NCBI GenBank assembly: GCA_902795435.1
Contig: CADBLE010000004.1
Coordinates: 71,601 to 135,600 of the forward strand
DNA from: an uncultured Pseudomonadota bacterium
GTDB lineage: Bacteria; Pseudomonadota; Alphaproteobacteria; Rs-D84
Direction of reading: 5' to 3'
Length of the DNA stretch: 64,000 nucleotides
The position numbers and the translations under genes were made by a program. The notes under the pieces were generated by a model. That model worked only from the letters and a program-made list of their open reading frames with translations. It was not told the origin of the DNA and made no database searches. This document shows positions 1 to 64,000 of the stretch, in pieces. Each line of letters begins with the position of its first letter. The first letter of the stretch is position 1.

Positions 1-207
1 GCCAAAGCAGAAGAATTAAACCAGGGTTTACGTGGTGCAAACGCATTTGCAAGCACAATGAATCGTGGTTGGGGAAATTTGTTTGCTGCGGGTGTAAGAA
101 ATTCTGCACAAAACCAACTGAATGAATACGCACAAAAACTTTATGATGATTGTGCAAAAAAGACCGGTTATATCCGCATAAAAAATTGCAAAAAGGCCGA
201 CAAATAG
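1..207 (+). CDS. 3' end of a CDS that begins upstream of the window; hypothetical protein
   Basis: Frame 1 is open from position 1 and translates to ...NRGWGNLFAAGVRNSAQNQLNEYAQKLYDDCAKKTGYIRIKNCKKADK*, stopping at 205-207. A hairpin plus T-tract terminator follows. Confidence 0.4.
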   Translation, partial: AKAEELNQGLRGANAFASTMNRGWGNLFAAGVRNSAQNQLNEYAQKLYDDCAKKTGYIRIKNCKKADK

Positions 208-211
208 TTTT

Positions 212-248
212 ATAAAAAATACCGGCATTTGCCGGTATTTTTTTAACT
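212..248. terminator. bidirectional intrinsic terminator (accggcatttgccggt hairpin flanked by A and T runs)
   Basis: aaaaaataccggcatttgccggtatttttttaac sits between convergent genes and is a perfect palindrome with a T run. Confidence 0.6.
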
Positions 249-251
249 TTT

Positions 252-542
252 TTATTTAATTGGTGGAAAACAATTATCACCGCCATTTGGACAGCAAACC
301 ATCCAACCGCCACCGGCATCTGTATAAACTTCGCCAGCACAGCAACCGTTTGAATCTGGTTTTTGTCCATCTTCACATAATAATGGTTCTGTGAAAAATC
401 TGGACCAATTTGATATTGTATAATTCACACCAAAACCAAACAGCGTCCCAAACAAAAACGCCAAAACAACCCAAACCCAAGTTTTAGATTTTTTTACCAC
501 GACATTTTGTTTTACAGATTTTTTCACAACTTTCTTTTTCAT
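252..542 (-). CDS. small bitopic membrane protein with a Cys/Gly-rich C-terminal tail (hypothetical)
   Basis: 96-aa ORF with a Lys-rich N-terminus, one hydrophobic segment (WVWVVLAFLFGTLFGFGV) and a CC...CC tail. Confidence 0.35.
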   Translation of the reverse strand: MKKKVVKKSVKQNVVVKKSKTWVWVVLAFLFGTLFGFGVNYTISNWSRFFTEPLLCEDGQKPDSNGCCAGEVYTDAGGGWMVCCPNGGDNCFPPIK

Positions 543-553
543 AATTATTTCCC

Positions 554-1195
554 CTATTCTTCTATAATTTTTTCAAGTTGAATTATAAAGTCTATTGCAG
601 GGTTAGTCAATTTTTTTGCCTTTTCCAACATTTTTTCTGCTTCTGCCTGCATTTGTAAACGTTTATATGTTTCAACTATTTCGGTTGCTTCATATCTATT
701 TTCAATATTGTCATCATTTAATGCGCGTGCAATATCTATTTCTTTTTTTGCCAAATCTTTATAAACATTTGTGTTTTTTGCACAACCGCGTTCTGACAAA
801 TTAGCATAAATTTTTGCACGTTCTATATGAATTTCTGAATTAAGGTCATTTTCTGCAAAATCTTCCAATCTTTGAATCAACAATTTTTCAACTGCTTCAC
901 AAGTAACACTTGGCAATTTTGCCGTTTTTTCTTCTTCTTCTTTTTGTTCTGGGACATCAAAATTTCTGTCGTTGCAATTTTCAGAAAAGATTTTATTTAA
1001 TCTTTCTAATTCATCATATTTACCCCATGACAATGCTTTTGATATTTTACCAGATAATTCTATACATTGTTGTTCCGTCATTACTGATTTGTTTGTATGT
1101 ATTACACCATTTGCGATATAACCCAACATTCCACCAACTAAAAATAAAGCACACAAACCAATTATGCCGTATATGTGATTTTGTTTGTTTTTCAT
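554..1195 (-). CDS. hypothetical N-terminally anchored protein with an acidic, helical body
   Basis: 213-aa ORF with an N-terminal TM (IYGIIGLCALFLVGGMLGYI). No motif I recognise. Confidence 0.4.
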   Translation of the reverse strand: MKNKQNHIYGIIGLCALFLVGGMLGYIANGVIHTNKSVMTEQQCIELSGKISKALSWGKYDELERLNKIFSENCNDRNFDVPEQKEEEEKTAKLPSVTCEAVEKLLIQRLEDFAENDLNSEIHIERAKIYANLSERGCAKNTNVYKDLAKKEIDIARALNDDNIENRYEATEIVETYKRLQMQAEAEKMLEKAKKLTNPAIDFIIQLEKIIEE

Positions 1196-1221
1196 TTTCC
1201 TCTCTCCTTTTTTTATTTATT

Positions 1222-1941
1222 TTATTTAACAATACCATCTTTGATGGTAATAATTCTATCTGCTTTTTTTGCTAAATTCATATCATGCGTCACGAACAGC
1301 AAAGACATTTTATTTTTACGAACGATATTCAATAACAAATCAAAAACATTGTTTGCGTTTTCTGGGTCCAAACTGCCCGTTGGTTCGTCCGCCAATAATA
1401 TTTCAGGATTATTTGCCAATGCACGTGCCAGGGCCGTTCTCTGTTGTTCACCACCAGACATTTCAGATGGATAATGAGAAGCACGATGTGCAACATTTGC
1501 AGCACGCAATAATTTCATTGCACGCGCAGTTGCTGTTTCTTCATCAACACCATTTGCCATCATTGGTAAAACAACATTTTCAATTGCCGAAAAATCAGAT
1601 AACAAATTATGTTTTTGATATACGAAACCAATTTTATTGCGACGCAACATTGTTCGTGTTTCTTCTGTGATTTTATCAGTTGGCATACCGTTTATTAAAA
1701 TATCACCACTGGTTGGTTTATCCAATAATCCAATACATTGTAATAATGTAGATTTACCAGAACCACTCTGTCCAACAATCGCAACAATTTCACCACGATA
1801 TAAATTGAAACCACCACCACGTAAAACCTTTAATGGTTGACCACCTTCTATGAAAGTTTTTTTGATATCACGCACAGACAGCACAACGTCTTTTCTTGAT
1901 ATTTTTGTTAAAGAATTCAATATACTTGCCATGTGTGTCAC
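1222..1941 (-). CDS. lolD: lipoprotein-releasing system ATP-binding protein LolD (ABC ATPase)
   Basis: Walker A GQSGSGKSTLL, ABC signature LSGGEQQRTALARAL, Walker B LLADEPTGSLD. It lies directly downstream of a LolC/E-type permease. Confidence 0.8.
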   Translation of the reverse strand: MTHMASILNSLTKISRKDVVLSVRDIKKTFIEGGQPLKVLRGGGFNLYRGEIVAIVGQSGSGKSTLLQCIGLLDKPTSGDILINGMPTDKITEETRTMLRRNKIGFVYQKHNLLSDFSAIENVVLPMMANGVDEETATARAMKLLRAANVAHRASHYPSEMSGGEQQRTALARALANNPEILLADEPTGSLDPENANNVFDLLLNIVRKNKMSLLFVTHDMNLAKKADRIITIKDGIVK

Positions 1942-3198
1942 CTATTCGTTACGTAATGTTTCTACTGGGTCTGTGTTTGATGCCTTCCATGCAGGATACA
2001 ATGTTGCCAAAAATGCCAAAGCAATCGCAATAACAGCAATACTGATAACTGATGATGGAACAATTTTTGATGGCAATTCAGACAAAGAATATAATTCTGC
2101 CGGGAACAAATCACGACCAGTTATAAATTGGAAAAACTTTCTGATTGGTTCAATATAGATTGCAAATATCACACCCAATATTGTTCCGAATACAGAACCA
2201 ATTAAACCGATACTGGTGCCAGATAAAATAAATATTTTCATCATAGATTTTCTTGAAACACCAAATGTTCGCATAACTGCAATATCTTTGTTTTTATCTT
2301 TAACCAACATAACCAATGATGAAATTATGTTGAACGCTGCAACAATAACTATCAACAACAAGATTAAAAACATAACACTGGATTCAACCTGTAATGCACC
2401 AACAAAACCACGATTCAAATCACGCCAATCACGAACAACAAACCCATCTGGCAATAAAGTATCCAAAGCACTGACCACTTCGCCACTGCGTTCTGCATCT
2501 GTCAAAAACAAATCTATGTGTGTTACAGAATCTTGAATATTCAGATATTTTTGTGCAGATTCCAATGGCATAAATATATAACCAGAATCATATTCATACA
2601 TTCCCATAAAGAAAGACGAAACAACTGGATAAGACATTATTCGTGGCATTGTTCCAAATGGTGTAGCAGTTCCGCCGTTTGCAGAAATCAAAGAAACTTT
2701 GTCCCCAGCGGTTACACGCAACGCGCGTGATAATGCAGAACCAATAACCAATTCATCTTCTTTGACTTTATCTAATGCCTTGCCATAAATACGTGTTCCT
2801 GTATTTGTTTTTGCAATCAAATCTGGCATACGAATACCACGAACCATAGCGCCCGAATTATTACCATTGCTGGACGCCATAATTTGTCCTTCTGCGATTG
2901 GAACAATAGAAGTTGTATATTTTGCAACAACTTTATTTTGACGCATTTTGTCTATCAAGAAATCATAATCAGAAATTGTTCCACCATTATGATAAACAAC
3001 AACATGTCCGTTCATTCCAATAATTCTGGACAATAAAGTTTCATGAAAACCACCCATCACAGACATCACAACAATCAAAGTTGCAACACCCAACATAATA
3101 CCAATCAAAGAAACCCAAGAAACCACAGAACCAAAACCACGTTTCTTGGCAAACATATATCTGAAAGCAACCTTTTTTTCTAAATCAGAAAACAACAT
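1942..3198 (-). CDS. lolC: lipoprotein-releasing system permease LolC/LolE (FtsX/MacB-type)
   Basis: 418 aa with an N-terminal TM, a large periplasmic domain and three C-terminal TMs (FtsX fold). It is translationally coupled to lolD. Confidence 0.75.
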   Translation of the reverse strand: MLFSDLEKKVAFRYMFAKKRGFGSVVSWVSLIGIMLGVATLIVVMSVMGGFHETLLSRIIGMNGHVVVYHNGGTISDYDFLIDKMRQNKVVAKYTTSIVPIAEGQIMASSNGNNSGAMVRGIRMPDLIAKTNTGTRIYGKALDKVKEDELVIGSALSRALRVTAGDKVSLISANGGTATPFGTMPRIMSYPVVSSFFMGMYEYDSGYIFMPLESAQKYLNIQDSVTHIDLFLTDAERSGEVVSALDTLLPDGFVVRDWRDLNRGFVGALQVESSVMFLILLLIVIVAAFNIISSLVMLVKDKNKDIAVMRTFGVSRKSMMKIFILSGTSIGLIGSVFGTILGVIFAIYIEPIRKFFQFITGRDLFPAELYSLSELPSKIVPSSVISIAVIAIALAFLATLYPAWKASNTDPVETLRNE

Positions 3199-3209
3199 AT
3201 TTTATTCCT

Positions 3210-4565
3210 TTATTGGTTCAAGAAATCACGTAAATTATCACCAACCAATTGTTTAGAATCGGTTTTGTTCGCATCAACAATTGATATCAAACGCGGACTT
3301 ACAAATACCACCAATTCAGCAAAAGGACTTATCAAAGTTTCAGGTGTTGTAACAAATGCATGGGTTGGAATACCAACGAATACATAGTTATCACCAACAT
3401 TTGACATTATTTTGAAAGATGTCAATTCACCGTTGCTGGTACTCAATACAATTTTAGCATCTATCTTGTTATACCCACCATAATTACCGTATGTACCAGT
3501 TGCACCAACAATCAAATCTGTTTCAAGACGGTCTTCTTTGCCACATTGACCAATATCAAATCTTGATTGCCAACCGTTTGGCAGTGCAAAAGTTCCCTGG
3601 GATATCAAAACCATTTTCGCCTGTTGAGAAATAAACTGTTGTAATGTTTTTGTGTTTATTTCAGGACTTACCACCAACGCGCGTCCTACAACCCCCGGTA
3701 TAGACATGTGAATATTTGTTTCACCGAATGCAGGCAACATATTCATCCAAACAATTGGATTATCTGTTTTTGGATAAACACGATATACATCCATATCCCA
3801 TGCGATTACATATTTTTTAGCACTGACATCTGCGATAATTTTTGCAACTTCCCTTTGTGTTTGATAATTACCTTCAAATACAACTGTTTTATCTTGCCAA
3901 TTCACCAACAGATTTAACACATCTGCACCACGCATAGCGTCTATTATAGCCATTATCATGGTTTCATCTTTTGGCATTTTTATCATAAATTTCCCATGAC
4001 CAGTTATATGTAATTCACCAAACTCTTTATCATAAGAATAATATACACGACCCAATTTAGTAATTAAATCAACCGCGTCAGCCAATGAACCTGTTTTGAT
4101 AGAACCAGTAATTTTTTCAAATGTTTTTTGGTCTTCCAACACAGAAACATCTGTATCTGCCAATAATTTTTCAAGAACATCTTTCACATACATTTTCTTG
4201 AAATCAAAATCAGAAACCTTTAAATCTGGTAATGGGTCACCATTATTTATACGAACAATTTCTATTTTTTCTTCTGGTAATACAGAAACAACACTTTGAT
4301 TATCCCAATCTACATTACATCTTTTTGGTAAATCCAGTGCAAAATGTTGAGCAGTATCTGTGGTCAAAGCCGCCTTTTTCGGGAAAATAGGCACAGATTT
4401 TTCATTTATAACAGAATTTTGGACAACATTTACTGTATCAAATACAGGCATATTTTGTCGTTTATTTGCACACCCATAAACAAATACAGAACACAAACCA
4501 ACGATAAAAAACATCATATTTTTTGCTTGTTTTTGTGCCATCTTCTTTCCTTTTTTATATTTCAT
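3210..4565 (-). CDS. outer-membrane lipoprotein with secretin-like N-domain and C-terminal motif; candidate type IVb-pilus/T2SS secretin (BfpB/TcpC/PilN-like)
   Basis: It has a lipobox (FVYGC). FDFKKMYVKDVLEKLLADTDVSVLED...GSLADAVDLITKLGRVYYSY resembles a secretin N0/N1 domain. The C-terminus ...AELVVFVSPRLISI resembles the secretin hallmark (LLVFVTPRIV). Confidence 0.45.
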   Translation of the reverse strand: MKYKKGKKMAQKQAKNMMFFIVGLCSVFVYGCANKRQNMPVFDTVNVVQNSVINEKSVPIFPKKAALTTDTAQHFALDLPKRCNVDWDNQSVVSVLPEEKIEIVRINNGDPLPDLKVSDFDFKKMYVKDVLEKLLADTDVSVLEDQKTFEKITGSIKTGSLADAVDLITKLGRVYYSYDKEFGELHITGHGKFMIKMPKDETMIMAIIDAMRGADVLNLLVNWQDKTVVFEGNYQTQREVAKIIADVSAKKYVIAWDMDVYRVYPKTDNPIVWMNMLPAFGETNIHMSIPGVVGRALVVSPEINTKTLQQFISQQAKMVLISQGTFALPNGWQSRFDIGQCGKEDRLETDLIVGATGTYGNYGGYNKIDAKIVLSTSNGELTSFKIMSNVGDNYVFVGIPTHAFVTTPETLISPFAELVVFVSPRLISIVDANKTDSKQLVGDNLRDFLNQ

Positions 4566-4578
4566 ATTTATATTTATA

Positions 4579-4902
4579 CTAGATATTCATAATTTTTTCA
4601 AATTCTTCTAGCGTCATTTCATAGATAGGTTTTTGTGTTGGGGTAACCAAATGTTTGACAGATTCAAATCTTTTTTCAAACAAATCCATCGCATTTGTTA
4701 TTTCAGGTGTCAATTGCGCCCCCGACTTTTTTAATCTGTTTCCATATTCTACGATATATTCCAGAACATCTGCCGCAAAGAAACGACCAACATAATTTTC
4801 CAGCGCAATTCCGCCTTTTTCAACACACACAGCCGATAAAACACGCGACATTTCGTTATAAAAATTAGCCAATTTTATATAAGTTTGTATTGATATTGCC
4901 AT
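4579..4902 (-). CDS. hypothetical cytoplasmic protein
   Basis: 107-aa ORF with no recognisable motif. Confidence 0.35.
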   Translation of the reverse strand: MAISIQTYIKLANFYNEMSRVLSAVCVEKGGIALENYVGRFFAADVLEYIVEYGNRLKKSGAQLTPEITNAMDLFEKRFESVKHLVTPTQKPIYEMTLEEFEKIMNI

Positions 4903-4979
4903 CTCTTTTTCCCCATTATGTTTTTTACATTATAAAAACTATTGCCACAAAAACGCAAATAAATTATAATAAGAAAGAA

Positions 4980-5360
4980 ATGAGAATGAAATATTTATTT
5001 TTATTACTTGCTTTAACAGCATGTGCATCTGCAAATCGTGGTTCCATAGATGACGCCACAATATTGAATTGGGAAAATGACGCGGTCACAACCGAACAAT
5101 TTGTTCGTGACCACAAATCATGTCTTGGAATAAAAACCAATAATTATGTTCCTCGTTCCAGAATTGCCAAACTGTTATCCCCAAATCAAAGTGCCCAGAT
5201 GCCTGATTGGGACGGTTTATGGGTTACATTCCAATCTAATGAATACAAAGATGTTGGACAAAGGGCTTTGTTGTCCGTTCCACCTAATACCGCATCAAAA
5301 ACAACGGGATATTACCGTAAATGTATGTTAAAACGCGGTTATCTGTTACGTGCAAAATAA
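4980..5360 (+). CDS. hypothetical lipoprotein
   Basis: MRMKYLFLLLALTACASA gives a signal peptide plus lipobox. The upstream part of the tracked ORF (4890-) overlaps the convergent gene, so I trimmed it to the ATG at 4980. Confidence 0.45.
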   Translation: MRMKYLFLLLALTACASANRGSIDDATILNWENDAVTTEQFVRDHKSCLGIKTNNYVPRSRIAKLLSPNQSAQMPDWDGLWVTFQSNEYKDVGQRALLSVPPNTASKTTGYYRKCMLKRGYLLRAK

Positions 5361-5411
5361 TTTTGTGTGTCCTGTTGGCTATTTACTAAAAAATATGATA
5401 TAATTGTCGGT

Positions 5412-6110
5412 ATGAAGAAAACTATATTCTTTTGGCTGTATTTTATAGTGTCAATCATTTTGGCGGTGTATTTTTCGACCAGAATTATAACCAGTCAAAT
5501 GGGCCGTGGGCCGATATCACAGATAAAAAAAGTTTATATATTCAGTGACACAAAAGAAACCGATATGAAACCATTGGAAATGGCGGTTGGTATTCCACAC
5601 GGAACAGATATTCGTTCAATAGACCTGAACCAGATAAACAACCGTATGTTAAAGGTTCCTGGGGTAAAAAATTCCGCAACCCGTCGTATGCCAAATGGGA
5701 ATATCATAATACAAACAAAACAACATCATGCCGTTGCACTGTTTTTTGATGGACTTTATTATTATCCACTGTCCGAAGATAAAACAAAAATAGATACACC
5801 ATCTGAAACAAGGGACGAAAATTCCATTGTATTTCGTGGAAATTTGGAAGAAATGCCAGATGATTTAACAGAAATTATTAAAACAGTTTCTGTGTTATCT
5901 GAACACATAGATTACATGGATTATATAGAAGCAAGACGTTGGAATTTACACACAAAAAATGGAATTACAATATATTTGCCTGAAAATAATCCTGCGACCG
6001 CAATAAACAAAATAAACATATTAAACCAAACACATAAATTATTGTCCCGTGAATTAGAAATCATAGATTTACGGAACGACGCAAGAATTTTGGTAAAAAC
6101 AAGAAAATGA
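5412..6110 (+). CDS. ftsQ: cell division protein FtsQ-like (bitopic, POTRA-type)
   Basis: It has an N-terminal TM (IFFWLYFIVSIILAVYF) followed by a periplasmic domain, and sits immediately upstream of, and overlapping, the ftsA-like gene. I trimmed the tracked start (a GTG at 5367) to the ATG at 5412. Confidence 0.5.
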   Translation: MKKTIFFWLYFIVSIILAVYFSTRIITSQMGRGPISQIKKVYIFSDTKETDMKPLEMAVGIPHGTDIRSIDLNQINNRMLKVPGVKNSATRRMPNGNIIIQTKQHHAVALFFDGLYYYPLSEDKTKIDTPSETRDENSIVFRGNLEEMPDDLTEIIKTVSVLSEHIDYMDYIEARRWNLHTKNGITIYLPENNPATAINKINILNQTHKLLSRELEIIDLRNDARILVKTRK

Positions 6111-7891
6111 ATTTTTCTAAATCATATATTTTATGTCTAGACATTGGTTCATACGGTGTATGTGGTTTGGTAACACGCGTTATAAACGGAAAAATGGAAC
6201 AATCTTATGCCCATTTTGTAAAAAATCCTGATACTGTTTTTGCATTAAAAAGTGTTATTGACGAACTTGAACAGAAAATCGGTCAGCACCTGACCAGCGC
6301 ATACATAACTGGAAATCTTGGTGAACTTGATTTTCAATTATCAACACAAATAAAACAATTTGGCACACCACACCAAATCACTGAATATGATTTAAAAAAA
6401 CAAATCAACGGAATAAAAATCAAAGATGGTTTTTACAAAATGCATGTTATACCTGTTTCATATAAAACACCTACGAAACAGAATATAACAACAACCCCTG
6501 TATCACAAATTGACACAGAATTGCACAGTGTTTTCAGTGTGATTTCTTATCCAGAAGACAAAACATTAAAAATCAACGAAATTTTACGCAGTGCGCATAT
6601 ACAACCACTTGGATTTTTTGATCCATGTTTTTTACAAGGGCAACTTTATACGCCAAAAACAGGGACAACTTTATTTCTAGATTTGGGTGCAGAATTTACA
6701 ACTGTATCATTTTGGTTTTCCAAGGGACCTTTGTTTATGAAAAAAATCCCATTTGGTCAAAATGATATAACAAAAGAATTGGCTGAAAAAATAAATATAT
6801 CTGAAAAAGATGCAGACGATTTGAAAATATCAATATCAAATACAGTTCCAAATGAAAACGACAGATTTCATCCTGCGGCGGAAACTGGAAAATTTGCTTC
6901 TATTCAAAGGTCTGATATAAATGATGTTTTTCAACCAAAAATACTTGAATTGGTAAATTTGATAAAACAAGAATCTGCCAGATATTTGGATAAATATAAA
7001 CCAAACAAAATTATACTCTCTGGCGGTGGTGCATCTATCCGTAATATAAATTCTTTCCTGGAAAAACATTTCGGTGTACCCGTTGAAAATCATGGTGAAA
7101 TGGCGTCATTGAATGCATTGCTGACTTATATTTGGGACGCATATAAACCAGACCGTGAAAAATTCATAAAAAAACAAACTGCTTTCGATAACAGATTAAA
7201 TAAATTCTTGAAATTATTTAAGAGAAAGAAAATAAAACCAAAACGCAGATTTGTTCCAATCATGCCAAGCACGCTGTGTTTTGATATGAACGATAATTCA
7301 ACATATACAATGTTTGCGTCTGGTGGTATTTCCATGATTCATGTTGATATTATGGACGGTTTATATGTAGATAGAATGGCCGGTGGAATAGACGAACTTG
7401 AAAAAATCAGAATGAAAACAGGTATGCATTTACATACACATTTAATGGTACAAACACCTGCTATTATCGCGGCAGATGCAATAAACGCTGGTGCAGACAC
7501 AATAATAATTCCTGCAGAAACACCTGGAACAGAAAACGCAATCAGAATTATCAAGAAATCTGGCAAACGTTGTGGAATCGCATTAAATCCAGACATTCCT
7601 GCGACATTTATAAAAGACATGTTGCCAATGGTTGATGAAGTTATGGTAATGGCTGTTAAACCGGGCGCTGCGGGTCAAAAATTTGATGACAGTGTTCTTG
7701 AAAAAATAAAATCACTTGATTACACCAGAAAAAAACATGGTCTAAAATATTTAATCAGTGTTGATGGTGGCATAAACCCAGAAACTGCAAAATTATGTTG
7801 GAATGCTGGCGCAAATTTATTGGTATCTGGTTCTTATCTTGAAAACGCACCAGATTTCAGATTGGCAATCATCAGTTTATTGAAGCACTAA
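6107..7891 (+). CDS. FtsA-like actin-family division protein fused in frame to ribulose-phosphate 3-epimerase (Rpe)
   Basis: Residues 1-~375 look like FtsA: LCLDIGSYGVCGLV, ...IILSGGGASIRNINSFLEKHFGVPVE, and an amphipathic basic helix FDNRLNKFLKLFKRKK. Residues ~385-594 carry Rpe hallmarks: IMPSTLCFDM..., MIHVDIMDG, HLMVQTP, VDGGINPETA. No stop codon separates the two parts. Confidence 0.6.
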   Translation: MNFSKSYILCLDIGSYGVCGLVTRVINGKMEQSYAHFVKNPDTVFALKSVIDELEQKIGQHLTSAYITGNLGELDFQLSTQIKQFGTPHQITEYDLKKQINGIKIKDGFYKMHVIPVSYKTPTKQNITTTPVSQIDTELHSVFSVISYPEDKTLKINEILRSAHIQPLGFFDPCFLQGQLYTPKTGTTLFLDLGAEFTTVSFWFSKGPLFMKKIPFGQNDITKELAEKINISEKDADDLKISISNTVPNENDRFHPAAETGKFASIQRSDINDVFQPKILELVNLIKQESARYLDKYKPNKIILSGGGASIRNINSFLEKHFGVPVENHGEMASLNALLTYIWDAYKPDREKFIKKQTAFDNRLNKFLKLFKRKKIKPKRRFVPIMPSTLCFDMNDNSTYTMFASGGISMIHVDIMDGLYVDRMAGGIDELEKIRMKTGMHLHTHLMVQTPAIIAADAINAGADTIIIPAETPGTENAIRIIKKSGKRCGIALNPDIPATFIKDMLPMVDEVMVMAVKPGAAGQKFDDSVLEKIKSLDYTRKKHGLKYLISVDGGINPETAKLCWNAGANLLVSGSYLENAPDFRLAIISLLKH

Positions 7892-8281
7892 TTTACGACC
7901 GTCGCCATTTTGCATTATATTGATATGTATTGTGTTTGATGGCAATTTATCTTTTGCGATATCTGGCCATTCTATCAATGTAATATCATTATCTATCGCA
8001 TATTGCAGACCGATTTCTTCCAATTCAGATTCGTCCCCTATTCTGTATAAATCAAAATGAGAAATCCCATCATAATTTTGGACCAATGTGAATGTAGGAC
8101 TTGGCACAACTGTATCTTCACCACGCAGTGTTTTAATAATTGTTCGTGCAATCTCACTTTTTCCCATACCCAAATCACCATGCAACGCAACTGTTATTGG
8201 TGCATGCAAAGTTTTCGCAAATTCACGCGCCCATGCACGTGTTTCTTCAACATTGTTTAAAATAAAAGTTTTCTGTTCCAT
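7877..8281 (-). CDS. tsaE: tRNA threonylcarbamoyladenosine biosynthesis protein TsaE (YjeE)
   Basis: 134 aa with the P-loop VALHGDLGMGKSEIAR typical of YjeE/TsaE. Confidence 0.7.
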   Translation of the reverse strand: MEQKTFILNNVEETRAWAREFAKTLHAPITVALHGDLGMGKSEIARTIIKTLRGEDTVVPSPTFTLVQNYDGISHFDLYRIGDESELEEIGLQYAIDNDITLIEWPDIAKDKLPSNTIHINIMQNGDGRKLVLQ

Positions 8282-8284
8282 TTT

Positions 8285-10279
8285 TTATTCCAATAATAAT
8301 AAATCGTCTTCTAATTTATGAATTGTGTCACGTGTTGCCGCTGCTTCTTCAAATTCAAGGTTTTCAGCATGCTTTAACATCTTTTTGGTCAATGCCTTGA
8401 TTTCCTTACGCAGAGTTTCAGCATCCATAACACCATTTTCATTATACACAAATCTTTTTGCTTTGTCAGTTTTTCCTTGTTCAATTTTTACTTCATCAAA
8501 AACAGATTTTGCAATTGTCTTTGGTATAATACCGTGTTCTTCATTATATTTTTGTTGTTTTTCACGACGACGGGCGGTTTCATCAAGTGCCTCTTTCATA
8601 GAATCAGTTATTTTATCAGCATACAAAATAACACGACCATTTGCGTTTCTGGCAGCACGACCAATTGTCTGAATCAGAGAACGTGTTGAACGTAAAAAAC
8701 CTTCTTTATCAGCGTCCATAATTGCAACCAATTCACATTCTGGGACATCCAAACCTTCCCTTAGCAAATTTATTCCAACCAAAACATCATATTTACCCAA
8801 TCTTAAATCACGCAATAAATCTATTCTTTCCAATGTTTCTATATCACTGTGCAGATAACGTGCGCGAACACCATTTTCAACGAAATAGTCCGTCAATTGT
8901 TCAGCCATTTTCTTGGTCAAAGTTGTAACAATCACACGACCCTTTGTCTGTTTAACCTGGTCTAATAAATCATCAACCTGATTTTGTGTTGGACGAACAT
9001 CACAAATTGGATCTAATAACCCGGTTGGACGAATAACCTGTTCAGACACAATTCCACCCGATTGTTCCAATTCCCATTGTGCAGGTGTTGCGGACACAAA
9101 TATAGTTTGCGGACGCAGAGAATCCCATTCATCAAAAGTAAGCGGTCTGTTATCAACACATGATGGTAATCTGAATCCATATTGTGCCAATGTTTCTTTG
9201 CGCGCACGGTCACCACGCGACATAGCACCAATTTGTGGCACTGTAACATGGCTTTCGTCTATAAACAAAACCGCATCATCTGGTAAATATTCAAACAAAG
9301 TTGGTGGTGGTTGTCCCGGTAATCTGCCCGTCATATATCTTGAATAATTTTCTATTCCACGACAAGTTCCGGTTGATTCCATCATTTCAATATCAAAATT
9401 TACACGTTCGCGTAATCTTTGTTCTTCTATGTATTTCATATTGTCATGAAAATATTTCAACCGTTCATCTAAATCTATTTTAATCTGGTCTAATGCCTGT
9501 AATACAGATGGCATAGGTGTTGCATAGTGCGTATTTGGATAAATAGAAATTCTGTTTAATTTTTGTAATTTATTACCAGTCAAAACATCTATTTCCCAGA
9601 TTTCATCAACTTCGTCCCCGAAAAATGATATTTTCCATGCTCTGTCCTGGGAATGAGATGGAAAAACATCCAATGTATCGCCACGAACACGGAATTCACC
9701 ACGCGAAAATCCCATATCATTTCTTTTGTATTGAATATCCACCAAATAACGTGCGACATCTTTTTCAGATATTCTGTCCCCGGTATTCAAAACCAATTTC
9801 ATTTGTGCATATTGTTCTGGGGAACCAATACCATAAATAGATGATACAGACGAAACAACAATAACATCTCTTTCTTCTAACATTGCCCTGGTCGCACTGT
9901 GGCGCATACGGTCTAATTGTTCGTTTATAGCCGCATCTTTATCTATGTAAGTATCCGTTGTTGGAACATAGGCTTCTGGTTGATAGTAATCATAGAAAGA
10001 AACAAAATATTCAACATGATTTCTTGGAAAGAAAGATTTCATTTCTGTATATAATTGTGCCGCCAAAATTTTATTTGGTGCCATAATTATTGTCGGACGT
10101 GATAATTCTTGGATAACATTAGCCATTGTAAATGTTTTTCCAGAACCCGTTACCCCTAATAAAACCTGAGATTTTTTACCTTCATTGACCCCAGCGACCA
10201 ATTCCGCAATCGCAGTTGGTTGGTCTCCCATTGGGGCATAATCAGATTCTAACGAAAAAACACTTTCTTTTGTTTTCAT
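8285..10279 (-). CDS. uvrB: excinuclease ABC subunit B (UvrB)
   Basis: 664 aa with [15 protein letters not shown] (Walker A), helicase motifs and a UvrB C-terminal coiled-coil ([10 protein letters not shown]). Confidence 0.9.
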
Positions 10280-10341
10280 AAATTTTTTTATTCACATACC
10301 ATAATATAATTCATTATAATGAAAATACAAGGAAAGAGAAT

Positions 10342-12819
10342 ATGTCTATTAAAAATAATTTTGCTATTAAATTTATATTGGTTTTAACTGGTCTGGTTGC
10401 TTTGGGAATCATATCTTTGATTACGATTCCACCAATGATAAACCTGAATAATATGAAACCAAAAATAGAAACCGCTATATTTAACAAAACAGGTATAAAA
10501 TCTGAAATTCATGGAAATGTAAATTTCAGTTTATTGGGACACGCGACAATTATTGCACATAATATATCTGTGCCAAATGGTGTTATTTCTGATATAGAAT
10601 TCACAATTCCTGTTCGTGATATTTTCAATCTTGAAAATGCAAAAATAAACAACAATATAACAATAAACGGTGCGTCTTTTTCCATAGATAAACTTGTTCC
10701 ATTTTATATAAACAGCACTGTGAATATAAATGATTCTAAAATCAAATTTCTGAACAAAGAATATAATATTATCAGTGCTAAATTATCAAAAGATAAAATG
10801 TCTGCGATTGTCCGCACAGACCAACATAAATATGACATAAAATCTGAAAAAAATAATTTTCATATCAAAAATAAAAATAACAACCTTGATTTATATGGTA
10901 AATTAAATCCAGACGGCAGTGCAACTGCAAAAATCAGTATAACTGCACAAAACATAAATAAATGGTTTGAATTTGATAAACCAAAAATTACTGGCAAATT
11001 CCCTATTACCGCTGATTTAACATGGAACGGTCATTATGGTGTTACATTTGATAATATATCTGCAAATGGTGTTTCGGGCAGTGCCACATTACAAGAAGAC
11101 GGTTATAAAATTGTAAATCTGAAAACAAATCACGCAGATTATAATCTTGATTTTATTTTACAAGACACCGAAATTTTACAGGGCGGGCGTTTTGATTTAG
11201 ATTTAACCGGAAAAATAAAATTTATGGACAAAACATTTAACCATTTATATGTGAATATTGTTGGACATAAAGACAAAATCCAAATAAACCAAATTATTGC
11301 AGACACATTAAAAATAACTGGTGGATACATAGATAAAAATGGCGCACATGATGTTAAAATATCTCTGCCTGAAAATGGCGTTGATACACAATGTGTTTTC
11401 AATGGAACCCCAGAAAAATGGTCATGTAAAAATTTTGTATATGGCAATCAATATGCCGGTGATGTAAGTGTTGATGACGACGAATTTATTATAAATATAT
11501 CTTCATTGTATGATAATTACGATATAGATAAAATTATAAATTCTGCAAAAAGAATCGGCAACAAAGGAATCATAAAATTTACTTTTCCAGATTTAATTGG
11601 TTCTGTAAAAATAGATGATGATAAAACATATTTTACATACGATTTTGCCGCAAATAAAAATCTGGCATGGACAAATATAGATTTACCTTTTTTACCTGAA
11701 TTTATGAAAACAGAAATTGGAAATCTGGTATGGGACAAAGATTCTATAACATTTGTTCCAAAATCCAGAACATGGTATTTCCAAATGAAAAAAGATTTAT
11801 TCAAATTCAGTGGTGAAAATTTCAAGAAATTGTTTCCCGAACTAGATTTACGTTCAATAAAAGATTTATCCTATGTGGTTGCTGGAAATTACAAGAAAGG
11901 AAACATATCTAATTTAACATTGGATATCGCAGGACACACATTCAAAGGTTCTGCATCTGGTAAAAACATAACATTAAAAATAGATGTATTAAACATAGAC
12001 GCATTCACAGATGAATATTTTATGAAAAATTACGAAGAATTATCTTTCTTTACCGTTGCGCCAATTACGATACCTTTTGATATAGATGTTGAATTGTCTT
12101 TATCTGCAAACAAATTGATTTATCAAAAACAAAAATTTGATAATTTTGTATATTCATTGAAACCAAAAACACAAACTTTTTCAATCAGCGATTCTGACCG
12201 TGGAAATTTATTAGCGATTATAAAAAAGAACAACATAAATTATGATATCAATGTTCAATTAAACAAATTTGTTATGAAAGAAGATTTATTAAAACAAGAT
12301 ATGCCATTAAATGTATCTGATTTTTCACTGACCGCAGAAATAAATCTGAAAACTTCTGGGAAAATAGCACATGATATTCACGATAATTTAAATGGCGATT
12401 TTGATTTAACATTTAACGGTGGATATTTACATGGCCTGGGGTTCAGCAAATTTTATGCTTCTGCACAAAATATAAAAATATCAAATGCTGAATTGGTTTT
12501 GGCCGATGCACTAGAAGGTGGCATAACACCAATCAAAACAATGCGTGTTATTGGAACATACGAAAAAGATAAAATAAAAACAACATCACCTATTGTTTTA
12601 TCTATGAAACACATAGATGCAATTGGTGAAATGGAAATCGTAAATAATAAAATGTTGGTGAATTCTAGATTTGTTTTGCGTGGCACATCTGCGGAACCTG
12701 CACCGATAGAATTGATAATCTATCCAGACGGCACACGCAAATATTCATTATATGAAATAATGTTGCATTTTGATCCTGAATACATGCGCAGTTTCACAAA
12801 ATCTCACGATAAATTTTAA
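10342..12819 (+). CDS. large N-terminally anchored Asn/Lys-rich periplasmic protein (AsmA-like?)
   Basis: 825 aa with a single N-terminal TM (FILVLTGLVALGIISLITI) and then a long beta-rich body. The AsmA-family assignment is inferred from architecture only. Confidence 0.4.
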   Translation: MSIKNNFAIKFILVLTGLVALGIISLITIPPMINLNNMKPKIETAIFNKTGIKSEIHGNVNFSLLGHATIIAHNISVPNGVISDIEFTIPVRDIFNLENAKINNNITINGASFSIDKLVPFYINSTVNINDSKIKFLNKEYNIISAKLSKDKMSAIVRTDQHKYDIKSEKNNFHIKNKNNNLDLYGKLNPDGSATAKISITAQNINKWFEFDKPKITGKFPITADLTWNGHYGVTFDNISANGVSGSATLQEDGYKIVNLKTNHADYNLDFILQDTEILQGGRFDLDLTGKIKFMDKTFNHLYVNIVGHKDKIQINQIIADTLKITGGYIDKNGAHDVKISLPENGVDTQCVFNGTPEKWSCKNFVYGNQYAGDVSVDDDEFIINISSLYDNYDIDKIINSAKRIGNKGIIKFTFPDLIGSVKIDDDKTYFTYDFAANKNLAWTNIDLPFLPEFMKTEIGNLVWDKDSITFVPKSRTWYFQMKKDLFKFSGENFKKLFPELDLRSIKDLSYVVAGNYKKGNISNLTLDIAGHTFKGSASGKNITLKIDVLNIDAFTDEYFMKNYEELSFFTVAPITIPFDIDVELSLSANKLIYQKQKFDNFVYSLKPKTQTFSISDSDRGNLLAIIKKNNINYDINVQLNKFVMKEDLLKQDMPLNVSDFSLTAEINLKTSGKIAHDIHDNLNGDFDLTFNGGYLHGLGFSKFYASAQNIKISNAELVLADALEGGITPIKTMRVIGTYEKDKIKTTSPIVLSMKHIDAIGEMEIVNNKMLVNSRFVLRGTSAEPAPIELIIYPDGTRKYSLYEIMLHFDPEYMRSFTKSHDKF

Positions 12820-12831
12820 TGATACACAAAT

Positions 12832-12862
12832 AAAAAATAACCCCGAAAAATCGGGGTTATTT
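12832..12862. terminator. bidirectional intrinsic terminator (ccccgaaaaatcgggg)
   Basis: aaaaaataaccccgaaaaatcggggttattt lies between the convergent asmA-like gene and aspS. Confidence 0.6.
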
Positions 12863-12880
12863 AATCTAAGATATTTTGGT

Positions 12881-14650
12881 TTATCCCTTTGTACGAATCT
12901 TGATATGAACATCACGTAATTGTTGTTCACTGACTTCGTTCGGGGAACCCATCAATAAATCTTGTCCGCGTTGGTTTGCAGGGAACGCAACTGTTTCACG
13001 CAAACTTTCACCCGTACCCAAGATTTCAGAAATCAAACGGTCAATACCAAATCCAAATCCACCGTGTGGTGGTGCGCCATATTTGAACGCTGTGTATAAA
13101 GCAGAAAAGTTTTTCTCAACTGCTTCGATTGGATATCCCGCAATATCAAAACATTTTTTCATGATTTCTGGGTTATAGTTACGCAACCCACCACTGCACA
13201 TTTCAATACCGTTTATAACCATATCAAATTGTGCTGCCTTGATAGAAAATGGGTCTTTTGTTTCCAATTCTTCCAATGTGGCGATTGGGTAAGAGAACGG
13301 ATTGTGTGTAAATTTAGGTGCACCACCACGATCTTCATCTGGTTCAAAGAATGGGAATTCATCAACCCAGCAAATTGCAAAATCACGTGGGTTTATCAAA
13401 CCTAAATCAGCACCCAATTTATTACGTAATTTACCAGCTGCCTTTGACGCAGGTTCTTCGGCATCACACACAAAGAACAAAGAAGAATTATCGCCTGCAA
13501 TTTCTTTCAATTTTGCAATACGGTCTGCATCTAATTTCTTTGCAACCGGACCCTTTGGTTCGTCTGCAAATACGATATAGGCCAAACCACCCAATCCTAA
13601 TTCTTTGGTTGCATATTCGCCCAATTTATCAAACCAAGAACGTGGTTTATCTGCGGAATTTGGTGCAGGTATTGCACGAATCACAGAACCATTTTCAACA
13701 GCATTTGCGAAAATACCGAATTCAGAACCACGGAATATTTCGCTTACATCACTGATTAAAATTGGGTTTCTTAAATCAGGTTTATCGGAACCATATTTCA
13801 ACATTGCATCATCAAATGAAATGTGTGGAATTTCAGGATACACATTTGCATCTGGTGCAAAAGTTTTAATCAATTCAGGAATAACTGTTTCACCGACCGC
13901 CCAAATTTCAGGCAAATCAACGAAAGACATTTCAACATCTAATTGATAGAATTCCAATAATCTGTCTGAACGTAAATCTTCATCACGAAAACATGGTGCA
14001 ATTTGGAAATATCTGTCAAACCCAGATACTTGTAATAATTGCTTGAACATCTGAGGAGCCTGAGGCAACGCATAAAATTTACCATGATTCAAACGGCTTG
14101 GCACCAAGAAACAACGTGCACCTTCTGGACTGTCCGCGGTCAATAATGGTGTTTGGAATTCAGAGAAACCCAATTCCCACATTTTATCACGCATCCATTT
14201 AATCATTTTGTTGCGCATTAAAATATTGTGATGTAATTTTTCACGACGCAAATCAAGGAAGCGATATTTATAACGCAATTCTTCACCTGTATCTTCATCA
14301 CCGAACACAGGGAAAGGCAAAACATCCGCACTGGTCAAAACTTCCCATTTTTCAGATTTAATTTCAATATGACCGGTTGGAATTTTATCATTTATTGCTT
14401 CTTTATCACGGGCAACAACCGTACCTGTGATTTTAATAACAGATTCAGGGTGAATTCTTTCAAGATTTTCATCACCACCGTCAAACACGCATTGTGTTAT
14501 ACCATAATTATCACGCAAATCCACGAACAACAAAGAACCATGGTCACGTTTACGATGAACCCACCCAGACAAAGTGACAACTTCACCGACATTTTTTTCG
14601 GTCAATTCACCACAGGTATGAGTCCTGTATTTAGATTTTAAAGACATCAT
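12881..14650 (-). CDS. aspS: aspartate--tRNA ligase (AspS; probably non-discriminating)
   Basis: 589 aa with an N-terminal OB fold (GEVVTLSGWVHRKRDHGSLLFVDLRD), class II motifs (FRDEDLRSDR, GGAPPHGGFGFGIDRL). Confidence 0.9.
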   Translation of the reverse strand: MMSLKSKYRTHTCGELTEKNVGEVVTLSGWVHRKRDHGSLLFVDLRDNYGITQCVFDGGDENLERIHPESVIKITGTVVARDKEAINDKIPTGHIEIKSEKWEVLTSADVLPFPVFGDEDTGEELRYKYRFLDLRREKLHHNILMRNKMIKWMRDKMWELGFSEFQTPLLTADSPEGARCFLVPSRLNHGKFYALPQAPQMFKQLLQVSGFDRYFQIAPCFRDEDLRSDRLLEFYQLDVEMSFVDLPEIWAVGETVIPELIKTFAPDANVYPEIPHISFDDAMLKYGSDKPDLRNPILISDVSEIFRGSEFGIFANAVENGSVIRAIPAPNSADKPRSWFDKLGEYATKELGLGGLAYIVFADEPKGPVAKKLDADRIAKLKEIAGDNSSLFFVCDAEEPASKAAGKLRNKLGADLGLINPRDFAICWVDEFPFFEPDEDRGGAPKFTHNPFSYPIATLEELETKDPFSIKAAQFDMVINGIEMCSGGLRNYNPEIMKKCFDIAGYPIEAVEKNFSALYTAFKYGAPPHGGFGFGIDRLISEILGTGESLRETVAFPANQRGQDLLMGSPNEVSEQQLRDVHIKIRTKG

Positions 14651-15170
14651 TTTTTACACCTTATATTTTTGTTTCGGTGCCATAAAAATATTTCTGAGAT
14701 ACGGCACCAATTCAAATCTTAAATGTCAGGGGCGCTAAGATTTTTTCGCGCGGTGCCACCCTGCTTTTTTACTCGTTTGATTATATATCATATTCCACGG
14801 GCGTTAATCGTATCAACACATAATATACATCAATCAGTGGTAATTTTATACCCTAAAAAACCAATTTTCAACCAATTTTAGAAAATTTTATTTATATTCA
14901 GATTTCAATTTAGAAAACATAACAGAATCTTTATATTCATCATTTATAAAATGTTTTCCACGTAAAACACCTTCCTGAAAAAACCATATATGCTGTGCAA
15001 TACCCAAAGATTTTTTATTTTCAGAATAAAATTATGAAAAGAAAAAATAAGTTGAAAAAAACATTGGTTTATTGTACTTTGTTTAGCATGATTTATAGGC
15101 CTATATTACATAACCATTAAAATAATAAATACGGGCGGTAACAGGACAATTTGTAAAAAATGGTTTAAGT

Positions 15171-16337
15171 ATGGATAAACATATATCTTTTACAACAAAA
15201 AACAAAATTAAAGTCTGCTTTTTTGTCTCTGGTTTTACCGTAGGCGGAGTTGAGACCATCTTTATCAACACCATGGAAGAATTATTGAAAAATCCAAATT
15301 TGGATATTTCAGTTGTAACACACATGAAACTGCGTGAAGCATTGTATGCCGATTGGTTAAAATCACATCCAGAGATACCTGTGTATACCTATTTCCCACT
15401 TGGAAATTGGTTTCAAGATTTAGAACCAAAGTGTCGTGGCCTAATGAAACTGATTCGCAAAATAACATTCAGTTTGTATAAAAGATATCGTCGTTTTATA
15501 TGGCGTAATAAGTTTAAAAAAATGGATGTTTTTATAGATTATAAAAACTTTGAGTTCTTTAGAGAATTGAGTTATATAAAGAAACCAAAAATTGCATGGG
15601 CGCATAGTGCGTTATGTTATTTTGAACGAGATAAAAACTTCCTAAAAAAAGCATCACAATACGATAAAATCGTGTGCCTTACAGACGACTTTAAGGAACG
15701 TTTTAAGAGCAAATATCCAGAATATGCAGATAAAATAGTTCGTATATATAATCCAATAAACGAAAAACATATTCAGCAATTATCAAACCAGGGAAAGTCG
15801 CCACGTGGTAAATATTTTTGCCATGTATCAAGACTTAGTAAAAGCAAAGATATAAAGACTCTGTTGGATGCATTTGACATATTTTATAAATCTCATAAAG
15901 ATGTTAAGTTATATATTGTTGGGGATGGTCCTCTTGCAAACACTCATAAATCTTATGCAAGCACACTAAAATCAAGCAAAAATATTATCTTTACAGGAAC
16001 GCAGTATAATCCTTATATATTTATGAAAGGTGCAATTGCTAATATATTGTCTACTGAATATGAGGGATTGCCAACTGTAGTTTTAGAATCAGTGGCACTG
16101 GGTGTCCCATGTATATCCGCAGATTGTGAAAGCGGACCACGAGAAATATTGTTAGATGGTAAGGGTGGTTTGTTATTTGAAATTGGTGATACAGATACCT
16201 TGGCAAAACACATGGAAACAGTTTATAAATTTCCAGCAAAAGCCAAAAGACTGTCAAATGTAGCACAGAAAAAATTGACTAGATTTAATCCGACAATAAT
16301 ATCTAAGCAAATCGTTGATTTAATAAAAGGTTTATAA
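15171..16337 (+). CDS. glycosyltransferase family 4 (GT-B, RfaG-like)
   Basis: Contains the EX7E-type motif EYEGLPTVVLESVALGVPCISADCESGPREIL. Confidence 0.7.
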   Translation: MDKHISFTTKNKIKVCFFVSGFTVGGVETIFINTMEELLKNPNLDISVVTHMKLREALYADWLKSHPEIPVYTYFPLGNWFQDLEPKCRGLMKLIRKITFSLYKRYRRFIWRNKFKKMDVFIDYKNFEFFRELSYIKKPKIAWAHSALCYFERDKNFLKKASQYDKIVCLTDDFKERFKSKYPEYADKIVRIYNPINEKHIQQLSNQGKSPRGKYFCHVSRLSKSKDIKTLLDAFDIFYKSHKDVKLYIVGDGPLANTHKSYASTLKSSKNIIFTGTQYNPYIFMKGAIANILSTEYEGLPTVVLESVALGVPCISADCESGPREILLDGKGGLLFEIGDTDTLAKHMETVYKFPAKAKRLSNVAQKKLTRFNPTIISKQIVDLIKGL

Positions 16338-16338
16338 A

Positions 16339-16740
16339 ATGGTAAAATATGATTTGTTGAATTTTACTGTCCATGGTGATTACGAAGGATCACTTGTTGC
16401 ATTGGAAAAAGGTGCAGATTTTCCATTTGATATTAAACGTGTTTATTACATTTGGAACACAGATAAAAATGCAGTTCGCGGAAAACACGCACACCGTAAA
16501 TTAGAACAAGTTATTGTTTGTACATCTGGTTCATGCGATTTTATTTTAGATGATGGACACGAACGCACAACCGTTCATTTAGATAACCCTGCACAAGGTT
16601 TGCACATCAAATCAAATATATGGCGTGAATTTACAAATTTTTCACCAGATTGTGTCGTTATGGTGTTAGCCAGCGAACACTATGATGAATCAGATTATAT
16701 TCGCGATTATGATACATTTCTAAAAGAGATTGCAAAATGA
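16339..16740 (+). CDS. dTDP-4-dehydro-6-deoxyhexose 3,4-ketoisomerase (FdtA/WxcM-like cupin)
   Basis: 133 aa. HGDYEGSLVALEKG...KRVYYIW...RGKHAHRKLEQVIVC matches the FdtA/QdtA cupin pattern. Confidence 0.6.
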   Translation: MVKYDLLNFTVHGDYEGSLVALEKGADFPFDIKRVYYIWNTDKNAVRGKHAHRKLEQVIVCTSGSCDFILDDGHERTTVHLDNPAQGLHIKSNIWREFTNFSPDCVVMVLASEHYDESDYIRDYDTFLKEIAK

Positions 16741-17687
16741 TAAAGATAGAAAAATATTCAAAAGACAAACAAAAAATATGGGATGATTTTGTAAACACTT
16801 CCAAAACCCCTATGTTTATGTTCAACCGCAATTTTATGGAATATCATTCAGATAGATTTGTTGATAATTCTTTGATGTTTTACAATGACAAAAATGAATT
16901 GGTTGCTGTTTTGCCTGCATCAATTCATGGTCAACAAATTCGTTCGCATGGCGGATTGACATACGGTGGATTTTTTGTAAATGATATGATGAAACAACAC
17001 ACAATGAATGATTGCGTATCTTCGTTGGTTGAATATTTGGGTGCTAATAACATAAATCACTTTATTTATAAATCTGTGCCAACTATTTATAACACTTTGC
17101 CAGCCGAAGAATACATGTGGCCATTATGGCAGGCCGGATTTAAATTGGAACGCACAGATGTTTCTTCGGTTATAGATTTACAAAATCAGTTGAAAATGCC
17201 AAAGGGACGCAAAGCACAAATATCACGTGCCAAACGCGAAGGTGTTGAAATCGTTGAATCATCTGATTTTAATACATTTATTGATTTGGAAAATTCTGTT
17301 TTGTCCGCACGACATGGGGTACGTGCGGTGCATACCGGTGCAGAATTAAAATTATTAAAATCAAGATTTCCAGAAAATATCAAATTATTTGTCGCAAAAT
17401 ATAACAATCAAATGATTGCTGGGACTTTATTATTCATTTATCCAAATGTTGTTCACACACAATATATGGCTGCAAATGAAGTTGCACGCGAAATTGGTGG
17501 ACTTGATTTATTGATAAAAACATTGATAGATAAATACACAGAATCAAAAAAATGGTTTGATTTTGGTATTTCAACCGAACAGGGTGGCGAAGTGTTTAAC
17601 GATGGCCTTTGTGCGCAAAAAGAAGGTTTTGGTGCACGCACAATCGCCTATAATTTTTATGAATGGAAATGTGGCAAAGGGAGATAA
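16737..17687 (+). CDS. FemAB-like / GNAT-fold acyltransferase (putative sugar N-acyltransferase)
   Basis: 316 aa whose architecture resembles FemAB-family GNAT proteins that occur in O-antigen loci. The assignment comes from context and fold-like pattern only. Confidence 0.4.
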   Translation: MIKIEKYSKDKQKIWDDFVNTSKTPMFMFNRNFMEYHSDRFVDNSLMFYNDKNELVAVLPASIHGQQIRSHGGLTYGGFFVNDMMKQHTMNDCVSSLVEYLGANNINHFIYKSVPTIYNTLPAEEYMWPLWQAGFKLERTDVSSVIDLQNQLKMPKGRKAQISRAKREGVEIVESSDFNTFIDLENSVLSARHGVRAVHTGAELKLLKSRFPENIKLFVAKYNNQMIAGTLLFIYPNVVHTQYMAANEVAREIGGLDLLIKTLIDKYTESKKWFDFGISTEQGGEVFNDGLCAQKEGFGARTIAYNFYEWKCGKGR

Positions 17688-17691
17688 TAAA

Positions 17692-18837
17692 ATGATAGAT
17701 AAAATCGCTATTGAACATTTAAACAAAATTAGTAAAGAGAAACTTCTGAGAAAAAACGGTTTGATTTGTTATACTTATAATGATGCTATAACAGATACGG
17801 AATATTATAACCCACAATGTATGAATATAGGTGATTATATTCAATCGTTGGCCGCAAAACAATTTTTTCATTCTATCGATGAGTTTATAGATAGAGACCA
17901 GCTTGGAGAATATAATGGCGAAAAAATAAATATGATATTAAATGCTTGGTATTTTATTTGGAAGAAAAATAAAGTTTTTTCTAAAAAAATTAGACCTTTA
18001 TTAGTGGCTGTTCATATAAATAATCCCGAAGGCGTAACGGAAGAAACAATAAAATATTTTAAAGAAAATGAACCTGTTGGATGTCGAGATTATCAAACAA
18101 GAGACTTTTTGTTGAAACACGGAGTTCAGGCCTATTTTTCGGGCTGTTTAACATTAACTCTTGGTGAAACATATAAAGTTTCTGAAAATAAAAGAAATGA
18201 TACCATTTATTTCGTAGATTATAAAATGGGAGATAAAAAAAATAAATTAATAGATGATAAGCTCAAGCAAATTATAAAAAAACATCCAAGAGGTAATATC
18301 CGTTATAAGACACACTTGTATCCATTAGATAAAGATTGTTTAGGGGCTTTATATGAAGCTGAGTGTTTAATCAAAGATTATGCCACAGCAAAATTAGTTA
18401 TAACACAAAACATACATTGTGCGTTGCCTTGTTTGTCTTTGGGAACCCCGGTGATACTTGTAATACCAGAATTTGATACAAAAAGGTTTTTAGGTATATA
18501 CAATATGTTTAATTATGTTGGTTTTAATGATCAAAATGAATTCTTATGCAATATAAACACAGATGATAATGGAAATATTGTAAATACAGACGAATATAAA
18601 AAATACGCTAATTTTTTAAAAGACATATGTATGAAGTTTATGCATATAGATAAAATACCAGGAATACATTGTAAAAAAGTATTTTTTAAATATCATCAAC
18701 TTGATACAAGAGAATATAAAATAAAACAATCGTTAAAGATTTTCAAAAGAATAAGAAACGGTAATAAACGAACAATTGTTTTATTTGGATTTATAAAAAT
18801 TCACTATACTAAAAAAGGGCATAAACATGGATTATAA
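17692..18837 (+). CDS. polysaccharide pyruvyl transferase family protein
   Basis: KLVITQNIHCALPCLSLGTPVILV resembles the PS_pyruv_trans core (ITTRLHxxIxAxxxGTPxIxI). The tracked start at 17557 overlaps the previous gene by 130 nt, so I trimmed it to the ATG at 17692, which has an AAAATG context. Confidence 0.5.
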   Translation: MIDKIAIEHLNKISKEKLLRKNGLICYTYNDAITDTEYYNPQCMNIGDYIQSLAAKQFFHSIDEFIDRDQLGEYNGEKINMILNAWYFIWKKNKVFSKKIRPLLVAVHINNPEGVTEETIKYFKENEPVGCRDYQTRDFLLKHGVQAYFSGCLTLTLGETYKVSENKRNDTIYFVDYKMGDKKNKLIDDKLKQIIKKHPRGNIRYKTHLYPLDKDCLGALYEAECLIKDYATAKLVITQNIHCALPCLSLGTPVILVIPEFDTKRFLGIYNMFNYVGFNDQNEFLCNINTDDNGNIVNTDEYKKYANFLKDICMKFMHIDKIPGIHCKKVFFKYHQLDTREYKIKQSLKIFKRIRNGNKRTIVLFGFIKIHYTKKGHKHGL

Positions 18838-19825
18838 ATTAACAATTATTATGTCTAATTATAATCAGGCAAACCTTATTGGTGGTGCGATAGATTCTGT
18901 GTTGATGCAAAAAACCAATTTCCCATTTCAATTGATTATCACAGATGATAATTCTACGAAAGACGATAGTGTAAAGATATTAAAACAATACGAAAAGAAA
19001 TATCCTGATATAATCAAAGTGTTATATAACAAGGAAAATGGACGCTATCTTAAAAATGTATTACGTGCCAAGGCAATTACTAAAACACCTTATTTTACTT
19101 TACTGGACGCAGACGATTATTGGACTGATGAAAATTATTTACAAAATGCGGTTGATTATTTAGATGCAAACCCAGACAAAGTGATATATGCACGTAATGT
19201 TGAATGTTTAGATGAATCTGGCAAAAAATGGTTGTTTATTCCAGAAAATACACCAGATGGTGATTTTACAATAGATGACTATTTGAATAACCACATTGTA
19301 ATTCCACAAACAACAGGTGGCGTATTCAGAAATGTTATTTTTGCACATGGTATCCCAAAGATTATGAGTGATGCCATTGGAACCGTTCACGAACGTTCAT
19401 TTGAAGGCGATTTTGACCGGTTTGTAATGCACCTTAAATATGGTGGTGCACATTTTGAAAATAAAGTATCTGGGGTTTATCGTGTTTTATCAAGTGGCAT
19501 TTGGTCGCGTATGAACACATTTGAAAGACATGTAATCCAGGCACAAACATTGATTGATTACAATGAATACTTTGAACATAAATATAATGATTTTTTTATA
19601 AAGTCTGCGTGGGGTGCATTAAATGTTGCGATGGATTTTATTAAACAACCACAACCAAATGCTACTTTTTCGGTTGAGTCGCAAAATGCGTTTTTTAGTG
19701 CTTTGACAGAATGTATGAAAAACACTGATTTATTGGTACAAAAGCCACAAAAATTAAAAGACAAAATTCGATTGAAAATTTATACAAAATTACAAAAAAA
19801 ATTGACTAGCAAAGGATTGATATAA
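18827..19825 (+). CDS. glycosyltransferase family 2
   Basis: N-terminal GT-A pattern: LTIIMSNYNQANLIGGAIDSVLMQ...LIITDDNSTKDDS...LDADD. Confidence 0.7.
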   Translation: MDYKLTIIMSNYNQANLIGGAIDSVLMQKTNFPFQLIITDDNSTKDDSVKILKQYEKKYPDIIKVLYNKENGRYLKNVLRAKAITKTPYFTLLDADDYWTDENYLQNAVDYLDANPDKVIYARNVECLDESGKKWLFIPENTPDGDFTIDDYLNNHIVIPQTTGGVFRNVIFAHGIPKIMSDAIGTVHERSFEGDFDRFVMHLKYGGAHFENKVSGVYRVLSSGIWSRMNTFERHVIQAQTLIDYNEYFEHKYNDFFIKSAWGALNVAMDFIKQPQPNATFSVESQNAFFSALTECMKNTDLLVQKPQKLKDKIRLKIYTKLQKKLTSKGLI

Positions 19826-19826
19826 A

Positions 19827-20900
19827 ATGAAACATCCAAAATTTTCTATAATTTGTCCGGCTTTTAATCATGAAAAATATGTTGCTTGGTTTATAGACAG
19901 CGTATTGGCACAAACTGTTTCCGATTGGGAATTGGTTATTGTTGATGATTGTTCGTCTGATAATACGGCAAAAATTATAAAATCTTATGCTGATAAACGT
20001 ATCAAATTTATTCAACATAAAATCAATGGTGGAATAAATGCCGCAATAAATACTGGGGTTGAAAATGCATCTGGGGATATATGGGTTATGGTCGCATCTG
20101 ATGATGTTATGTATCCAAACGCATTGGAAAAGATTGGCGATGCCTTTGATAGTAATCCAAACACAGTTGCGGTTTATTGCAATCTGGATGTGATAGACGA
20201 AAACAATAATCCACGAACAGATGTTGTTATGCCAGAATTAAAAAATCGTTCGCGTGCTTCCTTTTTGCATGATGCTTTTATGTATGGAAATATCCTTTAT
20301 GGACCGGGAATGTCAATGCGCGCAAAGGTTGCAAAAAATATGTTCCCTGCCACACCTGCAAATTGCATATACCAAGATTACATTCAAAATATTCAATTGT
20401 TGATAATGGGTGATGTTTTTGTATTGCCAGAAAAAGTTATAAAATATCGTGTTACGCACGATCAAAAAAATATAAGTGCCGCTGGATTTTCCACACAAAT
20501 GCGTTGTATTTTGGAAACAGACAGTTTGATGGACACTTTTTTTGATATCAAAGATGTTGACTTATTAAAAGATATGTTTGAAAAAGAAATTAAAGAAACA
20601 GGTATAACCATTAAAAAATCTGGCGATATAAAATATTTTCTGGGGCGTATGGCAATGTTGTCACACAATGATGCACGCAAAACCTGGGGTTTTCATCAGA
20701 TAATGGAATCTTACAATGTGGATAGAACAAGACTTTTCAAAGAGTATGATTTTCAATTTCGTGATTTGGTCGCTTTGGTAAAATTATTTCAGCCATCTGA
20801 ATATGCACGAAAATACAAGAAATATAAAAATCTTTTCAATTTAATGCTTGTTGTATCTGTAATGTTATTATTAACCAGTATAATTGGAGTAATATTATGA
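19827..20900 (+). CDS. glycosyltransferase family 2 with a C-terminal TM
   Basis: GT2 signature [25 protein letters not shown]...[12 protein letters not shown]...ASDD, with a hydrophobic C-terminus. Confidence 0.7.
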
Positions 20901-21982
20901 TTAAATTTTTAGATCTTGAAAAAATAAATAACCGTTTTCGTGGTGAAATGGATGCCAGAATCAAAGATGTATTAGATTCTGGTTGGTATTTGTCTGGTAA
21001 ATGGAATGATGAATTTGCAAAACATTTTGCAGAATTTTGTGGGACAAAACATGCCGTTGGTGTGGCAAACGGTTTGGATGCAATAAACCTTATTATTCGT
21101 GGTTATGGTTTTGGTATTGGCGATGAAATAATTGTGCCGGCTAATACTTATATTGCGACAATATTGGCAATTTCTGAAAACGGTTGCACACCAGTCTTGG
21201 TTGAACCAGATATAAACACATACAATATTGACCCAGAAAAAATTGAAGAAAAAATCACATCACGAACAAAAGCAATAATAGTTGTTCATCTTTATGGTCA
21301 GGCTGTCCAGATGGCAAAAATATGGGAATTGGCAAAGAAATACAACCTGAAAGTCATTGAAGATGCAGCCCAGGCGCATGGTGCAATGTATAATGGAAAA
21401 CGTGTTGGTAACCTGGGTGATGCGGCAGCGTTCAGTTTTTATCCTGGCAAAAACCTTGGGGCACTTGGTGATGCAGGTGGTGTTACAACAAATGATACTG
21501 AATTGTTTGAAAAAGTTCATGCCATTGCTAACTATGGTTCCGACTATAAATATCATCATATTTATAAAGGGGTTAATTCACGCCTTGATGAAATTCAGGC
21601 GGCATTATTGGATGTTAAATTACCTTATCTTGATACCGATAATACACGTCGTCGTGAAATAGCAAAATATTATCGTGAAAACATCACGAATCCTAAAATC
21701 ATATTACCAAAAACATACGACGAAAATGCACATGTTTGGCACGTGTTTGCTGTCAGATGTGAGAATCGTGATGAATTATGCAAATATTTAAATGATAATG
21801 GTGTACAAACAAATATTCACTATCCAACCCCACCACACAAACAGGGTGCATACAACGAATGGAATAACCAATCTTTTCCAATTACAGAAGAAATTCATCA
21901 CACAATAATGTCTTTGCCAATGTCACCAGTGATGACAGATGATGAAGTAAAACAAATTGTTGATTTGGTAAATAAATTTTAA
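20897..21982 (+). CDS. DegT/DnrJ/EryC1/StrS-family PLP-dependent sugar aminotransferase (FdtB-like)
   Basis: 361 aa. ...[13 protein letters not shown]..., the DAAQAHGA motif and ...[20 protein letters not shown]... with the PLP-binding Lys. Confidence 0.8.
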
Positions 21983-21985
21983 AAA

Positions 21986-22012
21986 AAGGTGGTTTTATAC
22001 CACCTTTTTTTT
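21986..22012. terminator. bidirectional intrinsic terminator (aggtggtttt-ataccacct)
   Basis: taaaaaaaggtggttttataccaccttttttttatg lies between the convergent aminotransferase gene and the tail-fibre-like gene. Confidence 0.6.
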
Positions 22013-22514
22013 ATGCACAAAGTCCGCTTACCTGCCAACGCGCTCGTAATGATACCTCTTGTCCTGAACCATATCTACTACTTAGCATAAATCCTGTTGT
22101 TGTTTTGCTGTTTCTCTTTGTAAAAACCCAACCCCATGCGTTGATAGAATCTGTTGGTTCGTTCATAGCAATTATGTGATAATTTGTATCTGCCATTGTT
22201 ATAGGCAATGTTATTATATTACTGTCTGATGAATTTGTAGAAACCAATCCACCCATTTCAACCCAACCAGATTTGTATTTACGATACCATGTGTAATTGT
22301 TTTCCGCCGTTGGAAATTGTGATTCAACAACATAATCTGCATTGGTTAAATCTGGGATTTCGCTTTGTTTAGCCAACACAGTTCCACCGACTGTTTCACC
22401 ATCATGGACACGCAGTGTTTTATTTGTTATATCCATGGTCACTTCACCGATTGCACCAGTAAAATTATCATTTTCAGATGCGGTTCCGCGTCTGATTTGT
22501 ATTTGTCTTGACAT
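22011..22514 (-). CDS. phage tail-fibre N-terminal domain protein (Mtd_N-like), probable prophage remnant
   Basis: The N-terminus MSRQIQIRRGTASENDNFTGAIGEVTMDITNKTLRVHDGETVGGTVL matches the conserved IQxRRGT...GE..xDTDT..L.vGDG.T.GG start of phage tail fibre / major tropism determinant proteins. At 167 aa it is short, so it may be a fragment. Confidence 0.5.
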   Translation of the reverse strand: MSRQIQIRRGTASENDNFTGAIGEVTMDITNKTLRVHDGETVGGTVLAKQSEIPDLTNADYVVESQFPTAENNYTWYRKYKSGWVEMGGLVSTNSSDSNIITLPITMADTNYHIIAMNEPTDSINAWGWVFTKRNSKTTTGFMLSSRYGSGQEVSLRARWQVSGLCA

Positions 22515-22649
22515 AATTAAACTCCATTTTTTATAAAAAAAGGCCGGTATCTACCGGCAAATTGAAAATAAAAAACGACAAATAATATCGTCGTTCTATA
22601 TGGTACATTATATCACAAAACAGCAAAAAAATCAATAGATTGCTTTTAG

Positions 22650-22682
22650 GTTGATTTTTTATCGCACACGGGTATAATAAAA
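22650..22682 (+). promoter_or_regulatory. sigma70-like promoter for tRNA-Thr (TTGATT-N16-TATAAT)
   Basis: ttgattttttatcgcacacgggtataat ends about 10 nt before the tRNA 5' end. Confidence 0.45.
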
Positions 22683-22688
22683 GCCGTT

Positions 22689-22762
22689 GCCCTAATAGTC
22701 TAGTGGTAAAACACGTCCTTGGTAAGGACGAGTCGCAAGTCCGATTCTTGCTTAGGGCACCA
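22689..22762 (+). tRNA. tRNA-Thr (anticodon GGU)
   Basis: Cloverleaf: acceptor GCCCTAA/TTAGGGC, anticodon stem CGTCC/GGACG with loop TTGGTAA, T-arm GCAAG-TCCGATT-CTTGC, and an encoded CCA. One C:A mismatch in the D-stem. Confidence 0.65.
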
Positions 22763-22833
22763 GATAAGAATTCCCCACAATCTTTTTGATAATCCTTGAA
22801 AATCTGCAGAAACAACATAGTGTTTATATTGTT

Positions 22834-24678
22834 TTAAATCTTTCTGCCCCTTTCCTGTTCTGTTTTTATGCGTTCCAATATTGCTTTATATTTTTCACGA
22901 CCATTTACCAATGCCATCTCAAATTCGTGTCCCAATTCGCTATCAGAACCCGCAACCAATTGTTTTACAGTTGGAATTGTTCCATTATCTAACGAATTTC
23001 TGATTCCATTTATAATGGCATTTTTTTCCATTTTAACCATTATTTTGCCTTCGTCCGACATACCAATTTCACCACTGGTTCCAATATAAGACATGTGTTC
23101 TTCCAGATTTCTGTTTTGACCAATTTCTGGGATAATAAAAACATTTCCCAATTTATCTGGGAACCATGCAACACCTTCTTTGAATAACGGACGCCCCAAC
23201 AATTCAAACAAATTATAATATTTACTGTTAAAATCCATTGCGGAACAAAAACTGATAAATGTAGATTTTGATACACCCAATGGACAATATGGCGCAAACC
23301 CAACACAGTATAATTGTTTTTGGATATCTTTCATTTCTTGTTTCGTATATCCCAATATTGCCATTTTTTCCTGCATCATTTCTTCCAATTTCAAGAATGT
23401 ATATCCGCCATGACAATGTGCAAAAATATTCAGATTTCTGATATATCTTTTTGCCAATTCAACATCTATTTTTTTGCCGTCTTGGGATATACGTGGCAAA
23501 ATTGCTATATCAAATAATTTTTTGATATACCTTGGGTTTGTTTGTTCGGGTGAATCATTATCAAATTTTTTCCTAAGGATATATCTTTCCACCCTGAGTG
23601 AAACCAACGCATGTAATCTGCGACGACCTTTTTCAAAAGCCATTCTCATACGGGCATGACCATCATTAAATGAATATTTTACATCTTCTGGCTCACCAAA
23701 ATCATATACAACACTGTAAATTCCTATATTGTCTTGTAATCCATTTGTATCCAACAGATATTCAATACTTTTCATATATCCACTTGCTTTTTTAGGGTCA
23801 TCAGCACCATTTCCGCCCAACACCAAAACACTTACTTCGTCTATTGGAATTTGTTCTACACTCTGGTATCCATATTCGTTTTCTAAACTCTTTTCTACCC
23901 TTTTTGCAATTTCAACATTACTGCGTAAATCTTCTACATCATTAAAAACACGTGCAATAACTTTTTTCTGGTGCGGATTTATTATGTCTGTTCTGGTTTT
24001 TATCTGTTTCAATATTTTTGCACTGCGTTTTTTGTATTCTGGAAAATTATATAATCTGACTGTCAAATTTATTATATTATCTGCCACTTCTGTATCCAAT
24101 GATGCCGATAACAAAGCAACATTTATCATTTCAAACAGATTATCTATGACAGAATTATCTATATTCAAAACAAAATTATTTTCATTGTGAAATTTTAACA
24201 ATTTAGAAATTCGTATAATACTGGAACCAGTATTCAGATAATCAAAAATTTGACTTAAATATAATTTCTTTTTAATTCCACCAACACTCTGTGCAATTAA
24301 ATACAAAAAAGATAAATTTTTTTCAGAATATTTTTTGTTTAATTCTTCATATATTTTGTTAAACACATAATCAGATATTTCTGGATATTTTCCAACAGCC
24401 AACAATAACGTTTTGTTATTTATAACAACTTCATAATTATTCAACATAAATTTGAAAGATTCTATTGCTTCGTCTTTCGGCAATTTTTCAAGAATTTTGA
24501 TGTATAATTTCGTCACATCTGGCAAAACATCATTATTACAATAATTTACAAACGCCAATCTGTGTAATTCTTTGTAAAAATTATCCAAAACATCTGAAAT
24601 ATCAGATTCATCAACAGAATCTGACATTTTTATTATCAAATCATTAAAATATAAATAATTATCTAAATCTTTGCTCAT
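22834..24678 (-). CDS. large orphan protein; possible alpha/beta-hydrolase-like enzyme with a Cys nucleophile elbow (AHCHGG); effector-like
   Basis: 614 aa with no signal peptide, a helical N-terminal half, and a C-terminal half carrying VLVLGGNGADDP and NIFAHCHGGYT (Sm-x-Nu-x-Sm). It lies beside tRNA-Thr. Confidence 0.4.
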   Translation of the reverse strand: MSKDLDNYLYFNDLIIKMSDSVDESDISDVLDNFYKELHRLAFVNYCNNDVLPDVTKLYIKILEKLPKDEAIESFKFMLNNYEVVINNKTLLLAVGKYPEISDYVFNKIYEELNKKYSEKNLSFLYLIAQSVGGIKKKLYLSQIFDYLNTGSSIIRISKLLKFHNENNFVLNIDNSVIDNLFEMINVALLSASLDTEVADNIINLTVRLYNFPEYKKRSAKILKQIKTRTDIINPHQKKVIARVFNDVEDLRSNVEIAKRVEKSLENEYGYQSVEQIPIDEVSVLVLGGNGADDPKKASGYMKSIEYLLDTNGLQDNIGIYSVVYDFGEPEDVKYSFNDGHARMRMAFEKGRRRLHALVSLRVERYILRKKFDNDSPEQTNPRYIKKLFDIAILPRISQDGKKIDVELAKRYIRNLNIFAHCHGGYTFLKLEEMMQEKMAILGYTKQEMKDIQKQLYCVGFAPYCPLGVSKSTFISFCSAMDFNSKYYNLFELLGRPLFKEGVAWFPDKLGNVFIIPEIGQNRNLEEHMSYIGTSGEIGMSDEGKIMVKMEKNAIINGIRNSLDNGTIPTVKQLVAGSDSELGHEFEMALVNGREKYKAILERIKTEQERGRKI

Positions 24679-24716
24679 AAGATTATTATATCATTTTTTA
24701 CAATGTTTATAAAACA

Positions 24717-25391
24717 TTATCTGCCATGAAACATATTAGATATAAAATCTTTGACCAACACAATCGGGTGTTTCATTTTCAACCATTTTGGTTTATCCAA
24801 TAATCTGAATTTTTCACCGTCCCATTGTAATATCATATAATCTGCATTTGGCATACCACCGTTCGCATAGTTTGTATATCTTGTTAAAATTGCCCTGATT
24901 ACACCACCATGTGTCGCAATACCGATATTTTCAGAATCTGTATTTTTCACAATGTAATCAAGTGCCTCGCTTACACGATTTATACATGAATTGAAACTTT
25001 CACCATTTTCAGGAACATAATCATTGTCTATCAACAACAAACGCGGAATTGAAACCGTATCTGTTGTTAAATCTATCGGGGTATATTTTGGTGCCTTGAT
25101 TACATTTAAAATTTTACCCTTAAACACACCAAGGTCCCATTCATGTAATCTGTTATCAACAATAACAGGTGTATTATTTGGTTTTGCAACAATCTTTGCA
25201 GTTTCAATCGCACGTCCCAATTTAGATGTATAAATACACCCCAGATTTACATTTGCTAATTTTTTAGCTAATTCTTCTGCCTGATGAATACCATTTTGAT
25301 TTAATGGAATATCTAAAACACTTTGCATACGGCGGGCAATATTATAATCTGTTTCACCATGTCTGAATATATAAAGGTTCTTTATCATCAA
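24717..25391 (-). CDS. histidine phosphatase family protein (phosphoglycerate mutase-like / CobC-SixA type)
   Basis: LYIFRHGETDYN catalytic RHG motif, and ...GIATHGGVIRA (second His). Confidence 0.7.
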   Translation of the reverse strand: MMIKNLYIFRHGETDYNIARRMQSVLDIPLNQNGIHQAEELAKKLANVNLGCIYTSKLGRAIETAKIVAKPNNTPVIVDNRLHEWDLGVFKGKILNVIKAPKYTPIDLTTDTVSIPRLLLIDNDYVPENGESFNSCINRVSEALDYIVKNTDSENIGIATHGGVIRAILTRYTNYANGGMPNADYMILQWDGEKFRLLDKPKWLKMKHPIVLVKDFISNMFHGR

Positions 25392-25498
25392 AAAGTCCTT
25401 TTCTTTTTATTATATCATGAAAATATCGGTGTCAATAATATAATTATTGTCTTAGATAAAATAAGTGCTATATTGTAAATCAAAAATCGGGGGTAAAT

Positions 25499-26335
25499 AT
25501 GGCTGTAATTATGGACGGTATTGCATTAAGAAATCGTATCTTAAACGAATTGAAAATTCGTGTTGATAAAATATCACAAAAACCAAAATTAGTTGCTGTC
25601 TTGGTCGGCAACGATCCCGCCAGTCAAATTTATGTCCGAAACAAAGAAAAATTTGCTGAAATTGCTGGTATTGAAACAGATGTTATTCGTATGCCAGAAA
25701 CATCATCAACAAATGATGTAATTTCAATAATTGAAAAATTAAATGATGATAAATCTGTAAATGCAATATTGGTTCAATTACCATTACCAAAACACATAGA
25801 TACAAAAACAGTATTGAATACTGTTTCTGAAACAAAAGATGTTGATGGTTTTACCGATACCAATATTTGCAAAATGTTTGGCAGTGGCAATAATTATATA
25901 ATTCCATGTACACCACGCGGAATATTAGAAATATTAGACGAATACAAAATAGATGTTGCTGGTAAAAACGCGGTTATAATCGGTCGTTCTGATATTGTTG
26001 GAAAACCAACCGCAATGATGTTATTACAACGAAATGCAACCGTAACAATTTGCCACAGCAAAACACAAAATTTATCTGAATATACACGCAATGCAGATAT
26101 TATTGTCGCTGCAACTGGCAAAATAAAAATCACAGGCGATATAATAAAACCAGGTTGCGTATTACTGGATGTCGGTATGCAACGTGATGAAAACGGAAAA
26201 TTACATGGCGATTGCGATTTTGAATCATGTGAAAAAATAGCGGGCTATATAACACCAACCCCGGGTGGCATCGGCCCAATGACAATCGCAGGTCTGATGG
26301 AAAATGTTATTGATATAACCGAAAAAAATATGTAA
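25499..26335 (+). CDS. folD: bifunctional methylenetetrahydrofolate dehydrogenase/cyclohydrolase FolD
   Basis: KLVAVLVGNDPASQIYVRNKEK, ...VIIGRSDIVGKPTAMMLL..., ...PTPGGIGPMTIA. Confidence 0.85.
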   Translation: MAVIMDGIALRNRILNELKIRVDKISQKPKLVAVLVGNDPASQIYVRNKEKFAEIAGIETDVIRMPETSSTNDVISIIEKLNDDKSVNAILVQLPLPKHIDTKTVLNTVSETKDVDGFTDTNICKMFGSGNNYIIPCTPRGILEILDEYKIDVAGKNAVIIGRSDIVGKPTAMMLLQRNATVTICHSKTQNLSEYTRNADIIVAATGKIKITGDIIKPGCVLLDVGMQRDENGKLHGDCDFESCEKIAGYITPTPGGIGPMTIAGLMENVIDITEKNM

Positions 26336-26350
26336 AAACACTGGTATTTT

Positions 26351-26560
26351 CCTCATCTTTCGCGACTAGCGGCGAAGGGATTGTTTCGCTTACGCTTCAC
26401 TCCATTGCAAAATTTACCTTATGGCAAACCGGCGTTATTCCGCCTTTTTGCCGCGGATCGGACCCCTGTGTCGGTGTCCAAATCCCAGATATCAAAATAA
26501 AAAACGACCACAAGGGTCGTTTGTTATTTTGGTAGCGGCGAAGGGATTGTATATTCCCAC
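26351..26560 (-). repeat. two extra copies of the tRNA-Met 3' end (AATCCCTTCGCCGCTAC/G), plus a 19-nt repeat TAGTCGCGAAAGATGAGGA and partial T-arm copies; att-scar-like
   Basis: On the minus strand, AATCCCTTCGCCGCTACCA recurs at 26530-26548 followed by its own hairpin/T-tract terminator, and ATCCCTTCGCCGCTAG recurs at 26366-26382. cctcatctttcgcgacta occurs at 26351-26368 and 26649-26666. cggacccctg occurs at 26459 and 26723. Confidence 0.6.
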
Positions 26561-26704
26561 TCATTTTATTCGTGGGTCCCTTTCCAAATCGCAACGTTTC
26601 GAACTGCGTTTCACTTGTTCTCAACTGCTATTTTGTCGGACCTAGGGTCCTCATCTTTCGCGACTATACCAAAATTAAAACCGGGATAAACCCGGTTTGA
26701 ATTT

Positions 26705-26779
26705 TGGTAGCGGCGAAGGGATTCGGACCCCTGACCAAAGGATTATGATTCCTCTGCTCTACCACTGAGCTACGCCGCC
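26705..26779 (-). tRNA. tRNA-Met elongator (or tRNA-Ile2) with anticodon CAU
   Basis: The reverse complement reads GGCGGCG-TA-GCTC-AGTGGTA-GAGC-A-GAGGA-ATCATAA-TCCTT-TGGTC-AGGGG-TCCGAAT-CCCTT-CGCCGCT-A-CCA, a full cloverleaf. A terminator hairpin aaccggg/cccggtt follows. Confidence 0.8.
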
Positions 26780-26783
26780 AGGC

Positions 26784-26806
26784 TCTACCACTGAGCTACG
26801 CCGCCA
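26784..26806 (-). repeat. tandem duplicate of the first 23 nt (acceptor plus D-arm) of tRNA-Met, lying between the promoter and the intact tRNA
   Basis: ctctaccactgagctacgccgcc appears twice in tandem, at 26757-26779 and 26784-26806. Confidence 0.6.
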
Positions 26807-26814
26807 GTACGCAA

Positions 26815-26846
26815 CATTATAACAAACTTTTTTCACTTTGCAACTA
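26815..26846 (-). promoter_or_regulatory. sigma70-like promoter (TTGCAA-N16-TATAAT) driving the tRNA-Met locus
   Basis: The minus strand reads ttgcaaagtgaaaaaagtttgttataatgttgcgtactGGCGGCG. Confidence 0.45.
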
Positions 26847-26890
26847 GGAATTCATGTCATTTGTATTATATGTGCAATTTAGAATAAAAT

Positions 26891-27466
26891 TTGGTTATGA
26901 AAAAATCTGTATTTTTACTATTTTTGTTCACAAATACCACAATGGCTAACACCTGTCTTTTGCCTGAAAAAGACCCGTTTATGGGCGATTTTACTAATCA
27001 AATTGGATTCGGCATAGGCCAGGGATTTGACACCGGTATCTTATTACCACCACCGGTTCGGCCGGTTCCGTTTTATATCATGACTTTACAATATTCACAA
27101 CCAACAAAATTTTTCAGAATACCCGCCCGCCGTTCATTAAACATTTCCCAAACAATCGGTTTCAATGAAAAATTCGGTTGGAATTGGCAAGATTATTCTA
27201 TACCCATTGCCTATGTCAGCGAAGATATAGCCATGTTCAGATATGATAAAATTTATATGGGCATGGGTGCGGGTGTTGGTCTGCAAGCGAAAGAAAACAA
27301 GCGTCTTGGTTCTAAACTGTTATTTCAATTCAAGATAAGTTTTGGATATAATTTCAACAAAAGATGGGCAACAGAAATCTTTATTCAACATTTTTCCAAT
27401 GCGAATACAGCCGAAGAAAACCATTCATACGCATTTTACGGAATTGGTTTAACACATAATTTTTAA
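26891..27466 (+). CDS. outer-membrane beta-barrel protein, PagL-like lipid A 3-O-deacylase candidate
   Basis: Signal peptide, alternating beta-strand pattern, a C-terminal HFSNANTAEENHSYAFYGIGLTHNF with an H-x-S-N motif, and a terminal Phe (OMP signature). Confidence 0.4.
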   Translation: MVMKKSVFLLFLFTNTTMANTCLLPEKDPFMGDFTNQIGFGIGQGFDTGILLPPPVRPVPFYIMTLQYSQPTKFFRIPARRSLNISQTIGFNEKFGWNWQDYSIPIAYVSEDIAMFRYDKIYMGMGAGVGLQAKENKRLGSKLLFQFKISFGYNFNKRWATEIFIQHFSNANTAEENHSYAFYGIGLTHNF

Positions 27467-27469
27467 CAA

Positions 27470-28135
27470 CTACCAATCTATTGGTGTTTCACCATGTGCA
27501 ATTAAATATTCATTTGTTTTCGAGAAATGATGATTACCGAAAAAACCACGATATGCAGACAATGGCGATGGGTGTGCAGATTTCAGAATTAAATTTTGTT
27601 GTGCATTTACAACATCTGCTTTCTTTTGTGCAAATGAACCCCATAATAAATAAACAACATTTTTTCTGTTTTCAGATACCGCGCGTATAACCGCATCTGT
27701 AAAAGTTTCCCAACCCTTGCCTGAATGCGACGCCGCTTGATGCGCACGAACCGTAAGTGTTGAATTTAACAATAACACACCCTGGCGCGCCCAATATGAT
27801 AAATCACCATTTGTTTTTGATTTATGCCCAATATCAGATTCTATTTCTTTGTAAATATTTACCAAAGACGGCGGTAAATCTATACCGTTTTCAACTGAAA
27901 AACAAAGACCATGCGCCTGACCCGGTTCATGATATGGATCTTGGCCGATAATGACAACTTTTACATCAGACAACGGACACAAATTAAACGCATTAAAAAT
28001 ATTTTGAGGTTTTGGATAAATAGTTTTCCCAGATTTATATTCATCACGAACAAAATCAGTCAGTTTTTGGAAATATTCTTTTTCAAATTCACCCGATAAA
28101 ACATCTTTCCAAGATTGTTCAATTTTAACATCCAT
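27470..28135 (-). CDS. ung: uracil-DNA glycosylase
   Basis: VVIIGQDPYHEPGQAHGLCFSV and HPSPLSA motifs. Confidence 0.85.
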   Translation of the reverse strand: MDVKIEQSWKDVLSGEFEKEYFQKLTDFVRDEYKSGKTIYPKPQNIFNAFNLCPLSDVKVVIIGQDPYHEPGQAHGLCFSVENGIDLPPSLVNIYKEIESDIGHKSKTNGDLSYWARQGVLLLNSTLTVRAHQAASHSGKGWETFTDAVIRAVSENRKNVVYLLWGSFAQKKADVVNAQQNLILKSAHPSPLSAYRGFFGNHHFSKTNEYLIAHGETPIDW

Positions 28136-28858
28136 TTATAAAACCTCTATTAAATGATTTTGTAATGCTTTCCATAAAACAACATCTATGTAACCAATTG
28201 GTAAATTTGTTTGTTCATGTAAATGTTCAAACATATCATCACAGCATTTTTTTATATCTATATCTAATTTACCATTATCTATTCTTTCAGCAAGCACATT
28301 ATTTCCGCCGTATACAACCCCAAGGCGTTGAATCCAAATATCATATTTCACAACATTTTCACCCAAATTTCGTGCCAAATGATTTGCAGTTATTTTTCCA
28401 ATATGTGGTAAATGTTGCAGGTAATTTAATTTTTCGTCCAATGTGGAACATTTGTAAAAACCATCACAAAAATCTTGTCTGTTATTCCAAATTTTATAAA
28501 TAGCGTTTATTTTATTTTTGTTGTTAAACACATTTAATAAATCTTCAACAGATGGATAAGAGGGCAACATATCCATAATTATTTTATGAATTCTTTTTGC
28601 TGTTTTTTGTGAAAAACCACCCGCCAATATAACATACGAAACCGTGCTGGCAAATTCGGTTGGATTTAATTTTTTCGGGTTTGATAAATTTTCTTTTATT
28701 TCATCAAAAGATTTATCATCACTATCCAAACCCATTTCGCGCAGTTTAGATTCAATTTCTAAAAACCAATCTTTTGAGAAAATTTCATGCATTTGTTTTT
28801 CCAAATTTTGTAATTGCGGTATACAACACAGAATTATCAGATGATTTGTCAGATTCAA
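28136..28858 (-). CDS. helix-hairpin-helix (HhH-GPD-like) DNA glycosylase-family protein
   Basis: LQHLPHIGKITANHLARNLG is an HhH motif. It is adjacent to ung. The true start may be the internal Met at residue 23, at 28792. Confidence 0.4.
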   Translation of the reverse strand: MNLTNHLIILCCIPQLQNLEKQMHEIFSKDWFLEIESKLREMGLDSDDKSFDEIKENLSNPKKLNPTEFASTVSYVILAGGFSQKTAKRIHKIIMDMLPSYPSVEDLLNVFNNKNKINAIYKIWNNRQDFCDGFYKCSTLDEKLNYLQHLPHIGKITANHLARNLGENVVKYDIWIQRLGVVYGGNNVLAERIDNGKLDIDIKKCCDDMFEHLHEQTNLPIGYIDVVLWKALQNHLIEVL

Positions 28859-28979
28859 TTATTTTTTGTTTGATTTTTTCTTTGGCGTCATTCAATGCCT
28901 GGACAGATTTCAATATTTCGTCAGGGGTTTTTGCCAGACGATTTTTTTCAACATTTTGTTTTTTTAAATCGTCTGCCAT
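28785..28979 (-). CDS. small Lys/Glu-rich hypothetical protein
   Basis: 64-aa ORF with a strong SD-like aagggggtaaaaATG. Confidence 0.3.
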   Translation of the reverse strand: MADDLKKQNVEKNRLAKTPDEILKSVQALNDAKEKIKQKIIESDKSSDNSVLYTAITKFGKTNA

Positions 28980-28999
28980 TTTTACCCCCCTTGTTTTAT

Positions 29000-31399
<2,400 letters not shown>

Positions 31400-31503
31400 T
31401 TAAAATTCCTTTCTTTTTGCTATGTAAAACATAGCAATTTATGATATAATTATCAAGTGAAAAGGTATAAAAAAGCACTATTTTTAACCAAAAGGTTTAA
31501 TCT

Positions 31504-32073
31504 ATGAAATTCAAGTTACTTTACTATGGCGACATTTTAACAAACCCGAAAAAACGCGCCCAACATATCGCGGATATTCGTATGCAATTTCACCCTCAAT
31601 TAAAGAAATTGCTAAATTTCCAACCATGGAACAATTTGTCTAAATTTATGATGCCAGACGCCATAAAAAGCCCGATTATAACCCGTCATATCGGCGGCAT
31701 AGATTTCAATCCAATCATTACATCAAATCTGAAAATGATTGCAGAATTAGACATATTGTTGATGCACCCTGAAATTGTCGGTGTTCCACGTTCAGACATA
31801 GATAACCGCGTTAAAACAATATTGGACGGCCTGCGTTGCCCACAAAACGAACACGAAATCGGTCAAAATACACCACATGATGTTGGACCAATCTATACTC
31901 TGTTAGACGACGACCATTTGGTTACAAAATTGACCGTCAACACCAGCCACCTATTATCAACAGATATGTTCCCAGAAAACGCAAAAACGTCCCCAGATTC
32001 AGTTTTCATGCTGATAGACGTGAATGTAAGGGTTACAGAAGGAACACTTGAAAACCTGCCATTTATGGCTTAA
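31504..32073 (+). CDS. hypothetical protein
   Basis: 189-aa ORF that I do not recognise. A hairpin terminator follows. Confidence 0.4.
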   Translation: MKFKLLYYGDILTNPKKRAQHIADIRMQFHPQLKKLLNFQPWNNLSKFMMPDAIKSPIITRHIGGIDFNPIITSNLKMIAELDILLMHPEIVGVPRSDIDNRVKTILDGLRCPQNEHEIGQNTPHDVGPIYTLLDDDHLVTKLTVNTSHLLSTDMFPENAKTSPDSVFMLIDVNVRVTEGTLENLPFMA

Positions 32074-32085
32074 ATAAAAGCAAAT

Positions 32086-32118
32086 AAAAAACACCCACGT
32101 TTGTGGGTGTTTTTCTTC
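32086..32118. terminator. bidirectional intrinsic terminator (acacccacgtttgtgggtgt)
   Basis: aaaaaacacccacgtttgtgggtgtttttct lies between convergent genes. Confidence 0.6.
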
Positions 32119-32191
32119 AGGAAAAAGAAAGAGAACCATGAATTCCCTTTCATTGACATACCAAAACGATATGCCAATTGGTTTTTGCCGA

Positions 32192-33397
32192 TTATGGCAA
32201 ATTGGTTTGTTCCGGTGCACTGAAACGCCAACCACGGAATGTTTGACCTTTCTTGGTTGCCGCTTTGACTGGCGTACGTACATCTTCGCCATACGTTGCG
32301 GTACCCGCATTGTTTGCGGATATATCCGCCGCACTTGCATCAGACCAATTAATGTTAATAACATTTGCCTCACACATGGCTGGACCCGATTCAATAGCCC
32401 CGAACATCGCAGCACGGAACGCGAGGTTGGTCGAACCCGTGTACTGCACGTTGCTCGCACAGTAGCTAGCGCAGCTGCCACTGCAATTCCACGCGTCGTG
32501 GAAGTCGGTGTAGAACACCCAAGGGGAGAGCACCGCTTGCATGTTGCCACTTCCATCTTTATATCCGGTTACATTACAATAACAATATTGTGCCCCCGTT
32601 TGACCCGTTTCATCCGTTAAATTTGATGTTATTGTTGGGTTTGTCCATGTATAACTATTATTATCACCTGCCTGTGTAGAACAACGACCCTGACCAACCA
32701 ACACACCCTTTGACGAACCATAATCAACCGCCCATGTGTTATTATCGCTTATGCCATAATATGATTGTCCATTTGATGCGCTTTCAATGAATAAACCACT
32801 GTTATTTACAAATGCACTGTTTTCACCCCTACCGGTACCAATTGTAGATGTTAAATTCAATCCCTGTTTCAAATGCCAACCGTTCACGCATGCCGTTGGT
32901 TCACATGTATCGGTACCGGCACCGTAATAATCATTACCAGATACCGCCGTTGCGTGCGCGATATTTGTGAATGATGTTCCCATATTATTTATATCACATG
33001 CACGATAACATTGTGTATCTGATGATGCACCGTCTGCGGAATTTGCATAGCCCGTTGGACATGTTTGTATACCCTGTGGCGTGGTTTGATTATATTGGAC
33101 ATTACCACTGATTCCCGGGCAAAACGAGCCCGCCGGACATGTTATTACGGTTTCAGAATCTGCAGGCAAATATTGTCCCGCGTTTACGATATAATCTATG
33201 ATATCGTATTCCGCGACCGCGTTTACGGTGCCTTCGTATACACTATCCATATTGTCTGCAGTTGCCGCATTGGTATATGTATAATCTTCCTGCATATAAC
33301 CGTCATTTGGGAATGAGTCGGTATGACTTGGTTCTGCAATTGCCGGTGCAACAAAGCCCATTGCAAGCGCGCTGGTTAAAAAGATTTTTTGTGACAT
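32192..33397 (-). CDS. Sec-exported cysteine-rich, Gly/Thr/Ser/Asn/Tyr-rich protein encoded by a GC-rich, compositionally foreign gene
   Basis: Signal peptide MSQKIFLTSALAMGFVAPAIA|EP. The mature part has about 22 Cys in paired arrangement. Its GC content is visibly much higher than its neighbours, enough to spawn spurious antisense ORFs. It has its own upstream hairpin terminator at 33421-33440. Confidence 0.55.
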   Translation of the reverse strand: MSQKIFLTSALAMGFVAPAIAEPSHTDSFPNDGYMQEDYTYTNAATADNMDSVYEGTVNAVAEYDIIDYIVNAGQYLPADSETVITCPAGSFCPGISGNVQYNQTTPQGIQTCPTGYANSADGASSDTQCYRACDINNMGTSFTNIAHATAVSGNDYYGAGTDTCEPTACVNGWHLKQGLNLTSTIGTGRGENSAFVNNSGLFIESASNGQSYYGISDNNTWAVDYGSSKGVLVGQGRCSTQAGDNNSYTWTNPTITSNLTDETGQTGAQYCYCNVTGYKDGSGNMQAVLSPWVFYTDFHDAWNCSGSCASYCASNVQYTGSTNLAFRAAMFGAIESGPAMCEANVININWSDASAADISANNAGTATYGEDVRTPVKAATKKGQTFRGWRFSAPEQTNLP

Positions 33398-33655
33398 GGT
33401 TACTCCCTTCTTTTCTTTTTTTTAACAAGAAAACCACCATAAACATTTGGTGGTTGGAGGTTAGTAACAATTAAAACAGAAATTGTGCCGTTTATTTATG
33501 TATATCACGACCCTCCAACCATAATTGAAGTTGGAGGCATTTTTCGTCTGCTTTACGACGCTGTTTTAACCGGGTTACTACACCCCACCGATAAAAATTC
33601 TTATCGACATTTTTATCATAGCAATTTTAGAAAAATTTTTACAAGTAAATTTTAT

Positions 33656-34726
33656 TTACATCAAAACGGCGGTGATTTGTTCCTGCATTTGGAAAGTACC
33701 CAGAACTATCCACCCAATGATAATAGACACCAATATAATACCAATACTATTCAGAACACTGGATATAGATTCCATACGGCGAACTGATTCTTCCATATAA
33801 TCTTTCGCGATATCGTCCAGATTTTGTGCAAAATCGTTCATATCTGAATAAATCATTAAATCGCCAACGATTTCACTGTTTGGAAAATCTTTGCCCGTCA
33901 ATGCCAGCGCAGAACCCAAATTTTCACCGTTTGCAATATGATGCAGGGTTTCTTCTAATATATTTGATAAATATCTGTTTGATGAATCCATCAACAAACG
34001 CAACGCATCTGGTACCGATACCCCCGCAGACACCATTGCCGCCAATGACATCAGCCAACCAACAGATGTTTGTAATTTATAAATATTCCATGGTGGTAAT
34101 TTATCAAATAAAGTTCTGAGCCGTCCCGTCCATATTGGCAAAGATAACCATACAACAGATATCAAACCGACCAAGCCCGCTGCGAATACATACCAATATT
34201 TATTTGCGAAATCTGATACCCATATCAGGGACGCCGCCGTGCCACGCCATATAATATCACTGCCCGCGGCCTGGGCCAATGGTGGAACCAAATATATTCC
34301 AACCATAATAATTATACCTATTGTCAATAAAAACAAAAATAACGGATATGCCAACGCAGACCACATTGCGCGTTTAATACGCCTTATTCCGCCGACAACA
34401 CGCGATACATTTTCAAGTGAAACCAATAAACTGGACACATTACCAGACATCAACAGCAATGTTTCTTCGGTTGGAACCCAACCACGTGTGGCCTCACTGA
34501 AAGTCATACCTTTTTCCAGGTTTTGTTGAATTTCACGCATTGCGATTGCAAATGGTTCATCTGGTTTTCGGCCGTCAAATGATTCTATCATTTCAATACG
34601 GTGCAACGCGTCCATCAATGTAAAATTATTACGCAACAGAGATGCGATTTTTCTTGAAATCGCCATACGTTTATCAGTATTTGTTCTAAAAACCAGTTTT
34701 GCATACAGCAAATCTAATTTAGTCAT
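33656..34726 (-). CDS. type IV filament inner-membrane platform protein (GspF/PilC/TcpE/PilR family)
   Basis: 356 aa with two T2SSF-like repeats (…LMDALHRIEMIES…GMTFSEATRGWVP… and …VPDALRLLMDSSN…GENLGSALALTG…) and three TM segments. Confidence 0.7.
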   Translation of the reverse strand: MTKLDLLYAKLVFRTNTDKRMAISRKIASLLRNNFTLMDALHRIEMIESFDGRKPDEPFAIAMREIQQNLEKGMTFSEATRGWVPTEETLLLMSGNVSSLLVSLENVSRVVGGIRRIKRAMWSALAYPLFLFLLTIGIIIMVGIYLVPPLAQAAGSDIIWRGTAASLIWVSDFANKYWYVFAAGLVGLISVVWLSLPIWTGRLRTLFDKLPPWNIYKLQTSVGWLMSLAAMVSAGVSVPDALRLLMDSSNRYLSNILEETLHHIANGENLGSALALTGKDFPNSEIVGDLMIYSDMNDFAQNLDDIAKDYMEESVRRMESISSVLNSIGIILVSIIIGWIVLGTFQMQEQITAVLM

Positions 34727-34729
34727 CTT

Positions 34730-36370
34730 TTAATACACCCATGGTCTGTCTAATAAACCAACCCTGTCTTCCAATTCATCAACACCGATAATACCACGCA
34801 ACATCAATTCAGTTGCAGATTCTTTCAATGTTCGGCCATTCATTTTTTCAAGCCAATATTTAACCGCACTTTCTGTTTCCCCCGCCAGCGCAAGTGATAA
34901 AAATTCACTGTTTGTGATAATGATTTCACCCGCCTTGACACGACCGATTGTTCCGGTGCCATTACAATATTCACAACCAACCCCACGAACATAGGTTTGT
35001 GCCAAACCTAAATCACCCAATGTTTCGCGAACACGGTTATATGACGGATGATTTCTTTTATCTAATAATCTTTCACGACAATGCGGGCATAATTTCTTGA
35101 ACAAACGCATAGAAACCAAACCGCGCATCATTGTTTCATCTTTCAATTTGAATGCTTCAACCCCCATATCCAACAAACGGGTCAATGCACCCATCGCAGA
35201 ATTAGCATGCAAAGTTGTCCAAACATTATGACCAGACAACGCGCCCTTGACCGTCAATTGTGCCGCAGATAAAGTTCTGATTTCACCGACCATCAATGTA
35301 TCAGGGTCGCTTCGCAAAGCAGCGGCCAGGGCTTCTGTAAATTTTTCTTCACGTTGTTCTTCGTTTGCAGTATTTACAACCGGCATTTGATGTGCGCCGA
35401 AAATCTTTTGTTCTGCAGGATCTTCCACAGTAATAAGATTTATTTCATATCTTTTTTCTTTCAACATCAACGCCATATTGCGAACCAATGTCGTAGATTT
35501 ACCAGATGATGTAGGCCCCGCAACAACAACCAATCCCGTTGGTGCAGAACGTAATCTCATCAATAATTTTTGTTCGTATTCGTTAAATTCTTGTTCTGTT
35601 TTTATACCTTCACTTGGGTTATCATACAGCAGACGCATAACCACATATTGTGAACCAAACGCAATTGGATTAAATTGCATACGAATACCCAATACACCAT
35701 TTGGCAAATATAAATCTTTTGTTCCACGTAATGGTGTGCGACCATCTTTCTGGGCGGTTTGATATTCATTTTGTGCATAACTTGAATTAGAAATATCAGC
35801 CGACGCAAATGCCGCACGAACGAAAGATTCACCCCATTGTGAATTATATTCCAGAACCGGTTGCATACTGCCGTCTATACGAAAATAAATTGTTGTTTGG
35901 TCTGCAACTTCTATGTGAATATCAGAAACCTTTTGTGATGCAGCACGTGCGATAATATCAACAAAATCTTTCTGCATCTGGTTATCATAATCCGGTCGCG
36001 CATGTATTCCACCAACCCTTTCATCATTGTATTTGTAAATATTTGATATCAACCCTAAATCAGAATAAAAAGGTTGCTTCATCAATCTGTTTTTTTGACG
36101 CAATAAATCTATAAACGCAATAACACGACCATCATATCTGTGTGTTCTGGAAATAATAATTTCGCCACTTGAAAAATAAGCAATCAAACTCTGTGTGTCT
36201 TTCGGCAAAGCCAATTCACCCGCAGAAGATGTCAATAATCTGTTTTTATTAGAAAACAAATAATCTATGATATCTTTACCATTTGCATTTTCAAGACCCG
36301 TCGGAATTGACGGTTTTGATGAAACATCATTAAAAACTTTATCGTCTTTTTTTGGCATATTATTTTCCAA
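34730..36370 (-). CDS. type IV filament assembly ATPase (GspE/PilB/TcpT/PilQ-R64 family) with a C4 zinc motif
   Basis: Walker A AGPTSSGKSTTL, Asp box and Walker B TLMVGEIR, His box TTLHANSA, the N2 domain DIHIEV...IYFRIDG, and a tetracysteine CPHC...CEYC. Confidence 0.8.
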   Translation of the reverse strand: MENNMPKKDDKVFNDVSSKPSIPTGLENANGKDIIDYLFSNKNRLLTSSAGELALPKDTQSLIAYFSSGEIIISRTHRYDGRVIAFIDLLRQKNRLMKQPFYSDLGLISNIYKYNDERVGGIHARPDYDNQMQKDFVDIIARAASQKVSDIHIEVADQTTIYFRIDGSMQPVLEYNSQWGESFVRAAFASADISNSSYAQNEYQTAQKDGRTPLRGTKDLYLPNGVLGIRMQFNPIAFGSQYVVMRLLYDNPSEGIKTEQEFNEYEQKLLMRLRSAPTGLVVVAGPTSSGKSTTLVRNMALMLKEKRYEINLITVEDPAEQKIFGAHQMPVVNTANEEQREEKFTEALAAALRSDPDTLMVGEIRTLSAAQLTVKGALSGHNVWTTLHANSAMGALTRLLDMGVEAFKLKDETMMRGLVSMRLFKKLCPHCRERLLDKRNHPSYNRVRETLGDLGLAQTYVRGVGCEYCNGTGTIGRVKAGEIIITNSEFLSLALAGETESAVKYWLEKMNGRTLKESATELMLRGIIGVDELEDRVGLLDRPWVY

Positions 36371-37037
36371 TGTTTATATTTTCTTCTTCACCATCTTTTT
36401 CAAACACAATTCCGTCATTCAAAGAAATACTTTTTACAACATAGCCATCAATTTGTTTACCAACACTGACGCGTTTATTTTGACCACTTGAAATTTCTTC
36501 AATTGTTGCCTGTAATTGGTTACCAACACCAATAACATTTACCAATTTATAGTTCTTTGATAAACCACCTTCTGCAACTTTCTTTTGTTGTTTTTCTTGG
36601 ACAACAACTTCTTCTTCATCTGGTTGTTCCAATTGGCGTTTTAATTTTTCTGTTTGTGCTTCTAATTGTGCCTTGGTTGCTTCTAATTCTTGCTGCTGTT
36701 GTTCTGCACGACCAGACAAAGTATCCAATTCCATTTGAATTTTCAATTTTTCAGCATTTAATCTTTCCAATTCTAAATCAAGTTGCGCCCTTTCTTTTTC
36801 AAGTTGCATAACAACCTTTTCTTGTTCTAATGCTGTTATTCTTTCAAACAAAGAACCACTGACTTCGTAATTATTTAATGCATCGGCAGACATTTGGTCG
36901 GCTGTTTCTTCTGTAACAACAACTTCTTCTTCAATAAAATCTTCTGAAAAAGATGGGACAGAAAAACCGAATATAACCAAAATAGATAATAATATTTTCT
37001 TCATCTTATTTTTCCTTTTTTTATTTTGTATAAACAA
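36360..37037 (-). CDS. periplasmic coiled-coil protein with a C-terminal beta domain; PilP/GspC-like secretin-interacting candidate
   Basis: Signal peptide, a long Q/E-rich coiled coil, and a C-terminus KLVNVIGVGNQLQATIEE...VSVGKQIDGYVVKSISLNDGIVFEKDG that resembles PilP/GspC HR-like domains. Confidence 0.35.
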   Translation of the reverse strand: MFIQNKKRKNKMKKILLSILVIFGFSVPSFSEDFIEEEVVVTEETADQMSADALNNYEVSGSLFERITALEQEKVVMQLEKERAQLDLELERLNAEKLKIQMELDTLSGRAEQQQQELEATKAQLEAQTEKLKRQLEQPDEEEVVVQEKQQKKVAEGGLSKNYKLVNVIGVGNQLQATIEEISSGQNKRVSVGKQIDGYVVKSISLNDGIVFEKDGEEENINIGK

Positions 37038-38301
37038 TTACTTCGTAATTCCATGTTCTTGTGTTTGCGTTCCAATTTACAGATGTCATATAAACACCAC
37101 CAAATTCATTAAACACATTCATAAATTCAGATGGTATCATTTTTGATGATGCAGAAACTTCTATTACATTTATTTTTTCTGTTTCTTCGCCATTTGATAT
37201 CGTGTCTGAAACACCGTTTATGTGTAATTTAGTGTTTATCTTTTGGAAATTAGTTGTAATATCACGCATGGCTGTAACCTGGTCGCGTTCGTCCAAAGAA
37301 GAAATTGTTTTTATTTCAGGTAACATAACACGAACCAACACTTCATTTTCAGATAATTGTTGAACAACTGCACCAGGAAACAATTCAGAACCAATTTCAT
37401 AAAAACCATTTAATGTCCCAAAATCGCGTTTGAATGTAGCGGTTACATATTTTTCATCACATTTTGTATATGTTTGGTTCCACCCAGATATTGGTTGCAT
37501 AACAAAAGCAATCGCTTTATAACACAAATTTGCGCGTTCCATAACATCTGGCAAATGTTCGTATGGACGATTTAATGGTTCAATTTCTTTTTTAACAATA
37601 TTGAATTGTTTGTCCAATTCTTTATTTTTCAATTCAATTTGACGTTTATATTCAGCCGCCAATTCAGGGTCTATATTTGCATGTTTGCGTGGCATAATAC
37701 TTTTACCCATTGGTGAATACAAAACAGATGCAACCGCCGCTACAAAAAGAACAATAAAGAATATAGACGGTAACAAAGATTTTACAATACTGATATTACG
37801 TAATCTGGCAATATTGTTGTTTTGGATAATATCTGGTAAAAATTTTTCCTGGGAACGTGGCATTCCCCAAGATGCTGGTGCAAACAAAGCACCCCAATCA
37901 GGAATGTTTGATAATTCAGTATAAATTTCACGTGCGCTTTTTTCAGATTCTATCAAAATATCACGAATAATAATTCCATTACGCACCGCAACCAGATAAA
38001 AACCATTATCAGTTTGGAAAACACCCAAAAACGAAATCAAATCTGCAAAATTATCAACAATTTCCGCAGCCGCACTTGGCATAGAAAAATATGCACCATT
38101 TTTGCCATTGGTTAAACCAACCATAGATTTATATTCTGTAAACAGCGTATATTTTGTATTTTTAGCCAGTTGTCTTGCATAATTAAATGCAGTATTACCA
38201 ACACTGACAGGTTGCCAAAACAGGCCTGTCGCATATTTTTTATGATGAACAGTTATGGTTTGTTTAATCATTCTCTCTTCTGTGTTGATATTATAACACA
38301 A
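37021..38301 (-). CDS. bitopic inner-membrane assembly protein, GspL/BfpC/PilO(R64)-like candidate
   Basis: 426 aa with a cytoplasmic domain of about 190 aa, a central TM (LLPSIFFIVLFVAAVASVLY) and a periplasmic domain of about 210 aa. This is the same topology and size as GspL-type ATPase anchors. It is the first gene of the apparent operon. Confidence 0.3.
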   Translation of the reverse strand: MCYNINTEERMIKQTITVHHKKYATGLFWQPVSVGNTAFNYARQLAKNTKYTLFTEYKSMVGLTNGKNGAYFSMPSAAAEIVDNFADLISFLGVFQTDNGFYLVAVRNGIIIRDILIESEKSAREIYTELSNIPDWGALFAPASWGMPRSQEKFLPDIIQNNNIARLRNISIVKSLLPSIFFIVLFVAAVASVLYSPMGKSIMPRKHANIDPELAAEYKRQIELKNKELDKQFNIVKKEIEPLNRPYEHLPDVMERANLCYKAIAFVMQPISGWNQTYTKCDEKYVTATFKRDFGTLNGFYEIGSELFPGAVVQQLSENEVLVRVMLPEIKTISSLDERDQVTAMRDITTNFQKINTKLHINGVSDTISNGEETEKINVIEVSASSKMIPSEFMNVFNEFGGVYMTSVNWNANTRTWNYEVIVYTK

Positions 38302-38361
38302 AAGATAAAATAAAATAAAGGTAAAATTGTATTAAAAAAGTCGTATTTCTACGACTTTTAT

Positions 38362-38673
38362 TTATTTTTTACATTTATAAACTTTTGCTTTGACCTTAAA
38401 CGTGTTTTTCGGTCCAAATATAGCACCTTCGTTTTCCAGTGTTTCTTCGCCTGTGATATAGTAAGTATCCCCCAGACCGTCTTGTTCAATTATTCTTTTT
38501 TCAAGAAATTCATACGCATCTTTTACATTGTAAGAAGTCATTGTTGTATCAACATTATACAAATATTCACAATTTTTTGGTTCACTGGTCAATCTGACAA
38601 TACCATTATTTTGTTCAGGTACCGTTGTTGCACACGCGCCCAAAATTAAAGACAGTAATACTAATTTTTTCAT
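38362..38673 (-). CDS. small lipoprotein (hypothetical)
   Basis: MKKLVLLSLILGACAT lipobox. It has its own terminator at 38335-38362. Confidence 0.4.
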   Translation of the reverse strand: MKKLVLLSLILGACATTVPEQNNGIVRLTSEPKNCEYLYNVDTTMTSYNVKDAYEFLEKRIIEQDGLGDTYYITGEETLENEGAIFGPKNTFKVKAKVYKCKK

Positions 38674-38870
38674 TTTTTCCTCCCTTTTTCTTTCAATTTA
38701 GATTCTAAAACTACACATGAAGCACCCAGCCCCAAAAACATTATTTCAATTAAAAACACATAAAAAGTTCCTAACAAATTATTTTCTACAAAATAATCTG
38801 TTATTTCAAAAGCAACAACCAATAAAAAATACCAACCAAACCAGATTAAATTTTTTTGCCATCTTTTCAT
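38670..38870 (-). CDS. small two-TM membrane protein (hypothetical)
   Basis: 66-aa ORF overlapping the start of the downstream lipoprotein gene by 4 nt. Confidence 0.3.
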   Translation of the reverse strand: MKRWQKNLIWFGWYFLLVVAFEITDYFVENNLLGTFYVFLIEIMFLGLGASCVVLESKLKEKGRKK

Positions 38871-38880
38871 TTTTTAACCT

Positions 38881-39810
38881 TTATATGATTTCATAATTAT
38901 CTGGGTCGCTGAATAATTTACGCAAAACCAAATTATTCAACGCATGCGAACCCTTGACTGATTCAAGATTTGCATAAATAAAACCACCACTTGTGAACAT
39001 ATCACCAACAGCGTCTATGATTTTATGACGAACAAATTCGTTTTTATAATACAGTTTATTTAATGTTCCGTCACCCGCATCATTCAATGCAATCACATTA
39101 TGTTCATTTGCACCACGACCCATACCATGTGCCTTTAACCATTCCCATTCGCTGTATTTACCGAAAGTTCTTGATTTAGCAATATCTTTGATAAATTTAT
39201 ATTTTGTTTTTTTAGTTCCGTCCAAAAAACAAGAATAAGATTGTGTTCCTATGATTTTATCTTTATAAACCAATGTTGCGTCTATGTTTAAACCCTTGCT
39301 GTTTGGAGACAATTTAACAAAACCGTTGCCTTTTCTCCAAATCGTGTGGTTAAAGATAATTGTTTTCAATTTCTTGAAACCATGCATTTGTTTTACCAAT
39401 TCATTTCTTTTTGCGACAATTGTCTTTTTAACAATAATTTTTTTCATCTTGGTTTTTGTGCCAACATATTTTTCCAGCATTTTGATAAATTCAGAAGCAC
39501 TTCCGTCCAAGATTGGTGTTTCTTGACCGTCTATTTCAATAATCGCGCTGTCTATACCCAATAAAAACAAGGCAGCCATTAAATGTTCAATTGTTTGTAC
39601 ATGCGCACCATTTGTTTTACCAATTGTGGTATTACGCATCAAAGTTTCCCCAACATTATCAAAACTCGCAGGAATCAATTCAGAATTTGGTATATCAATT
39701 CTGTGAAAGAAAATACCATATTTTTTAGATGGTTTAACAACCATATTCACAACATTTCCAGAATGAATACCGACCCCAGAAATTTTAACTTTTTTTGTTA
39801 GAGATGTCAT
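38881..39810 (-). CDS. lpxC: UDP-3-O-acyl-N-acetylglucosamine deacetylase
   Basis: MTSLTKKVKISGVGIHSGN..., ...TIEHLMAAL..., and an HKxxD-like pattern. Confidence 0.85.
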   Translation of the reverse strand: MTSLTKKVKISGVGIHSGNVVNMVVKPSKKYGIFFHRIDIPNSELIPASFDNVGETLMRNTTIGKTNGAHVQTIEHLMAALFLLGIDSAIIEIDGQETPILDGSASEFIKMLEKYVGTKTKMKKIIVKKTIVAKRNELVKQMHGFKKLKTIIFNHTIWRKGNGFVKLSPNSKGLNIDATLVYKDKIIGTQSYSCFLDGTKKTKYKFIKDIAKSRTFGKYSEWEWLKAHGMGRGANEHNVIALNDAGDGTLNKLYYKNEFVRHKIIDAVGDMFTSGGFIYANLESVKGSHALNNLVLRKLFSDPDNYEII

Positions 39811-40732
39811 TTACCTTTCCTTTTAACCAATCATAAAAACCGTTTTCAATTTCAGTATTTAACGCAGAAAATCTTATTTGTTTTTTTGCCCAATTTGGTA
39901 ATCTGACCCAATCTTTTTCAGTAGTCAATAATTTGGCACCTTTTTCTTCTGCCATATTTATTAAATCTTTGATATCGTTATCATTATATTGATAATGGTC
40001 TGGGAAAGATTTTGTTTCTATCAAATTAGCATTTATATTATTAAAGAATTTTTCAGGATACCCAATACCCGCAAACGCAATAACAGGTGTTTTTTCATCA
40101 TATGGATATATTTCTTTGTTTTTCGCATAAAAGATAGGAATATTTGTTGGTAAATTGAAATTTTTAGCAACATTTTTCTTTCTGATTACGATAATCGCAT
40201 CTGCCCTGTGAATCGCAGAAATTGGTTCGCGCAATGGACCCGCAGGCAATAAAAATCCATTTCCAAAACCAATACTTTCATCAAACACCAATATTGAAAT
40301 ATCTTTTTTAATAGATGAATTTTGGAAACCGTCGTCCATAATAATTGGTGTTTTTTCAGATTGTTTATTTAGCAAAATTAAATTGCTTTTTCTGTTTCCA
40401 ACATGAACCAAAATTCCGTCATTTGATAACATTTTTGCTTCATCACCAATATTACCAGTTTGTGCAGATTTTTTATAACCACGCATAACAACCGGTGAAT
40501 CAAAATATTTAGCAACCTGTCTTACAATTGGGGTTTTTCCAACACCTCCAGACAAAATATTTCCAAAACAAATAATCGGACGATTTGATACATATTCTCT
40601 TTTTTCACGCATAAAAAATACAAATCTGGACGCCATAAAATAAAACCCAGAAAATGGATATAAAATATACGAAATCAAATTTTTTCTTAAAAACCAATTT
40701 GGTGTTTTCATAACTAATCTTTTTTTAATCAA
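39785..40732 (-). CDS. lpxK: tetraacyldisaccharide 4'-kinase
   Basis: P-loop FGNILSGGVGKTPIV. Confidence 0.8.
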   Translation of the reverse strand: MIKKRLVMKTPNWFLRKNLISYILYPFSGFYFMASRFVFFMREKREYVSNRPIICFGNILSGGVGKTPIVRQVAKYFDSPVVMRGYKKSAQTGNIGDEAKMLSNDGILVHVGNRKSNLILLNKQSEKTPIIMDDGFQNSSIKKDISILVFDESIGFGNGFLLPAGPLREPISAIHRADAIIVIRKKNVAKNFNLPTNIPIFYAKNKEIYPYDEKTPVIAFAGIGYPEKFFNNINANLIETKSFPDHYQYNDNDIKDLINMAEEKGAKLLTTEKDWVRLPNWAKKQIRFSALNTEIENGFYDWLKGKVNDISNKKS

Positions 40733-41531
40733 AATCTTTTGGTGTTAAATCTTGTTCAACCTTGAAATCTGTGAATTTTTTATCCAGATTATAGGCCTGT
40801 TTAACCATTATATCTTCTAAATTTTTTCTTATTTTTTCGAAATCTTCAATAGGTGTTTTTTTATCTATAAAGATAGGTTTTCCAACCTCGCCTACTATTT
40901 TAGAAAAAGGATGTGTCAATAAATATCTGTCCCAACGATTCAAGAACCACGGACGTGAACACGAATAACAAACCGGTATAATTGGCGCACCCGTCATTTT
41001 TGCAAAATATAATGCCCCGTCATGAAAACGCATAGATGGTCCATTTGGTCCATCTGGGGACAGAGCCAAACAGAAATTACCATTGCGTAAAACATTGACA
41101 CCTTTCTTTAATACCGACACCCCACCATGAGATGACGACCCATAAATAGTGCGTAAACCAAACAATTTTTCCATTTTTGCAATTGCACGACCATCTTTCC
41201 TGCTGTCTGCGATAGCATAACCACGAACACGATTCAATGCAATAACCGGTGATAACATCATTGTTCGCCCGTGCCAAAATACGAAAATAGCCGGTTTTCT
41301 GGCATATTTTTTAAGGACATTTAATCCCTTGATATTTTTTTCAGATGTAAAATAAACGAACCAAATCAGCACATAATATATCAGTGCCAAAAACCATTGG
41401 ATAACACCCCAACCATATAAAATGCGAAAAAATCTTCTGATTTGTTTTCTAAGATATTTTCCCAAGATAATCACCTTATACCTTGATTCTAGCAACAAAA
41501 AATATACAATGCAAGCAACCAATAAATTCAC
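40725..41531 (-). CDS. lysophospholipid acyltransferase-superfamily protein (DUF374-like, lipid A-cluster associated)
   Basis: N-terminal TMs plus ...VFWHGRTMM... (HX4D-like). Its position immediately upstream of lpxK matches the alphaproteobacterial kdtA-DUF374-lpxK arrangement. Confidence 0.45.
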   Translation of the reverse strand: MNLLVACIVYFLLLESRYKVIILGKYLRKQIRRFFRILYGWGVIQWFLALIYYVLIWFVYFTSEKNIKGLNVLKKYARKPAIFVFWHGRTMMLSPVIALNRVRGYAIADSRKDGRAIAKMEKLFGLRTIYGSSSHGGVSVLKKGVNVLRNGNFCLALSPDGPNGPSMRFHDGALYFAKMTGAPIIPVCYSCSRPWFLNRWDRYLLTHPFSKIVGEVGKPIFIDKKTPIEDFEKIRKNLEDIMVKQAYNLDKKFTDFKVEQDLTPKDFD

Positions 41532-41558
41532 AAAAAATAAGATAAAATGCTTTTTTTA

Positions 41559-41594
41559 TTTGACAGCAAGAATTAAATAGATATAATAGGTTCT
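41559..41594 (+). promoter_or_regulatory. consensus sigma70 promoter TTGACA-N16-TATAAT for initiator tRNA
   Basis: tttgacagcaagaattaaatagatataat, with about 13 nt between it and the tRNA 5' end. Confidence 0.55.
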
Positions 41595-41600
41595 GCTTAT

Positions 41601-41677
<77 letters not shown>

Positions 41678-41689
41678 GTTAAATAAAAA

Positions 41690-41722
41690 AACACACCTAA
41701 AATGGTGTGTTTTTTTGTTTAA
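41690..41722 (+). terminator. intrinsic terminator after tRNA-fMet (aacacacctaaaatggtgtgttttttt)
   Basis: Inverted repeat acacacc/ggtgtgt followed by T7. Confidence 0.6.
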
Positions 41723-41822
41723 TTTTTTGTAGTCAGTGGTTTGATACCATGTAACGCAGTTGTTTGGTTCAAAATTTGTATATGAGAACGAACGATAGCG
41801 AAGTTCGAATAACTACAAATTT

Positions 41823-41935
41823 GCGCACAGGCATAATGTGCCGAGCGACCACAAGTAGATTTGATAAGTGAAACGTAATCAAATCGTTACGGTTACCGCG
41901 CAGGCATAATGTGCCGAGCGAATTCCATCTCCCTA
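41823..41935. repeat. two 24-bp direct repeats (gcacaggcataatgtgccgagcga) 74 bp apart, plus a 12/13-nt copy of the tRNA-fMet 3' end (aattccatctccc)
   Basis: Direct repeats at 41823-41848 and 41897-41921. aaTtccatctccc at 41922-41934 matches the tRNA 3' end aaAtccatctccc at 41658-41670. Confidence 0.5.
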
Positions 41936-41960
41936 CCCCAAAACCCGTTTTTATAAACAA

Positions 41961-41992
41961 AAAACACCGGCGGTTGCCGGTATTTTTTACTT
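41961..41992. terminator. bidirectional intrinsic terminator (accggcggttgccggt)
   Basis: aaaaaacaccggcggttgccggtatttttta; the same accggt-type palindrome occurs at 217, 22543 and 49331. Confidence 0.55.
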
Positions 41993-42011
41993 TTTTTATA
42001 TTTTTACACTT

Positions 42012-42389
42012 TTAACAAATTTCTGCGTCGGCAAAGGCGAATTGTGTCAAAGAATTTTCTTTTGCCTGGATACAGATATATTGCATTTCTGTTGTGCCTG
42101 TATTTTCCATTGCGCGTTTTGCACCAGTTGCGACACGAACGGCTGTTCCTGGTTTTATATCAAAAATTTCATCATCAACCATAAATTTTCCATTACCAGA
42201 CAAGAAAATATAGATTTCTTCGTTTTGTTTATGAATATGATTAAATGGTGATTTTGCACCCGCTGGCATAACACTGACAGAAATTTCAGCAGATGTTAAA
42301 TTCAATGTGTCGTGCAAGAAAGCCTTGCCATATTCTGTTTTTGCGACATCTGCCATTGTGCCAAAATTAGTTATAGAATATTTTGCCAT
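42012..42389 (-). CDS. cupin-domain protein
   Basis: 125 aa with a G(X)5HXH-like motif (FNHIHKQNEEIYIFLSGNG...) and a second cupin motif (PGTAVRVATGAKRAM). Confidence 0.55.
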   Translation of the reverse strand: MAKYSITNFGTMADVAKTEYGKAFLHDTLNLTSAEISVSVMPAGAKSPFNHIHKQNEEIYIFLSGNGKFMVDDEIFDIKPGTAVRVATGAKRAMENTGTTEMQYICIQAKENSLTQFAFADAEIC

Positions 42390-42467
42390 ATTTTTACTCC
42401 TTTGTTTTTTATAGTTTATGATTATTATTTTGATTCTGCAACCGCTATTTTTTCACGCAATTCAGAT

Positions 42468-43046
42468 TCATCTGCCTTCTCTTTTTATATAAATCAAAGA
42501 ATCACATTTTCCGACACATTTTGCATAACTGGCCATTGGCAGTGTTTCTTCCAATTTATAACCATTGCGTTTTGCAAGATTTTCAGAATGAATATTTCCG
42601 TTATCTATATCCAATTTTATTTTCTTGAAACCAAATTTAAATAATTCTTTTTCTAAACCAGATAATGCTTCACTCATATAACCATTACCATTGACCGATT
42701 GTATTAACCAATACCCAATTTCACAGCTATTATCTTTTACATCAAAGAAACGAATTCGTCCTATTAAATTATCATTATGATAAATACCAAATAAAACACC
42801 TTCATTTTTAGATATTTGTTCATATCTGTGTTTCAATTTTTCAAGGACTTCTGCCACAGTATGTAATTTACCAAAATGTCCCTGCCAGTTTTCCAGATAA
42901 TCACGATTTTTTTCAATTATATCTAATCCGATTTCGGCATTTTCCATTGTTGGTAAAATAACCCGTAAAACCAATCTTGGTGTTTTTATAATTTGTGGAA
43001 ATTCTGTTAAATTTTTCATCTGTTTTCCTTTACTGTATTCACCCAA
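42468..43046 (-). CDS. GNAT N-acetyltransferase (RimJ/RimL-like)
   Basis: 192 aa. ...TPRLVLRVILPTMENAEI... is a RimJ-type N-terminus, with a GNAT core (IGYWLIQSVNGNGYMSEAL). Confidence 0.55.
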   Translation of the reverse strand: MGEYSKGKQMKNLTEFPQIIKTPRLVLRVILPTMENAEIGLDIIEKNRDYLENWQGHFGKLHTVAEVLEKLKHRYEQISKNEGVLFGIYHNDNLIGRIRFFDVKDNSCEIGYWLIQSVNGNGYMSEALSGLEKELFKFGFKKIKLDIDNGNIHSENLAKRNGYKLEETLPMASYAKCVGKCDSLIYIKREGR

Positions 43047-43567
43047 ACACGATGTTCTGAAAATCCGTCAAGATGACTGTCTGATAATTGTTCACCACCA
43101 TAAATATTTTTAGCCTTGTTTATAACTGCGAAAGAAGCATCATTTTCGGTATTACATGTAATTAAACACCGTTTCAGTCCGCGTTTTGATGCTTCTGCTA
43201 ATACCAATTCAAGTCCCTTGAACGCATAACCATGTCCACGTTTTGATGGACGAATTATATAACCAATATGCCCACCCCATTTCATAAGTGTTTCATTTAA
43301 ATCATGACGCAAAGTGAAAGAACCGATATATTCGTCATTATCCAATAACCAATATTTTGTATTACTTATCCAACCGTCTGGTAAATCTAAACCAATATCA
43401 TTTTTGCGTGCTTTTTCAAGCCATTCGTCAAATTTACCATCATCAACAGTTTTTAATAATTGACGTATACTGTCCAAACCGAATTTAGCAGTATCTGTTC
43501 TATATTCATTTATTGCAGATAAAAATATATCCGCATATTCGGGTGATACCTTGACTAATTTCAACAT
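43016..43567 (-). CDS. GNAT-family acetyltransferase
   Basis: 183 aa with GNAT motif A-like ...HIGYIIRPSKRGHGYAFKGLELVL... Confidence 0.5.
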   Translation of the reverse strand: MLKLVKVSPEYADIFLSAINEYRTDTAKFGLDSIRQLLKTVDDGKFDEWLEKARKNDIGLDLPDGWISNTKYWLLDNDEYIGSFTLRHDLNETLMKWGGHIGYIIRPSKRGHGYAFKGLELVLAEASKRGLKRCLITCNTENDASFAVINKAKNIYGGEQLSDSHLDGFSEHRVWVNTVKENR

Positions 43568-43631
43568 TTTTTATTATCTTTTTTATTTGAATATTTTATC
43601 ATAAAATAGAATTATTTACAAAAATTTAGAT

Positions 43632-44246
43632 TTATAAAAAACACTTTCTTAAACTTTCACCAGTGTCGTTTTGGTCAATGCGTTTATTACGGATTTCTTC
43701 TTCTGCTTTCAGGTGTTGTTTCAATAAAATTATATCAGGATGCGATTGTAATTCTTCATTTAATTTATCAACCGCGGAATCTATTTCTTTTTGTTCCCTG
43801 ACAAATATTGGTGTGATAGAAATTGCCGCAGATTTCAGCGATTTTTCCAATAATTCTTGGTTATCATCTATGACTGATAAATATGCACGAATATGTTCGT
43901 CTTCGTGTGATAAAACCGCATTATAAGAACAACTGTTTTTTTTATGTGATAAATCAATTTGCACCAAAAAATCAGAATATCCAATTGTTGCATCAACGCG
44001 TTTTAATGCGACACAAAAACCGTCTTCTATTGATGTTATATCGGTTGTTAATTCATAATTATCAACCATAGTTGCAATAACATCACCATGTAAAACATCC
44101 ATTTTTTGTAATGGTTGAACAACCTGTTTTGACCAAGTTGGTGTTTTTATATTTATATCTGGATTTAATTTATAACTAAGGCAATCATCAGCCAAAACCA
44201 AATTTGGTAACAAACAAAATACAAAAAGCAGAATTTTTTTCAACAT
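43632..44246 (-). CDS. secreted putative Zn-dependent peptidase (HExxH; DUF922-like)
   Basis: Signal peptide MLKKILLFVFCLLPNLVLA, a single HEDEH motif (LSHEDEHIRAY), and a location directly downstream of virB4. Confidence 0.4.
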   Translation of the reverse strand: MLKKILLFVFCLLPNLVLADDCLSYKLNPDINIKTPTWSKQVVQPLQKMDVLHGDVIATMVDNYELTTDITSIEDGFCVALKRVDATIGYSDFLVQIDLSHKKNSCSYNAVLSHEDEHIRAYLSVIDDNQELLEKSLKSAAISITPIFVREQKEIDSAVDKLNEELQSHPDIILLKQHLKAEEEIRNKRIDQNDTGESLRKCFL

Positions 44247-44249
44247 ATA

Positions 44250-46664
44250 TTACATTGTTTGTTTTTTCAGATATTCTTCAACAAAATTATTTCCATAATT
44301 TCTGTATAATTCTTCGGCTAATAATACAGAAGAACGACCCGATTCAAACAAACGCAACATATTACCCAATCCGCCTAATTCAGTATTCAAAATTACAGAT
44401 TCACCATTTACAGGACGCGATAATAATACCGCACGTTTCAGATTTGGATATGCTTTGCCCTGGATAAATGCCATTTCAAGTGGATTCAGATTCCATTTTT
44501 CATAATCGCTTAAATCAGCCGCAGGATTACGGAAGAATAATACTGTTTGTGCCTGGCCACGGACAACATCACCAATTCCAAGTTTATCCAAAACATTTGC
44601 ACGTTGGAAAGAAACCATGTATGCCTGGCGATTTTTACGACCTTCTTGTAAACCGGCTATGAAATTATCACGGAACATTTTGTTTTCAAGCATAGGTGCA
44701 GTTTCGTCAATCATAATCAAAGATGGATTTCCACCAGATACAGTTGTGTTATTTATTCTGTGCAAGATATAAGATATAACTGCAGGTGCTAAAATTTCAT
44801 CTTGCAAAATATCTGTAAAATCAAATGTTGTTAAACGCGCGTTCAAATCAAGTGTATCTTCTGTTTCATTGAAAATATCACCATATTGTAATGGGTCTAT
44901 CCATTTTTTCAATTCGCCACGCATTGTTCCTTCACTTGAAAAACAACTTTCATACAGATTTTTCAATAATCTGTCTTCGTCTTTCAAATAATCAAAATTC
45001 ACAGATACAGCACGTGCAATTTCATCACTTGATAAAACATCACTTTGACCCGTAATCATTGCAAACCAACGTCTTAAAAATGCACGATTTGCCGCCGTAT
45101 CAGGCATTTTTAACGGATTTAAGTGTGTTAAAAATACATCTTGTTTTGCGTCTTTTTCTTTACCGTTCATGGTTATATATTTACCATCAACAGCCAGAGT
45201 AAATATTTCAGCACCCTTGTTTCTATCAAAGAAGAACGCTTTTAACTTTTGATGTCTCAGAGATTGTGCAATAAGGAACGAGAACAAAGTTGTTTTACCA
45301 CCACCGGTTGGACCAATCGTCAATGTATGGCCCACCGCAGCCGGTTTATCAGAAACATGAAATTGAAATTGATATGGTGTTCCCTGGGCAGTTGGGAATA
45401 TAACCAATGGACCATTTCCCCAATCGCTGTTTTCAACACCGCGTGGCATAGAAGACAAAGGTATACTGACCGCGGCGGTTTTTGATAACATACTGAAACT
45501 GCGTGGAAAAATATTAAATCCAGGAATCAAAGAAAAGAATGATGCCTTGGCTGCAAAATTTTCAACCACAGGTGCGACACCAAAAGACGCAGATATTTTC
45601 TTTAATTCAGAAACATTTTTTTCAAGTTCGTCTTTATTATAACCAAATAATATAAACAATGGATAATAATCAACCAATGTTTGTGCACCAGTTATATTTT
45701 CATCCATAGATGATTGTGCCTGTTCAATTTGTTCTATTGTTGAATCTTCTGTTTCATCTGTAATTGTTGATTTATGCTGATTTAACAGAGTTTCTATATC
45801 ACTGGATTTCAAAATATGAAATGCATTCATACAAATCATTTCACATTGTATCGTTGATACACTGTTGAAAAATTCTTCGTCCATAAAATCAGGTGCAGAT
45901 TTAAACGAAACCAAAGACGCATAATATGTTTTATCGCCACTTGAATATTCAATAATTCCATTTTTATTAAAAGATACATTATCAACCGCGACTTCATCAG
46001 AAATATTATTATCGCATTTTTTTATAATTGGTTTTGTAACCGGTGATAATATACGACCAAATAAAGTCGCCATGTTATTAAAACTGTCATGTTTTAATAA
46101 TACAGGTTTATACACAGATAACATAGATTCTATGTAATTAGAATAATGTAATATTTTATCATAATTATTTGCGCCACTTACAGATATCACAACATAATAA
46201 CTGTTATTAAATATCTGTAATCCCTGGTTATTCCATTTATCATAAATTTTTTGCAGTGTTTTTTGATGAAATTCATAATTTGTTTTTTCGTCTACTTTAT
46301 CACGAATAGTATAAAAACGAATATGAACAGATGGATCTTGGATTTGATTAAATAATTGTGCACGCAAATCCAGTAATTTTCCACGATTATCTTCGTCCAT
46401 ATTACTTGTTTGAACACCGTTTATTTTATAAGCACGCGCCAAAGAACCATCTGTCAAAGATATAATATCATCTTTATAAACACCCTTGAACGGTAAATAA
46501 TCGGAATATTTCGCATAACCGAATTCAGGTAATATTTTTTTTGTTATTGCCGGTATATAAGCTAACAAAATAATAAAAACTAATAAAATTGACATAGCAA
46601 TAATAACCAATGTCAATGCCATTGAATTAGAATTTCCTGCAAAATAATTAAATAAATATTCCAT
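44250..46664 (-). CDS. virB4: type IV secretion system ATPase VirB4/TrbE family
   Basis: 804 aa with Walker A TLTIGPTGGGKTTLFSFL, Walker B LIMIDETAPML and N-terminal membrane segments. A virB3-like gene lies 1 nt upstream. Confidence 0.8.
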   Translation of the reverse strand: MEYLFNYFAGNSNSMALTLVIIAMSILLVFIILLAYIPAITKKILPEFGYAKYSDYLPFKGVYKDDIISLTDGSLARAYKINGVQTSNMDEDNRGKLLDLRAQLFNQIQDPSVHIRFYTIRDKVDEKTNYEFHQKTLQKIYDKWNNQGLQIFNNSYYVVISVSGANNYDKILHYSNYIESMLSVYKPVLLKHDSFNNMATLFGRILSPVTKPIIKKCDNNISDEVAVDNVSFNKNGIIEYSSGDKTYYASLVSFKSAPDFMDEEFFNSVSTIQCEMICMNAFHILKSSDIETLLNQHKSTITDETEDSTIEQIEQAQSSMDENITGAQTLVDYYPLFILFGYNKDELEKNVSELKKISASFGVAPVVENFAAKASFFSLIPGFNIFPRSFSMLSKTAAVSIPLSSMPRGVENSDWGNGPLVIFPTAQGTPYQFQFHVSDKPAAVGHTLTIGPTGGGKTTLFSFLIAQSLRHQKLKAFFFDRNKGAEIFTLAVDGKYITMNGKEKDAKQDVFLTHLNPLKMPDTAANRAFLRRWFAMITGQSDVLSSDEIARAVSVNFDYLKDEDRLLKNLYESCFSSEGTMRGELKKWIDPLQYGDIFNETEDTLDLNARLTTFDFTDILQDEILAPAVISYILHRINNTTVSGGNPSLIMIDETAPMLENKMFRDNFIAGLQEGRKNRQAYMVSFQRANVLDKLGIGDVVRGQAQTVLFFRNPAADLSDYEKWNLNPLEMAFIQGKAYPNLKRAVLLSRPVNGESVILNTELGGLGNMLRLFESGRSSVLLAEELYRNYGNNFVEEYLKKQTM

Positions 46665-46665
46665 T

Positions 46666-46962
46666 TTATACTACCAATTTTCCCGGTATTCTGCTTTTAA
46701 GAATTCTGAAACTTGAAAATATTATTTGCGCTATTTGTGGTTCTTTTTTTGAATAAAACGCCAAAATACTGTGTGATAAAAATAATAAACCAATAAAAAC
46801 CAGTGGTGTTATCATTGGTATATCCTGGGTTGTTATCAAAAAAACAATCATTACAGCAACAAATAATAAAAACCAAAACAAGAAATTCAGCATAGCAAGA
46901 TTATAAGCCACATAAAATATGCGTGGTGGATTTGCCAAAGCCTTTAAAACACGTTGTTTCAA
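46666..46962 (-). CDS. virB3: type IV secretion system protein VirB3/TrbD-like
   Basis: 98 aa with two TM segments, ending 1 nt before the virB4 start. Confidence 0.6.
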   Translation of the reverse strand: MKQRVLKALANPPRIFYVAYNLAMLNFLFWFLLFVAVMIVFLITTQDIPMITPLVFIGLLFLSHSILAFYSKKEPQIAQIIFSSFRILKSRIPGKLVV

Positions 46963-47278
46963 AATTCCCTCTCCAGTTTTATGTTGTAATTATAACAATT
47001 TCAACTTTTTTCAACAAGTATAAAAGTAAAAATCTATGATTTTGTTAAAAATATTAAAATTTCGATTATTTTCAACATGTTGATATTTTTGTTTTTTTTA
47101 ACTCAAATTTTATAAAAACAGCAGAAAACTTGGATTTTTTTGTTGAAAAACTGTTTATAAAAAGTTGAAAAAAGTTTTTAATAAAATAAACACCCCCAAC
47201 AAAAACAACAATAATTTATAATAATTATTTGATTTTTTAGAAATCTGGTTTATAATTGCCCAGTAAAAAGGATTAAAC

Positions 47279-47413
47279 ATGAAATTTTTAAGTTCACTTA
47301 AAGCTTGGAAAAAACGTGGAAATGTTAAACAAATCCGTCGTGGTAAACAAGTTATCTTGATTGACCCTTCTAATCCTAAATTAAAGGCAAAACAGGGATT
47401 CAAGAAAAAATAA
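47279..47413 (+). CDS. rpmJ: 50S ribosomal protein L36, zinc-free type B (YkgO/RpmJ2-like)
   Basis: MKFLSSLKAWKKRGNVKQIRRGKQVILIDPSNPKLKAKQGFKKK aligns with type-B L36 (MKVLSSLKSAK.R...[24 protein letters not shown]) and lacks its Cys residues. It has an AAAGGA SD 8 nt upstream, a TTTGAT-N17-TATAAT promoter and a downstream hairpin terminator. At 44 codons it is below the ORF-track cutoff. Confidence 0.6.
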   Translation: MKFLSSLKAWKKRGNVKQIRRGKQVILIDPSNPKLKAKQGFKKK

Positions 47414-47424
47414 TATAATCCAAT

Positions 47425-47468
47425 TGGATATGTTTTTTATACCCGTTTTATTACGGGTATTTTTTTAT
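47425..47468. terminator. bidirectional intrinsic terminator (acccgttttattacgggt)
   Basis: tttttatacccgttttattacgggtattttttt between the convergent rpmJ and sufD-like genes. Confidence 0.55.
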
Positions 47469-48160
47469 AATGAAAGAAACGCTTCGGCCAAGATATCTTT
47501 AACTTCTTTTTCACCCAGACCAGCAGATTTAAGATAATTTATCTGGAAATTATTTGGTTTGTACAAAGAAGCACTGTGTGATGCACCAAGTGGTATAGAT
47601 TTGATATTTTGAACAGGTTTCAATTTTATTTTTGCACTTTCATCCGCCATCACAGAAAAAGAAACATCACTTTCACAACCAGGCATATTTTTTTCTATGA
47701 TTGCATAACCATTTAATTCAGTTTCTGAATTTTTATATGCCAGAACATGATTTTTTATAAAAATACCGGTATTTGAAGCTAAATGTTCACCATACGCGTT
47801 TATTTTTAATAAATTATGATTTTCTGCGACAATTTTTCCGTTAAAAATACTGTTTTGGCCGGTATTTTTAACATAAACAGTCAAATTTGCAGATTTTTCA
47901 TTTTTTATTCTGGCAGTCATAAAAACATTACAATTACCGGCATTTATGTTTATTTTTAATTCATTTTCATTTTCAATATTTCCAATATAGATAATATGAA
48001 TTGGTAAATCTGATTTTTCATTTATATCTATAATATTCAATCCTGGAAAATATACTGCAGATTTATAATCTGATAAATCTTCGCAAAATAAACCATCACG
48101 GAAAACCAAAGTTTCCGCTGGAAATGTTTTTATATTGAATTCTTGCCAAAGGTATGACAT
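47465..48160 (-). CDS. SufB/SufD-family protein, short (SufD-like C-terminal domain only)
   Basis: The C-terminus GCESDVSFSVMADESAKIKLKP...IPLGASHSASLYKPNNFQINYLKSAGLGEKEVKDILAEAFL matches the SufD C-terminal pattern (…H.A..G.LDE..LFYL.SRG…EA..LL..AF). It is only about 231 aa, and no sufB or sufC is adjacent. Confidence 0.4.
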   Translation of the reverse strand: MSYLWQEFNIKTFPAETLVFRDGLFCEDLSDYKSAVYFPGLNIIDINEKSDLPIHIIYIGNIENENELKININAGNCNVFMTARIKNEKSANLTVYVKNTGQNSIFNGKIVAENHNLLKINAYGEHLASNTGIFIKNHVLAYKNSETELNGYAIIEKNMPGCESDVSFSVMADESAKIKLKPVQNIKSIPLGASHSASLYKPNNFQINYLKSAGLGEKEVKDILAEAFLSL

Positions 48161-48236
48161 ATTTATAACCGAATTATTATATAGCAATATAATATAAAAA
48201 ATATAAACAAAATACAACTTTAATTGGTGAAAAGAT

Positions 48237-49316
48237 ATGGGATTTAATTGTGGTATTGTTGGATTACCAAATGTTGGAAAATCTACATTATTTAATGCTT
48301 TGACTCAAAGTGCGGCTGCGGACGCTCAAAATTATCCGTTTTGTACAATAGAACCAAATACAGGTCGTGTTGTCGTTCCAGATGCAACATTACATAATCT
48401 GGCTAAAGTGGCTGGGGCGGAACGCATAATACCAACACAACTTGAAATTGTTGATATTGCTGGTCTGGTCAAAGGTGCGTCCAGTGGTGAAGGACTTGGA
48501 AACAAGTTTTTATCAAATATTCTTGAAACAGATGCAATTATTCATGTGGTCAGATGTTTTGAAAATGATGATATTGTTCATGTAAATGGAAAAATAGACC
48601 CCTTATCAGATATTGAAACAATTGAAACTGAATTGATGTTAGCGGATATTGAAAGTCTGGATAATCAAATCAAAAAACTTGAAAAGAAAGTTCATGGTCT
48701 TGATAAAAACGCCGCAAAATTATTAGAAGACGCAAAAAGTATAAAATCAAATCTTGAAAAATCTATTCCTGCAAGATTACAAGATGTAGATGCAACACCA
48801 TTTAATTTATTGACTAAAAAGCCGGTAATTTATGTATGTAATGTTGAAGAATCTGCCGCAAGCAAGGGAAATAAATTTTCAGATATGGTTGTTGAAAAAT
48901 ATTCTTCTGTTTCACCTGTGTTGATTATTTCATCAAAAATAGAAATGGAAATTGCACAAATTGTTGATGTAGATGAAAGAAAAATGTTTCTTGATGAACT
49001 TGGTTTATCTCAATCTGGTTTGGAACAGGTTATTCACACCGGTTATGATACATTGGGTTTACAAACATTTTATACCGTTGGTCCAAAAGAAGCGCACGCA
49101 TGGACAATAACCAAGGGTATGACCGCACCTCAGGCGGCTGGTAAAATTCACAGTGATTTTGAACGCGGATTTATTCGCGCTGAAATTATATCACCGGCTG
49201 ATTATATTCAATATGGTGGCGAAGTTGCAGTGAAAGAAGCCGGTAAAATGAGATTAGTTGGTAAAGAATATATTATGCAAGAAGGCGATATATGTCATTT
49301 CTTGTTTAATGTATAA
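48237..49316 (+). CDS. ychF: ribosome-binding ATPase YchF (Ola1)
   Basis: MGFNCGIVGLPNVGKSTLFNALT and the C-terminal TGS domain. Confidence 0.9.
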   Translation: MGFNCGIVGLPNVGKSTLFNALTQSAAADAQNYPFCTIEPNTGRVVVPDATLHNLAKVAGAERIIPTQLEIVDIAGLVKGASSGEGLGNKFLSNILETDAIIHVVRCFENDDIVHVNGKIDPLSDIETIETELMLADIESLDNQIKKLEKKVHGLDKNAAKLLEDAKSIKSNLEKSIPARLQDVDATPFNLLTKKPVIYVCNVEESAASKGNKFSDMVVEKYSSVSPVLIISSKIEMEIAQIVDVDERKMFLDELGLSQSGLEQVIHTGYDTLGLQTFYTVGPKEAHAWTITKGMTAPQAAGKIHSDFERGFIRAEIISPADYIQYGGEVAVKEAGKMRLVGKEYIMQEGDICHFLFNV

Positions 49317-49422
49317 AAAATAAATAAAATACCGGTAAATACCGGTATTTTTAATTTTTTAATAAAACAAAATAAAATCCCGGCTTTTTTGATAAAAATG
49401 TTAAAAAACACCGGGAATTTTT

Positions 49423-51036
49423 TTATTCGTTAAACAATTTTAATTTGTTTGTTACTTCTTGAATTTTATCATTTAACAATTTCAATTTGTTTTTATTTTC
49501 TTCTGAATCATTTTTTATATTTGATAAAAATTCTTTTCTTTCGTTATTTAATCTGTCTAATAATTTTTTTAACTGTAATTTTTTAATGTAATCTTCTGCA
49601 TCTTTTAAAGATAAATCTGTTTTTTCAGATTCTTCATCAAAAGATATATTTAATGAAGATAAAAATTCTACATATTTTTCAGATAATTCAGGATATGTTT
49701 GAACAATAGATTTTAATATATTGGTTGATCTATCAACAATATTTGGCATTTCTATATTTATAATATTTGTTTTACGTGACCATTTATGCCATTCATTGAA
49801 TTTTCTTTTATTATATTCTTGTTCTATTTCATTTTGGAAAATTTTATCTTTGATTTTAGAAATACAATCTTTCAAGAATTTTTCTGCCTGGGTTCTGCCA
49901 CTTGGGGTTTGTGTTAAATAATTTTTATTTACACTTTGCCACAAGAAATCTATCAAAGGCATTGCATCATCTATAATTTTTTGCATTGCAGATGTACCCT
50001 GTTTTTTCAAGATTTCATCTGGGTCTTTACCACCAGAAACAAACGCAAATTTTACATCAGAATTATCACGCAAAAATGGTAAAACCAGCAGACACGCCCG
50101 CATAGCGGCCTTTTGTCCGGCGGTGTCACCATCAAAACAAAATGTTATATTTCTGTTTGATTTACATAAAATTGCAATATGATCTTCAGTCAAAGCGGTC
50201 CCCAATGGTGCGACAGTTTCTGGAAAACCATGAACCTGCATTTGAATTGCGTCTATTTGACCTTCTACAATAATACTTCTGTTTTGACGATGAATAAAAT
50301 CACGCGCAAAATTAAAACCGAATATGGTTTGTCTTTTATGAAATAATTCTGTATCGGATGTGTTTATATATTTTGGTTCACTGCCATCTAAAGAACGTCC
50401 TGAAAAAGCAACAATTTGACCATGTGCATTAAATATAGGAAACATCAATTTATGACGAAAGAAATCGTATGGACCATAATCACCAATTCTTACCAATCCA
50501 GTTGATACCAATTTTTCAGTTTTTATACCAGAAAATTTAGATGAAATAATATTATTTTTAGGTGCGTAACCCAATCTATATTTTTTTATCATTTCATCAC
50601 TGAATCCGCGATTTTTAATATATTCCAATGCTTCACGACCAGATTCAGAATATAATAAATTTTGATAAATTTGAGCCGCCTGTTCAGTGATATCTATGTA
50701 TGTTTTTTCTTTTTCAATTTGTTGCTGAGATTTTTGTTTTATTTCTGGTAATTTTAATCCCGCCATTTCTGCCAATTCAGTAATTGCGGTCTTGAAATCT
50801 ACATTTTCAGATTTCATTGTAAAAGAAATAATATCACCATGTTCACCACAACCAAAACAATGATAAAAACCTTTTTCTTCACTGACAGAAAAAGAAGGTG
50901 TTTTTTCATTATGAAATGGACAACAACCCCAATAATTTTGTCCTTTCTTGGTTAAAGGAACACGACGAGAAATCACATCAACCAAAGATAATCTTTGTCT
51001 TAATTCATCTGTAAAAGAATTATCATATTTAGCCAA
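49423..51036 (-). CDS. dnaG: DNA primase
   Basis: Zinc ribbon CCPFHNEKTPSFSV...YHCFGCGEHGD and the Toprim motif EGQIDAI. Confidence 0.85.
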   Translation of the reverse strand: MAKYDNSFTDELRQRLSLVDVISRRVPLTKKGQNYWGCCPFHNEKTPSFSVSEEKGFYHCFGCGEHGDIISFTMKSENVDFKTAITELAEMAGLKLPEIKQKSQQQIEKEKTYIDITEQAAQIYQNLLYSESGREALEYIKNRGFSDEMIKKYRLGYAPKNNIISSKFSGIKTEKLVSTGLVRIGDYGPYDFFRHKLMFPIFNAHGQIVAFSGRSLDGSEPKYINTSDTELFHKRQTIFGFNFARDFIHRQNRSIIVEGQIDAIQMQVHGFPETVAPLGTALTEDHIAILCKSNRNITFCFDGDTAGQKAAMRACLLVLPFLRDNSDVKFAFVSGGKDPDEILKKQGTSAMQKIIDDAMPLIDFLWQSVNKNYLTQTPSGRTQAEKFLKDCISKIKDKIFQNEIEQEYNKRKFNEWHKWSRKTNIINIEMPNIVDRSTNILKSIVQTYPELSEKYVEFLSSLNISFDEESEKTDLSLKDAEDYIKKLQLKKLLDRLNNERKEFLSNIKNDSEENKNKLKLLNDKIQEVTNKLKLFNE

Positions 51037-53280
51037 TTATTTAGCCTTTTTTACAAATTTAGATGTATTTGGTTTTTTATTGTTTATTAAATTTATTGCT
51101 TCTTCTAGTGTTGGTTGTTCTTTCACAGAAACATTTACACGATTAGATGATAAATATGGACCATATCTGCCATCTGGATAATAATAAATTGGTTTATCTG
51201 TATCTGGATTTTTACCCAAAATAACAGGTTCTATTTTTTTATTTTTTTGTTCCAGTAATTCTTTCGCAATTTCAAGTGTTATTGTTTCCGCAGTATAATT
51301 TTTAGCAGGAACATTTTTTGCACCATCTGTAATATAAGGACCATATTTACCAATACGGAAAATTATATTATCACCCAAATCTTTTTCAGAATTATTTGTA
51401 TCTTTTTCAGGTATATTTTCAGGTATATCATTTGATAATTTTAATGTGTAATCACATGTTGGATAATTTACACAACCAACAAATGCACCGTATTTAGATA
51501 ACTTTAATCCTAATTTTCCACCACATTTTGGACATACATCTGAACCATCTTTGAATAAATGTTCATGCATAAATTCATTTATAGAATCTATGATATCAGA
51601 TGTTTTTATTTCTTTTGCAGAATTTATCATTTTGTTTGTAGGTGTCCAAAATGATTGCAATGATGATAATTTATCTTTTGTTCCGTTTGAAACATCATCG
51701 AGCGTATCTTCTGTTTTAGCAGTAAAATTCACATCAACCAATTCACTGAAATATTTTGCAAGATATGATACCAAAACCCAACCAGAAATTGTTGGATGAA
51801 AACGGTGCTGTTTATCTTGTTCAACATATTTTCTATCAACGATTGTTGACATAATTGTTGCGTATGTTGATGGACGACCAATACCTAATTCTTCCAATTT
51901 TTTAACAAGAGACGCTTCTGTAAATCTGGCAGGTGGTTGTGTGAAATGTTGTTCAGATTCAAGTGATTTAATTTCAATTTCATCATTTATATTTAATGAT
52001 GGTAATTTTACTTCATCACTTTCTTTTTCATCATCACTGTCTTCTATATAAACTTTCATAAAACCATCAAAAGTGCGTGTTGTTCCAACACAATGGAATA
52101 CTGCATTATTTACATCTATATCAACAGATACAGAATCAAATTCAGCATTACACATTTGACATGCAACAGTTCTTTTCCAAATCAAATTATACAATTTCAA
52201 TTCATCACCAGATAAATTTACATTTTGATTCAAGAAATGTGTTGGACGAATTGCTTCGTGTGCTTCCTGTGCATTTTTAGATTTTGTGATATAAATATTT
52301 GGTGTTTTTGGCAGGAATTTTTCACCATATTCTTTGTTGATATATTCACGAATTTCAGCAACCGCTTCGTTTGATAAATTTGTCGCATCAGTTCTCATAT
52401 AAGTAATAAAACCATGTTCATATAATTTTTGAGCGGTAGCCATTGTTCGTTTAGATGAAAAATATAATTTTCTGGCTGCTTCCTGTTGCAGTGTAGATGT
52501 TGTAAATGGTGCCGCCGCATGACGTTGTACTTTCTTTTTTTCAATATTAGAAACAATGCCATTTGTTGGTGTGTTGATAGAATTTACAATTTCATCAACC
52601 ATAGTTTTGTTTGCTATGGTCATTTTTTCTATCTTTTTACCGTTGTATTTTACAAGTGATGCCTTGAAATTAGTTTTGTCTTTGCCACAATTTGCATTTA
52701 CAGACCAATATTCAACAGGCTTGAAAACTTCTATTTCTTTTTCGCGGTCAACAACCAATTTAACAGCCACAGATTGAACACGACCTGCAGATTTACCAAG
52801 ATTTCTGCGCCATAATAATGGTGAAATTCCAAAACCAATTAAATAATCAAGTATTCTGCGAACAAGATATGCATCAACCAAATTATTATCTATTTCACGT
52901 GGATGTTTTAATGCTTCTATAATTGCATTTTTTGTAATTTCATGAAACGCAACACGATATACAGGTTTTCCGTCTAACACTTTGCGTGATGTTAAAATAT
53001 CATTTATATGCCATGCGATAGCTTCCCCTTCGCGGTCCGGGTCGGATGCAAGATATATTGCGTCTGCTTTCTTTAATTCGTCTGTGATAAGTTTTAATTG
53101 TTTTTCTTTTCCGTCCATAATTTTCCATTTTGGTGCAAAATCATGTTCTATATCAACAGAACCAGATTCAGGAACCAAATCACGAACATGTCCGATAGAT
53201 GCAACAACACGCCATGTATTACCAAGGTATTTTTCTATTGTTTTTGCTTTTGACGGAGATTCAACGATAAGTAAATTCAT
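51037..53280 (-). CDS. topA: DNA topoisomerase I
   Basis: MNLLIVESPSKAKTIEKYLG Toprim, the active-site region ...YITYMRTD... and C-terminal Zn-ribbons (CPKCGG...). Confidence 0.9.
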   Translation of the reverse strand: MNLLIVESPSKAKTIEKYLGNTWRVVASIGHVRDLVPESGSVDIEHDFAPKWKIMDGKEKQLKLITDELKKADAIYLASDPDREGEAIAWHINDILTSRKVLDGKPVYRVAFHEITKNAIIEALKHPREIDNNLVDAYLVRRILDYLIGFGISPLLWRRNLGKSAGRVQSVAVKLVVDREKEIEVFKPVEYWSVNANCGKDKTNFKASLVKYNGKKIEKMTIANKTMVDEIVNSINTPTNGIVSNIEKKKVQRHAAAPFTTSTLQQEAARKLYFSSKRTMATAQKLYEHGFITYMRTDATNLSNEAVAEIREYINKEYGEKFLPKTPNIYITKSKNAQEAHEAIRPTHFLNQNVNLSGDELKLYNLIWKRTVACQMCNAEFDSVSVDIDVNNAVFHCVGTTRTFDGFMKVYIEDSDDEKESDEVKLPSLNINDEIEIKSLESEQHFTQPPARFTEASLVKKLEELGIGRPSTYATIMSTIVDRKYVEQDKQHRFHPTISGWVLVSYLAKYFSELVDVNFTAKTEDTLDDVSNGTKDKLSSLQSFWTPTNKMINSAKEIKTSDIIDSINEFMHEHLFKDGSDVCPKCGGKLGLKLSKYGAFVGCVNYPTCDYTLKLSNDIPENIPEKDTNNSEKDLGDNIIFRIGKYGPYITDGAKNVPAKNYTAETITLEIAKELLEQKNKKIEPVILGKNPDTDKPIYYYPDGRYGPYLSSNRVNVSVKEQPTLEEAINLINNKKPNTSKFVKKAK

Positions 53281-53282
53281 TT

Positions 53283-54425
53283 CTAAAACCCTCTAGACGA
53301 TAATTGTTGGTCTTTGTGGATATGCGCATTTTGACATAAACCAAAGCCAAAAAGCAATGAAATCAAACTGCTGCCTCCAAAAGACATCAATGGTAAAGGA
53401 ACACCAACAGTTGGCATCAGTCCCAACACCATTGAGATATTTATAAAATAATAAACAAAAAAGTTCAACATAAAACCAAAACAAACCAATTGACCAAATC
53501 TGTTTCTGCATGTTTTTGATGCCCAAAACAGCATAATTACAATAAATGTATATATAGATAATAATAAAAACGCACCCATAAACCCAAATTCTTCGCCCAT
53601 CATTGTGAAAATAAAGTCAGTTTGTTTTTCAGGTAAAAATGATTGTTGGGATTGTGTCCCAGACATATAACCTTTGCCAATGATACCACCACTGCCGAAT
53701 GCTATTTTTGCCTGGTTTATTTGATAACCTGCACCACGTGGGTCGCTGTCTGGATTTAGAAATGTTATGACTCTGTCGCGTTGATAATCATGTAATGCAC
53801 CATACCAAACCGCAGGTGATATAATCAGACCTAATATAAATGCAATTAAAAACCATTTTTTATTTGCACCAACGATATAAAACATACCTAATGTTATCAA
53901 ACCAACAGATATCCCAGTCCCAAGGTCAGGTTGCAAAAATATAAATATAAACGGAATCACAAACAATAAAATTGGAACAATGTAATTTTTGAATTGGGAT
54001 AATTCAACACTGTTTTGCCATGCAAAATATCGTGCCAATGCCAATACCAACGCTATTTTTATAAATTCAGATGGTTGGATATTTATGAATCCTAAATTCA
54101 GCCACCTTTGTGCGCCCATACCAACATCACCAACAAAAGTTACAAGAATAATTAAAATCAACGCGATTGCATAAATGAAATAAGCAGATTTAATCCATGT
54201 TTTTATATTAGAAAATGCCACAATAAAAAATATAACCAAACCAAAAATCATTTTCATAATTTGTGACATTGCGTATGGAAACCATGAACCGCCACCCGCA
54301 CTGAATAAAACAATTATTGAAAATATTAAAACAACACACATAGGTATAAACAAAGACCATGAAAAACGTGAAAGTTTTTCACCAAATGTCATCATATTCG
54401 CATTAGATACACGTGTTGTTGCCAT
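53283..54425 (-). CDS. rodA: SEDS-family peptidoglycan glycosyltransferase RodA (MrdB)
   Basis: 380 aa with 10 TMs of FtsW/RodA type, directly downstream of PBP2. Confidence 0.8.
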   Translation of the reverse strand: MATTRVSNANMMTFGEKLSRFSWSLFIPMCVVLIFSIIVLFSAGGGSWFPYAMSQIMKMIFGLVIFFIVAFSNIKTWIKSAYFIYAIALILIILVTFVGDVGMGAQRWLNLGFINIQPSEFIKIALVLALARYFAWQNSVELSQFKNYIVPILLFVIPFIFIFLQPDLGTGISVGLITLGMFYIVGANKKWFLIAFILGLIISPAVWYGALHDYQRDRVITFLNPDSDPRGAGYQINQAKIAFGSGGIIGKGYMSGTQSQQSFLPEKQTDFIFTMMGEEFGFMGAFLLLSIYTFIVIMLFWASKTCRNRFGQLVCFGFMLNFFVYYFINISMVLGLMPTVGVPLPLMSFGGSSLISLLFGFGLCQNAHIHKDQQLSSRGF

Positions 54426-54426
54426 T

Positions 54427-56193
54427 TTATTTCAATAATTCCTTCATCATGTTTGCCGCTGCATGTGCCGCTGGGGACGAACCGCCTGCATGTTCCATTA
54501 TGACACATACTGCATATTTTGGATTATCAGTTGGTGCATAACCAACAAATAAACCATGATTTCTTAAATTCCATTTTAATTGTTCTGTGGTTAAAACACC
54601 GGTCTTGCGTTCTTGTTTAGAAATATTACGAACCTGGGATGTTCCGGTTTTACCACCCATCTTTTTACCATTTACATTTATTGCAGAACCAGATGCAGTT
54701 CCGCCCTTTTGTGTAACTTGTTCCAGACCAGTTAAAACATGTCTGATGTTTTTAGTTTGTAGACCAAGATTTCTGAAATTCTGTTTTTTATTTGTGTAAA
54801 TCAAATGTGGTTTTATTTCTTTATTAGATGCAACGCGTCCCATCATAACCGCCAATTGCAGACAATTTGTCAGAATAAATCCCTGGCCAATACCGGAAAT
54901 AATTGTATCACCATGAACCCATGATGCACCAACATTTCTTTCTTTCCATTTTCTGTCTGGAATAATACCAACCATTTCATGTGCCAAGACATCTTCCATA
55001 TATTTTTGATTTAACCCCAGTTTTAATGCCATAGATTTAATAGCGTCTATCCCGATACGCAAAGCCAACTGATAAAAATATATGTCACATGAATGTTTTA
55101 ATGCACCATATAAATCTACATAACCATGACCATGTTTTTCCCAACAATGATATTTATGGTCCCCATATTCCCAATATCCCGGACAAAATACTTTTTCTTT
55201 TGGTGTTATTGCGCCACTTTCCAATGCGGCCAACGCAACAACAATTTTGAATGTTGAACCCGGTGGATATAAACCTTCTATTGTTTTATTCATAAATGGT
55301 TTTGCAACGTCAGTCAACAGAGATGAAATATATTCTTCTGCGTCATCTGTCTTGAAATTATTTGGATCAAAACTTGGTGTAGATGCCATTGCCAAAATTG
55401 CACCGTTTTCTAAATCCAATGCGACACCACACCCCGCACGATTCATAGACAAAGAATCATATAAAACCTTTTGTACATTTTCACGAATAGTTGTTTTTAT
55501 ATTTTTACCAATAATTGGTGATATAAATTGAGATTTGTCTTCGCCAGTTATTCTGCCCACAGCGTTTGTAACCATAACTGTTTGTCCCGGGGTTCCCGCC
55601 ATATCATCATTATATCTTTTTTCAAGACCCGTAATACCAGTTGTAAAAAATGGATTATTTGGAACACTTTTCTTTGGTGCGCCAACATAACCAAATATTT
55701 GCGCACCCGCAGGCCCCAGTTCATAAGAACGCGAAAATCCATTGTTTATATGAATACCAGGTATGTTTTTTGCCGCCAAATTTGCAAGGGTTTCCCAATT
55801 AGAATTTTCGCTGATAAGGACGGGTTGAAACGCCTGTTGTTTTTTTATAGTTTTCCAAATTCTATCAACGGCCTTTTTACGCAGTTTTAATTCATTTGTT
55901 ATAAATTGAACCAAACTTGTTATATCATCTGTTTCTTCTGGTATAATATATATTCTGTAAATTGGAATATCTTGGGTAATAATAGAACCAGATTCAGATA
56001 ATATATTTCCTCTTTTTGGCATAGTTATTTGGACACGGAAAGAATTATTTTCACTTTTGCGATTATATTCATGATAGTTAAAAATCTGCATCTGTAACAT
56101 ACGCAAAACCAACAAAGAAGTAAGAACCGCCCCGCCCGTTAAAAACAAGGCACTGCGTCTGTCAAATGTTCTTGCTACTTCTGTGTCTATCAT
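54427..56193 (-). CDS. mrdA: penicillin-binding protein 2 (elongasome transpeptidase)
   Basis: Motifs STFK (…GSTFKIVVALAAL), SxN and KTG (GGKTGTSQ). Confidence 0.85.
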   Translation of the reverse strand: MIDTEVARTFDRRSALFLTGGAVLTSLLVLRMLQMQIFNYHEYNRKSENNSFRVQITMPKRGNILSESGSIITQDIPIYRIYIIPEETDDITSLVQFITNELKLRKKAVDRIWKTIKKQQAFQPVLISENSNWETLANLAAKNIPGIHINNGFSRSYELGPAGAQIFGYVGAPKKSVPNNPFFTTGITGLEKRYNDDMAGTPGQTVMVTNAVGRITGEDKSQFISPIIGKNIKTTIRENVQKVLYDSLSMNRAGCGVALDLENGAILAMASTPSFDPNNFKTDDAEEYISSLLTDVAKPFMNKTIEGLYPPGSTFKIVVALAALESGAITPKEKVFCPGYWEYGDHKYHCWEKHGHGYVDLYGALKHSCDIYFYQLALRIGIDAIKSMALKLGLNQKYMEDVLAHEMVGIIPDRKWKERNVGASWVHGDTIISGIGQGFILTNCLQLAVMMGRVASNKEIKPHLIYTNKKQNFRNLGLQTKNIRHVLTGLEQVTQKGGTASGSAINVNGKKMGGKTGTSQVRNISKQERKTGVLTTEQLKWNLRNHGLFVGYAPTDNPKYAVCVIMEHAGGSSPAAHAAANMMKELLK

Positions 56194-56642
56194 TTATTTA
56201 CCCATTTATCTAATGCAGTTATTGGTGTGTATAATACCCAAAACCAAATTGCCAACCATATATTATGTATTAAATTTAACCATGTAAAATTTGATACAGT
56301 CAAACCAAAAATTCCAAGACATATAAACACCATAAATACATTTATAGCATTATTGTCAGTGCGTGTTAAATCTATGAATTTTTGGAAACCGTTTATTGCA
56401 TAAAACAAACAAAACATAAAAGACCACAATAATGTTATATCACATCTGTAATCTATCAAGAAACAAAATAAAAAAGCATATAAACTGAAACCATTTGTTG
56501 GTTTTACAAAAGAATAATAAAATATTGGAATTAAAGCCAACATACCCGCTGGGTTCCAAAAAGATACTGATAAATACCATAAAAACAAGGTAATCAAAAA
56601 CGGAAAAGAATTTCTTAAAAATGTTTTCATTTCATATATCAT
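56190..56642 (-). CDS. mreD: rod shape-determining protein MreD
   Basis: 150-aa polytopic membrane protein located between mreC and mrdA. Confidence 0.6.
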   Translation of the reverse strand: MIYEMKTFLRNSFPFLITLFLWYLSVSFWNPAGMLALIPIFYYSFVKPTNGFSLYAFLFCFLIDYRCDITLLWSFMFCLFYAINGFQKFIDLTRTDNNAINVFMVFICLGIFGLTVSNFTWLNLIHNIWLAIWFWVLYTPITALDKWVNK

Positions 56643-57496
56643 TTATAAGAACCCTGATTTGTGTATTTTAATACCATAACCCTTGATATTTTATTTGGTG
56701 TCAATATATCAACAATTCCATTATCCGATGTTGTTCCAATATATATCCCAGATGGTAAAATACCACTGATATTACTGCTGATTACTTTCAACCCTTTTTG
56801 AGATTCAAATTTAGTATCATTGAAAAATCCAATGAAAGATTTGTTTTTGCCGTTTCCTTTTAAGAATCCAGAAATATCTGTTCCTGCAATTCGTACCGCC
56901 AGATTTGTATCAGAATCACTTAAAGAACGAACACGACAAAATTCAGAACCACAATCCATAATTGTGCCAACCAATCTGTTTTCAAATGAAACAACAACCA
57001 TACCTTTTTCCAGACCGTTTTTACGACCTTTATCTATCAAAAATGTAGAATGATAAAACGCAGAATCTTCAAATTGAATATTCGCAACCACCGCATCAAA
57101 TGGGGAATTTCTTTTAATGTTTAATTCGTGTTCTAATTTTTTGTTTTCTGCAATTGCAATATCACATTCGTTTTTTGATGCCTTGATTTGTGCCAGTTCT
57201 AATCTCAATTTTTCATTTTCAGAACGCAAATTTGCAGTTTCACGAACCCAATCAGCACTGTGTCCAATAGCACGAATTGGCCATGTAATTACCGCCCCAA
57301 CCGCATTTGCAACCGGTAAAACAATGTGTGCCATACCATTCATGATGGCATAATCTGGCTTTGCAACCATAATATATATTATAAAGATAGGTAAAGCGGC
57401 CGTTGCAATGGCGGATTTTATGATTTTTGATATTTTATAAGATAATTTGTCTTTGGTCATGAAAATTACTTTAATCAGAAAAAAGCGAAGATTCAA
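56639..57496 (-). CDS. mreC: rod shape-determining protein MreC
   Basis: N-terminal TM, a coiled coil (ENEKLRLELAQIKAS), a beta-rich C-terminal domain, and operon context. Confidence 0.7.
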   Translation of the reverse strand: MNLRFFLIKVIFMTKDKLSYKISKIIKSAIATAALPIFIIYIMVAKPDYAIMNGMAHIVLPVANAVGAVITWPIRAIGHSADWVRETANLRSENEKLRLELAQIKASKNECDIAIAENKKLEHELNIKRNSPFDAVVANIQFEDSAFYHSTFLIDKGRKNGLEKGMVVVSFENRLVGTIMDCGSEFCRVRSLSDSDTNLAVRIAGTDISGFLKGNGKNKSFIGFFNDTKFESQKGLKVISSNISGILPSGIYIGTTSDNGIVDILTPNKISRVMVLKYTNQGSYK

Positions 57497-57587
57497 TAAA
57501 AACTTGATTTTTCTTTTTTATCTGTCAAAATAGATTCAACCGAAATGGCAAGGCATTGCCACGAGGGTACAAAAAAAAGGATAAAAA

Positions 57588-57791
57588 ATGCCAAAAATGA
57601 AAACAAAATCTTATTTAAAGAAACGTGCATCCATGACTGCAACTGGAAAAATCCGTGTTGCAAGAAATGCTCACCATAAATGTCTGTTGCACAAATCCAA
57701 ACGCGCTAATAACGCTGGATCTAAACCACAGTACTTAAACGATAACATGATGGGTCAGGCTAAAATCTTGGCTCCATACGGTTTGAAATAA
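57588..57791 (+). CDS. rpmI: 50S ribosomal protein L35
   Basis: MPKMKTKSYLKKRASMTATGKIRVARNAHHK... Confidence 0.85.
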   Translation: MPKMKTKSYLKKRASMTATGKIRVARNAHHKCLLHKSKRANNAGSKPQYLNDNMMGQAKILAPYGLK

Positions 57792-57803
57792 TAGGGGGCA
57801 ATC

Positions 57804-58172
57804 ATGGCAAGAGTAAAACGCGGAACTACCGTTAAACAAAAACATAAGAAAATACTTGACCGTGCCAAGGGTTATTTGGCCCGTCATCATTCAACTTATC
57901 GTGCTGCACGTGAAAAAACTGAAAAAGCAGGACAATATGCATATCGTGACCGTCGTCAAAAGAAACGTGATTTTCGTTCTTTGTGGATTGTTCGTATCAA
58001 TGCCGCTGTTCGTGCTAACGGTTTGACTTACAGCCAATTTATGAATGGTTTGAAGAAAGCAGGTATATCATTGGACCGCAAAGTTTTGGCCCAAATGGCA
58101 TACGATGCTGATAAAAACTTCGACACATTGGTTGAAACAGCTAAACGATTTATTGCTGAATCTGCAAAATAA
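57804..58172 (+). CDS. rplT: 50S ribosomal protein L20
   Basis: [24 protein letters not shown]... Confidence 0.9.
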
Positions 58173-58247
58173 TGCTATACGGCAATGATTTGTTTTGTCA
58201 TAATAAGGCCGTAGCAATACGGTCTTATTTATTTAAGCGGGGAAATT

Positions 58248-59201
58248 ATGAAAGATAAAATTAAAAATACATCATCACTTGAAGAATTACAGGAATTGTA
58301 TACTGCAACTTTCGGTAAAAACGGAACTATGACGGCTAAATTGAAAAATATGGCCAATTTATCCAATGAAGAAAGGGCTGTTGTAAATACTGAAAATGCA
58401 GAATTACGTCAATTATTCAAGGATAAACAAACTGAATTGGAAAATGCGGCATTAAACGCTAAATTAGCGACCGAATTTGTTGATGTCAGTTTAGATTGTG
58501 AACCTGAAAATCGTGGAACAATTCATCCTTTGACCCAGAGTTTCAAGGAAGTAGTCAGTATTTTTGAATCTTTGGGTTATACATTTATGGACGGTCCAGA
58601 AATTGAAGATGATTGGCATAATTTTACCGCATTAAATACACCTGATTATCACCCTGCCCGTGATATGCAGGATACATTCTTTTTGGAAAATGGTAATGTA
58701 ATGCGCACACAAACCAGTGCTGTTCAAATTCGAGCAATGGAAAAAATTGGTGCACCAATTAAAATGTTTACGGTTGGTCAATGTTACCGCAAAGAATTAG
58801 ACGCAACACATTCTGCTATGTTTGGTCAAATAGAAGGTTTATGTGTTGATAAAGTAGAAAAGAAAATAAATCTGTCTGATATGTTGGCAACCATGCGAAC
58901 ATTTGCATCAAAGTTTTTTGAGAAAGACAATGTAGAATTGCGTATACGCCCTTCTTATTTCCCATTTACAGAACCATCTATTGAAATAGATATGAAATTC
59001 GGGGATAAATGGATGGAATTGTTGTGTGGCGGTATGGTTCATCCAAATGTATTGAAAAATTGCAACATAGACCCAAATGAATATCAGGGTTTTGCATTTG
59101 GTTTTGGTTGGGCTAGACTTGCGATGGTTAAATATGGTTTGGACGATATCCGTGCATTTACTGATGGCGATATTCGTTGGTTGAAAAACAGTGGGTTTTA
59201 A
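58248..59201 (+). CDS. pheS: phenylalanine--tRNA ligase alpha subunit
   Basis: Class II motifs FRxE (CYRKE), ...GFAFGFGWARLAM... Confidence 0.85.
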   Translation: MKDKIKNTSSLEELQELYTATFGKNGTMTAKLKNMANLSNEERAVVNTENAELRQLFKDKQTELENAALNAKLATEFVDVSLDCEPENRGTIHPLTQSFKEVVSIFESLGYTFMDGPEIEDDWHNFTALNTPDYHPARDMQDTFFLENGNVMRTQTSAVQIRAMEKIGAPIKMFTVGQCYRKELDATHSAMFGQIEGLCVDKVEKKINLSDMLATMRTFASKFFEKDNVELRIRPSYFPFTEPSIEIDMKFGDKWMELLCGGMVHPNVLKNCNIDPNEYQGFAFGFGWARLAMVKYGLDDIRAFTDGDIRWLKNSGF

Positions 59202-59217
59202 TAAAAAGGTGTAAAAA

Positions 59218-61536
59218 ATGAAATGGTCTTATGAATGGTTAAAACAATATCTTGATACAGATTTAACACCTGAACAGATTGCTGATAAATTGACTGCTAT
59301 TGGGTTAGAGGTAGAAGATTTATGTGTGCCTGTATTACCAATTGCGGCAAAAATTGTTGAATGTGTTCCACATGAAAATTCTGACCATCTGCATGTGTTA
59401 AAGGTTGATGATGGAACCGGTAAATTACGTCAGGTTGTATGTGGTGCACCAAATGCACGCGTGGGTTTGGTTTCTGCGCTGGCATGTCCTGGTTGCAAGA
59501 TTGGGGACATTGTAATTCAATCTGGTAAATTACGTGGCGTTATGTCAGACGGTATGATGTGTTCTGGCAAAGAATTAGGAATCAATGATGACCACAGCGG
59601 TATTATTGAATTAGATGAAACAAAGGAAGTTATTGGTCAACCAATATCTGCGCTGGCGGGAACGGGTTCTGCGGTGCTGGAAACATCTATTACACCAAAT
59701 CGTCCTGATTATTTATCTGTGCGTGGTATTGCATTGGATTTAAGTGCGGCAGATGCGGGTAAATATATTGAAAATAAAATTGATTTAATTAAACCTGTTT
59801 CTGGGACAAGAAAAGTTCATTTATTGGCAGGGGACGCATGTAAAACATACCGTTTTTGTGAAATACATGGATTGAAAATGGCACAATCAAATCAAACAAT
59901 CCAGAATCGTTTGCACAGTGCTGGTATAAATCCAAAAAATGCTGCGATAGATGCAACAAATTATATTTGCTATGATTTGGCACAACCTATGCACTGTTTT
60001 GATGCAGATGAAATTGTTGGTGATATAACTGTTCGTATGGCAAAACCACAAGAAAAATTCACAGACCTGTTTGGAAACGAACATGAATTATGTGAAAAAG
60101 ATTTAGTTATTACTGATGATGCGGGTATTTTGGCTTTGGCTGGCGTTGTTGGTGGTATGCGTGCATCAACCACAAACGAAACAAAAAATATAATTTTGGA
60201 ATCTGCTTATTTTGATCCAGTATTCGTTCGTAAAACAGCAAAAAGATATGGTGTATCAACCGATTCTTCATATCGTTATGAACGCGGTATAGACCCAGAT
60301 GGCACATTAAAGGCATTGTCTTTTGCATCTGAAATCATCATGAAAGAATGTGGTGGTGAAATTGTGGGTGTTGGTGTTGCGGGTCGTGAAAATTATGTTC
60401 CAGAACCTGTGATTTATAACCCTGATTTGTTTGAACAAAAAACAGGTATTGAATTAGATTCTGAAACACAAAAGAAGATTTTAGAAAAATTACATTTCAA
60501 TATCGAACAATCGGGCAAAAATTGGATTATTACCCCAACATCTCAAAGGGTTGATATTGTTATTCCAGAAAATATAGTTTCTGAATTGGTTCGTATTTAT
60601 GGTTATGACAAAGTTGGTCTGGATTTAATCAAAGATACATCTGTAAATGTTAAACATAATGATGCGAATATATCTTTGAAACAAAAATTGGCAAATCGTG
60701 GTTTGAATGAATCTATAACTTTCGGTTTTGGTAATTCCAAAATTGAAAAATTATTATCAGATAAACCAATTATAAAAATTGCTAATCCAATTTTGGTTGA
60801 TATGGATACTGCCCGTAATAATTTGTTGGAAAATTTATTGGTCGCGGTTGCTAATAATGAAAAACGCGGTTTTGCTGATTTGAATATGTTTGAATTGGGA
60901 ACTGTATTTTATGGTGATAAACCTGGTGAACAACATACATCTATTTGTATTGTTCGTGTTGGTGAAACATCACCTAAACATTGGCAAAAACGTAATCGCA
61001 ACATAGATGTATTTGATGTGAAGGCAGATTTGATATCTCTGCTGGGGTCTCAAAAATACACAATTGAATCTGATAATGCACCACTTTGGGCACATCCGTA
61101 TGTTTATGGAAAAATTGTCCAGGGTAAAAAGATTCTTGGTGAATTTGGACAATTACATCCGTCCATCGCAAAACAATTACATATTAAAAACAAAGTATTT
61201 GTTGCAATGGTAGAAGATATAAACAATTTGCCACAAAACCCAAAAACAAAAAAGACACCTATCACAGAATTTATGCCAATTACACGTGATTTCGCATTTG
61301 TAGTTGATAGTAAATTCGCGGCTGAAAAAATTGTGAATACGGCATTATCTGCGGATTCCAGAATTTCAAATGCTGTGATATTTGATTCTTTTGATATGGG
61401 TGACGGACAAAAATCTGTCGCGTTTACAATAACAATATATCCTGAAAACAATATGGACGAATCAGAATTGTCCAAGATTCAGGAAACTGTTATTAAAAAC
61501 ATAGAATCAAAATGTGGCGCAAAATTGCGTGCATAA
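59218..61536 (+). CDS. pheT: phenylalanine--tRNA ligase beta subunit
   Basis: 772 aa with an N-terminal tRNA-binding domain (MKWSYEWLKQYLD...), B3/4 and B5 domains and a C-terminal FDX-ACB domain. Confidence 0.85.
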   Translation: MKWSYEWLKQYLDTDLTPEQIADKLTAIGLEVEDLCVPVLPIAAKIVECVPHENSDHLHVLKVDDGTGKLRQVVCGAPNARVGLVSALACPGCKIGDIVIQSGKLRGVMSDGMMCSGKELGINDDHSGIIELDETKEVIGQPISALAGTGSAVLETSITPNRPDYLSVRGIALDLSAADAGKYIENKIDLIKPVSGTRKVHLLAGDACKTYRFCEIHGLKMAQSNQTIQNRLHSAGINPKNAAIDATNYICYDLAQPMHCFDADEIVGDITVRMAKPQEKFTDLFGNEHELCEKDLVITDDAGILALAGVVGGMRASTTNETKNIILESAYFDPVFVRKTAKRYGVSTDSSYRYERGIDPDGTLKALSFASEIIMKECGGEIVGVGVAGRENYVPEPVIYNPDLFEQKTGIELDSETQKKILEKLHFNIEQSGKNWIITPTSQRVDIVIPENIVSELVRIYGYDKVGLDLIKDTSVNVKHNDANISLKQKLANRGLNESITFGFGNSKIEKLLSDKPIIKIANPILVDMDTARNNLLENLLVAVANNEKRGFADLNMFELGTVFYGDKPGEQHTSICIVRVGETSPKHWQKRNRNIDVFDVKADLISLLGSQKYTIESDNAPLWAHPYVYGKIVQGKKILGEFGQLHPSIAKQLHIKNKVFVAMVEDINNLPQNPKTKKTPITEFMPITRDFAFVVDSKFAAEKIVNTALSADSRISNAVIFDSFDMGDGQKSVAFTITIYPENNMDESELSKIQETVIKNIESKCGAKLRA

Positions 61537-61555
61537 AATAAAAAAATGACTGATA

Positions 61556-61590
61556 AAAAAGACCCAAATTTTTGGGTCTTTTTTTATTCT
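61556..61590. terminator. bidirectional intrinsic terminator (agacccaaatttttgggtct)
   Basis: Lies between the convergent pheT and accC genes. Confidence 0.6.
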
Positions 61591-62975
61591 TCTTCTGTGT
61601 TTGTTTCTTCAACAATTTCAGGATTATTCTTTTTTTCTTCCAGATAATGTTCCAACCAATGATTATCTGTTTTTAATTGGCGGACATCACTGTTAGATAA
61701 CAATTCTTTCTGTAATGGAATTGTTGTTTTAATTCCATTTATAACAAATTCGTCCAATGCGCGTTCTGCACGCATAATACATGCAGGTCTTGATTGTGCA
61801 TGAACAATCAATTTAGCAATCATAGAATCGTATGTTGGTGGAATTGTATAACCGCTATAAACAGCACTATCCACACGAACACCCAAACCACCAGATGGTG
61901 CGTATAATTCTATTTTACCAGGATTTGGAATAAATGTTTCTGGGTCTTCGGCATTTATACGAAATTCAATTGCATGTCCATGTGCAACCAAACTTGATTG
62001 TGTATAACCTAATTTTTCCCCAGCGGCAATTCTGATTTGTTCACGAACCAAATCTATACCATAAACCATTTCAGTCACAGGGTGTTCAACCTGTAATCTG
62101 GTATTCATTTCAAGGAAATAGAATTTACCGTCTTCAAACATAAATTCAAATGTACCAGCATTTGCATATTTCATTTTTTTAGCAGCGGTTTTGCAGATTT
62201 CAATCATATCATCACGCTGTTTTTGTGTTAAAATAGCAGCTGGACATTCTTCCATAACTTTTTGATTTTTTCTCTGTAATGAACAATCACGTTCGCCAAA
62301 TATAACAACATTTCCGTGATTATCACCCAAAACCTGAAATTCAATATGACGTGGGTGTAATAATAATTTTTCCATATACAGTGTATCATCACCGAATGCA
62401 GATTTAGATTCAGCCTTTACAATGGGGAAAAATTCACGCAATTCATTTACATTGTGAATTGCGCGCATACCACGACCACCGCCACCCGCAGCGGCCTTTA
62501 TCATAACTGGATAACCGATTTTGTCAGCCCAAACAATCGCTTCTTCTATGTCGCGAATTGCACCTTCACTACCTGGAACAACAGGTAAACCACATTTAAT
62601 AGCGGTTTGTTTTGCATTTACCTTGTCCCCCATTTTGCGAATCATTTCCGCACTTGGGCCAATCCAGATAAGATGATGTTGTTCAACCTTTTCTACGAAA
62701 TCAGCGCGTTCTGATAAAAATCCATATCCCGGGTGAATTGCGTCTGCATTTGTCAAAAGTGCAGCAGTTAAAATTGCAGATTCATTAAGGTATGATTCAC
62801 TGCTCTGTGCAGGGCCAATACATACAGATTCGTCTGCCAATTTTACATGCATAGCGTCCCTGTCCGCAGTTGAATAAACCGCAACAGTTCTGATACCCAT
62901 ATCACGACAGGCACGAATAATACGTAATGCGATTTCACCACGATTTGCGATTAAAACTTTTTTTATTTGAGGCAT
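61584..62975 (-). CDS. accC: acetyl-CoA carboxylase biotin carboxylase subunit
   Basis: MPQIKKVLIANRGEIALRIIRA..., ATP-grasp motifs. Confidence 0.9.
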   Translation of the reverse strand: MPQIKKVLIANRGEIALRIIRACRDMGIRTVAVYSTADRDAMHVKLADESVCIGPAQSSESYLNESAILTAALLTNADAIHPGYGFLSERADFVEKVEQHHLIWIGPSAEMIRKMGDKVNAKQTAIKCGLPVVPGSEGAIRDIEEAIVWADKIGYPVMIKAAAGGGGRGMRAIHNVNELREFFPIVKAESKSAFGDDTLYMEKLLLHPRHIEFQVLGDNHGNVVIFGERDCSLQRKNQKVMEECPAAILTQKQRDDMIEICKTAAKKMKYANAGTFEFMFEDGKFYFLEMNTRLQVEHPVTEMVYGIDLVREQIRIAAGEKLGYTQSSLVAHGHAIEFRINAEDPETFIPNPGKIELYAPSGGLGVRVDSAVYSGYTIPPTYDSMIAKLIVHAQSRPACIMRAERALDEFVINGIKTTIPLQKELLSNSDVRQLKTDNHWLEHYLEEKKNNPEIVEETNTEEE

Positions 62976-62984
62976 ATTTTCAAC

Positions 62985-63416
62985 CTATTCTATAACGATA
63001 ATAGGTGTATCAAATTCAACTGCATTTCCATCTGCAACCAATATTTCTTTGACCACACCGTCTATATCAGATTTAATCGGATTAAATGTTTTCATTGCTT
63101 CTACCAATGCAACGGTATCACCAGATTTAACAGTGTCCCCAACCTTTACAAAAGGTGCAGCCCCTGGTTCAGGTGATAAATAAGCAACGCCAACCATAGG
63201 TGATTTTAACACATGGCCATTGTGTTTTGTTTCATCAGATTCAGATTTTGGTGCGGCTACAATTCCCATTGGCGCAGCCACAGTTTGTTGTTTTGATAAA
63301 TGTATGTGTTTGCGATACAAACCCAAAAACAGTTGTCTTTCCAAATCAAGTTCGGTAATGCCCATTTCATCCATCAGTTTGGACATGTTTTCAACTGTTG
63401 CTCTAAAAGATGTCAT
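62985..63416 (-). CDS. accB: acetyl-CoA carboxylase biotin carboxyl carrier protein
   Basis: The C-terminus carries the biotinyl-lysine motif EAMKT, and the gene is upstream of accC. Confidence 0.85.
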   Translation of the reverse strand: MTSFRATVENMSKLMDEMGITELDLERQLFLGLYRKHIHLSKQQTVAAPMGIVAAPKSESDETKHNGHVLKSPMVGVAYLSPEPGAAPFVKVGDTVKSGDTVALVEAMKTFNPIKSDIDGVVKEILVADGNAVEFDTPIIVIE

Positions 63417-63475
63417 AATTATAAATCCTTTTTATTACGTATAATATATAGATTTTACCACACAGAATTTTTATG

Positions 63476-63715
63476 TCAAGGCACAGGGTCGTATCCATAC
63501 CCCCCACCCGGTCTGCATTTTGATATACGTTTTATACCCAATAAAACACCATGAAAAAAACCATATTTTTCAATTGCAATTCGTGTGTATTCACTGCATG
63601 TTGGAACGAATCTACACGCACATTTTCCGCCGATTACAGGCGATATACATGTTTGATACAAACGAATGAATTTACAACCAAATATGGTTAAAAATTTAGA
63701 TGTTTTTTTCGGCAT
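63476..63715 (-). CDS. yidD: membrane protein insertion efficiency factor YidD
   Basis: LYQTCISPVIGGKCACRFVPTCSEYTRIAIEKYG is the canonical YidD sequence. Confidence 0.8.
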   Translation of the reverse strand: MPKKTSKFLTIFGCKFIRLYQTCISPVIGGKCACRFVPTCSEYTRIAIEKYGFFHGVLLGIKRISKCRPGGGYGYDPVP

Positions 63716-63974
63716 AATTTTGTGATATTTTCGTCAATGCACGCTTTATGTATTCACGTCCATTTTCACGATTTGTATTTAATATTTCAGCACCTGCAAT
63801 AAAAACATAATCAAATTGTGGTAACATTAAATCTTCGTTATAGAAAATCCAATCACGCAAAAGACGTTTAACACGATTTCTTTGGACCGCAAATCTGAAC
63901 AATCTTTTAGATGCGATTATTCCGTATCTGGCATCATCTTTGATTTTTGCGTTTTTAATACGAACAGAAATCAC
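63696..63974 (-). CDS. rnpA: ribonuclease P protein component
   Basis: ...ASKRLFRFAVQRNRVKRLLRD... RNR motif, overlapping yidD as usual. The true start may lie slightly upstream, near the window edge. Confidence 0.65.
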   Translation of the reverse strand: MISVRIKNAKIKDDARYGIIASKRLFRFAVQRNRVKRLLRDWIFYNEDLMLPQFDYVFIAGAEILNTNRENGREYIKRALTKISQNYAEKNI

Positions 63975-64000
63975 ATTATCAAATGTGATATTTGGTCCGT

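Follow-up and report, generated by a model that had tools for sequence, protein, structure and literature searches.

The locus lies within a 64 kb stretch of DNA that was analysed as a whole (the window), and comprises genes for a small lipoprotein and FtsQ, an ORF in which FtsA is joined to ribulose-phosphate 3-epimerase (Rpe), and the oppositely oriented tsaE (Table 1). The joined ORF runs from the ATG at 6107 to the TAA at 7889-7891, 594 codons without a break, just as the original prediction had it. The Pfam matches to FtsA (PF14450, residues 191-327 of the fusion, 43.2 bits against a cutoff of 31.8) and to Ribul_P_3_epim (PF00834, residues 386-577, 151.5 bits against a cutoff of 21.1) share one reading frame. 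The ATG of the fusion overlaps the ftsQ stop codon in the sequence ATGA and lacks a Shine-Dalgarno (SD) sequence.

Table 1. Coordinates, in the window, of the genes and protein segments at the ftsQ-fusion locus
Feature	Position	Strand	Basis or remark
Small lipoprotein gene	4890..5360	+	ORF; first in the conserved lipoprotein-ftsQ-fusion array
ftsQ	5367..6110	+	PF03799 FtsQ_DivIB_C, 32.6 bits
Whole fusion ORF, FtsA + Rpe	6107..7891	+	594 aa, 66.5 kDa, pI 8.8
FtsA core, residues 1-345, actin-like ATPase with 1C/SHS2 insert	6107..7141	+	Foldseek, motifs
Long predicted helix, residues 347-371	7145..7219	+	DSSP on AF2 model
Polybasic disordered linker KRKKIKPKRRFVP, residues 372-384	7220..7258	+	pLDDT, charge
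Rpe (beta/alpha)8 barrel, residues 385-594	7259..7888	+	PF00834, NF004076, 2FLI alignment, TM
Met386 ATG, candidate internal start	7262..7264	+	Not conserved
tsaE, convergent	7877..8281	-	PF02367, 113.4 bits

The mechanical ORF start of ftsQ is the GTG at 5367, and an alternative start at the ATG at 5412 (MKKTIFFWLYF...) would retain the transmembrane helix. The lipoprotein gene, which has no Pfam match, likely has its true start at the ATG at 4980 (MRMKYLFLLLALTAC, with a lipobox). The best promoter-like site, a consensus match only (4942-4970, 11 of 12 matches), lies just 5' of this start, and the sites found in a scan of the fusion locus for internal promoters and terminators were no more frequent than in shuffled sequence. 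At the other end, tsaE and the fusion share 15 nt where their 3' ends overlap, and tsaE fills the slot expected for ftsZ. The window also contains a type IV pilus-like cluster.

Domains of the predicted fusion protein and the segment between them

In bacteria, the division ring is tethered to the membrane chiefly by FtsA, whose membrane helix normally forms the extreme end of the chain. Judged by its motifs and predicted fold, the segment formed by residues 1-345 is a divergent but complete FtsA. The nucleotide-binding motifs are LDIGSYG (D12, G14), DLGAEFTT (D192, G194) and SGGGA (G306-308), in which D12, G14, D192, G306 and G307 are invariant in 54/54 sequences, G194 being kept in 53/54 and G308 in 52/54. 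Loss of these motifs is confined to the P0135/P0298 lineage described below. In the AF2 model, the FtsA core has a pLDDT of ~90. The score against the NCBIfam equivalog TIGR01174 is 64.5, below the cutoff of 175.85, and that against NF007009 is 22.5 (cutoff 409).

The Rpe half is matched by PF00834 over profile positions 3-196 of 198. Its metal-binding and catalytic residues, H412, D414, H445 and D553, align with H34, D36, H67 and D176 of 2FLI, to which the barrel superimposes with a TM of 0.80 and an rmsd of 3.2 A at 34% identity. Together with the Met cushion (M416, M447 and M515), these residues make up a set of seven that is invariant in 54/54 sequences. The half passes the cutoff of the subfamily NF004076 (177.2 against 165) and scores 159.5 against the equivalog TIGR01163, below the cutoff of 212.6. 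Some of its loops are non-canonical, with GLYVDR in place of GxFVPN and PGAAGQ in place of PGFGGQ, so that, as far as can be read from these motifs, the substrate specificity may differ. Either activity, FtsA or Rpe, could in fact be altered, given that the equivalog cutoffs are missed and the Rpe loops differ.

In the junction (residues 346-384), an amphipathic helix leads into a polybasic tract. The putative amphipathic membrane-targeting helix that had been placed at the C-terminus of the FtsA body, ahead of Rpe, was found as the predicted sequence FDNRLNKFLKLFKRKK, residues 360-375 (nt 7184-7231), which takes in the C-terminal half of the long helix and runs on to residue 375. The best 14-mer of the window protein has a hydrophobic moment of 0.74; for the 55 sequences compared, the median is 0.68, which places the helix near the 99th percentile among all 14-mers of the protein it belongs to. 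The net charge of the last 20 residues is +9 in the window protein, with a median of +7 in the 55 sequences. The combination of amphipathic helix and basic charge is conserved in all 55, although the sequence itself drifts; the helix is missing from one subgroup of deep-branching fusions. Residues 373-390 have a pLDDT below 50. The Rpe fold does follow closely on the helix, as predicted, at a distance of 9 rather than 10 residues (IKPKRRFVP precedes I385 of IMPS), and the expectation that neither a stop codon nor an obvious SD would intervene was borne out: there is no stop, and no SD-like core before Met386.

Conservation across Rs-D84 and the ftsZ context

For comparison, 56 species-level loci were fetched, of which 54 are untruncated and the other 2 are cut by contig ends. 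In 54/54 untruncated loci of Candidatus Enterousia and the GTDB order Rs-D84, a single in-frame ORF of 588-604 aa was found; two separate genes, the arrangement for which the original prediction had proposed to search related genomes, were not seen. Both domains occur together in more than 120 protein clusters (56-100% identity), nearly all with a length of 594 aa, and some 25 further 50%-identity clusters, in which the identity of the FtsA half falls to 25%, are all fusions or truncated fusions. In this deeper cluster search, no standalone relative scored better than E ~1e-14. More divergent fusions are present in termite-gut relatives.

The synteny is constant, with the lipoprotein-ftsQ-fusion array convergent with tsaE: ftsQ lies directly 5' of the fusion in all related loci, the lipoprotein gene precedes ftsQ in nearly all loci of the order, and tsaE is the conserved 3' neighbour across the order. 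The omega values of the FtsA (0.04-0.11) and Rpe (0.03-0.09) domains indicate strong purifying selection on both, and those of the linker (0.09-0.32) indicate that it, too, is under purifying selection as coding sequence. The length of the linker changes by whole codons only, ranging from 38 to 47 residues between W343 and P387.

Members of Rs-D84 are Alphaproteobacteria of the gut whose genomes measure about 0.75-1.0 Mb (PMC12306168), and they are reported to encode the enzymes of the non-oxidative pentose-phosphate pathway except transaldolase (PMC12306168). None of the papers searched combines FtsA, ribulose-phosphate 3-epimerase and fusion, and the Enterousia and Rs-D84 papers searched do not mention FtsA or FtsZ. 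Where proteins of this family have been named at all, the names are 'ribulose-phosphate 3-epimerase' or 'hypothetical protein', so that reconstructions of the metabolism and cell biology of Enterousia or Rs-D84 that rely on names could miss FtsA.

The position between ftsQ and ftsZ is typical of FtsA, a feature of the family that is not strictly defining; at this locus the ftsQ side is kept and the ftsZ side is absent. Neither a tubulin signature nor a tblastn match to E. coli FtsZ was detected in the window, and the 10 kb past its right end encode MreB, RnpA and YidD, with no ftsZ. No ftsZ was found within 10 kb on either side in any Rs-D84 locus, and the motif and tblastn searches over all fetched loci gave a sole match, in an unrelated Anaerolineales locus. 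The predicted break in the ftsQ-ftsA-ftsZ order thus extends to the loci of the entire order Rs-D84, and the statement that rpe replaces ftsZ holds in a positional sense and no further.

Preferred and alternative readings of the fusion

With a probability of about three in four, we consider this ORF to be a genuine and ancient FtsA-Rpe gene fusion that was probably fixed already in the ancestor of Rs-D84, an order with reduced genomes. The product of the fusion would be one membrane-held polypeptide combining an ATP-binding FtsA with a catalytically competent Rpe. Between the alternatives originally offered, loss of the ftsA stop codon leading to a divisome-metabolic fusion is the one favored by the single ORF in 54/54 loci, the whole-codon indels in the linker and the purifying selection acting on it. 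The fusion presumably originated through such a loss in an ftsA gene with rpe next downstream.

Translation would start at the ATG at 6107 and, through the ATGA overlap, is probably coupled to that of ftsQ; it would yield a single polypeptide of 66.5 kDa. The complete ATP-binding body of FtsA would come first; next, the FtsA membrane helix, reinforced by the polybasic tract, would be internal instead of C-terminal; and the putatively competent Rpe barrel, joined through its N-terminal beta-1 strand, would come last. Through the helix and basic tract, the protein would be anchored at the cytoplasmic membrane, on its inner face. Given the disorder of the linker, rigid docking between the globular domains is unlikely. 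The barrel is attached at its N-terminal side, so that its catalytic face, where the strands have their C-terminal ends, is expected to face away from the membrane. We infer that the fusion would bind the membrane and FtsZ, whose C-terminal peptide is the partner of FtsA subdomain 2B, and would retain both biochemical activities, of which that of Rpe is the interconversion of D-ribulose 5-phosphate and D-xylulose 5-phosphate. Throughout the order, strong selection has kept the membrane helix between FtsA and a metabolic enzyme of 23 kDa, which is of interest for the question of how freely the FtsA anchor may be placed. The fusion as such raises the further question of whether the divisome can recruit an enzyme of central metabolism or make use of it.

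A different role for the second domain is suggested by a lineage of two sequences (P0135 and P0298) that shares the synteny of the other loci but has lost both active sites. In these proteins, the metal and catalytic residues of Rpe are replaced (H412Y, D414T, D553C), and so are the motifs of FtsA (D12S, D192N, G194E, with GG306-307 deleted); a third sequence, P0129, is similarly degenerate. Loss of the HxDxMD motif had seemed widespread in deep-branch fusions, a notion that the alignment rejected, leaving only these three as truly degenerate. The ORF nevertheless persists in P0135/P0298, at 589-590 aa, with omega values of 0.20 for Rpe and 0.36 for FtsA, compared to 0.32 for FtsQ, although these are crude NG86 estimates from two or three sequences of extremely AT-rich genomes (gene GC 20%). 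Because this lineage lost both active sites but kept the protein, the fusion does not owe its maintenance to catalysis in every lineage, and selection on the full-length protein, as estimated from the codons, hints at a structural role.

It is thus conceivable, if rather unlikely, that the Rpe barrel was recruited into a membrane-anchored FtsA as a structural or oligomerising module and is kept for the architecture of the divisome, rather than for metabolism or beside it. Since Rpe usually forms dimers or hexamers, the barrel could render FtsA multivalent. The degenerate sequences speak for such a role, as does the constancy of architecture and length across the order. Against it, the seven Rpe residues are invariant and omega is as low as for an active enzyme in the main lineage, to which the window protein belongs; the degenerate cases come from AT-rich genomes, in which selection is often relaxed; and no confident docking of one domain on the other is seen in the AF2 model (linker pLDDT below 50, pTM 0.57).

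We would also entertain, as an unlikely and speculative extension, that the fusion is not a passive by-product of genome shrinkage and that the barrel has been built into the FtsA anchor, close to the membrane, as a structural or oligomerising part. In some lineages this part would outlast both active sites; in others it would link division or envelope synthesis to the availability of pentose phosphates, for example Ru5P. Ru5P is the precursor of Kdo. Such an anchor might even work with an unusual or missing FtsZ partner. The lineage in which both active sites are degenerate offers a natural test of scaffold function.

That the single ORF gives rise to two proteins, through internal initiation at Met386 (7262) or through proteolytic cleavage in the basic linker, appears improbable. 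FtsA would then keep its helix at the C-terminus, and Rpe would be a free cytosolic enzyme. The Met of IMPS invoked for such a start is indeed present, with its ATG at 7262 rather than 7261, one residue before the Rpe beta-1 strand both in the window and in 23/54 species, and the linker, disordered and Lys/Arg-rich, would be accessible to proteases. However, residue 386 is not Met in 31 of the 54 species: besides 23 Met, there are 26 Leu (16 TTA, 7 TTG, 3 CTG), 4 Ala and 1 Tyr, so that in 24 species the codon is TTA, CTG, GCN or TAC. In 20/54 species, none of the 25 codons before the Rpe fold is ATG, GTG or TTG. Initiation at Met386 was accordingly rejected as a conserved mechanism. An SD-like core is found in about half of the window genes, compared to 9% of background ATGs, and no SD-like core precedes Met386; this test is only weakly informative because the start of the fusion, coupled to ftsQ, also lacks an SD, and the missing SD therefore does not exclude initiation at Met386. 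Nor is there an enriched internal promoter. If separate products were of use, a stop and a start codon would be easy to regain, yet no such split is seen in the 54 untruncated loci or in the ~25 deeper clusters.

We regard it as highly improbable that the N-terminal half is another actin-like ATPase fused to Rpe, for example a PilM-like one, rather than an FtsA ortholog. The scores below the NCBIfam cutoffs for FtsA, the weak matches to PilM and MreB, and the pilus-like cluster in the window would fit such an identity, but FtsA ranks above PilM in the PDB sequence search with this half, and the best 19 PDB matches in Foldseek are all FtsA (TM 0.66-0.74 over ~380 columns), with PilM lower. Moreover, deep-branch orthologs match the FtsA-specific insert (PF02491, SHS2_FTSA), the gene always follows ftsQ directly, with the ATGA overlap in the window, and the amphipathic helix is of the FtsA type. 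The PilM/MreB identity was rejected on the ranking of FtsA in first place by both sequence and fold. Finally, an assembly or sequencing artefact, that is, an indel or a chimeric join of two adjacent genes, has nothing in its favor beyond the prior rate of such errors in metagenome assemblies and is refuted by the identical protein on 4 contigs, two of which come from separate ENA assemblies, by the same architecture in all 54 untruncated genomes among the 56 related loci (from many studies and hosts, among them cattle, sheep, horse, chicken, human and termite), and by purifying selection on both halves and the linker in one frame.

Comparison with known FtsA, Rpe and gene fusions

The proposed fusion shares with canonical FtsA (E. 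coli 7Q6D, Vibrio maritimus 7Q6F, Thermotoga maritima 1E4G/4A2A, S. aureus 3WQT) the actin-like fold with the 1C/SHS2 subdomain, which in FtsA stands in for subdomain 1B of actin, the nucleotide-binding motifs, the location of the gene directly after ftsQ and an amphipathic post-core helix predicted to bind the membrane. It differs in that the identity in structural alignments is only ~15-18%, the helix is internal, being followed by the polybasic tract and an enzyme domain of 210 residues, and ftsZ is not the next gene. The closest standalone FtsA (P0288), considered as a clue to the origin of the fusion and rejected, belongs to the ordinary dcw cluster of an unrelated organism (murC-ftsQ-ftsA-ftsZ) and serves as a control. 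Additional domains are tolerated by FtsA elsewhere: the 665-aa FtsA of Inediibacterium massiliense (P0296) carries the precomputed Pfam domains PF02597, PF14451 and PF01479, although the partner domains are different and so is the lineage.

Canonical Rpe (S. pyogenes 2FLI, potato 1RPX, Synechocystis 1TQJ, human 3OVP) has the same barrel (TM 0.80, 33-36% identity) and shares with the fusion its H/D/H/D metal ligands, both catalytic Asp and all three Met of the cushion. By contrast, the Rpe of the fusion has no N-terminus of its own, beginning 9 residues after the FtsA helix; it carries the lineage-specific loop motifs GLYVDR, IIPAE, PGAAGQ and SGSY, and falls below the cutoff of the TIGR01163 equivalog but above that of the NF004076 subfamily.

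'Rosetta-stone' fusions usually join functionally linked partners, and we know of no functional link between FtsA and Rpe. In the fusions that arise in reduced genomes through loss of a stop codon or an intergenic region, two adjacent unrelated genes are likewise merged, as in these genomes of 0.75-1.0 Mb. The Rs-D84 fusion is not a sporadic event in a single strain, however, because it is stable across the whole order under strong selection.

Architecture and distribution of the fusion

The ORF originally predicted to be a 594-codon fusion of ftsA and rpe is borne out: in DNA with an overall GC content of 34%, both Pfam domains were detected in the same frame (see the table). The product scores 177 bits with the NCBIfam rpe subfamily profile NF004076, above the cutoff, and 64.5 bits with the ftsA profile TIGR01174, far under the cutoff of that profile. 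An AlphaFold2 model built from a 25-sequence alignment has a mean pLDDT of 81.5 (about 90 across residues 1-345) and predicts a long helix (347-371) and a disordered stretch (373-390) ahead of the barrel. In a Foldseek comparison with PDB, 19 FtsA chains took the top ranks, with TM 0.66-0.74 across some 380 columns; they come from S. aureus, Vibrio, Xenorhabdus, E. coli and T. maritima. The S. pyogenes Rpe structure 2FLI came next (TM 0.80, 34% identity) and PilM lower (0.49-0.65); PDB sequence searches were concordant with this ranking. Among 54 sequences, the FtsA nucleotide-binding residues D12, G14, D192, G306 and G307 do not vary at all, and G194 and G308 hardly vary. Also invariant are H412, D414, H445 and D553 of Rpe (H34, D36, H67 and D176 of 2FLI) and the methionine cushion M416, M447 and M515. 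Some of the Rpe loops are lineage-specific, with GLYVDR for the canonical GxFVPN and PGAAGQ for PGFGGQ, so that the substrate specificity predicted for this half is not certain.

Features of the fusion locus, its surroundings and related loci (window coordinates unless a locus or residues are named)
Feature	Position	Strand	Remarks
Fusion ORF	6107-7891	+	ATG 6107 to TAA 7889-7891; 594 aa, single frame
FtsA domain	residues 191-327		PF14450
Ribul_P_3_epim domain	residues 386-577		PF00834
Helix FDNRLNKFLKLFKRKK	residues 360-375		followed by IKPKRRFVP, then IMPS
Met386 ATG	7262-7264		candidate internal start
451-aa putative lipoprotein	3210-4565	-	no Pfam match
107-aa protein	4579-4902	-	no Pfam match
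Small lipoprotein	4890-5360	+	no Pfam match
ftsQ	5367-6110		PF03799; stop overlaps fusion start as ATGA
tsaE	downstream of fusion		convergent, 15-nt overlap; then uvrB
Surface-polysaccharide cluster	15171-21982	+	GT1 and GT2 glycosyltransferases, FdtA-like isomerase, GNAT-type acetyltransferase domain protein, pyruvyl transferase, DegT-type aminotransferase
Mtd_N protein	22011-22514	-	167 aa
Neighbour of Mtd_N protein	22834-24678	-	614 aa, no Pfam match
Type IV pilus or type II secretion-like cluster	32192-38301	-	T2SSF platform protein, T2SSE ATPase, PAP_PilO-like protein, unannotated neighbours
VirB4/TrbE-type T4SS ATPase	44250-46664
Elongasome genes	53283-57496	-	mreC, likely mreD, PBP2-like transpeptidase, rodA/ftsW
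mreB	L090:7761-8810		about 5 kb past the right end of the window
Degenerate fusion P0135	L088:10001-11770		very AT-rich Rs-D84 lineage
Degenerate fusion P0298	L089:3001-4773		very AT-rich Rs-D84 lineage

The identical protein is recorded on four contigs, and the two that were returned belong to separate ENA assemblies. When 5.8 billion proteins were searched by word index, more than 120 clusters (56-100% identity) were recovered, all with both Pfam domains and nearly all exactly 594 aa long; in the 25-sequence alignment, the junction is gap-free save for one in-frame 2-residue deletion. Scanning one genome per GTDB species yielded 56 fusion loci, in MAGs labelled Candidatus Enterousia, 'Alphaproteobacteria bacterium' or termite-gut 'Rickettsiales bacterium'. 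These relatives carry one continuous ORF of 588-604 aa, the exceptions being two loci truncated at contig ends and the most divergent locus (552 aa), which supports the original reading of a fusion. Enterousia is placed in the GTDB order Rs-D84, an order of gut bacteria whose genomes measure 0.75-1.0 Mb (PMC12306168).

When the FtsA half alone was the query of an exhaustive HMMER search over 1.84 billion cluster representatives, all matches better than about E=1e-17 were fusions or contig-truncated fusions, forming about 25 clusters at 50% identity and reaching down to 25% identity; standalone FtsA (400-440 aa) first appeared at E of about 1e-14. Started from the deepest branch, a profile search retrieved only more termite-gut fusions (546-571 aa), then ordinary FtsA. 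Taken together, these sequence comparisons mark the fusion as an ancient, lineage-wide character. It is not limited to AT-rich genomes, since one deep-branch fusion, P0216, seems to come from a genome of high GC content.

The junction and the single-protein reading

The distance from the invariant W343 to P387 is 38-47 residues, and the differences are always whole codons. Pairwise NG86 omega for ten independent species pairs is 0.04-0.11 in the FtsA part, 0.03-0.09 in the Rpe part and 0.09-0.32 in the linker, which argues that the linker is translated and constrained. Within the 45 residues ahead of the barrel, the hydrophobic moment of the best 14-residue window is 0.68 at the median, about the 99th percentile among each protein's own 14-mers, and the median net charge over the final 20 residues is +7. 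Despite sequence drift, this amphipathic and basic character is kept in all of the 55 sequences in which the junction motif could be placed. It is the signature predicted for an amphipathic helix that binds the membrane and is backed by a polybasic patch, the helix being the putative membrane-targeting sequence of FtsA placed internally. In a deep-branch termite-gut subgroup of 546-571 aa fusions (P0143, P0144, P0151 at L058:6098-7756, P0185, and P0216 at L084:10001-11698), the linker is short and basic, without a clear amphipathic helix.

The best-supported reading is a single translated protein (66.5 kDa, computed) with an FtsA body and a putatively active Rpe barrel on an internal anchor. 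The amphipathic and basic segment would serve as this anchor, holding both parts jointly at the inner membrane surface; most probably, the ftsA stop codon was lost in the Rs-D84 ancestor and the fusion has been maintained since. The main rival, which could hold alongside this reading, is that the barrel also acts as a structural or oligomerising element of FtsA.

Two fusions, P0135 and P0298 (75% identical, common synteny, locus GC 25%), have lost the FtsA ATP-binding motifs (D12S, D192N, G194E, deletion of the adenosine-motif GG) and three of the four Rpe metal or catalytic residues (H412Y, D414T, D553C). Their ORFs are still 589-590 aa long and subject to purifying selection, with omega of 0.36 in the FtsA part and 0.20 in the Rpe part (neighbouring FtsQ, 0.32; TsaE, 0.09), and P0129 is degenerate in a similar manner. 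This small sample suggests a polypeptide function requiring neither active site; these three may be doubly 'dead' scaffold proteins.

Post-translational cleavage of the fusion into two proteins may occur but is unlikely. Internal initiation of rpe at the Met of IMPS, the other option in the original prediction, is rejected as a conserved mechanism: the residue preceding PSTL is Met in 23 of 54 species, Leu in 26 (TTA 16, TTG 7, CTG 3), Ala in 4 and Tyr in 1, and within the 25 codons ahead of the Rpe beta-1 strand, 20 of 54 species lack any ATG, GTG or TTG and 30 lack ATG. M394, the next Met that is invariant, is already within the barrel and past the substrate-binding Ser388, so that a start there would truncate the fold. 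Roughly half of the window's gene starts are preceded by an SD-like core (at least 4 nt), versus 9% of background ATGs; none was found ahead of Met386, a weak argument because the fusion's own, ftsQ-coupled start also lacks one. Promoter-like and terminator-like sites were not commoner than in shuffled sequence, and none was prominent at the junction. The factual elements of the original prediction otherwise hold, with two small offsets: nine residues, not 10, separate the helix from Rpe, and the internal ATG begins one base after 7261.

Genomic neighbourhood and other features of the window

Synteny is essentially fixed across Rs-D84: lol-type ABC genes, two conserved hypothetical genes, lipoprotein-ftsQ-fusion (+), convergent tsaE-uvrB, asmA and aspS. 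In deep-branch loci, the fusion still comes after ftsQ, and tsaE and lpxC/lpxK are close by. Nearly all Rs-D84 loci have three conserved genes without Pfam matches next to ftsQ; of these, the gene for the small lipoprotein appears to head the ftsQ-fusion array. On identical contigs, the FtsQ start was automatically called at M45 (203 aa), which would remove the transmembrane helix FFWLYFIVSIILAVYF; ATG 5412 (M16) is more plausible. The elongasome genes indicate that the rod-shape machinery is retained despite the fragmented dcw cluster.

Elsewhere, the window encodes a surface-polysaccharide cluster and a protein with Mtd_N (major tropism determinant, N-terminal domain), a domain also present in the receptor-binding proteins of diversity-generating retroelements. 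In a genome of about 0.9 Mb, the pilus or secretion-like cluster and the T4SS ATPase are notable equipment.

Comparison with known FtsA systems

Public names for the fusion (proteins P0033, P0068, P0216 and others) are 'ribulose-phosphate 3-epimerase' or 'hypothetical protein'. None reflects the FtsA half, and name-based surveys would therefore score FtsA as absent from Rs-D84. No link between FtsA and Rpe as a fusion was found in searchable papers, and the Enterousia/Rs-D84 genome papers mention neither FtsA nor FtsZ. Because both domains belong to well-known families, the fusion is a new architecture of known families, not categorically new. As originally noted, ftsZ does not follow ftsA: the tubulin signature and tblastn with E. 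coli FtsZ were negative over the whole 64 kb window, and no ftsZ lies within 10 kb of the fusion in related loci, deep-branch ones included. The control, a canonical standalone FtsA (P0288), is located in murC-ftsQ-ftsA-ftsZ, whereas the Rs-D84 fusion loci have no adjoining ftsZ.

Follow-up and report, generated by a model that had tools for sequence, protein, structure and literature searches.

A set of four tightly packed minus-strand genes resembling pilO, pilP, pilQ and pilR occupies positions 38271 to 33656 of the window, the 64,000-nt stretch of DNA (34% GC) that was analyzed as a whole. The gaps between these genes measure only 1-16 bp, which indicates that they form one operon. The operon and the other features considered in this work are as follows.

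3210..4565, minus strand: predicted divergent outer-membrane lipoprotein secretin, BfpB/PilN-like (451 aa; profile and structure)
32192..33397, minus strand: Cys-rich 401-aa protein with a Sec-type signal peptide as judged by eye, between pilR and a 189-aa gene
33432..33455, minus strand: terminator-like hairpin at the end of the pil operon (consensus scan)
33656..34726, minus strand: polytopic inner-membrane platform protein of the PilR/BfpE/GspF family (356 aa; T2SSF)
34730..36358, minus strand: extension ATPase of the PilQ(R64)/BfpD/GspE class (542 aa; T2SSE, tetracysteine motif)
36360..37004, minus strand: PilP-family periplasmic protein (214 aa; TIGR03021)
37021..38271, minus strand: PilO2/BfpC-type bitopic inner-membrane assembly protein (416 aa; PF06864, profile matches)
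38362..38673, minus strand: conserved small lipoprotein (103 aa), directly upstream of pilO

The source organism is an uncultured gut/rumen alphaproteobacterium with a reduced genome, Candidatus Enterousia, of the order Rs-D84. Metagenomes containing Enterousia/Rs-D84 come from rumen, horse, chicken, termite and human gut, and the lineage is widespread. Rs-D84 genomes have been described as smaller than 1 Mb and as lacking standard transporters, nucleotide and amino-acid biosynthesis and many other pathways, so that dependence on a partner was predicted; their coding density is high with no build-up of pseudogenes, and pili were not reported in the genome-level description of the lineage. The original prediction had suggested an intracellular lifestyle, which was not established: the data identify a gut/rumen organism with a reduced genome that is predicted to be partner-dependent. 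A diversity-generating retroelement around an Mtd_N protein was considered and rejected, as template and variable repeats are absent.

All five ORFs that had been proposed for the module, the four pil genes and the 401-aa gene, were found in place on the minus strand. Their coordinates and strand were as stated; three of the starts probably lie slightly downstream of those first chosen, given the gene calls in near-identical contigs, which place them at 38271 for the PilO-like protein (416 aa), 37004 for the PilP-like protein (214 aa) and 36358 for the ATPase (542 aa). The hairpin terminator noted after the platform gene was recovered as a terminator-like structure at 33455-33432, with an 8-bp stem containing four GC pairs and followed by a T-rich tail.

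The four identities put forward for these genes (GspL/PilO-, PilP/GspC-, GspE/PilB- and GspF/PilC-like) were borne out by profile matches in Pfam, NCBIfam and the PDB. Profile searches of the two least certain products, the 426-aa and 225-aa proteins in their originally proposed lengths, led to the type IVb pilus (T4bP) families PF06864 and TIGR03021 and to no unrelated family. The 426-aa ORF matched PAP_PilO (PF06864) over residues 24-363 (E = 3.8e-12; 46.2 bits, cut-off 26.7), and plasmid genes annotated 'pilO2' matched over the full length in tblastn. When the profile of its orthologues was compared with PDB sequences, the N-domain of PilO2Bp (4bz0/4byz, 6e-11) and BfpC (3vhj, 9e-10) were recovered. 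The protein has a single hydrophobic segment, and its layout comprises a cytoplasmic actin-like N-domain, one transmembrane segment at approximately residues 160-185 and a periplasmic C-domain. Directly 3′ of this gene, in the canonical position, lies the pilP-like gene. The match of its product to TIGR03021 pilP_fam (E about 4e-5, 24.8 bits) falls under the cut-off of 34.65; the same family was matched by 32/32 orthologues scanned, with a best E of 2.5e-11. BLASTP against plasmid PilP was marginal (E = 0.008), and comparison of the profile with PDB sequences returned coiled-coil noise only. The alignment displays a signal peptide followed by two conserved segments, a coiled coil of ~80 aa and a C-terminal beta domain, each preceded by a variable linker, the first of them acidic.

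The ATPase, as a 546-aa ORF, matched Pfam T2SSE with E = 3.6e-66 (223.8 bits), and the annotated plasmid sequences closest to it, T4bP ATPases and bfpD, align with 32-35% identity along more than 90% of its length. It carries the Walker A sequence GPTSSGKS and the C-terminal C4 zinc motif foreseen in the original prediction, here CPHC-x34-CEYC; none of 80 orthologues lacks Walker A, Walker B, the His box or CxxC-x34-CxxC. The platform protein, which has three hydrophobic regions, matched T2SSF in two stretches (E = 1.6e-26, 93.2 bits) as well as the GspF, ComGB and PilC models. The predicted correspondence with the R64 order pilO-pilP-pilQ-pilR also held, as Bordetella and Bosea plasmids carry annotated clusters, PilN-PilO2-PilP-ATPase-PilR-pilin, with the same gene order. 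A Tad/Flp pilus, suggested by the source annotation 'TadA', was considered and rejected: the TadA-family model gave only E = 1e-11 over the P-loop core, the ATPase has the GspE/PilB tetracysteine motif, and the platform is a single two-domain protein of the GspF type.

Several of these matches bear on an alternative in which the genes encode a T2SS-like exporter, whose short pseudopilus would push folded Sec-exported proteins out of the cell, the Cys-rich family being the candidate cargo by analogy with TcpF/CofJ. GspL and GspC are the structural counterparts of PilO2/BfpC and PilP, and for the ATPase the GspE model narrowly outscored PilB (223.7 vs 200.2 bits). However, the GspE score compares with an equivalog cut-off of 630, and that of GspF was 66.8 against 424. 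In addition, the four proteins match T4bP families (PF06864, TIGR03021) and not GspL/GspC, and an NCBIfam scan of the window proteins gave no match to the GspL, GspC or GspM families.

The Cys-rich gene itself had been proposed to encode a pilin or a secreted substrate of the machine. The description of its product was accurate: the gene has 45.6% GC compared to 34% in the window, part of the excess being due to an Ala/Gly/Thr-rich composition, and the 401-aa protein contains 14 Cys, a leader that by eye is of the Sec type and not class III, and a C-terminus with a weak match to Flg_new/InlB B-repeats. The leader speaks against a pilin, and the distribution of the gene against a conserved partner or substrate. 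In 47 of 69 comparable genomes the 401-aa gene is absent and the gap between pilR and the next gene is less than 130 bp, and unrelated inserts occupy the gap in other genomes; the interval from pilR to the conserved 189-aa gene is a variable hot spot. In the closest relative the protein is 61% identical (dN = 0.29) vs 97-98% for the flanks, and the gene evolves ~10-30 times faster than its neighbors. The family is lineage-specific and has 379 members, several per MAG and dispersed over the genome, the longer of which carry PF09479. With the gene missing from most loci and its paralogues scattered, genetic linkage to the pil machine is lacking, and we conclude that it lies outside the conserved machine, as an unrelated, fast-changing surface-protein gene in an insertion hot spot. 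An exporter could draw on a large lineage family of Sec-exported Cys-rich proteins, one gene of which follows pilR immediately in some genomes, and secreted proteins that interact with T4b pili have been reported (PMC6048534). Nevertheless, most genomes carry the Cys-rich genes off-locus and scattered, an exporter would still require pseudopilins, of which none were seen, and the best structural match of the secretin is BfpB, as described below. Taken together, these observations make an exporter unlikely.

The only secretin candidate of the original prediction, the 451-aa protein at 3210-4565, has its gene 30 kb away from the pil operon, immediately upstream of lolCE-lolD. Direct Pfam and NCBIfam scans of this protein gave no match; nonetheless, the candidate was upheld by more sensitive comparisons. 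A profile search retrieved 132 relatives, and PF00263 Secretin was found in 10/10 distant relatives tested, one of them also carrying TcpQ. Alignment with hhalign to the Bosea T4bP secretin gave 94% probability (E = 1.4e-7), while a shallow alignment compared with Bordetella PilN gave 1.3%. A structure model built on 35 close orthologues had a pLDDT of 34 and was unusable, and the AF2 model on the deep alignment reached 89.9. With the latter, the top Foldseek match in the PDB was BfpB (9u5s_A, E = 2.5e-10), the second-best was the V. cholerae competence-pilus PilQ, and the top 13 were all secretins. A lipobox, VYGC, was read from the sequence, and the linkage of the gene to lolCE-lolD is kept even in a relative of 40% identity. 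On these remote-homology and modeling data, the 451-aa protein is predicted to be a true lipoprotein secretin, BfpB-like in kind. Of the gene contexts of three more distant relatives that were also inspected, one is a different T4P-like cluster, and another contains ankyrin-like small genes and no pilins.

We searched for the filament subunits and for the peptidase that would process them. Neither a strict nor a relaxed regular expression for class III leaders of the PilS/PilV type gave a match in the 64-kb window or in the other lineage DNA scanned, although the scan recovered the Bosea PilV control; pseudopilins were likewise absent from the DNA searched by leader scan, and no Peptidase_A24 prepilin peptidase occurred among the window ORFs scanned, in agreement with the original prediction that the window holds none of the three. 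Listings of hydrophobic N-termini included no pilin in the lineage DNA examined. Likewise, neither the window, nor the 10 kb past its end, nor the ±10 kb surrounding the module at the loci of 80 genomes yielded a pilin, minor pilin, prepilin peptidase or retraction ATPase. The pilin and peptidase searches cover ~8% of one genome, and the prepilin peptidase can be encoded away from the pilus genes, as in PAPI-1 and Burkholderia Tfp7 (PMC3984277). A 213-aa ORF at 554-1195 (beginning MKNKQNHIYG/IIGLC) was evaluated as an atypical pilin and rejected, because it has no Glu5 and its sequence fits a bitopic membrane protein better.

The absence of a visible pilin and peptidase from the window, together with a secretin that is dispersed and highly divergent, could mean that a pilus system has been lost and that the module is what remains of it, decaying and without function, the alternative named in the original prediction. 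This was contradicted by the evidence of strong purifying selection. Values of dN/dS in the pil genes range from 0.027 to 0.23, compared with 0.019 in gyrB, with 0.027 for the ATPase and 0.049 for the platform, and such values indicate that the pil block is no remnant. No pil ORF examined is disrupted, and the ATPase, with its invariant motifs, is 77-98% identical across the lineage where LpxC falls to 51%. Decay would also sit poorly with the dense, pseudogene-poor genomes of Rs-D84. We therefore consider a remnant extremely improbable.

Synteny of lpxK-lpxC-lipoprotein-pilOPQR extends over 80 species-level genomes, and all loci that span it have the arrangement lpxK-lpxC-lipoprotein-pilOPQR-(orf189)-gyrB. 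The 103-aa lipoprotein gene lies between lpxC and pilO in 78/81 loci, and its products are 34-93% identical, with a lipobox and two invariant Cys in the alignment. It was assigned to no Pfam or NCBIfam family, even when 25 orthologues were scanned, and may be an accessory protein that is pilotin-like or TcpQ/PilL-like. This genomic context is informative about a further alternative, in which the genes are left over from an integrated conjugative element or IncI-like plasmid and specify a thin pilus that stabilizes mating pairs for a nearby T4SS. PilO2-type T4b pili are indeed typical of conjugative plasmids and ICEs, and a VirB4 ATPase gene and a VirB3-like gene are present in the window at 44250-46962, 6 kb off the pil module. 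However, in each of 80 species the module has lpxC/lpxK and gyrB as its neighbors, and neither an integrase nor a relaxase nor a tRNA-bounded island lies near it; its plasmid homologues are only 21-35% identical; selection on it is as strong as on housekeeping genes; and the secretin is separate and linked to lolCE-lolD even in the distant relative mentioned above. These features point to ancient vertical inheritance and not to a recent mobile element, so that a conjugative leftover appears quite improbable and the pil core is most likely chromosomally fixed and vertically inherited.

All five parts, the four pil proteins and the secretin, are homologous to the type IVb pilus machine. It is probable, in our judgment, that the module is the core of a type IVb pilus of the R64-thin-pilus/BFP class, chromosomal and vertically inherited in Candidatus Enterousia; the filament it would make, the subunits of that filament and its binding target are what we infer. 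By analogy with related machines, a hexameric ATPase of the PilQ/BfpD type would dock on the actin-like domain of the PilO2/BfpC-type protein and on the PilR platform, and ATP hydrolysis would drive the platform to lift pilins from the inner membrane into the growing filament. The coiled coil of PilP would bridge the periplasm, its C-terminal beta domain touching the N0 domain of the secretin, and the filament would exit through the BfpB-like lipoprotein secretin, whose gene lies 30 kb away beside lolCE-lolD. Attachment to partner or host cells would be the most likely role, to which uptake or export of macromolecules may add. A DNA or macromolecule uptake pilus of the competence type, scavenging nucleotides, would suit the absence of nucleotide and amino-acid biosynthesis and standard transporters in Rs-D84, and the similarity of the secretin to V. 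cholerae PilQ; but ComEA, ComEC and a retraction ATPase were not seen in the region examined, and the components belong to T4bP families and not to Com/T4aP ones, which leaves this reading very improbable.

If the type IVb pilus reading is correct, these genes, a pilus core conserved to the degree of GyrB in so small a genome, offer a concrete and testable candidate for the apparatus with which Enterousia/Rs-D84 make contact with their hosts. They would further illustrate that a 'thin pilus' of the plasmid/ICE type can turn into a fixed chromosomal organelle, and that a secretin can diverge past Pfam detection with its fold kept. The hypervariable Cys-rich family provides a second lead, toward surface variation. 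There is a small chance that the machine is no less than the principal cell-contact/nutrient organelle of Rs-D84, either with very unusual filament subunits that class III signal-peptide searches miss or as an exporter of the hypervariable Cys-rich surface proteins; in that event it would hold the key to the way in which these uncultured but abundant bacteria of the gut parasitise their partner cells.

Comparison with known systems places the module among related machines. The T2SS (GspC-GspD-GspE-GspF-GspL) has the same architecture of ATPase, platform, bitopic actin-like adaptor, periplasmic connector and secretin, and its GspE-type tetracysteine motif is also present in the Enterousia ATPase; in contrast, the Enterousia accessory proteins belong to T4bP families and not to GspL/GspC, and no pseudopilin genes were seen. 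Saccharibacteria are reduced-genome, partner-dependent bacteria that have type IV pili, presumably for contact, and T4b pilins have been reported in predatory Bdellovibrio (PMC5430801). The ecological logic of keeping such a filament would be the same in Enterousia, but the filament subclass and the phylum differ. With the BFP of enteropathogenic E. coli it shares the BfpC-like N-domain, a BfpD-like ATPase (32-33% identity) and a lipoprotein secretin, BfpB, but it is not plasmid-borne, has a PilP-family protein in place of BfpU, and lacks adjacent genes for a bfpA-type bundlin, BfpP peptidase, BfpF retraction ATPase and minor pilins. Relative to the 'PilO2' variant (pilL-pilV) represented by the R64 thin pilus, PAPI-1 and Burkholderia Tfp7, the Enterousia locus is without pilS, pilV, pilU, pilT, pilL, pilM and the shufflon; its proteins are only 21-35% identical to the plasmid ones; its PilP has a long conserved coiled coil; and its secretin gene is detached by 30 kb, next to lolCE-lolD, and encodes 451 aa vs about 560-595 aa. 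The module also resides on the chromosome among housekeeping genes and not on a plasmid or ICE. What it shares with this variant is PilO2, PilP, a PilQ-type ATPase and PilR, a secretin that is predicted to be a lipoprotein, like PilN, and a gene order that is the same as in R64-variant operons (PMC3984277).

Five minus-strand open reading frames were confirmed at the positions of the original prediction, and profile searches placed the first four in the families that had been expected for them. Likely starts, taken from gene calls on near-identical public contigs, lie slightly downstream of those first assigned.

Genes of the pil module (lengths as first read)
38271 (likely start), minus strand: PilO-like protein, 426 aa; Pfam PAP_PilO PF06864, E=3.8e-12, 46 bits against a cut-off of 26.7
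37004 (likely start), minus strand: PilP-like protein, 225 aa; NCBIfam TIGR03021 pilP_fam, E=4e-5, sub-threshold
36358 (likely start), minus strand: ATPase, 546 aa; T2SSE, E=4e-66
33656 (end), minus strand: platform protein, 356 aa; two T2SSF repeats

With the revised starts only 1-16 bp lie between neighbouring pil genes, and we therefore regard the four as one operon; downstream of the platform gene lies the hairpin that had been predicted, which is indeed terminator-like (33455-33432). The ATPase contains a Walker A motif (GPTSSGKS), a Walker B motif, a His box and a CPHC-x34-CEYC arrangement, with the Walker A and tetracysteine motifs being kept in 80 of 80 orthologues. The PilO-like protein has a single hydrophobic segment (approximately residues 160-185) and the platform protein has three hydrophobic regions. 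TIGR03021 was matched by all 32 of the PilP orthologues scanned (best 2.5e-11), and in the orthologue alignment the signal peptide precedes a coiled coil of about 80 aa, strongly conserved, and a C-terminal beta domain that is also conserved.

The PilO-like protein aligned over 98% of its length, at 21-24% identity, to plasmid genes labelled 'type 4b pilus protein PilO2'. A profile built from its orthologues in Candidatus Enterousia and two plasmid PilO2 sequences matched the crystal structures of the PilO2Bp N-domain (4bz0/4byz, 6e-11) and of BfpC (3vhj, 9e-10), both of which have actin-like folds (PMC3984277); these matches back the earlier description of a GspL-like bitopic protein. The best annotated relatives of the ATPase are BfpD and the ATPases of type IVb pili (T4bP), which share 32-35% identity with it across more than 90% of the length. 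The database label 'TadA' was also considered for the ATPase and was not supported by family-model scores or motif content. On the basis of these homologies and of the gene order, the four-gene module is a type IVb pilus core.

Close homologues of the ATPase number in the thousands in gut metagenomes. Scanning species-representative genomes yielded 80 loci, most of them in MAGs of rumen, horse, chicken, human, termite and millipede origin that go by the names Candidatus Enterousia, 'Alphaproteobacteria bacterium' or 'Rickettsiales bacterium'; one is a complete chromosome (716,531 bp). Members of the order Rs-D84 have genomes of <1 Mb that lack respiration, complete glycolysis, standard transporters and the synthesis of amino acids, nucleotides and lipids, and are predicted to be obligate symbionts or parasites (mSphere 2025, PMC12306168); type IV pili are named in that paper for another lineage only, not Rs-D84. 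The genome had been described as reduced and intracellular, of which the first is borne out by this size and the second is not established.

In every sufficiently long locus among the 81 compared, the gene order was lpxK, lpxC, a 103-aa lipoprotein gene, pilO, pilP, pilQ (the ATPase) and pilR (the platform protein), then a convergent gene, orf189, and then gyrB.

Identity to the window across loci, and dN/dS between the window and its closest relative
ATPase: 77-98%; dN/dS 0.027
PilR: 64-97%; dN/dS 0.049
PilO: 46-91%; dN/dS 0.069
PilP: 43-81%; dN/dS 0.23
GyrB: 81-99%; dN/dS 0.019
LpxC: 51-97%

The conserved block and the low dN/dS values argue that the module is functional and vertically inherited, and not a remnant in decay or a mobile element of recent arrival. 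The possibility of a remnant, raised in the original prediction, is contradicted by selection on the pil genes (dN/dS 0.027-0.23), and no integrase or relaxase was seen near the module. The convergent gene orf189 (31504-32073, plus strand; 189-aa product, no Pfam or NCBIfam match) is itself conserved more tightly than PilO, PilP or PilR, at 71-98% identity across the lineage and a dN/dS of 0.02. Between lpxC and the lipoprotein gene, a stretch of about 200 bp with a 66-aa hydrophobic ORF (38670-38870, minus strand) does not occur in the closest relative, in which 17 bp separate the two genes.

The only secretin candidate, a 451-aa lipoprotein encoded at 3210-4565, had no match in Pfam, NCBIfam or PDB sequences, and its structure model from a shallow alignment reached a pLDDT of only 34. 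Searching 1.8 billion representative proteins with a profile recovered 132 relatives; Pfam Secretin scored above threshold in all 10 distant relatives tested, one of which also had a TcpQ domain. The deepened alignment matched a Bosea T4bP secretin (hhalign, 94% probability, E=1.4e-7, 242 columns) and gave an AlphaFold model with a pLDDT of 89.9, for which Foldseek against PDB ranked the T4bP secretin BfpB first (9u5s, E=2.5e-10), followed by secretins only (PilQ, ExeD, InvG, EpsD and pIV). The candidate thus proved to be a real secretin. That it and the module form a T2SS-like exporter is less likely than a pilus assembly machine. Immediately downstream of the secretin gene come lolCE (NCBIfam 412 bits, above cut-off) and then lolD, which encode a lipoprotein-release ABC transporter; the three genes together span 1222-4565 (minus strand). 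The arrangement persists in a relative (L091, 7835-11158) with just 40% secretin identity, and may reflect a functional link of secretin lipidation or sorting to Lol.

As had been noted, no prepilin-like ORF or A24 peptidase was found in the window; nor was one found within 10 kb on either side of the module in the 80 genomes, where the leader scan retrieved the Bosea PilV control, or in the 10 kb past the window's right end. The DNA searched amounts to only about 8% of a genome, and PAPI-1 and Burkholderia Tfp7 likewise have their peptidase gene outside the pil locus (PMC3984277).

The Cys-rich 401-aa gene downstream of pilR (32192-33397, minus strand) has 45.6% GC compared with 34% for the window, and encodes 14 Cys and a Sec-type leader (MSQKIFLTSALAMGFVAPAIA|EP, read by eye), with no class III leader. 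It is 61% identical to its counterpart in the closest relative while its flanks are 97-98% identical, and its dN is 0.29 compared with 0.006-0.09 for other genes. All 379 detectable family members fall within this lineage, with several per genome, as judged from locus tags (e.g. IKZ49_00825/01095/03080/04785) and from members that agree in the length of their longest contig, and with many on short contigs; longer members contain the InlB B-repeat (PF09479), to which the window protein matches weakly. The gap between pilR and orf189 is <130 bp in 47 of the 69 loci spanning the site, and elsewhere the site is occupied by other Cys-rich ORFs (294-844 aa), by a porin-like gene, or by genes of the restriction-modification or HTH type. 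In two human-gut relatives (L070 and L075, 12.8-15.1 kb) it carries DNA methyltransferase-like and restriction-like genes and no Cys-rich gene; the site therefore takes diverse cargo. By the variability of the site, the divergence, the multi-copy family and the missing class III leader, the gene encodes a variable exported or surface protein and sits in an insertion hot spot; it is not the pilin or dedicated substrate first expected there. Cys-rich proteins may still be exported through the pil machine, but no genetic linkage supports this. Two other Cys-rich ORFs downstream of pilR (L017 12778-13662 and L056 12046-13095) have (CA)n runs near their 5′ ends, translated THTHTHTH, which suggests slipped-strand phase variation; for the Cys-rich gene of the window, an A9 tract (33413-33421) lies just upstream of the ribosome-binding site.

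At 44250-46962 (minus strand) lie a 98-aa membrane protein, in the place of VirB3, and then an 804-aa VirB4-family type IV secretion ATPase (TIGR00929, E=1e-114, below cut-off), so that genes for type IV secretion are found 6 kb away from the pilus operon. Next comes a 204-aa protein (43632-44246) that has a signal peptide and matches no family. Conjugation support for this system is a less likely role for the pil machine than pilus-mediated contact. Glycosyltransferases, an FdtA-like isomerase, a pyruvyl transferase and a DegT aminotransferase (15171-21982, plus strand) form a surface polysaccharide/O-antigen-type locus, kept together with lpxC, lpxK and pagL in a genome of <1 Mb. A 167-aa protein with a phage-type Mtd_N (major tropism determinant N-terminal) domain (22011-22514, minus strand; E=1.8e-12) adjoins tRNA-Thr and a 614-aa protein without family (22834-24678, minus strand); a diversity-generating retroelement was ruled against, as no template/variable repeat pair was found. 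One ORF (6107-7891, plus strand) joins an FtsA-like N-terminal part to a complete ribulose-phosphate 3-epimerase domain (residues 386-577), and reflects a fusion of the two genes or else a stop or frameshift that was missed between ftsA and rpe.

The most likely reading, which we consider quite probable, is an assembly machine for a type IVb pilus in working order, in which the ATPase and platform would act with PilO2 as adaptor, PilP as connector and the BfpB-like secretin. The data show its homologies, gene order, conservation and selection; we infer a filament that a small-genome, partner-dependent gut bacterium would employ for contact with other cells. DNA uptake is a less likely function. 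The module is mainly of value as a way into the biology of an abundant gut lineage that is still uncultured. Among known systems, its gene order agrees with that of the Bordetella and Bosea plasmids that carry the PilO2 genes, which runs PilN secretin, PilO2, PilP, ATPase, GspF-family protein, major pilin, PilT-like ATPase and PilV and is the variant of the R64 thin pilus described in PMC3984277.

Follow-up and report, generated by a model that had tools for sequence, protein, structure and literature searches.

The gene at 32192..33397 on the minus strand of the window analysed here (the whole 64-kb stretch of DNA) is most probably a member of a target family of a diversity-generating retroelement (DGR), with a probability that we put at roughly 0.78. 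Its ORF is intact, 401 aa long, and would encode a secreted, disulfide-rich protein of a paralogous family of Candidatus Enterousia, preceded by a leader that resembles a regulatory switch. Candidatus Enterousia (Rs-D84) are uncultured gut and rumen Alphaproteobacteria with genomes of less than 1 Mb that are presumed to depend on a partner (PMC12306168). The product is most likely a putative variable ligand- or cell-binding protein, and we infer that it is located at the cell surface or secreted.

The preliminary description had singled out this gene for a GC content above that of everything around it, and windowed GC and GC3 calculations bear out the outlier. Its GC is 45.6% compared with 34.0% for the window and ranks first among 53 ORFs (z = 3.4), with a local peak of 54% at 32301-32600 that contains the stretch quoted in that description. 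Against the same 53 ORFs, GC2 (0.515, z = 4.1) and GC3 (0.386, z = 3.0, rank 2) also stand out, whilst GC1 is ordinary. However, the claimed contrast with all surroundings is weaker for GC3, which is also elevated in the neighbouring ORFs (0.41 at 31504-32073 and 0.37 at 33656-34726). Amino-acid composition accounts for 56% of the excess, and most of the non-compositional remainder lies within 60 codons, 281-340. Antisense ORFs were correctly reported over the gene: four overlap it on the opposite strand (32138-32620, 32253-32465, 33065-33316 and 33262-33474), and another lies out of frame on the same strand (31999-32556). These overlapping ORFs were rejected as genes, given that they cross terminators or neighbouring genes and that the amino acids of the stretch are not conserved.

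Codons 281-340 (32378..32557, minus strand) have a GC3 of 0.72 compared with 0.27 expected and carry C at the third position in 15 of 18 NNY codons; the sequence quoted in the preliminary description falls here. Within this stretch, alignment to the template repeats (TRs) of relatives delimits a segment resembling a DGR variable region (VR), at codons 292-335 (PWVF...AFRAAMFG; 32392..32524, minus strand). A GC-rich, adenine-free 3′ block, CTCGCGTTCCGTGCTGCG (32408-32425, minus strand), is common to the window and TR59 and is a candidate IMH. Two other accounts of the GC-rich stretch were rejected. RNA structure finds no echo in its folding (z = -0.95), and GC-biased gene conversion acting on the gene where it varies most is at odds with the equally variable centre (aa 175-270), where GC3 is low, and with a pattern tied to particular codon positions and to adenines.

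Three relatives (L029, L030 and L059) have the whole cassette, with target, template repeat and reverse transcriptase (RT); in these the RTs adjoin family genes and their PIGNLTSQ and YCDD motifs are visible. The L059 cassette comprises VR, TR, an ORF of 108 aa and an RT (RVT_1, E = 2.7e-14), and all seven of its VR/TR mismatches fall at adenines. The L030 VR and TR form a 156-nt pair of 90% identity in which 14 of the 16 mismatches are at template adenines, and in L029 mismatches occupy 18/31 adenine sites compared with 4/123 other sites (Fisher p = 8e-12). All three cognate pairs read GGCGCC in the VR where the TR has GGCTCC, a VR/TR motif that is absent from the window. In 3/3 cassettes the 108-aa ORF separates TR from RT; it has no Pfam or NCBIfam match and resembles neither Avd nor HRDC, and no known DGR accessory gene (Avd, HRDC, MSL or CH1) was recognised in any of the three. 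NCBIfam likewise gave no match for the target protein, for an ORF of 196 aa or for the neighbouring ORF of 189 aa.

Although the TRs of these relatives are heterologous to it, the window segment is 68–74% identical to them and differs at 45–52% of template adenines compared with 18–28% of other bases (Fisher p = 0.003-0.014). At bases other than adenine, the mismatch of 18–28% is close to the divergence of one TR from another (14–18%). The signature extends across the family. In 15 genes, including that of the window, template-A columns have an entropy of 1.61 bits compared with 0.57 elsewhere (p = 9e-16), and 0/49 near-invariant columns of the stretch carry A, as against 50/223 in the rest of the gene. 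By codon position, entropy is 0.90, 0.89 and 0.67 in the stretch compared with 0.78, 0.75 and 1.32 in the rest of the gene, the third position being the least variable in the stretch. Thus the family, the window gene included, displays the NNC/NNT codons and adenine-free invariant positions by which a DGR target is recognised. Nevertheless, in about a third of the paralogues the segment is AT-rich and not VR-like, so that the targets do not include all copies.

No template repeat or RT was found in the 64-kb window, the RT having been sought by tblastn with 120 Enterousia RTs. An exact 14-mer search for the cognate TR matched only VRs and the L059 TR, an adenine-masked search with the full TR matched itself alone, and a 15-mer scan of metagenomes gave, among the matches listed, chance matches only. 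None of the RT homologues or TR-encoded ORFs could be linked to the window genome. The region downstream of the VR showed no conserved GC-rich inverted repeat, and the window VR has ATGTTCGGGGCTATTGAA at its 3′ end, unlike the GGTTCGCTTGGCGCC of the three cis-targets.

Homologues of the protein number at least 379 and are confined to Candidatus Enterousia; a profile search returned 1477 cluster representatives. In GTDB representative genomes there are 71 loci, nearly all in Candidatus Enterousia or in unclassified Alphaproteobacteria or proteobacteria, and all from animal gut. One family locus, on a short contig, was binned as Oscillospiraceae. Single genomes can hold at least 12 copies (12 loci in MAG CAMORN01 and 15 in RGIG7797), and tblastn found no paralogue inside the window itself. 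Simple-sequence repeats occur in the 5′ regions of some copies, (CA)n tracts lie at loci such as L044, L051 and L061, and assembly breaks occur at copies. The window protein is a mosaic, with 30-aa segments that are 90–100% identical to different family members, whilst its best match over the whole length is 73%. L006, the syntenic copy in a sister genome, has flanks 93–96% identical to those of the window and a coding sequence only 67% identical, and the divergence of the two copies reaches far beyond the VR.

The elevated GC had been taken to suggest a recent horizontal acquisition, in effect of a foreign gene from a GC-richer source. We find this claim unsupported and consider such an origin very unlikely. 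The first rank in GC among 53 ORFs and the GC3 z-score of 3.0 would be in keeping with it, as would a locus that forms an island of divergence (67% identity) between flanks conserved at 93–96% in the sister genome. However, the homologues are restricted to this genus, with many copies in each genome, and GC is raised, at 41–53%, in 31/31 family genes examined; both relatives profiled (L008 and L022) exceed their own flanks, L008 sharply. Moreover, the excess resides in GC2 and in the 60-codon stretch, leaving GC1 ordinary. L006 shows that a copy occupies the same place in a relative, no tRNA abuts the gene (the nearest are more than 5 kb away), the annotated flanking ORFs (gyrB, pilus genes and lpx genes) include no mobility gene, and viral protein models gave no structural match to the window protein. 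Absence from the locus in relatives, foreign kin and bordering tRNA or mobility genes, by which a horizontal island would be known, are thus all lacking. Rather, the seemingly foreign GC follows from an Ala-, Gly-, Thr- and Ser-rich composition, which covers the 56% given above, and from the stretch of NNC codons typical of a DGR variable region. The neighbourhood invites another reading, in which the protein serves the adjacent type IVb-pilus/T2SS-like operon as a substrate or an accessory adhesin. The gene does lie directly downstream of this operon, as had been described, following its PAP_PilO, T2SSE and T2SSF genes on the same strand, and this arrangement is kept in L006. Yet paralogues, some with the same leader, adjoin unrelated housekeeping genes (trxB/serS and tyrS/secG), where pilus genes are absent, gene and operon are separated by a promoter-like site and by a leader that carries a terminator, and the signal peptide is of the classical Sec type and not a prepilin leader. 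The link between gene and operon is positional only, and we regard a role in that system as extremely unlikely.

It is also conceivable, if rather unlikely, that the gene is a paralogue diversified by recombination or gene conversion alone, and that rewriting of its VR-like stretch, the fossil of an ancestral DGR target, has ceased. The mosaic similarity to many family members and the divergence from L006 well beyond the VR would be expected from such a history. So would the lack of a TR or RT in the window, a VR 3′ end unlike that of the cis-targets, mismatches to known TRs at bases other than adenine, and the loss of VR character in some paralogues. However, C still ends 15 of the 18 NNY codons and the adenine-free invariant blocks persist in a genome with a GC3 near 0.25, where a signal that was not renewed should fade quickly. 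The non-adenine mismatch, moreover, is about the same as that between the TRs of different species, and remote targets more than 100 kb from their RT have been documented (PMC5758913). We favour membership of a DGR-target family, and infer that the window copy is still rewritten by a DGR.

As proposed, the mechanism would begin with an AAC-rich template repeat, as found in the relatives, that is reverse-transcribed with errors at adenines. The cDNA copy would be swapped into a gene segment of ~135 nt, the VR, randomising ~15–20 residues and leaving TGC (Cys), TCG, GCG and the 3′ block unchanged. Paralogues would in addition exchange segments outside the VR, giving the mosaic, and the protein would be exported by Sec with its 14 conserved cysteines in disulfides.

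A classical Sec signal peptide had been predicted, and residues 1-21 (33335..33397, minus strand) indeed have the form of one. Read by eye, the N-terminus MSQKIFLTSALAMGFVAPAIA|EPS fits a Sec/SPase I signal; the cleavage motif is AIA|E, and a lipobox is lacking. This form is kept across the family, and P17, A18 and A20 are nearly invariant in alignment A1. The protein contains 14 cysteines and not about 22 as had been stated, and in 57 homologues every one of them is fully or almost fully conserved. Seven invariant cysteines lie in a conserved N-terminal cysteine-rich region, aa 22-175 in alignment A1 (32873..33334, minus strand), with the motifs CPAGSFCPG, QCYRxC and TCEPTxCxNGWH. An AF2 model, with pLDDT of 81–92 over aa 21-130 dropping to 57–80 over aa 131-170, shows two cysteine-stapled helices. 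Foldseek with this model found no fold match in PDB or BFVD, and a sequence-profile search of PDB gave no match to the protein; neither sequence profiles nor Foldseek detected a C-type-lectin fold around the VR.

The VR is followed by a domain of about 65 aa. The C-terminal domain of about 55 aa (32213..32371, minus strand) is Flg_new-like and carries the motif KGQTFRGWRF. The Flg_new match (PF09479) is 16 bits (E = 0.013), below the Pfam gathering threshold of 27 bits, and weak matches recur in 22/57 family members. Longer relatives pass the threshold (28.1 bits in P0243, with precomputed matches in P0018 and P0049), and NCBI names these InlB B-repeat-containing proteins. The resemblance to this Listeria-Bacteroides/InlB B-repeat domain lies in the final ~55 aa with their G-x-T-F-x-G-W motif. 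Aside from its low score, the window protein differs in having a single C-terminal copy in place of a repeat array and in its Gram-negative host. Its C-terminus is thus likely a divergent Flg_new homologue and not a demonstrated member. The earlier view that there is no recognisable domain consequently stands for Pfam above cut-off and for PDB and BFVD folds, but passes over this weak C-terminal InlB B-repeat. A secreted, disulfide-rich protein and possible adhesin, as first envisaged, is compatible with the variable ligand-binding protein proposed here.

The family shares much with established DGR proteins such as Mtd of Bordetella phage BPP-1, Treponema denticola TvpA and Legionella LdtA. 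Adenine-specific VR/TR mismatches with an adjacent RT are seen in the relatives, AAC-rich template codons give NNC codons, and the target protein appears to be exported. As in Treponema, there are several non-adjacent targets per genome (PMC5758913). However, DGR targets are reported to have, near-universally, a C-type-lectin fold around a C-terminal VR (PMC8144416). Here the VR is internal and followed by the ~65-aa domain, and in place of a detectable lectin fold the AF2 model has its two stapled helices. The 108-aa accessory ORF, which matches neither Avd nor HRDC, also departs from known cassettes, and for a genome of less than 1 Mb the target family has unusually many members. If the family does combine an internal VR, no lectin fold and a non-Avd accessory gene, the rule for DGR targets (PMC8144416) would broaden and, should these features hold, the family would represent a compact new diversifiable scaffold. 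For genome scanning, a run of NNC codons that sharply raises local GC3 against an AT-rich background can point to a DGR variable region whose retroelement lies outside the window.

Multigene families of variable surface proteins are known from other reduced-genome bacteria, namely Msp2/P44 of Anaplasma and Vsp/Vlp of Mycoplasma. In common with these, the Enterousia family crowds numerous paralogues into a small genome, and its members have variable centres between conserved ends, mosaic similarity, assembly breaks at copies and, in some 5′ regions, simple-sequence repeats. The families have no sequence relationship, however, and each copy here is complete with signal peptide and leader and is not a silent cassette, with variation that is partly retroelement-driven. 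A hypervariable, regulated, exported family would be the most concrete lead yet on how Enterousia attach to or evade a partner.

Upstream of the gene lies a conserved, structured 5′ leader RNA of ~200 nt (33414..33613, minus strand), in which a P1 hairpin and an outer helix around three hairpins are followed by an intrinsic terminator. Its fold has z = -6.2, RNAalifold gives 52 pairs, and covariance model R1 scores 213.9 bits at the leader, the only strong match in the window that is specific for one of the plus and minus strands. Among 29 copies, in an alignment that was fitted to the model and so favours structure, 97.2% of cells are paired compared with 37–48% when partners are slid; two-sided changes occur in 42 of the 52 pairs. 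About 30 copies of the leader are known, each ending 20–30 nt upstream of a family gene. A search of Rfam 15 with positions 31300-34000, at E up to 5, yielded chance-level terminator look-alikes and no match to the leader. Taken together, comparative sequence evidence suggests a well-supported, previously undescribed structured RNA and riboswitch candidate.

The leader terminator (AACCACC...GGTGGTT plus a U run; 33432..33455, minus strand) is a hairpin of the intrinsic type. Its 5′ arm overlaps CCUCCAACC, which can alternatively pair with GGUUGGAGG of hairpin P4, and 29 sequences show three-way covariation between the 5′ and 3′ arms of P4 and the downstream copy. With covariation and mutually exclusive terminator and antiterminator pairings, as in attenuator leaders, we read the leader as a terminator/antiterminator switch that would gate transcription. 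When the P4 element closes its own hairpin the terminator would form, and when it pairs with the terminator 5′ arm instead, read-through would result. The preliminary description was right to place a terminator hairpin before the gene; as the 3′ element of a gene-family leader, however, it does not mark where the pilus operon ends. A structured 5′ UTR, a terminal intrinsic terminator and one element with two exclusive partners are also features of riboswitch, T-box and protein-dependent attenuator leaders. Known terminator/antiterminator leaders control metabolic or transport genes, whereas this one, with no Rfam 15 counterpart, would control genes for variable surface proteins.

A bolder generalisation, which we advance tentatively and think doubtful as a whole, is that a single retroelement rewrites, in trans, more than 1% of the genes of a gut symbiont with a <1-Mb genome, all in one secreted cysteine-rich family. 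The VR would be internal to a disulfide-stapled, helical, non-lectin scaffold, and individual copies would be gated by the leader RNA or, elsewhere, by a length-variable (CA)n tract. If true, surface variation would arise at three levels, through hypermutation, through mosaicism among paralogues and through the switching of expression copy by copy.

The leader transcript likely starts at a promoter-like site found by consensus scan (TTGTAA, 18 nt, TG-TATGAT; 33615..33644, minus strand), matches of this kind being equally frequent in shuffled sequence. The site falls just past the stop codon of a pilR-like gene, a position kept in the syntenic L006. The Shine-Dalgarno sequence AAGGGAG (33403..33409, minus strand) ends 5 nt before the ATG and is conserved in paralogues. 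Downstream, an intrinsic terminator with a 13-bp stem (32086..32115, minus strand) is shared with the convergent gene at 31504-32073.

The target gene (window 32192-33397, minus strand) is an intact 401-aa ORF whose GC content, at 45.6% compared with 34.0% for the window, ranks first among 53 ORFs (z = 3.4). GC2 (0.515, z = 4.1) and GC3 (0.386, z = 3.0) are raised and GC1 is ordinary, with a maximum of 54% GC at ~32301-32600, a segment that includes the sequence quoted in the preliminary description. The ORF and GC anomaly of that description hold up; its figure of about 22 cysteines does not, the count being 14. Several ORFs that overlap the gene, on the opposite strand or in a different frame, were treated as by-products of GC content. 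The protein is enriched in Ala, Thr, Gly, Ser, Asn and Tyr and depleted in Lys, Leu and Ile, and its N-terminus (MSQKIFLTSALAMGFVAPAIA/EPS) resembles a Sec signal peptide. Pfam returned only a sub-threshold hit to Flg_new (aa 364-391), and a search of NCBIfam gave no match. When the protein was recoded using the codon frequencies of the window itself, 40.7% GC was predicted, and thus amino-acid composition accounts for 56% of the excess. The rest of the excess clusters in codons 281-340, where GC3 is 0.72 compared with an expected 0.27 and 15/18 NNY codons end in C (background 23%). Family-average GC3 also peaks locally at this stretch, the RNA structure of which is unremarkable (z = -0.95).

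Alignment of paralogue DNA across the high-GC3 stretch shows that the first two codon bases vary over four nucleotides and that the third is a constant C. Invariant TGC, TCG and GCG codons are interspersed among these NNC codons, and an adenine-free block, CTCGCGTTCCGTGCTGCG, follows. In an entropy analysis of 15 genes of the family, the window gene among them, variability was 1.61 bits in template-adenine columns compared with 0.57 elsewhere (p = 9e-16). Moreover, A was found in 0/49 near-invariant columns of the stretch compared with 50/223 in the rest of the gene, and the order of variability among codon positions was the reverse of the usual one. Approximately a third of paralogues (e.g. 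L002, L010, L017, L019 and L020) have an AT-rich segment from which the adenine bias is absent, and these are taken to be decayed copies or non-targets.

A search with the block CTCGCGTTCCGTGCTGCG identified another copy at L059, a locus in a related genome, 740 nt downstream of the family gene. This copy is a template repeat (TR) in which AAC codons abound (CCTTGGGTGTTCAACAACGACAAC...); after it come a 108-aa ORF and then a 342-aa reverse transcriptase (RT; RVT_1, E = 2.7e-14) containing PIGNLTSQ and YCDD. The motif [ILV]GxxxSQ is the hallmark of the RTs of diversity-generating retroelements (DGRs). Three cognate pairs of variable region (VR) and TR, at L059, L030 and L029, show the canonical adenine-specific pattern. 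Mismatches fall at template adenines in 7/7 cases at L059, where the VR is cut off by the contig end, and in 14/16 at L030 (156 nt, 90% identical); at L029 (154 nt) 18/31 adenine sites differ compared with 4/123 others (p = 8e-12). The 108-aa ORF lies between TR and RT in all three cassettes (L059 1233-1559, L030 3017-3343, L029 8766-9092). Searches including NCBIfam gave it no match to Avd, HRDC or another family; it is a possible new accessory protein of DGRs. Between target and TR, an additional ~196-aa ORF is present in L029 and L030. At the 3′ edge of homology, all three pairs have the palindrome GGCGCC in the VR and GGCTCC in the TR (L029 ~7144-7149 and 8510-8515; L030 1600-1605; L059 ~70-80 and 810-815), and in two pairs A in the VR faces T in the TR immediately before TTCCGC or TTCGC. 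These differing bases are candidates for those distinguishing IMH from IMH*, the 3′-end elements of VR and TR. The post-TR sequence (GGACAAAAGTTTTGCTAACCTG.GGGACAAAGTGTACA) is conserved among cassettes. L030, a 4.5-kb contig with a complete DGR cassette, carries tandem 37-39-nt repeats at both ends (1-88 and 4445-4562; TGACAAAGGGGGCTGGATTGCCGCG...GCAATGACAAA).

Both TR and RT are absent from the 64 kb of the window, and wider searches did not identify the pair belonging to its genome. Compared with heterologous TRs only (L059, L030 and L029), to all three of which segment 32392-32524 (codons 292-335) can be aligned, the window VR differs at 45-52% of template adenines and at 18-28% of the remaining positions (p = 0.003-0.014), the latter being about equal to the 14-18% divergence among the TRs themselves. 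Its 3′ end is unlike the GGTTCGCTTGGCGCC of the three cis-targets, and no conserved inverted repeat was found downstream of the VR. There is good confidence that the window stretch derives from a DGR. The literature describes remote DGR targets that lie >100 kb from their RT, with up to seven in Treponema (PMC5758913).

In an AF2 model of the protein (57 homologues; mean pLDDT 80.7), the N-terminal part is rich in beta structure and cysteines, and the middle domain is alpha/beta, with the VR and the CxxxCxxxC cysteines on its two final helices (301-317 and 321-332). The small C-terminal domain is probably a divergent InlB B-repeat. DGR targets in the literature have a near-universal C-type-lectin fold with a C-terminal VR (PMC8144416), whereas neither that fold nor a C-terminal VR position is evident here. 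The target locus is syntenic in the sister genome CAMORN01 (L006). Identity between the two is 92.6% in the pilus genes, 95.3% in the leader and 95.5% in the convergent downstream gene, compared with 67.4% in the target coding sequence (37-48% in some segments) and 61% in the 3′ intergenic region. Individual 30-aa segments match many different family members at 90-100% identity and the best whole match is 73%, a mosaic pattern that points to segment exchange among paralogues besides retroelement mutagenesis.

The target protein has at least 379 homologues, and a profile search with an E-value limit of 0.001 recovered 1477 cluster representatives. All 71 family loci in GTDB representative genomes come from ruminant, horse or other animal guts, and nearly all are labelled Candidatus Enterousia or unclassified Alphaproteobacteria/proteobacteria; one short contig is in an Oscillospiraceae bin. 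The MAGs CAMORN01 and RGIG7797 hold 12 and 15 loci respectively, many of the latter at contig ends, and at least 3 copies occur in the genome to which the window belongs, only one of them within the window. Enterousia, a member of order Rs-D84, has genomes of 0.75-1.0 Mb without respiration or standard transporters and is thought to be an obligate symbiont or parasite (PMC12306168). GC is 41-53% in 31/31 family genes examined; at L008 it is 45.5% with flanks of 30-39%, and the contrast is weaker at L022, where flanks reach 42%. The recent horizontal acquisition initially suggested is therefore not supported, given a multi-copy Enterousia family of this GC range and the syntenic L006. There is no tRNA at the borders of the gene, and annotation of the flanking ORFs gave gyrB, pilus and lpx genes. 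It follows type IVb-pilus-like genes (PAP_PilO, T2SSE, T2SSF); however, the paralogues L002 and L003 adjoin unrelated housekeeping genes (trxB/serS and tyrS/secG), so this position is incidental.

The 258-nt spacer 5′ of the target gene folds far beyond shuffled sequence (z = -6.2), and the same ~200-nt leader element lies upstream of paralogues in different contexts and genomes. RNAalifold predicts 52 pairs. A covariance model finds ~30 copies, nearly all stopping 20-30 nt 5′ of the family-gene start, with one strong match in the window (33414-33613). Over 29 copies, pairing is satisfied in 97.2% of cells compared with 37-48% in a slid-partner control and 42/52 pairs show both-sided changes, in an alignment fitted to the covariance model and thus biased toward structure. 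An intrinsic terminator forms the leader 3′ end (33455-33432). The hairpin first read as the gene's "own terminator" therefore belongs to its regulatory leader. The 3′ arm of the leader hairpin P4 (GGUUGGAGG) has two alternative partners, the P4 5′ arm or its downstream copy (CCUCCAACC), which overlaps the 5′ arm of the terminator, and the three covary jointly across four sequence variants. This pattern is the signature of a terminator/antiterminator switch. A search of Rfam 15 gave no match to the leader, and the regulatory RNA attached to this family is previously undescribed. One copy, at L026 518-713 (minus), lies 5′ of an ORF (L026 1-500, minus) that encodes another kind of secreted, cysteine-rich repeat protein (LLCDNGYSPDNTTCTTYG...), and thus the leader is not strictly confined to the 400-aa family. 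Taken together, these results place the target gene among exported proteins of a reduced-genome gut symbiont that form a mosaic family, diversified by a DGR and controlled by a leader.

The family extends to multi-module giants, namely P0241 (1601 aa), P0243 (2701 aa), P0324 (6218 aa) and P0353 (5094 aa), which match over as many as 35 stretches. Apart from DUF7631 in one of them, the sole domain that Pfam identifies in these proteins is a C-terminal Flg_new. Within the window, where mean GC3 is 0.25, values are also raised in a 189-aa ORF (0.41; 31504-32073, plus strand), without a Pfam or NCBIfam family, and in the pilR-like (0.37) and pilQ-like (0.30) genes (33656-36370, minus). The pilus-like cluster (36360-38301 and 38301-38881, minus) also holds a 225-aa ORF without a family, and no pilin, prepilin peptidase or secretin was identified within its annotated stretch. 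Other paralogues have a leader of a second class, in which a (CA)n tract of 20 to at least 54 nt, 130-180 nt 5′ of the start codon, is followed by a hairpin terminator (L011 3218-3237; L017 5857-5878; L012 5837-5866; L015; L028; L044 5844-5877; L051 5843-5874; L061 5816-5869+). Tract length differs between paralogues within one MAG (CAMORN01), and these repeats may be phase-variation tracts.
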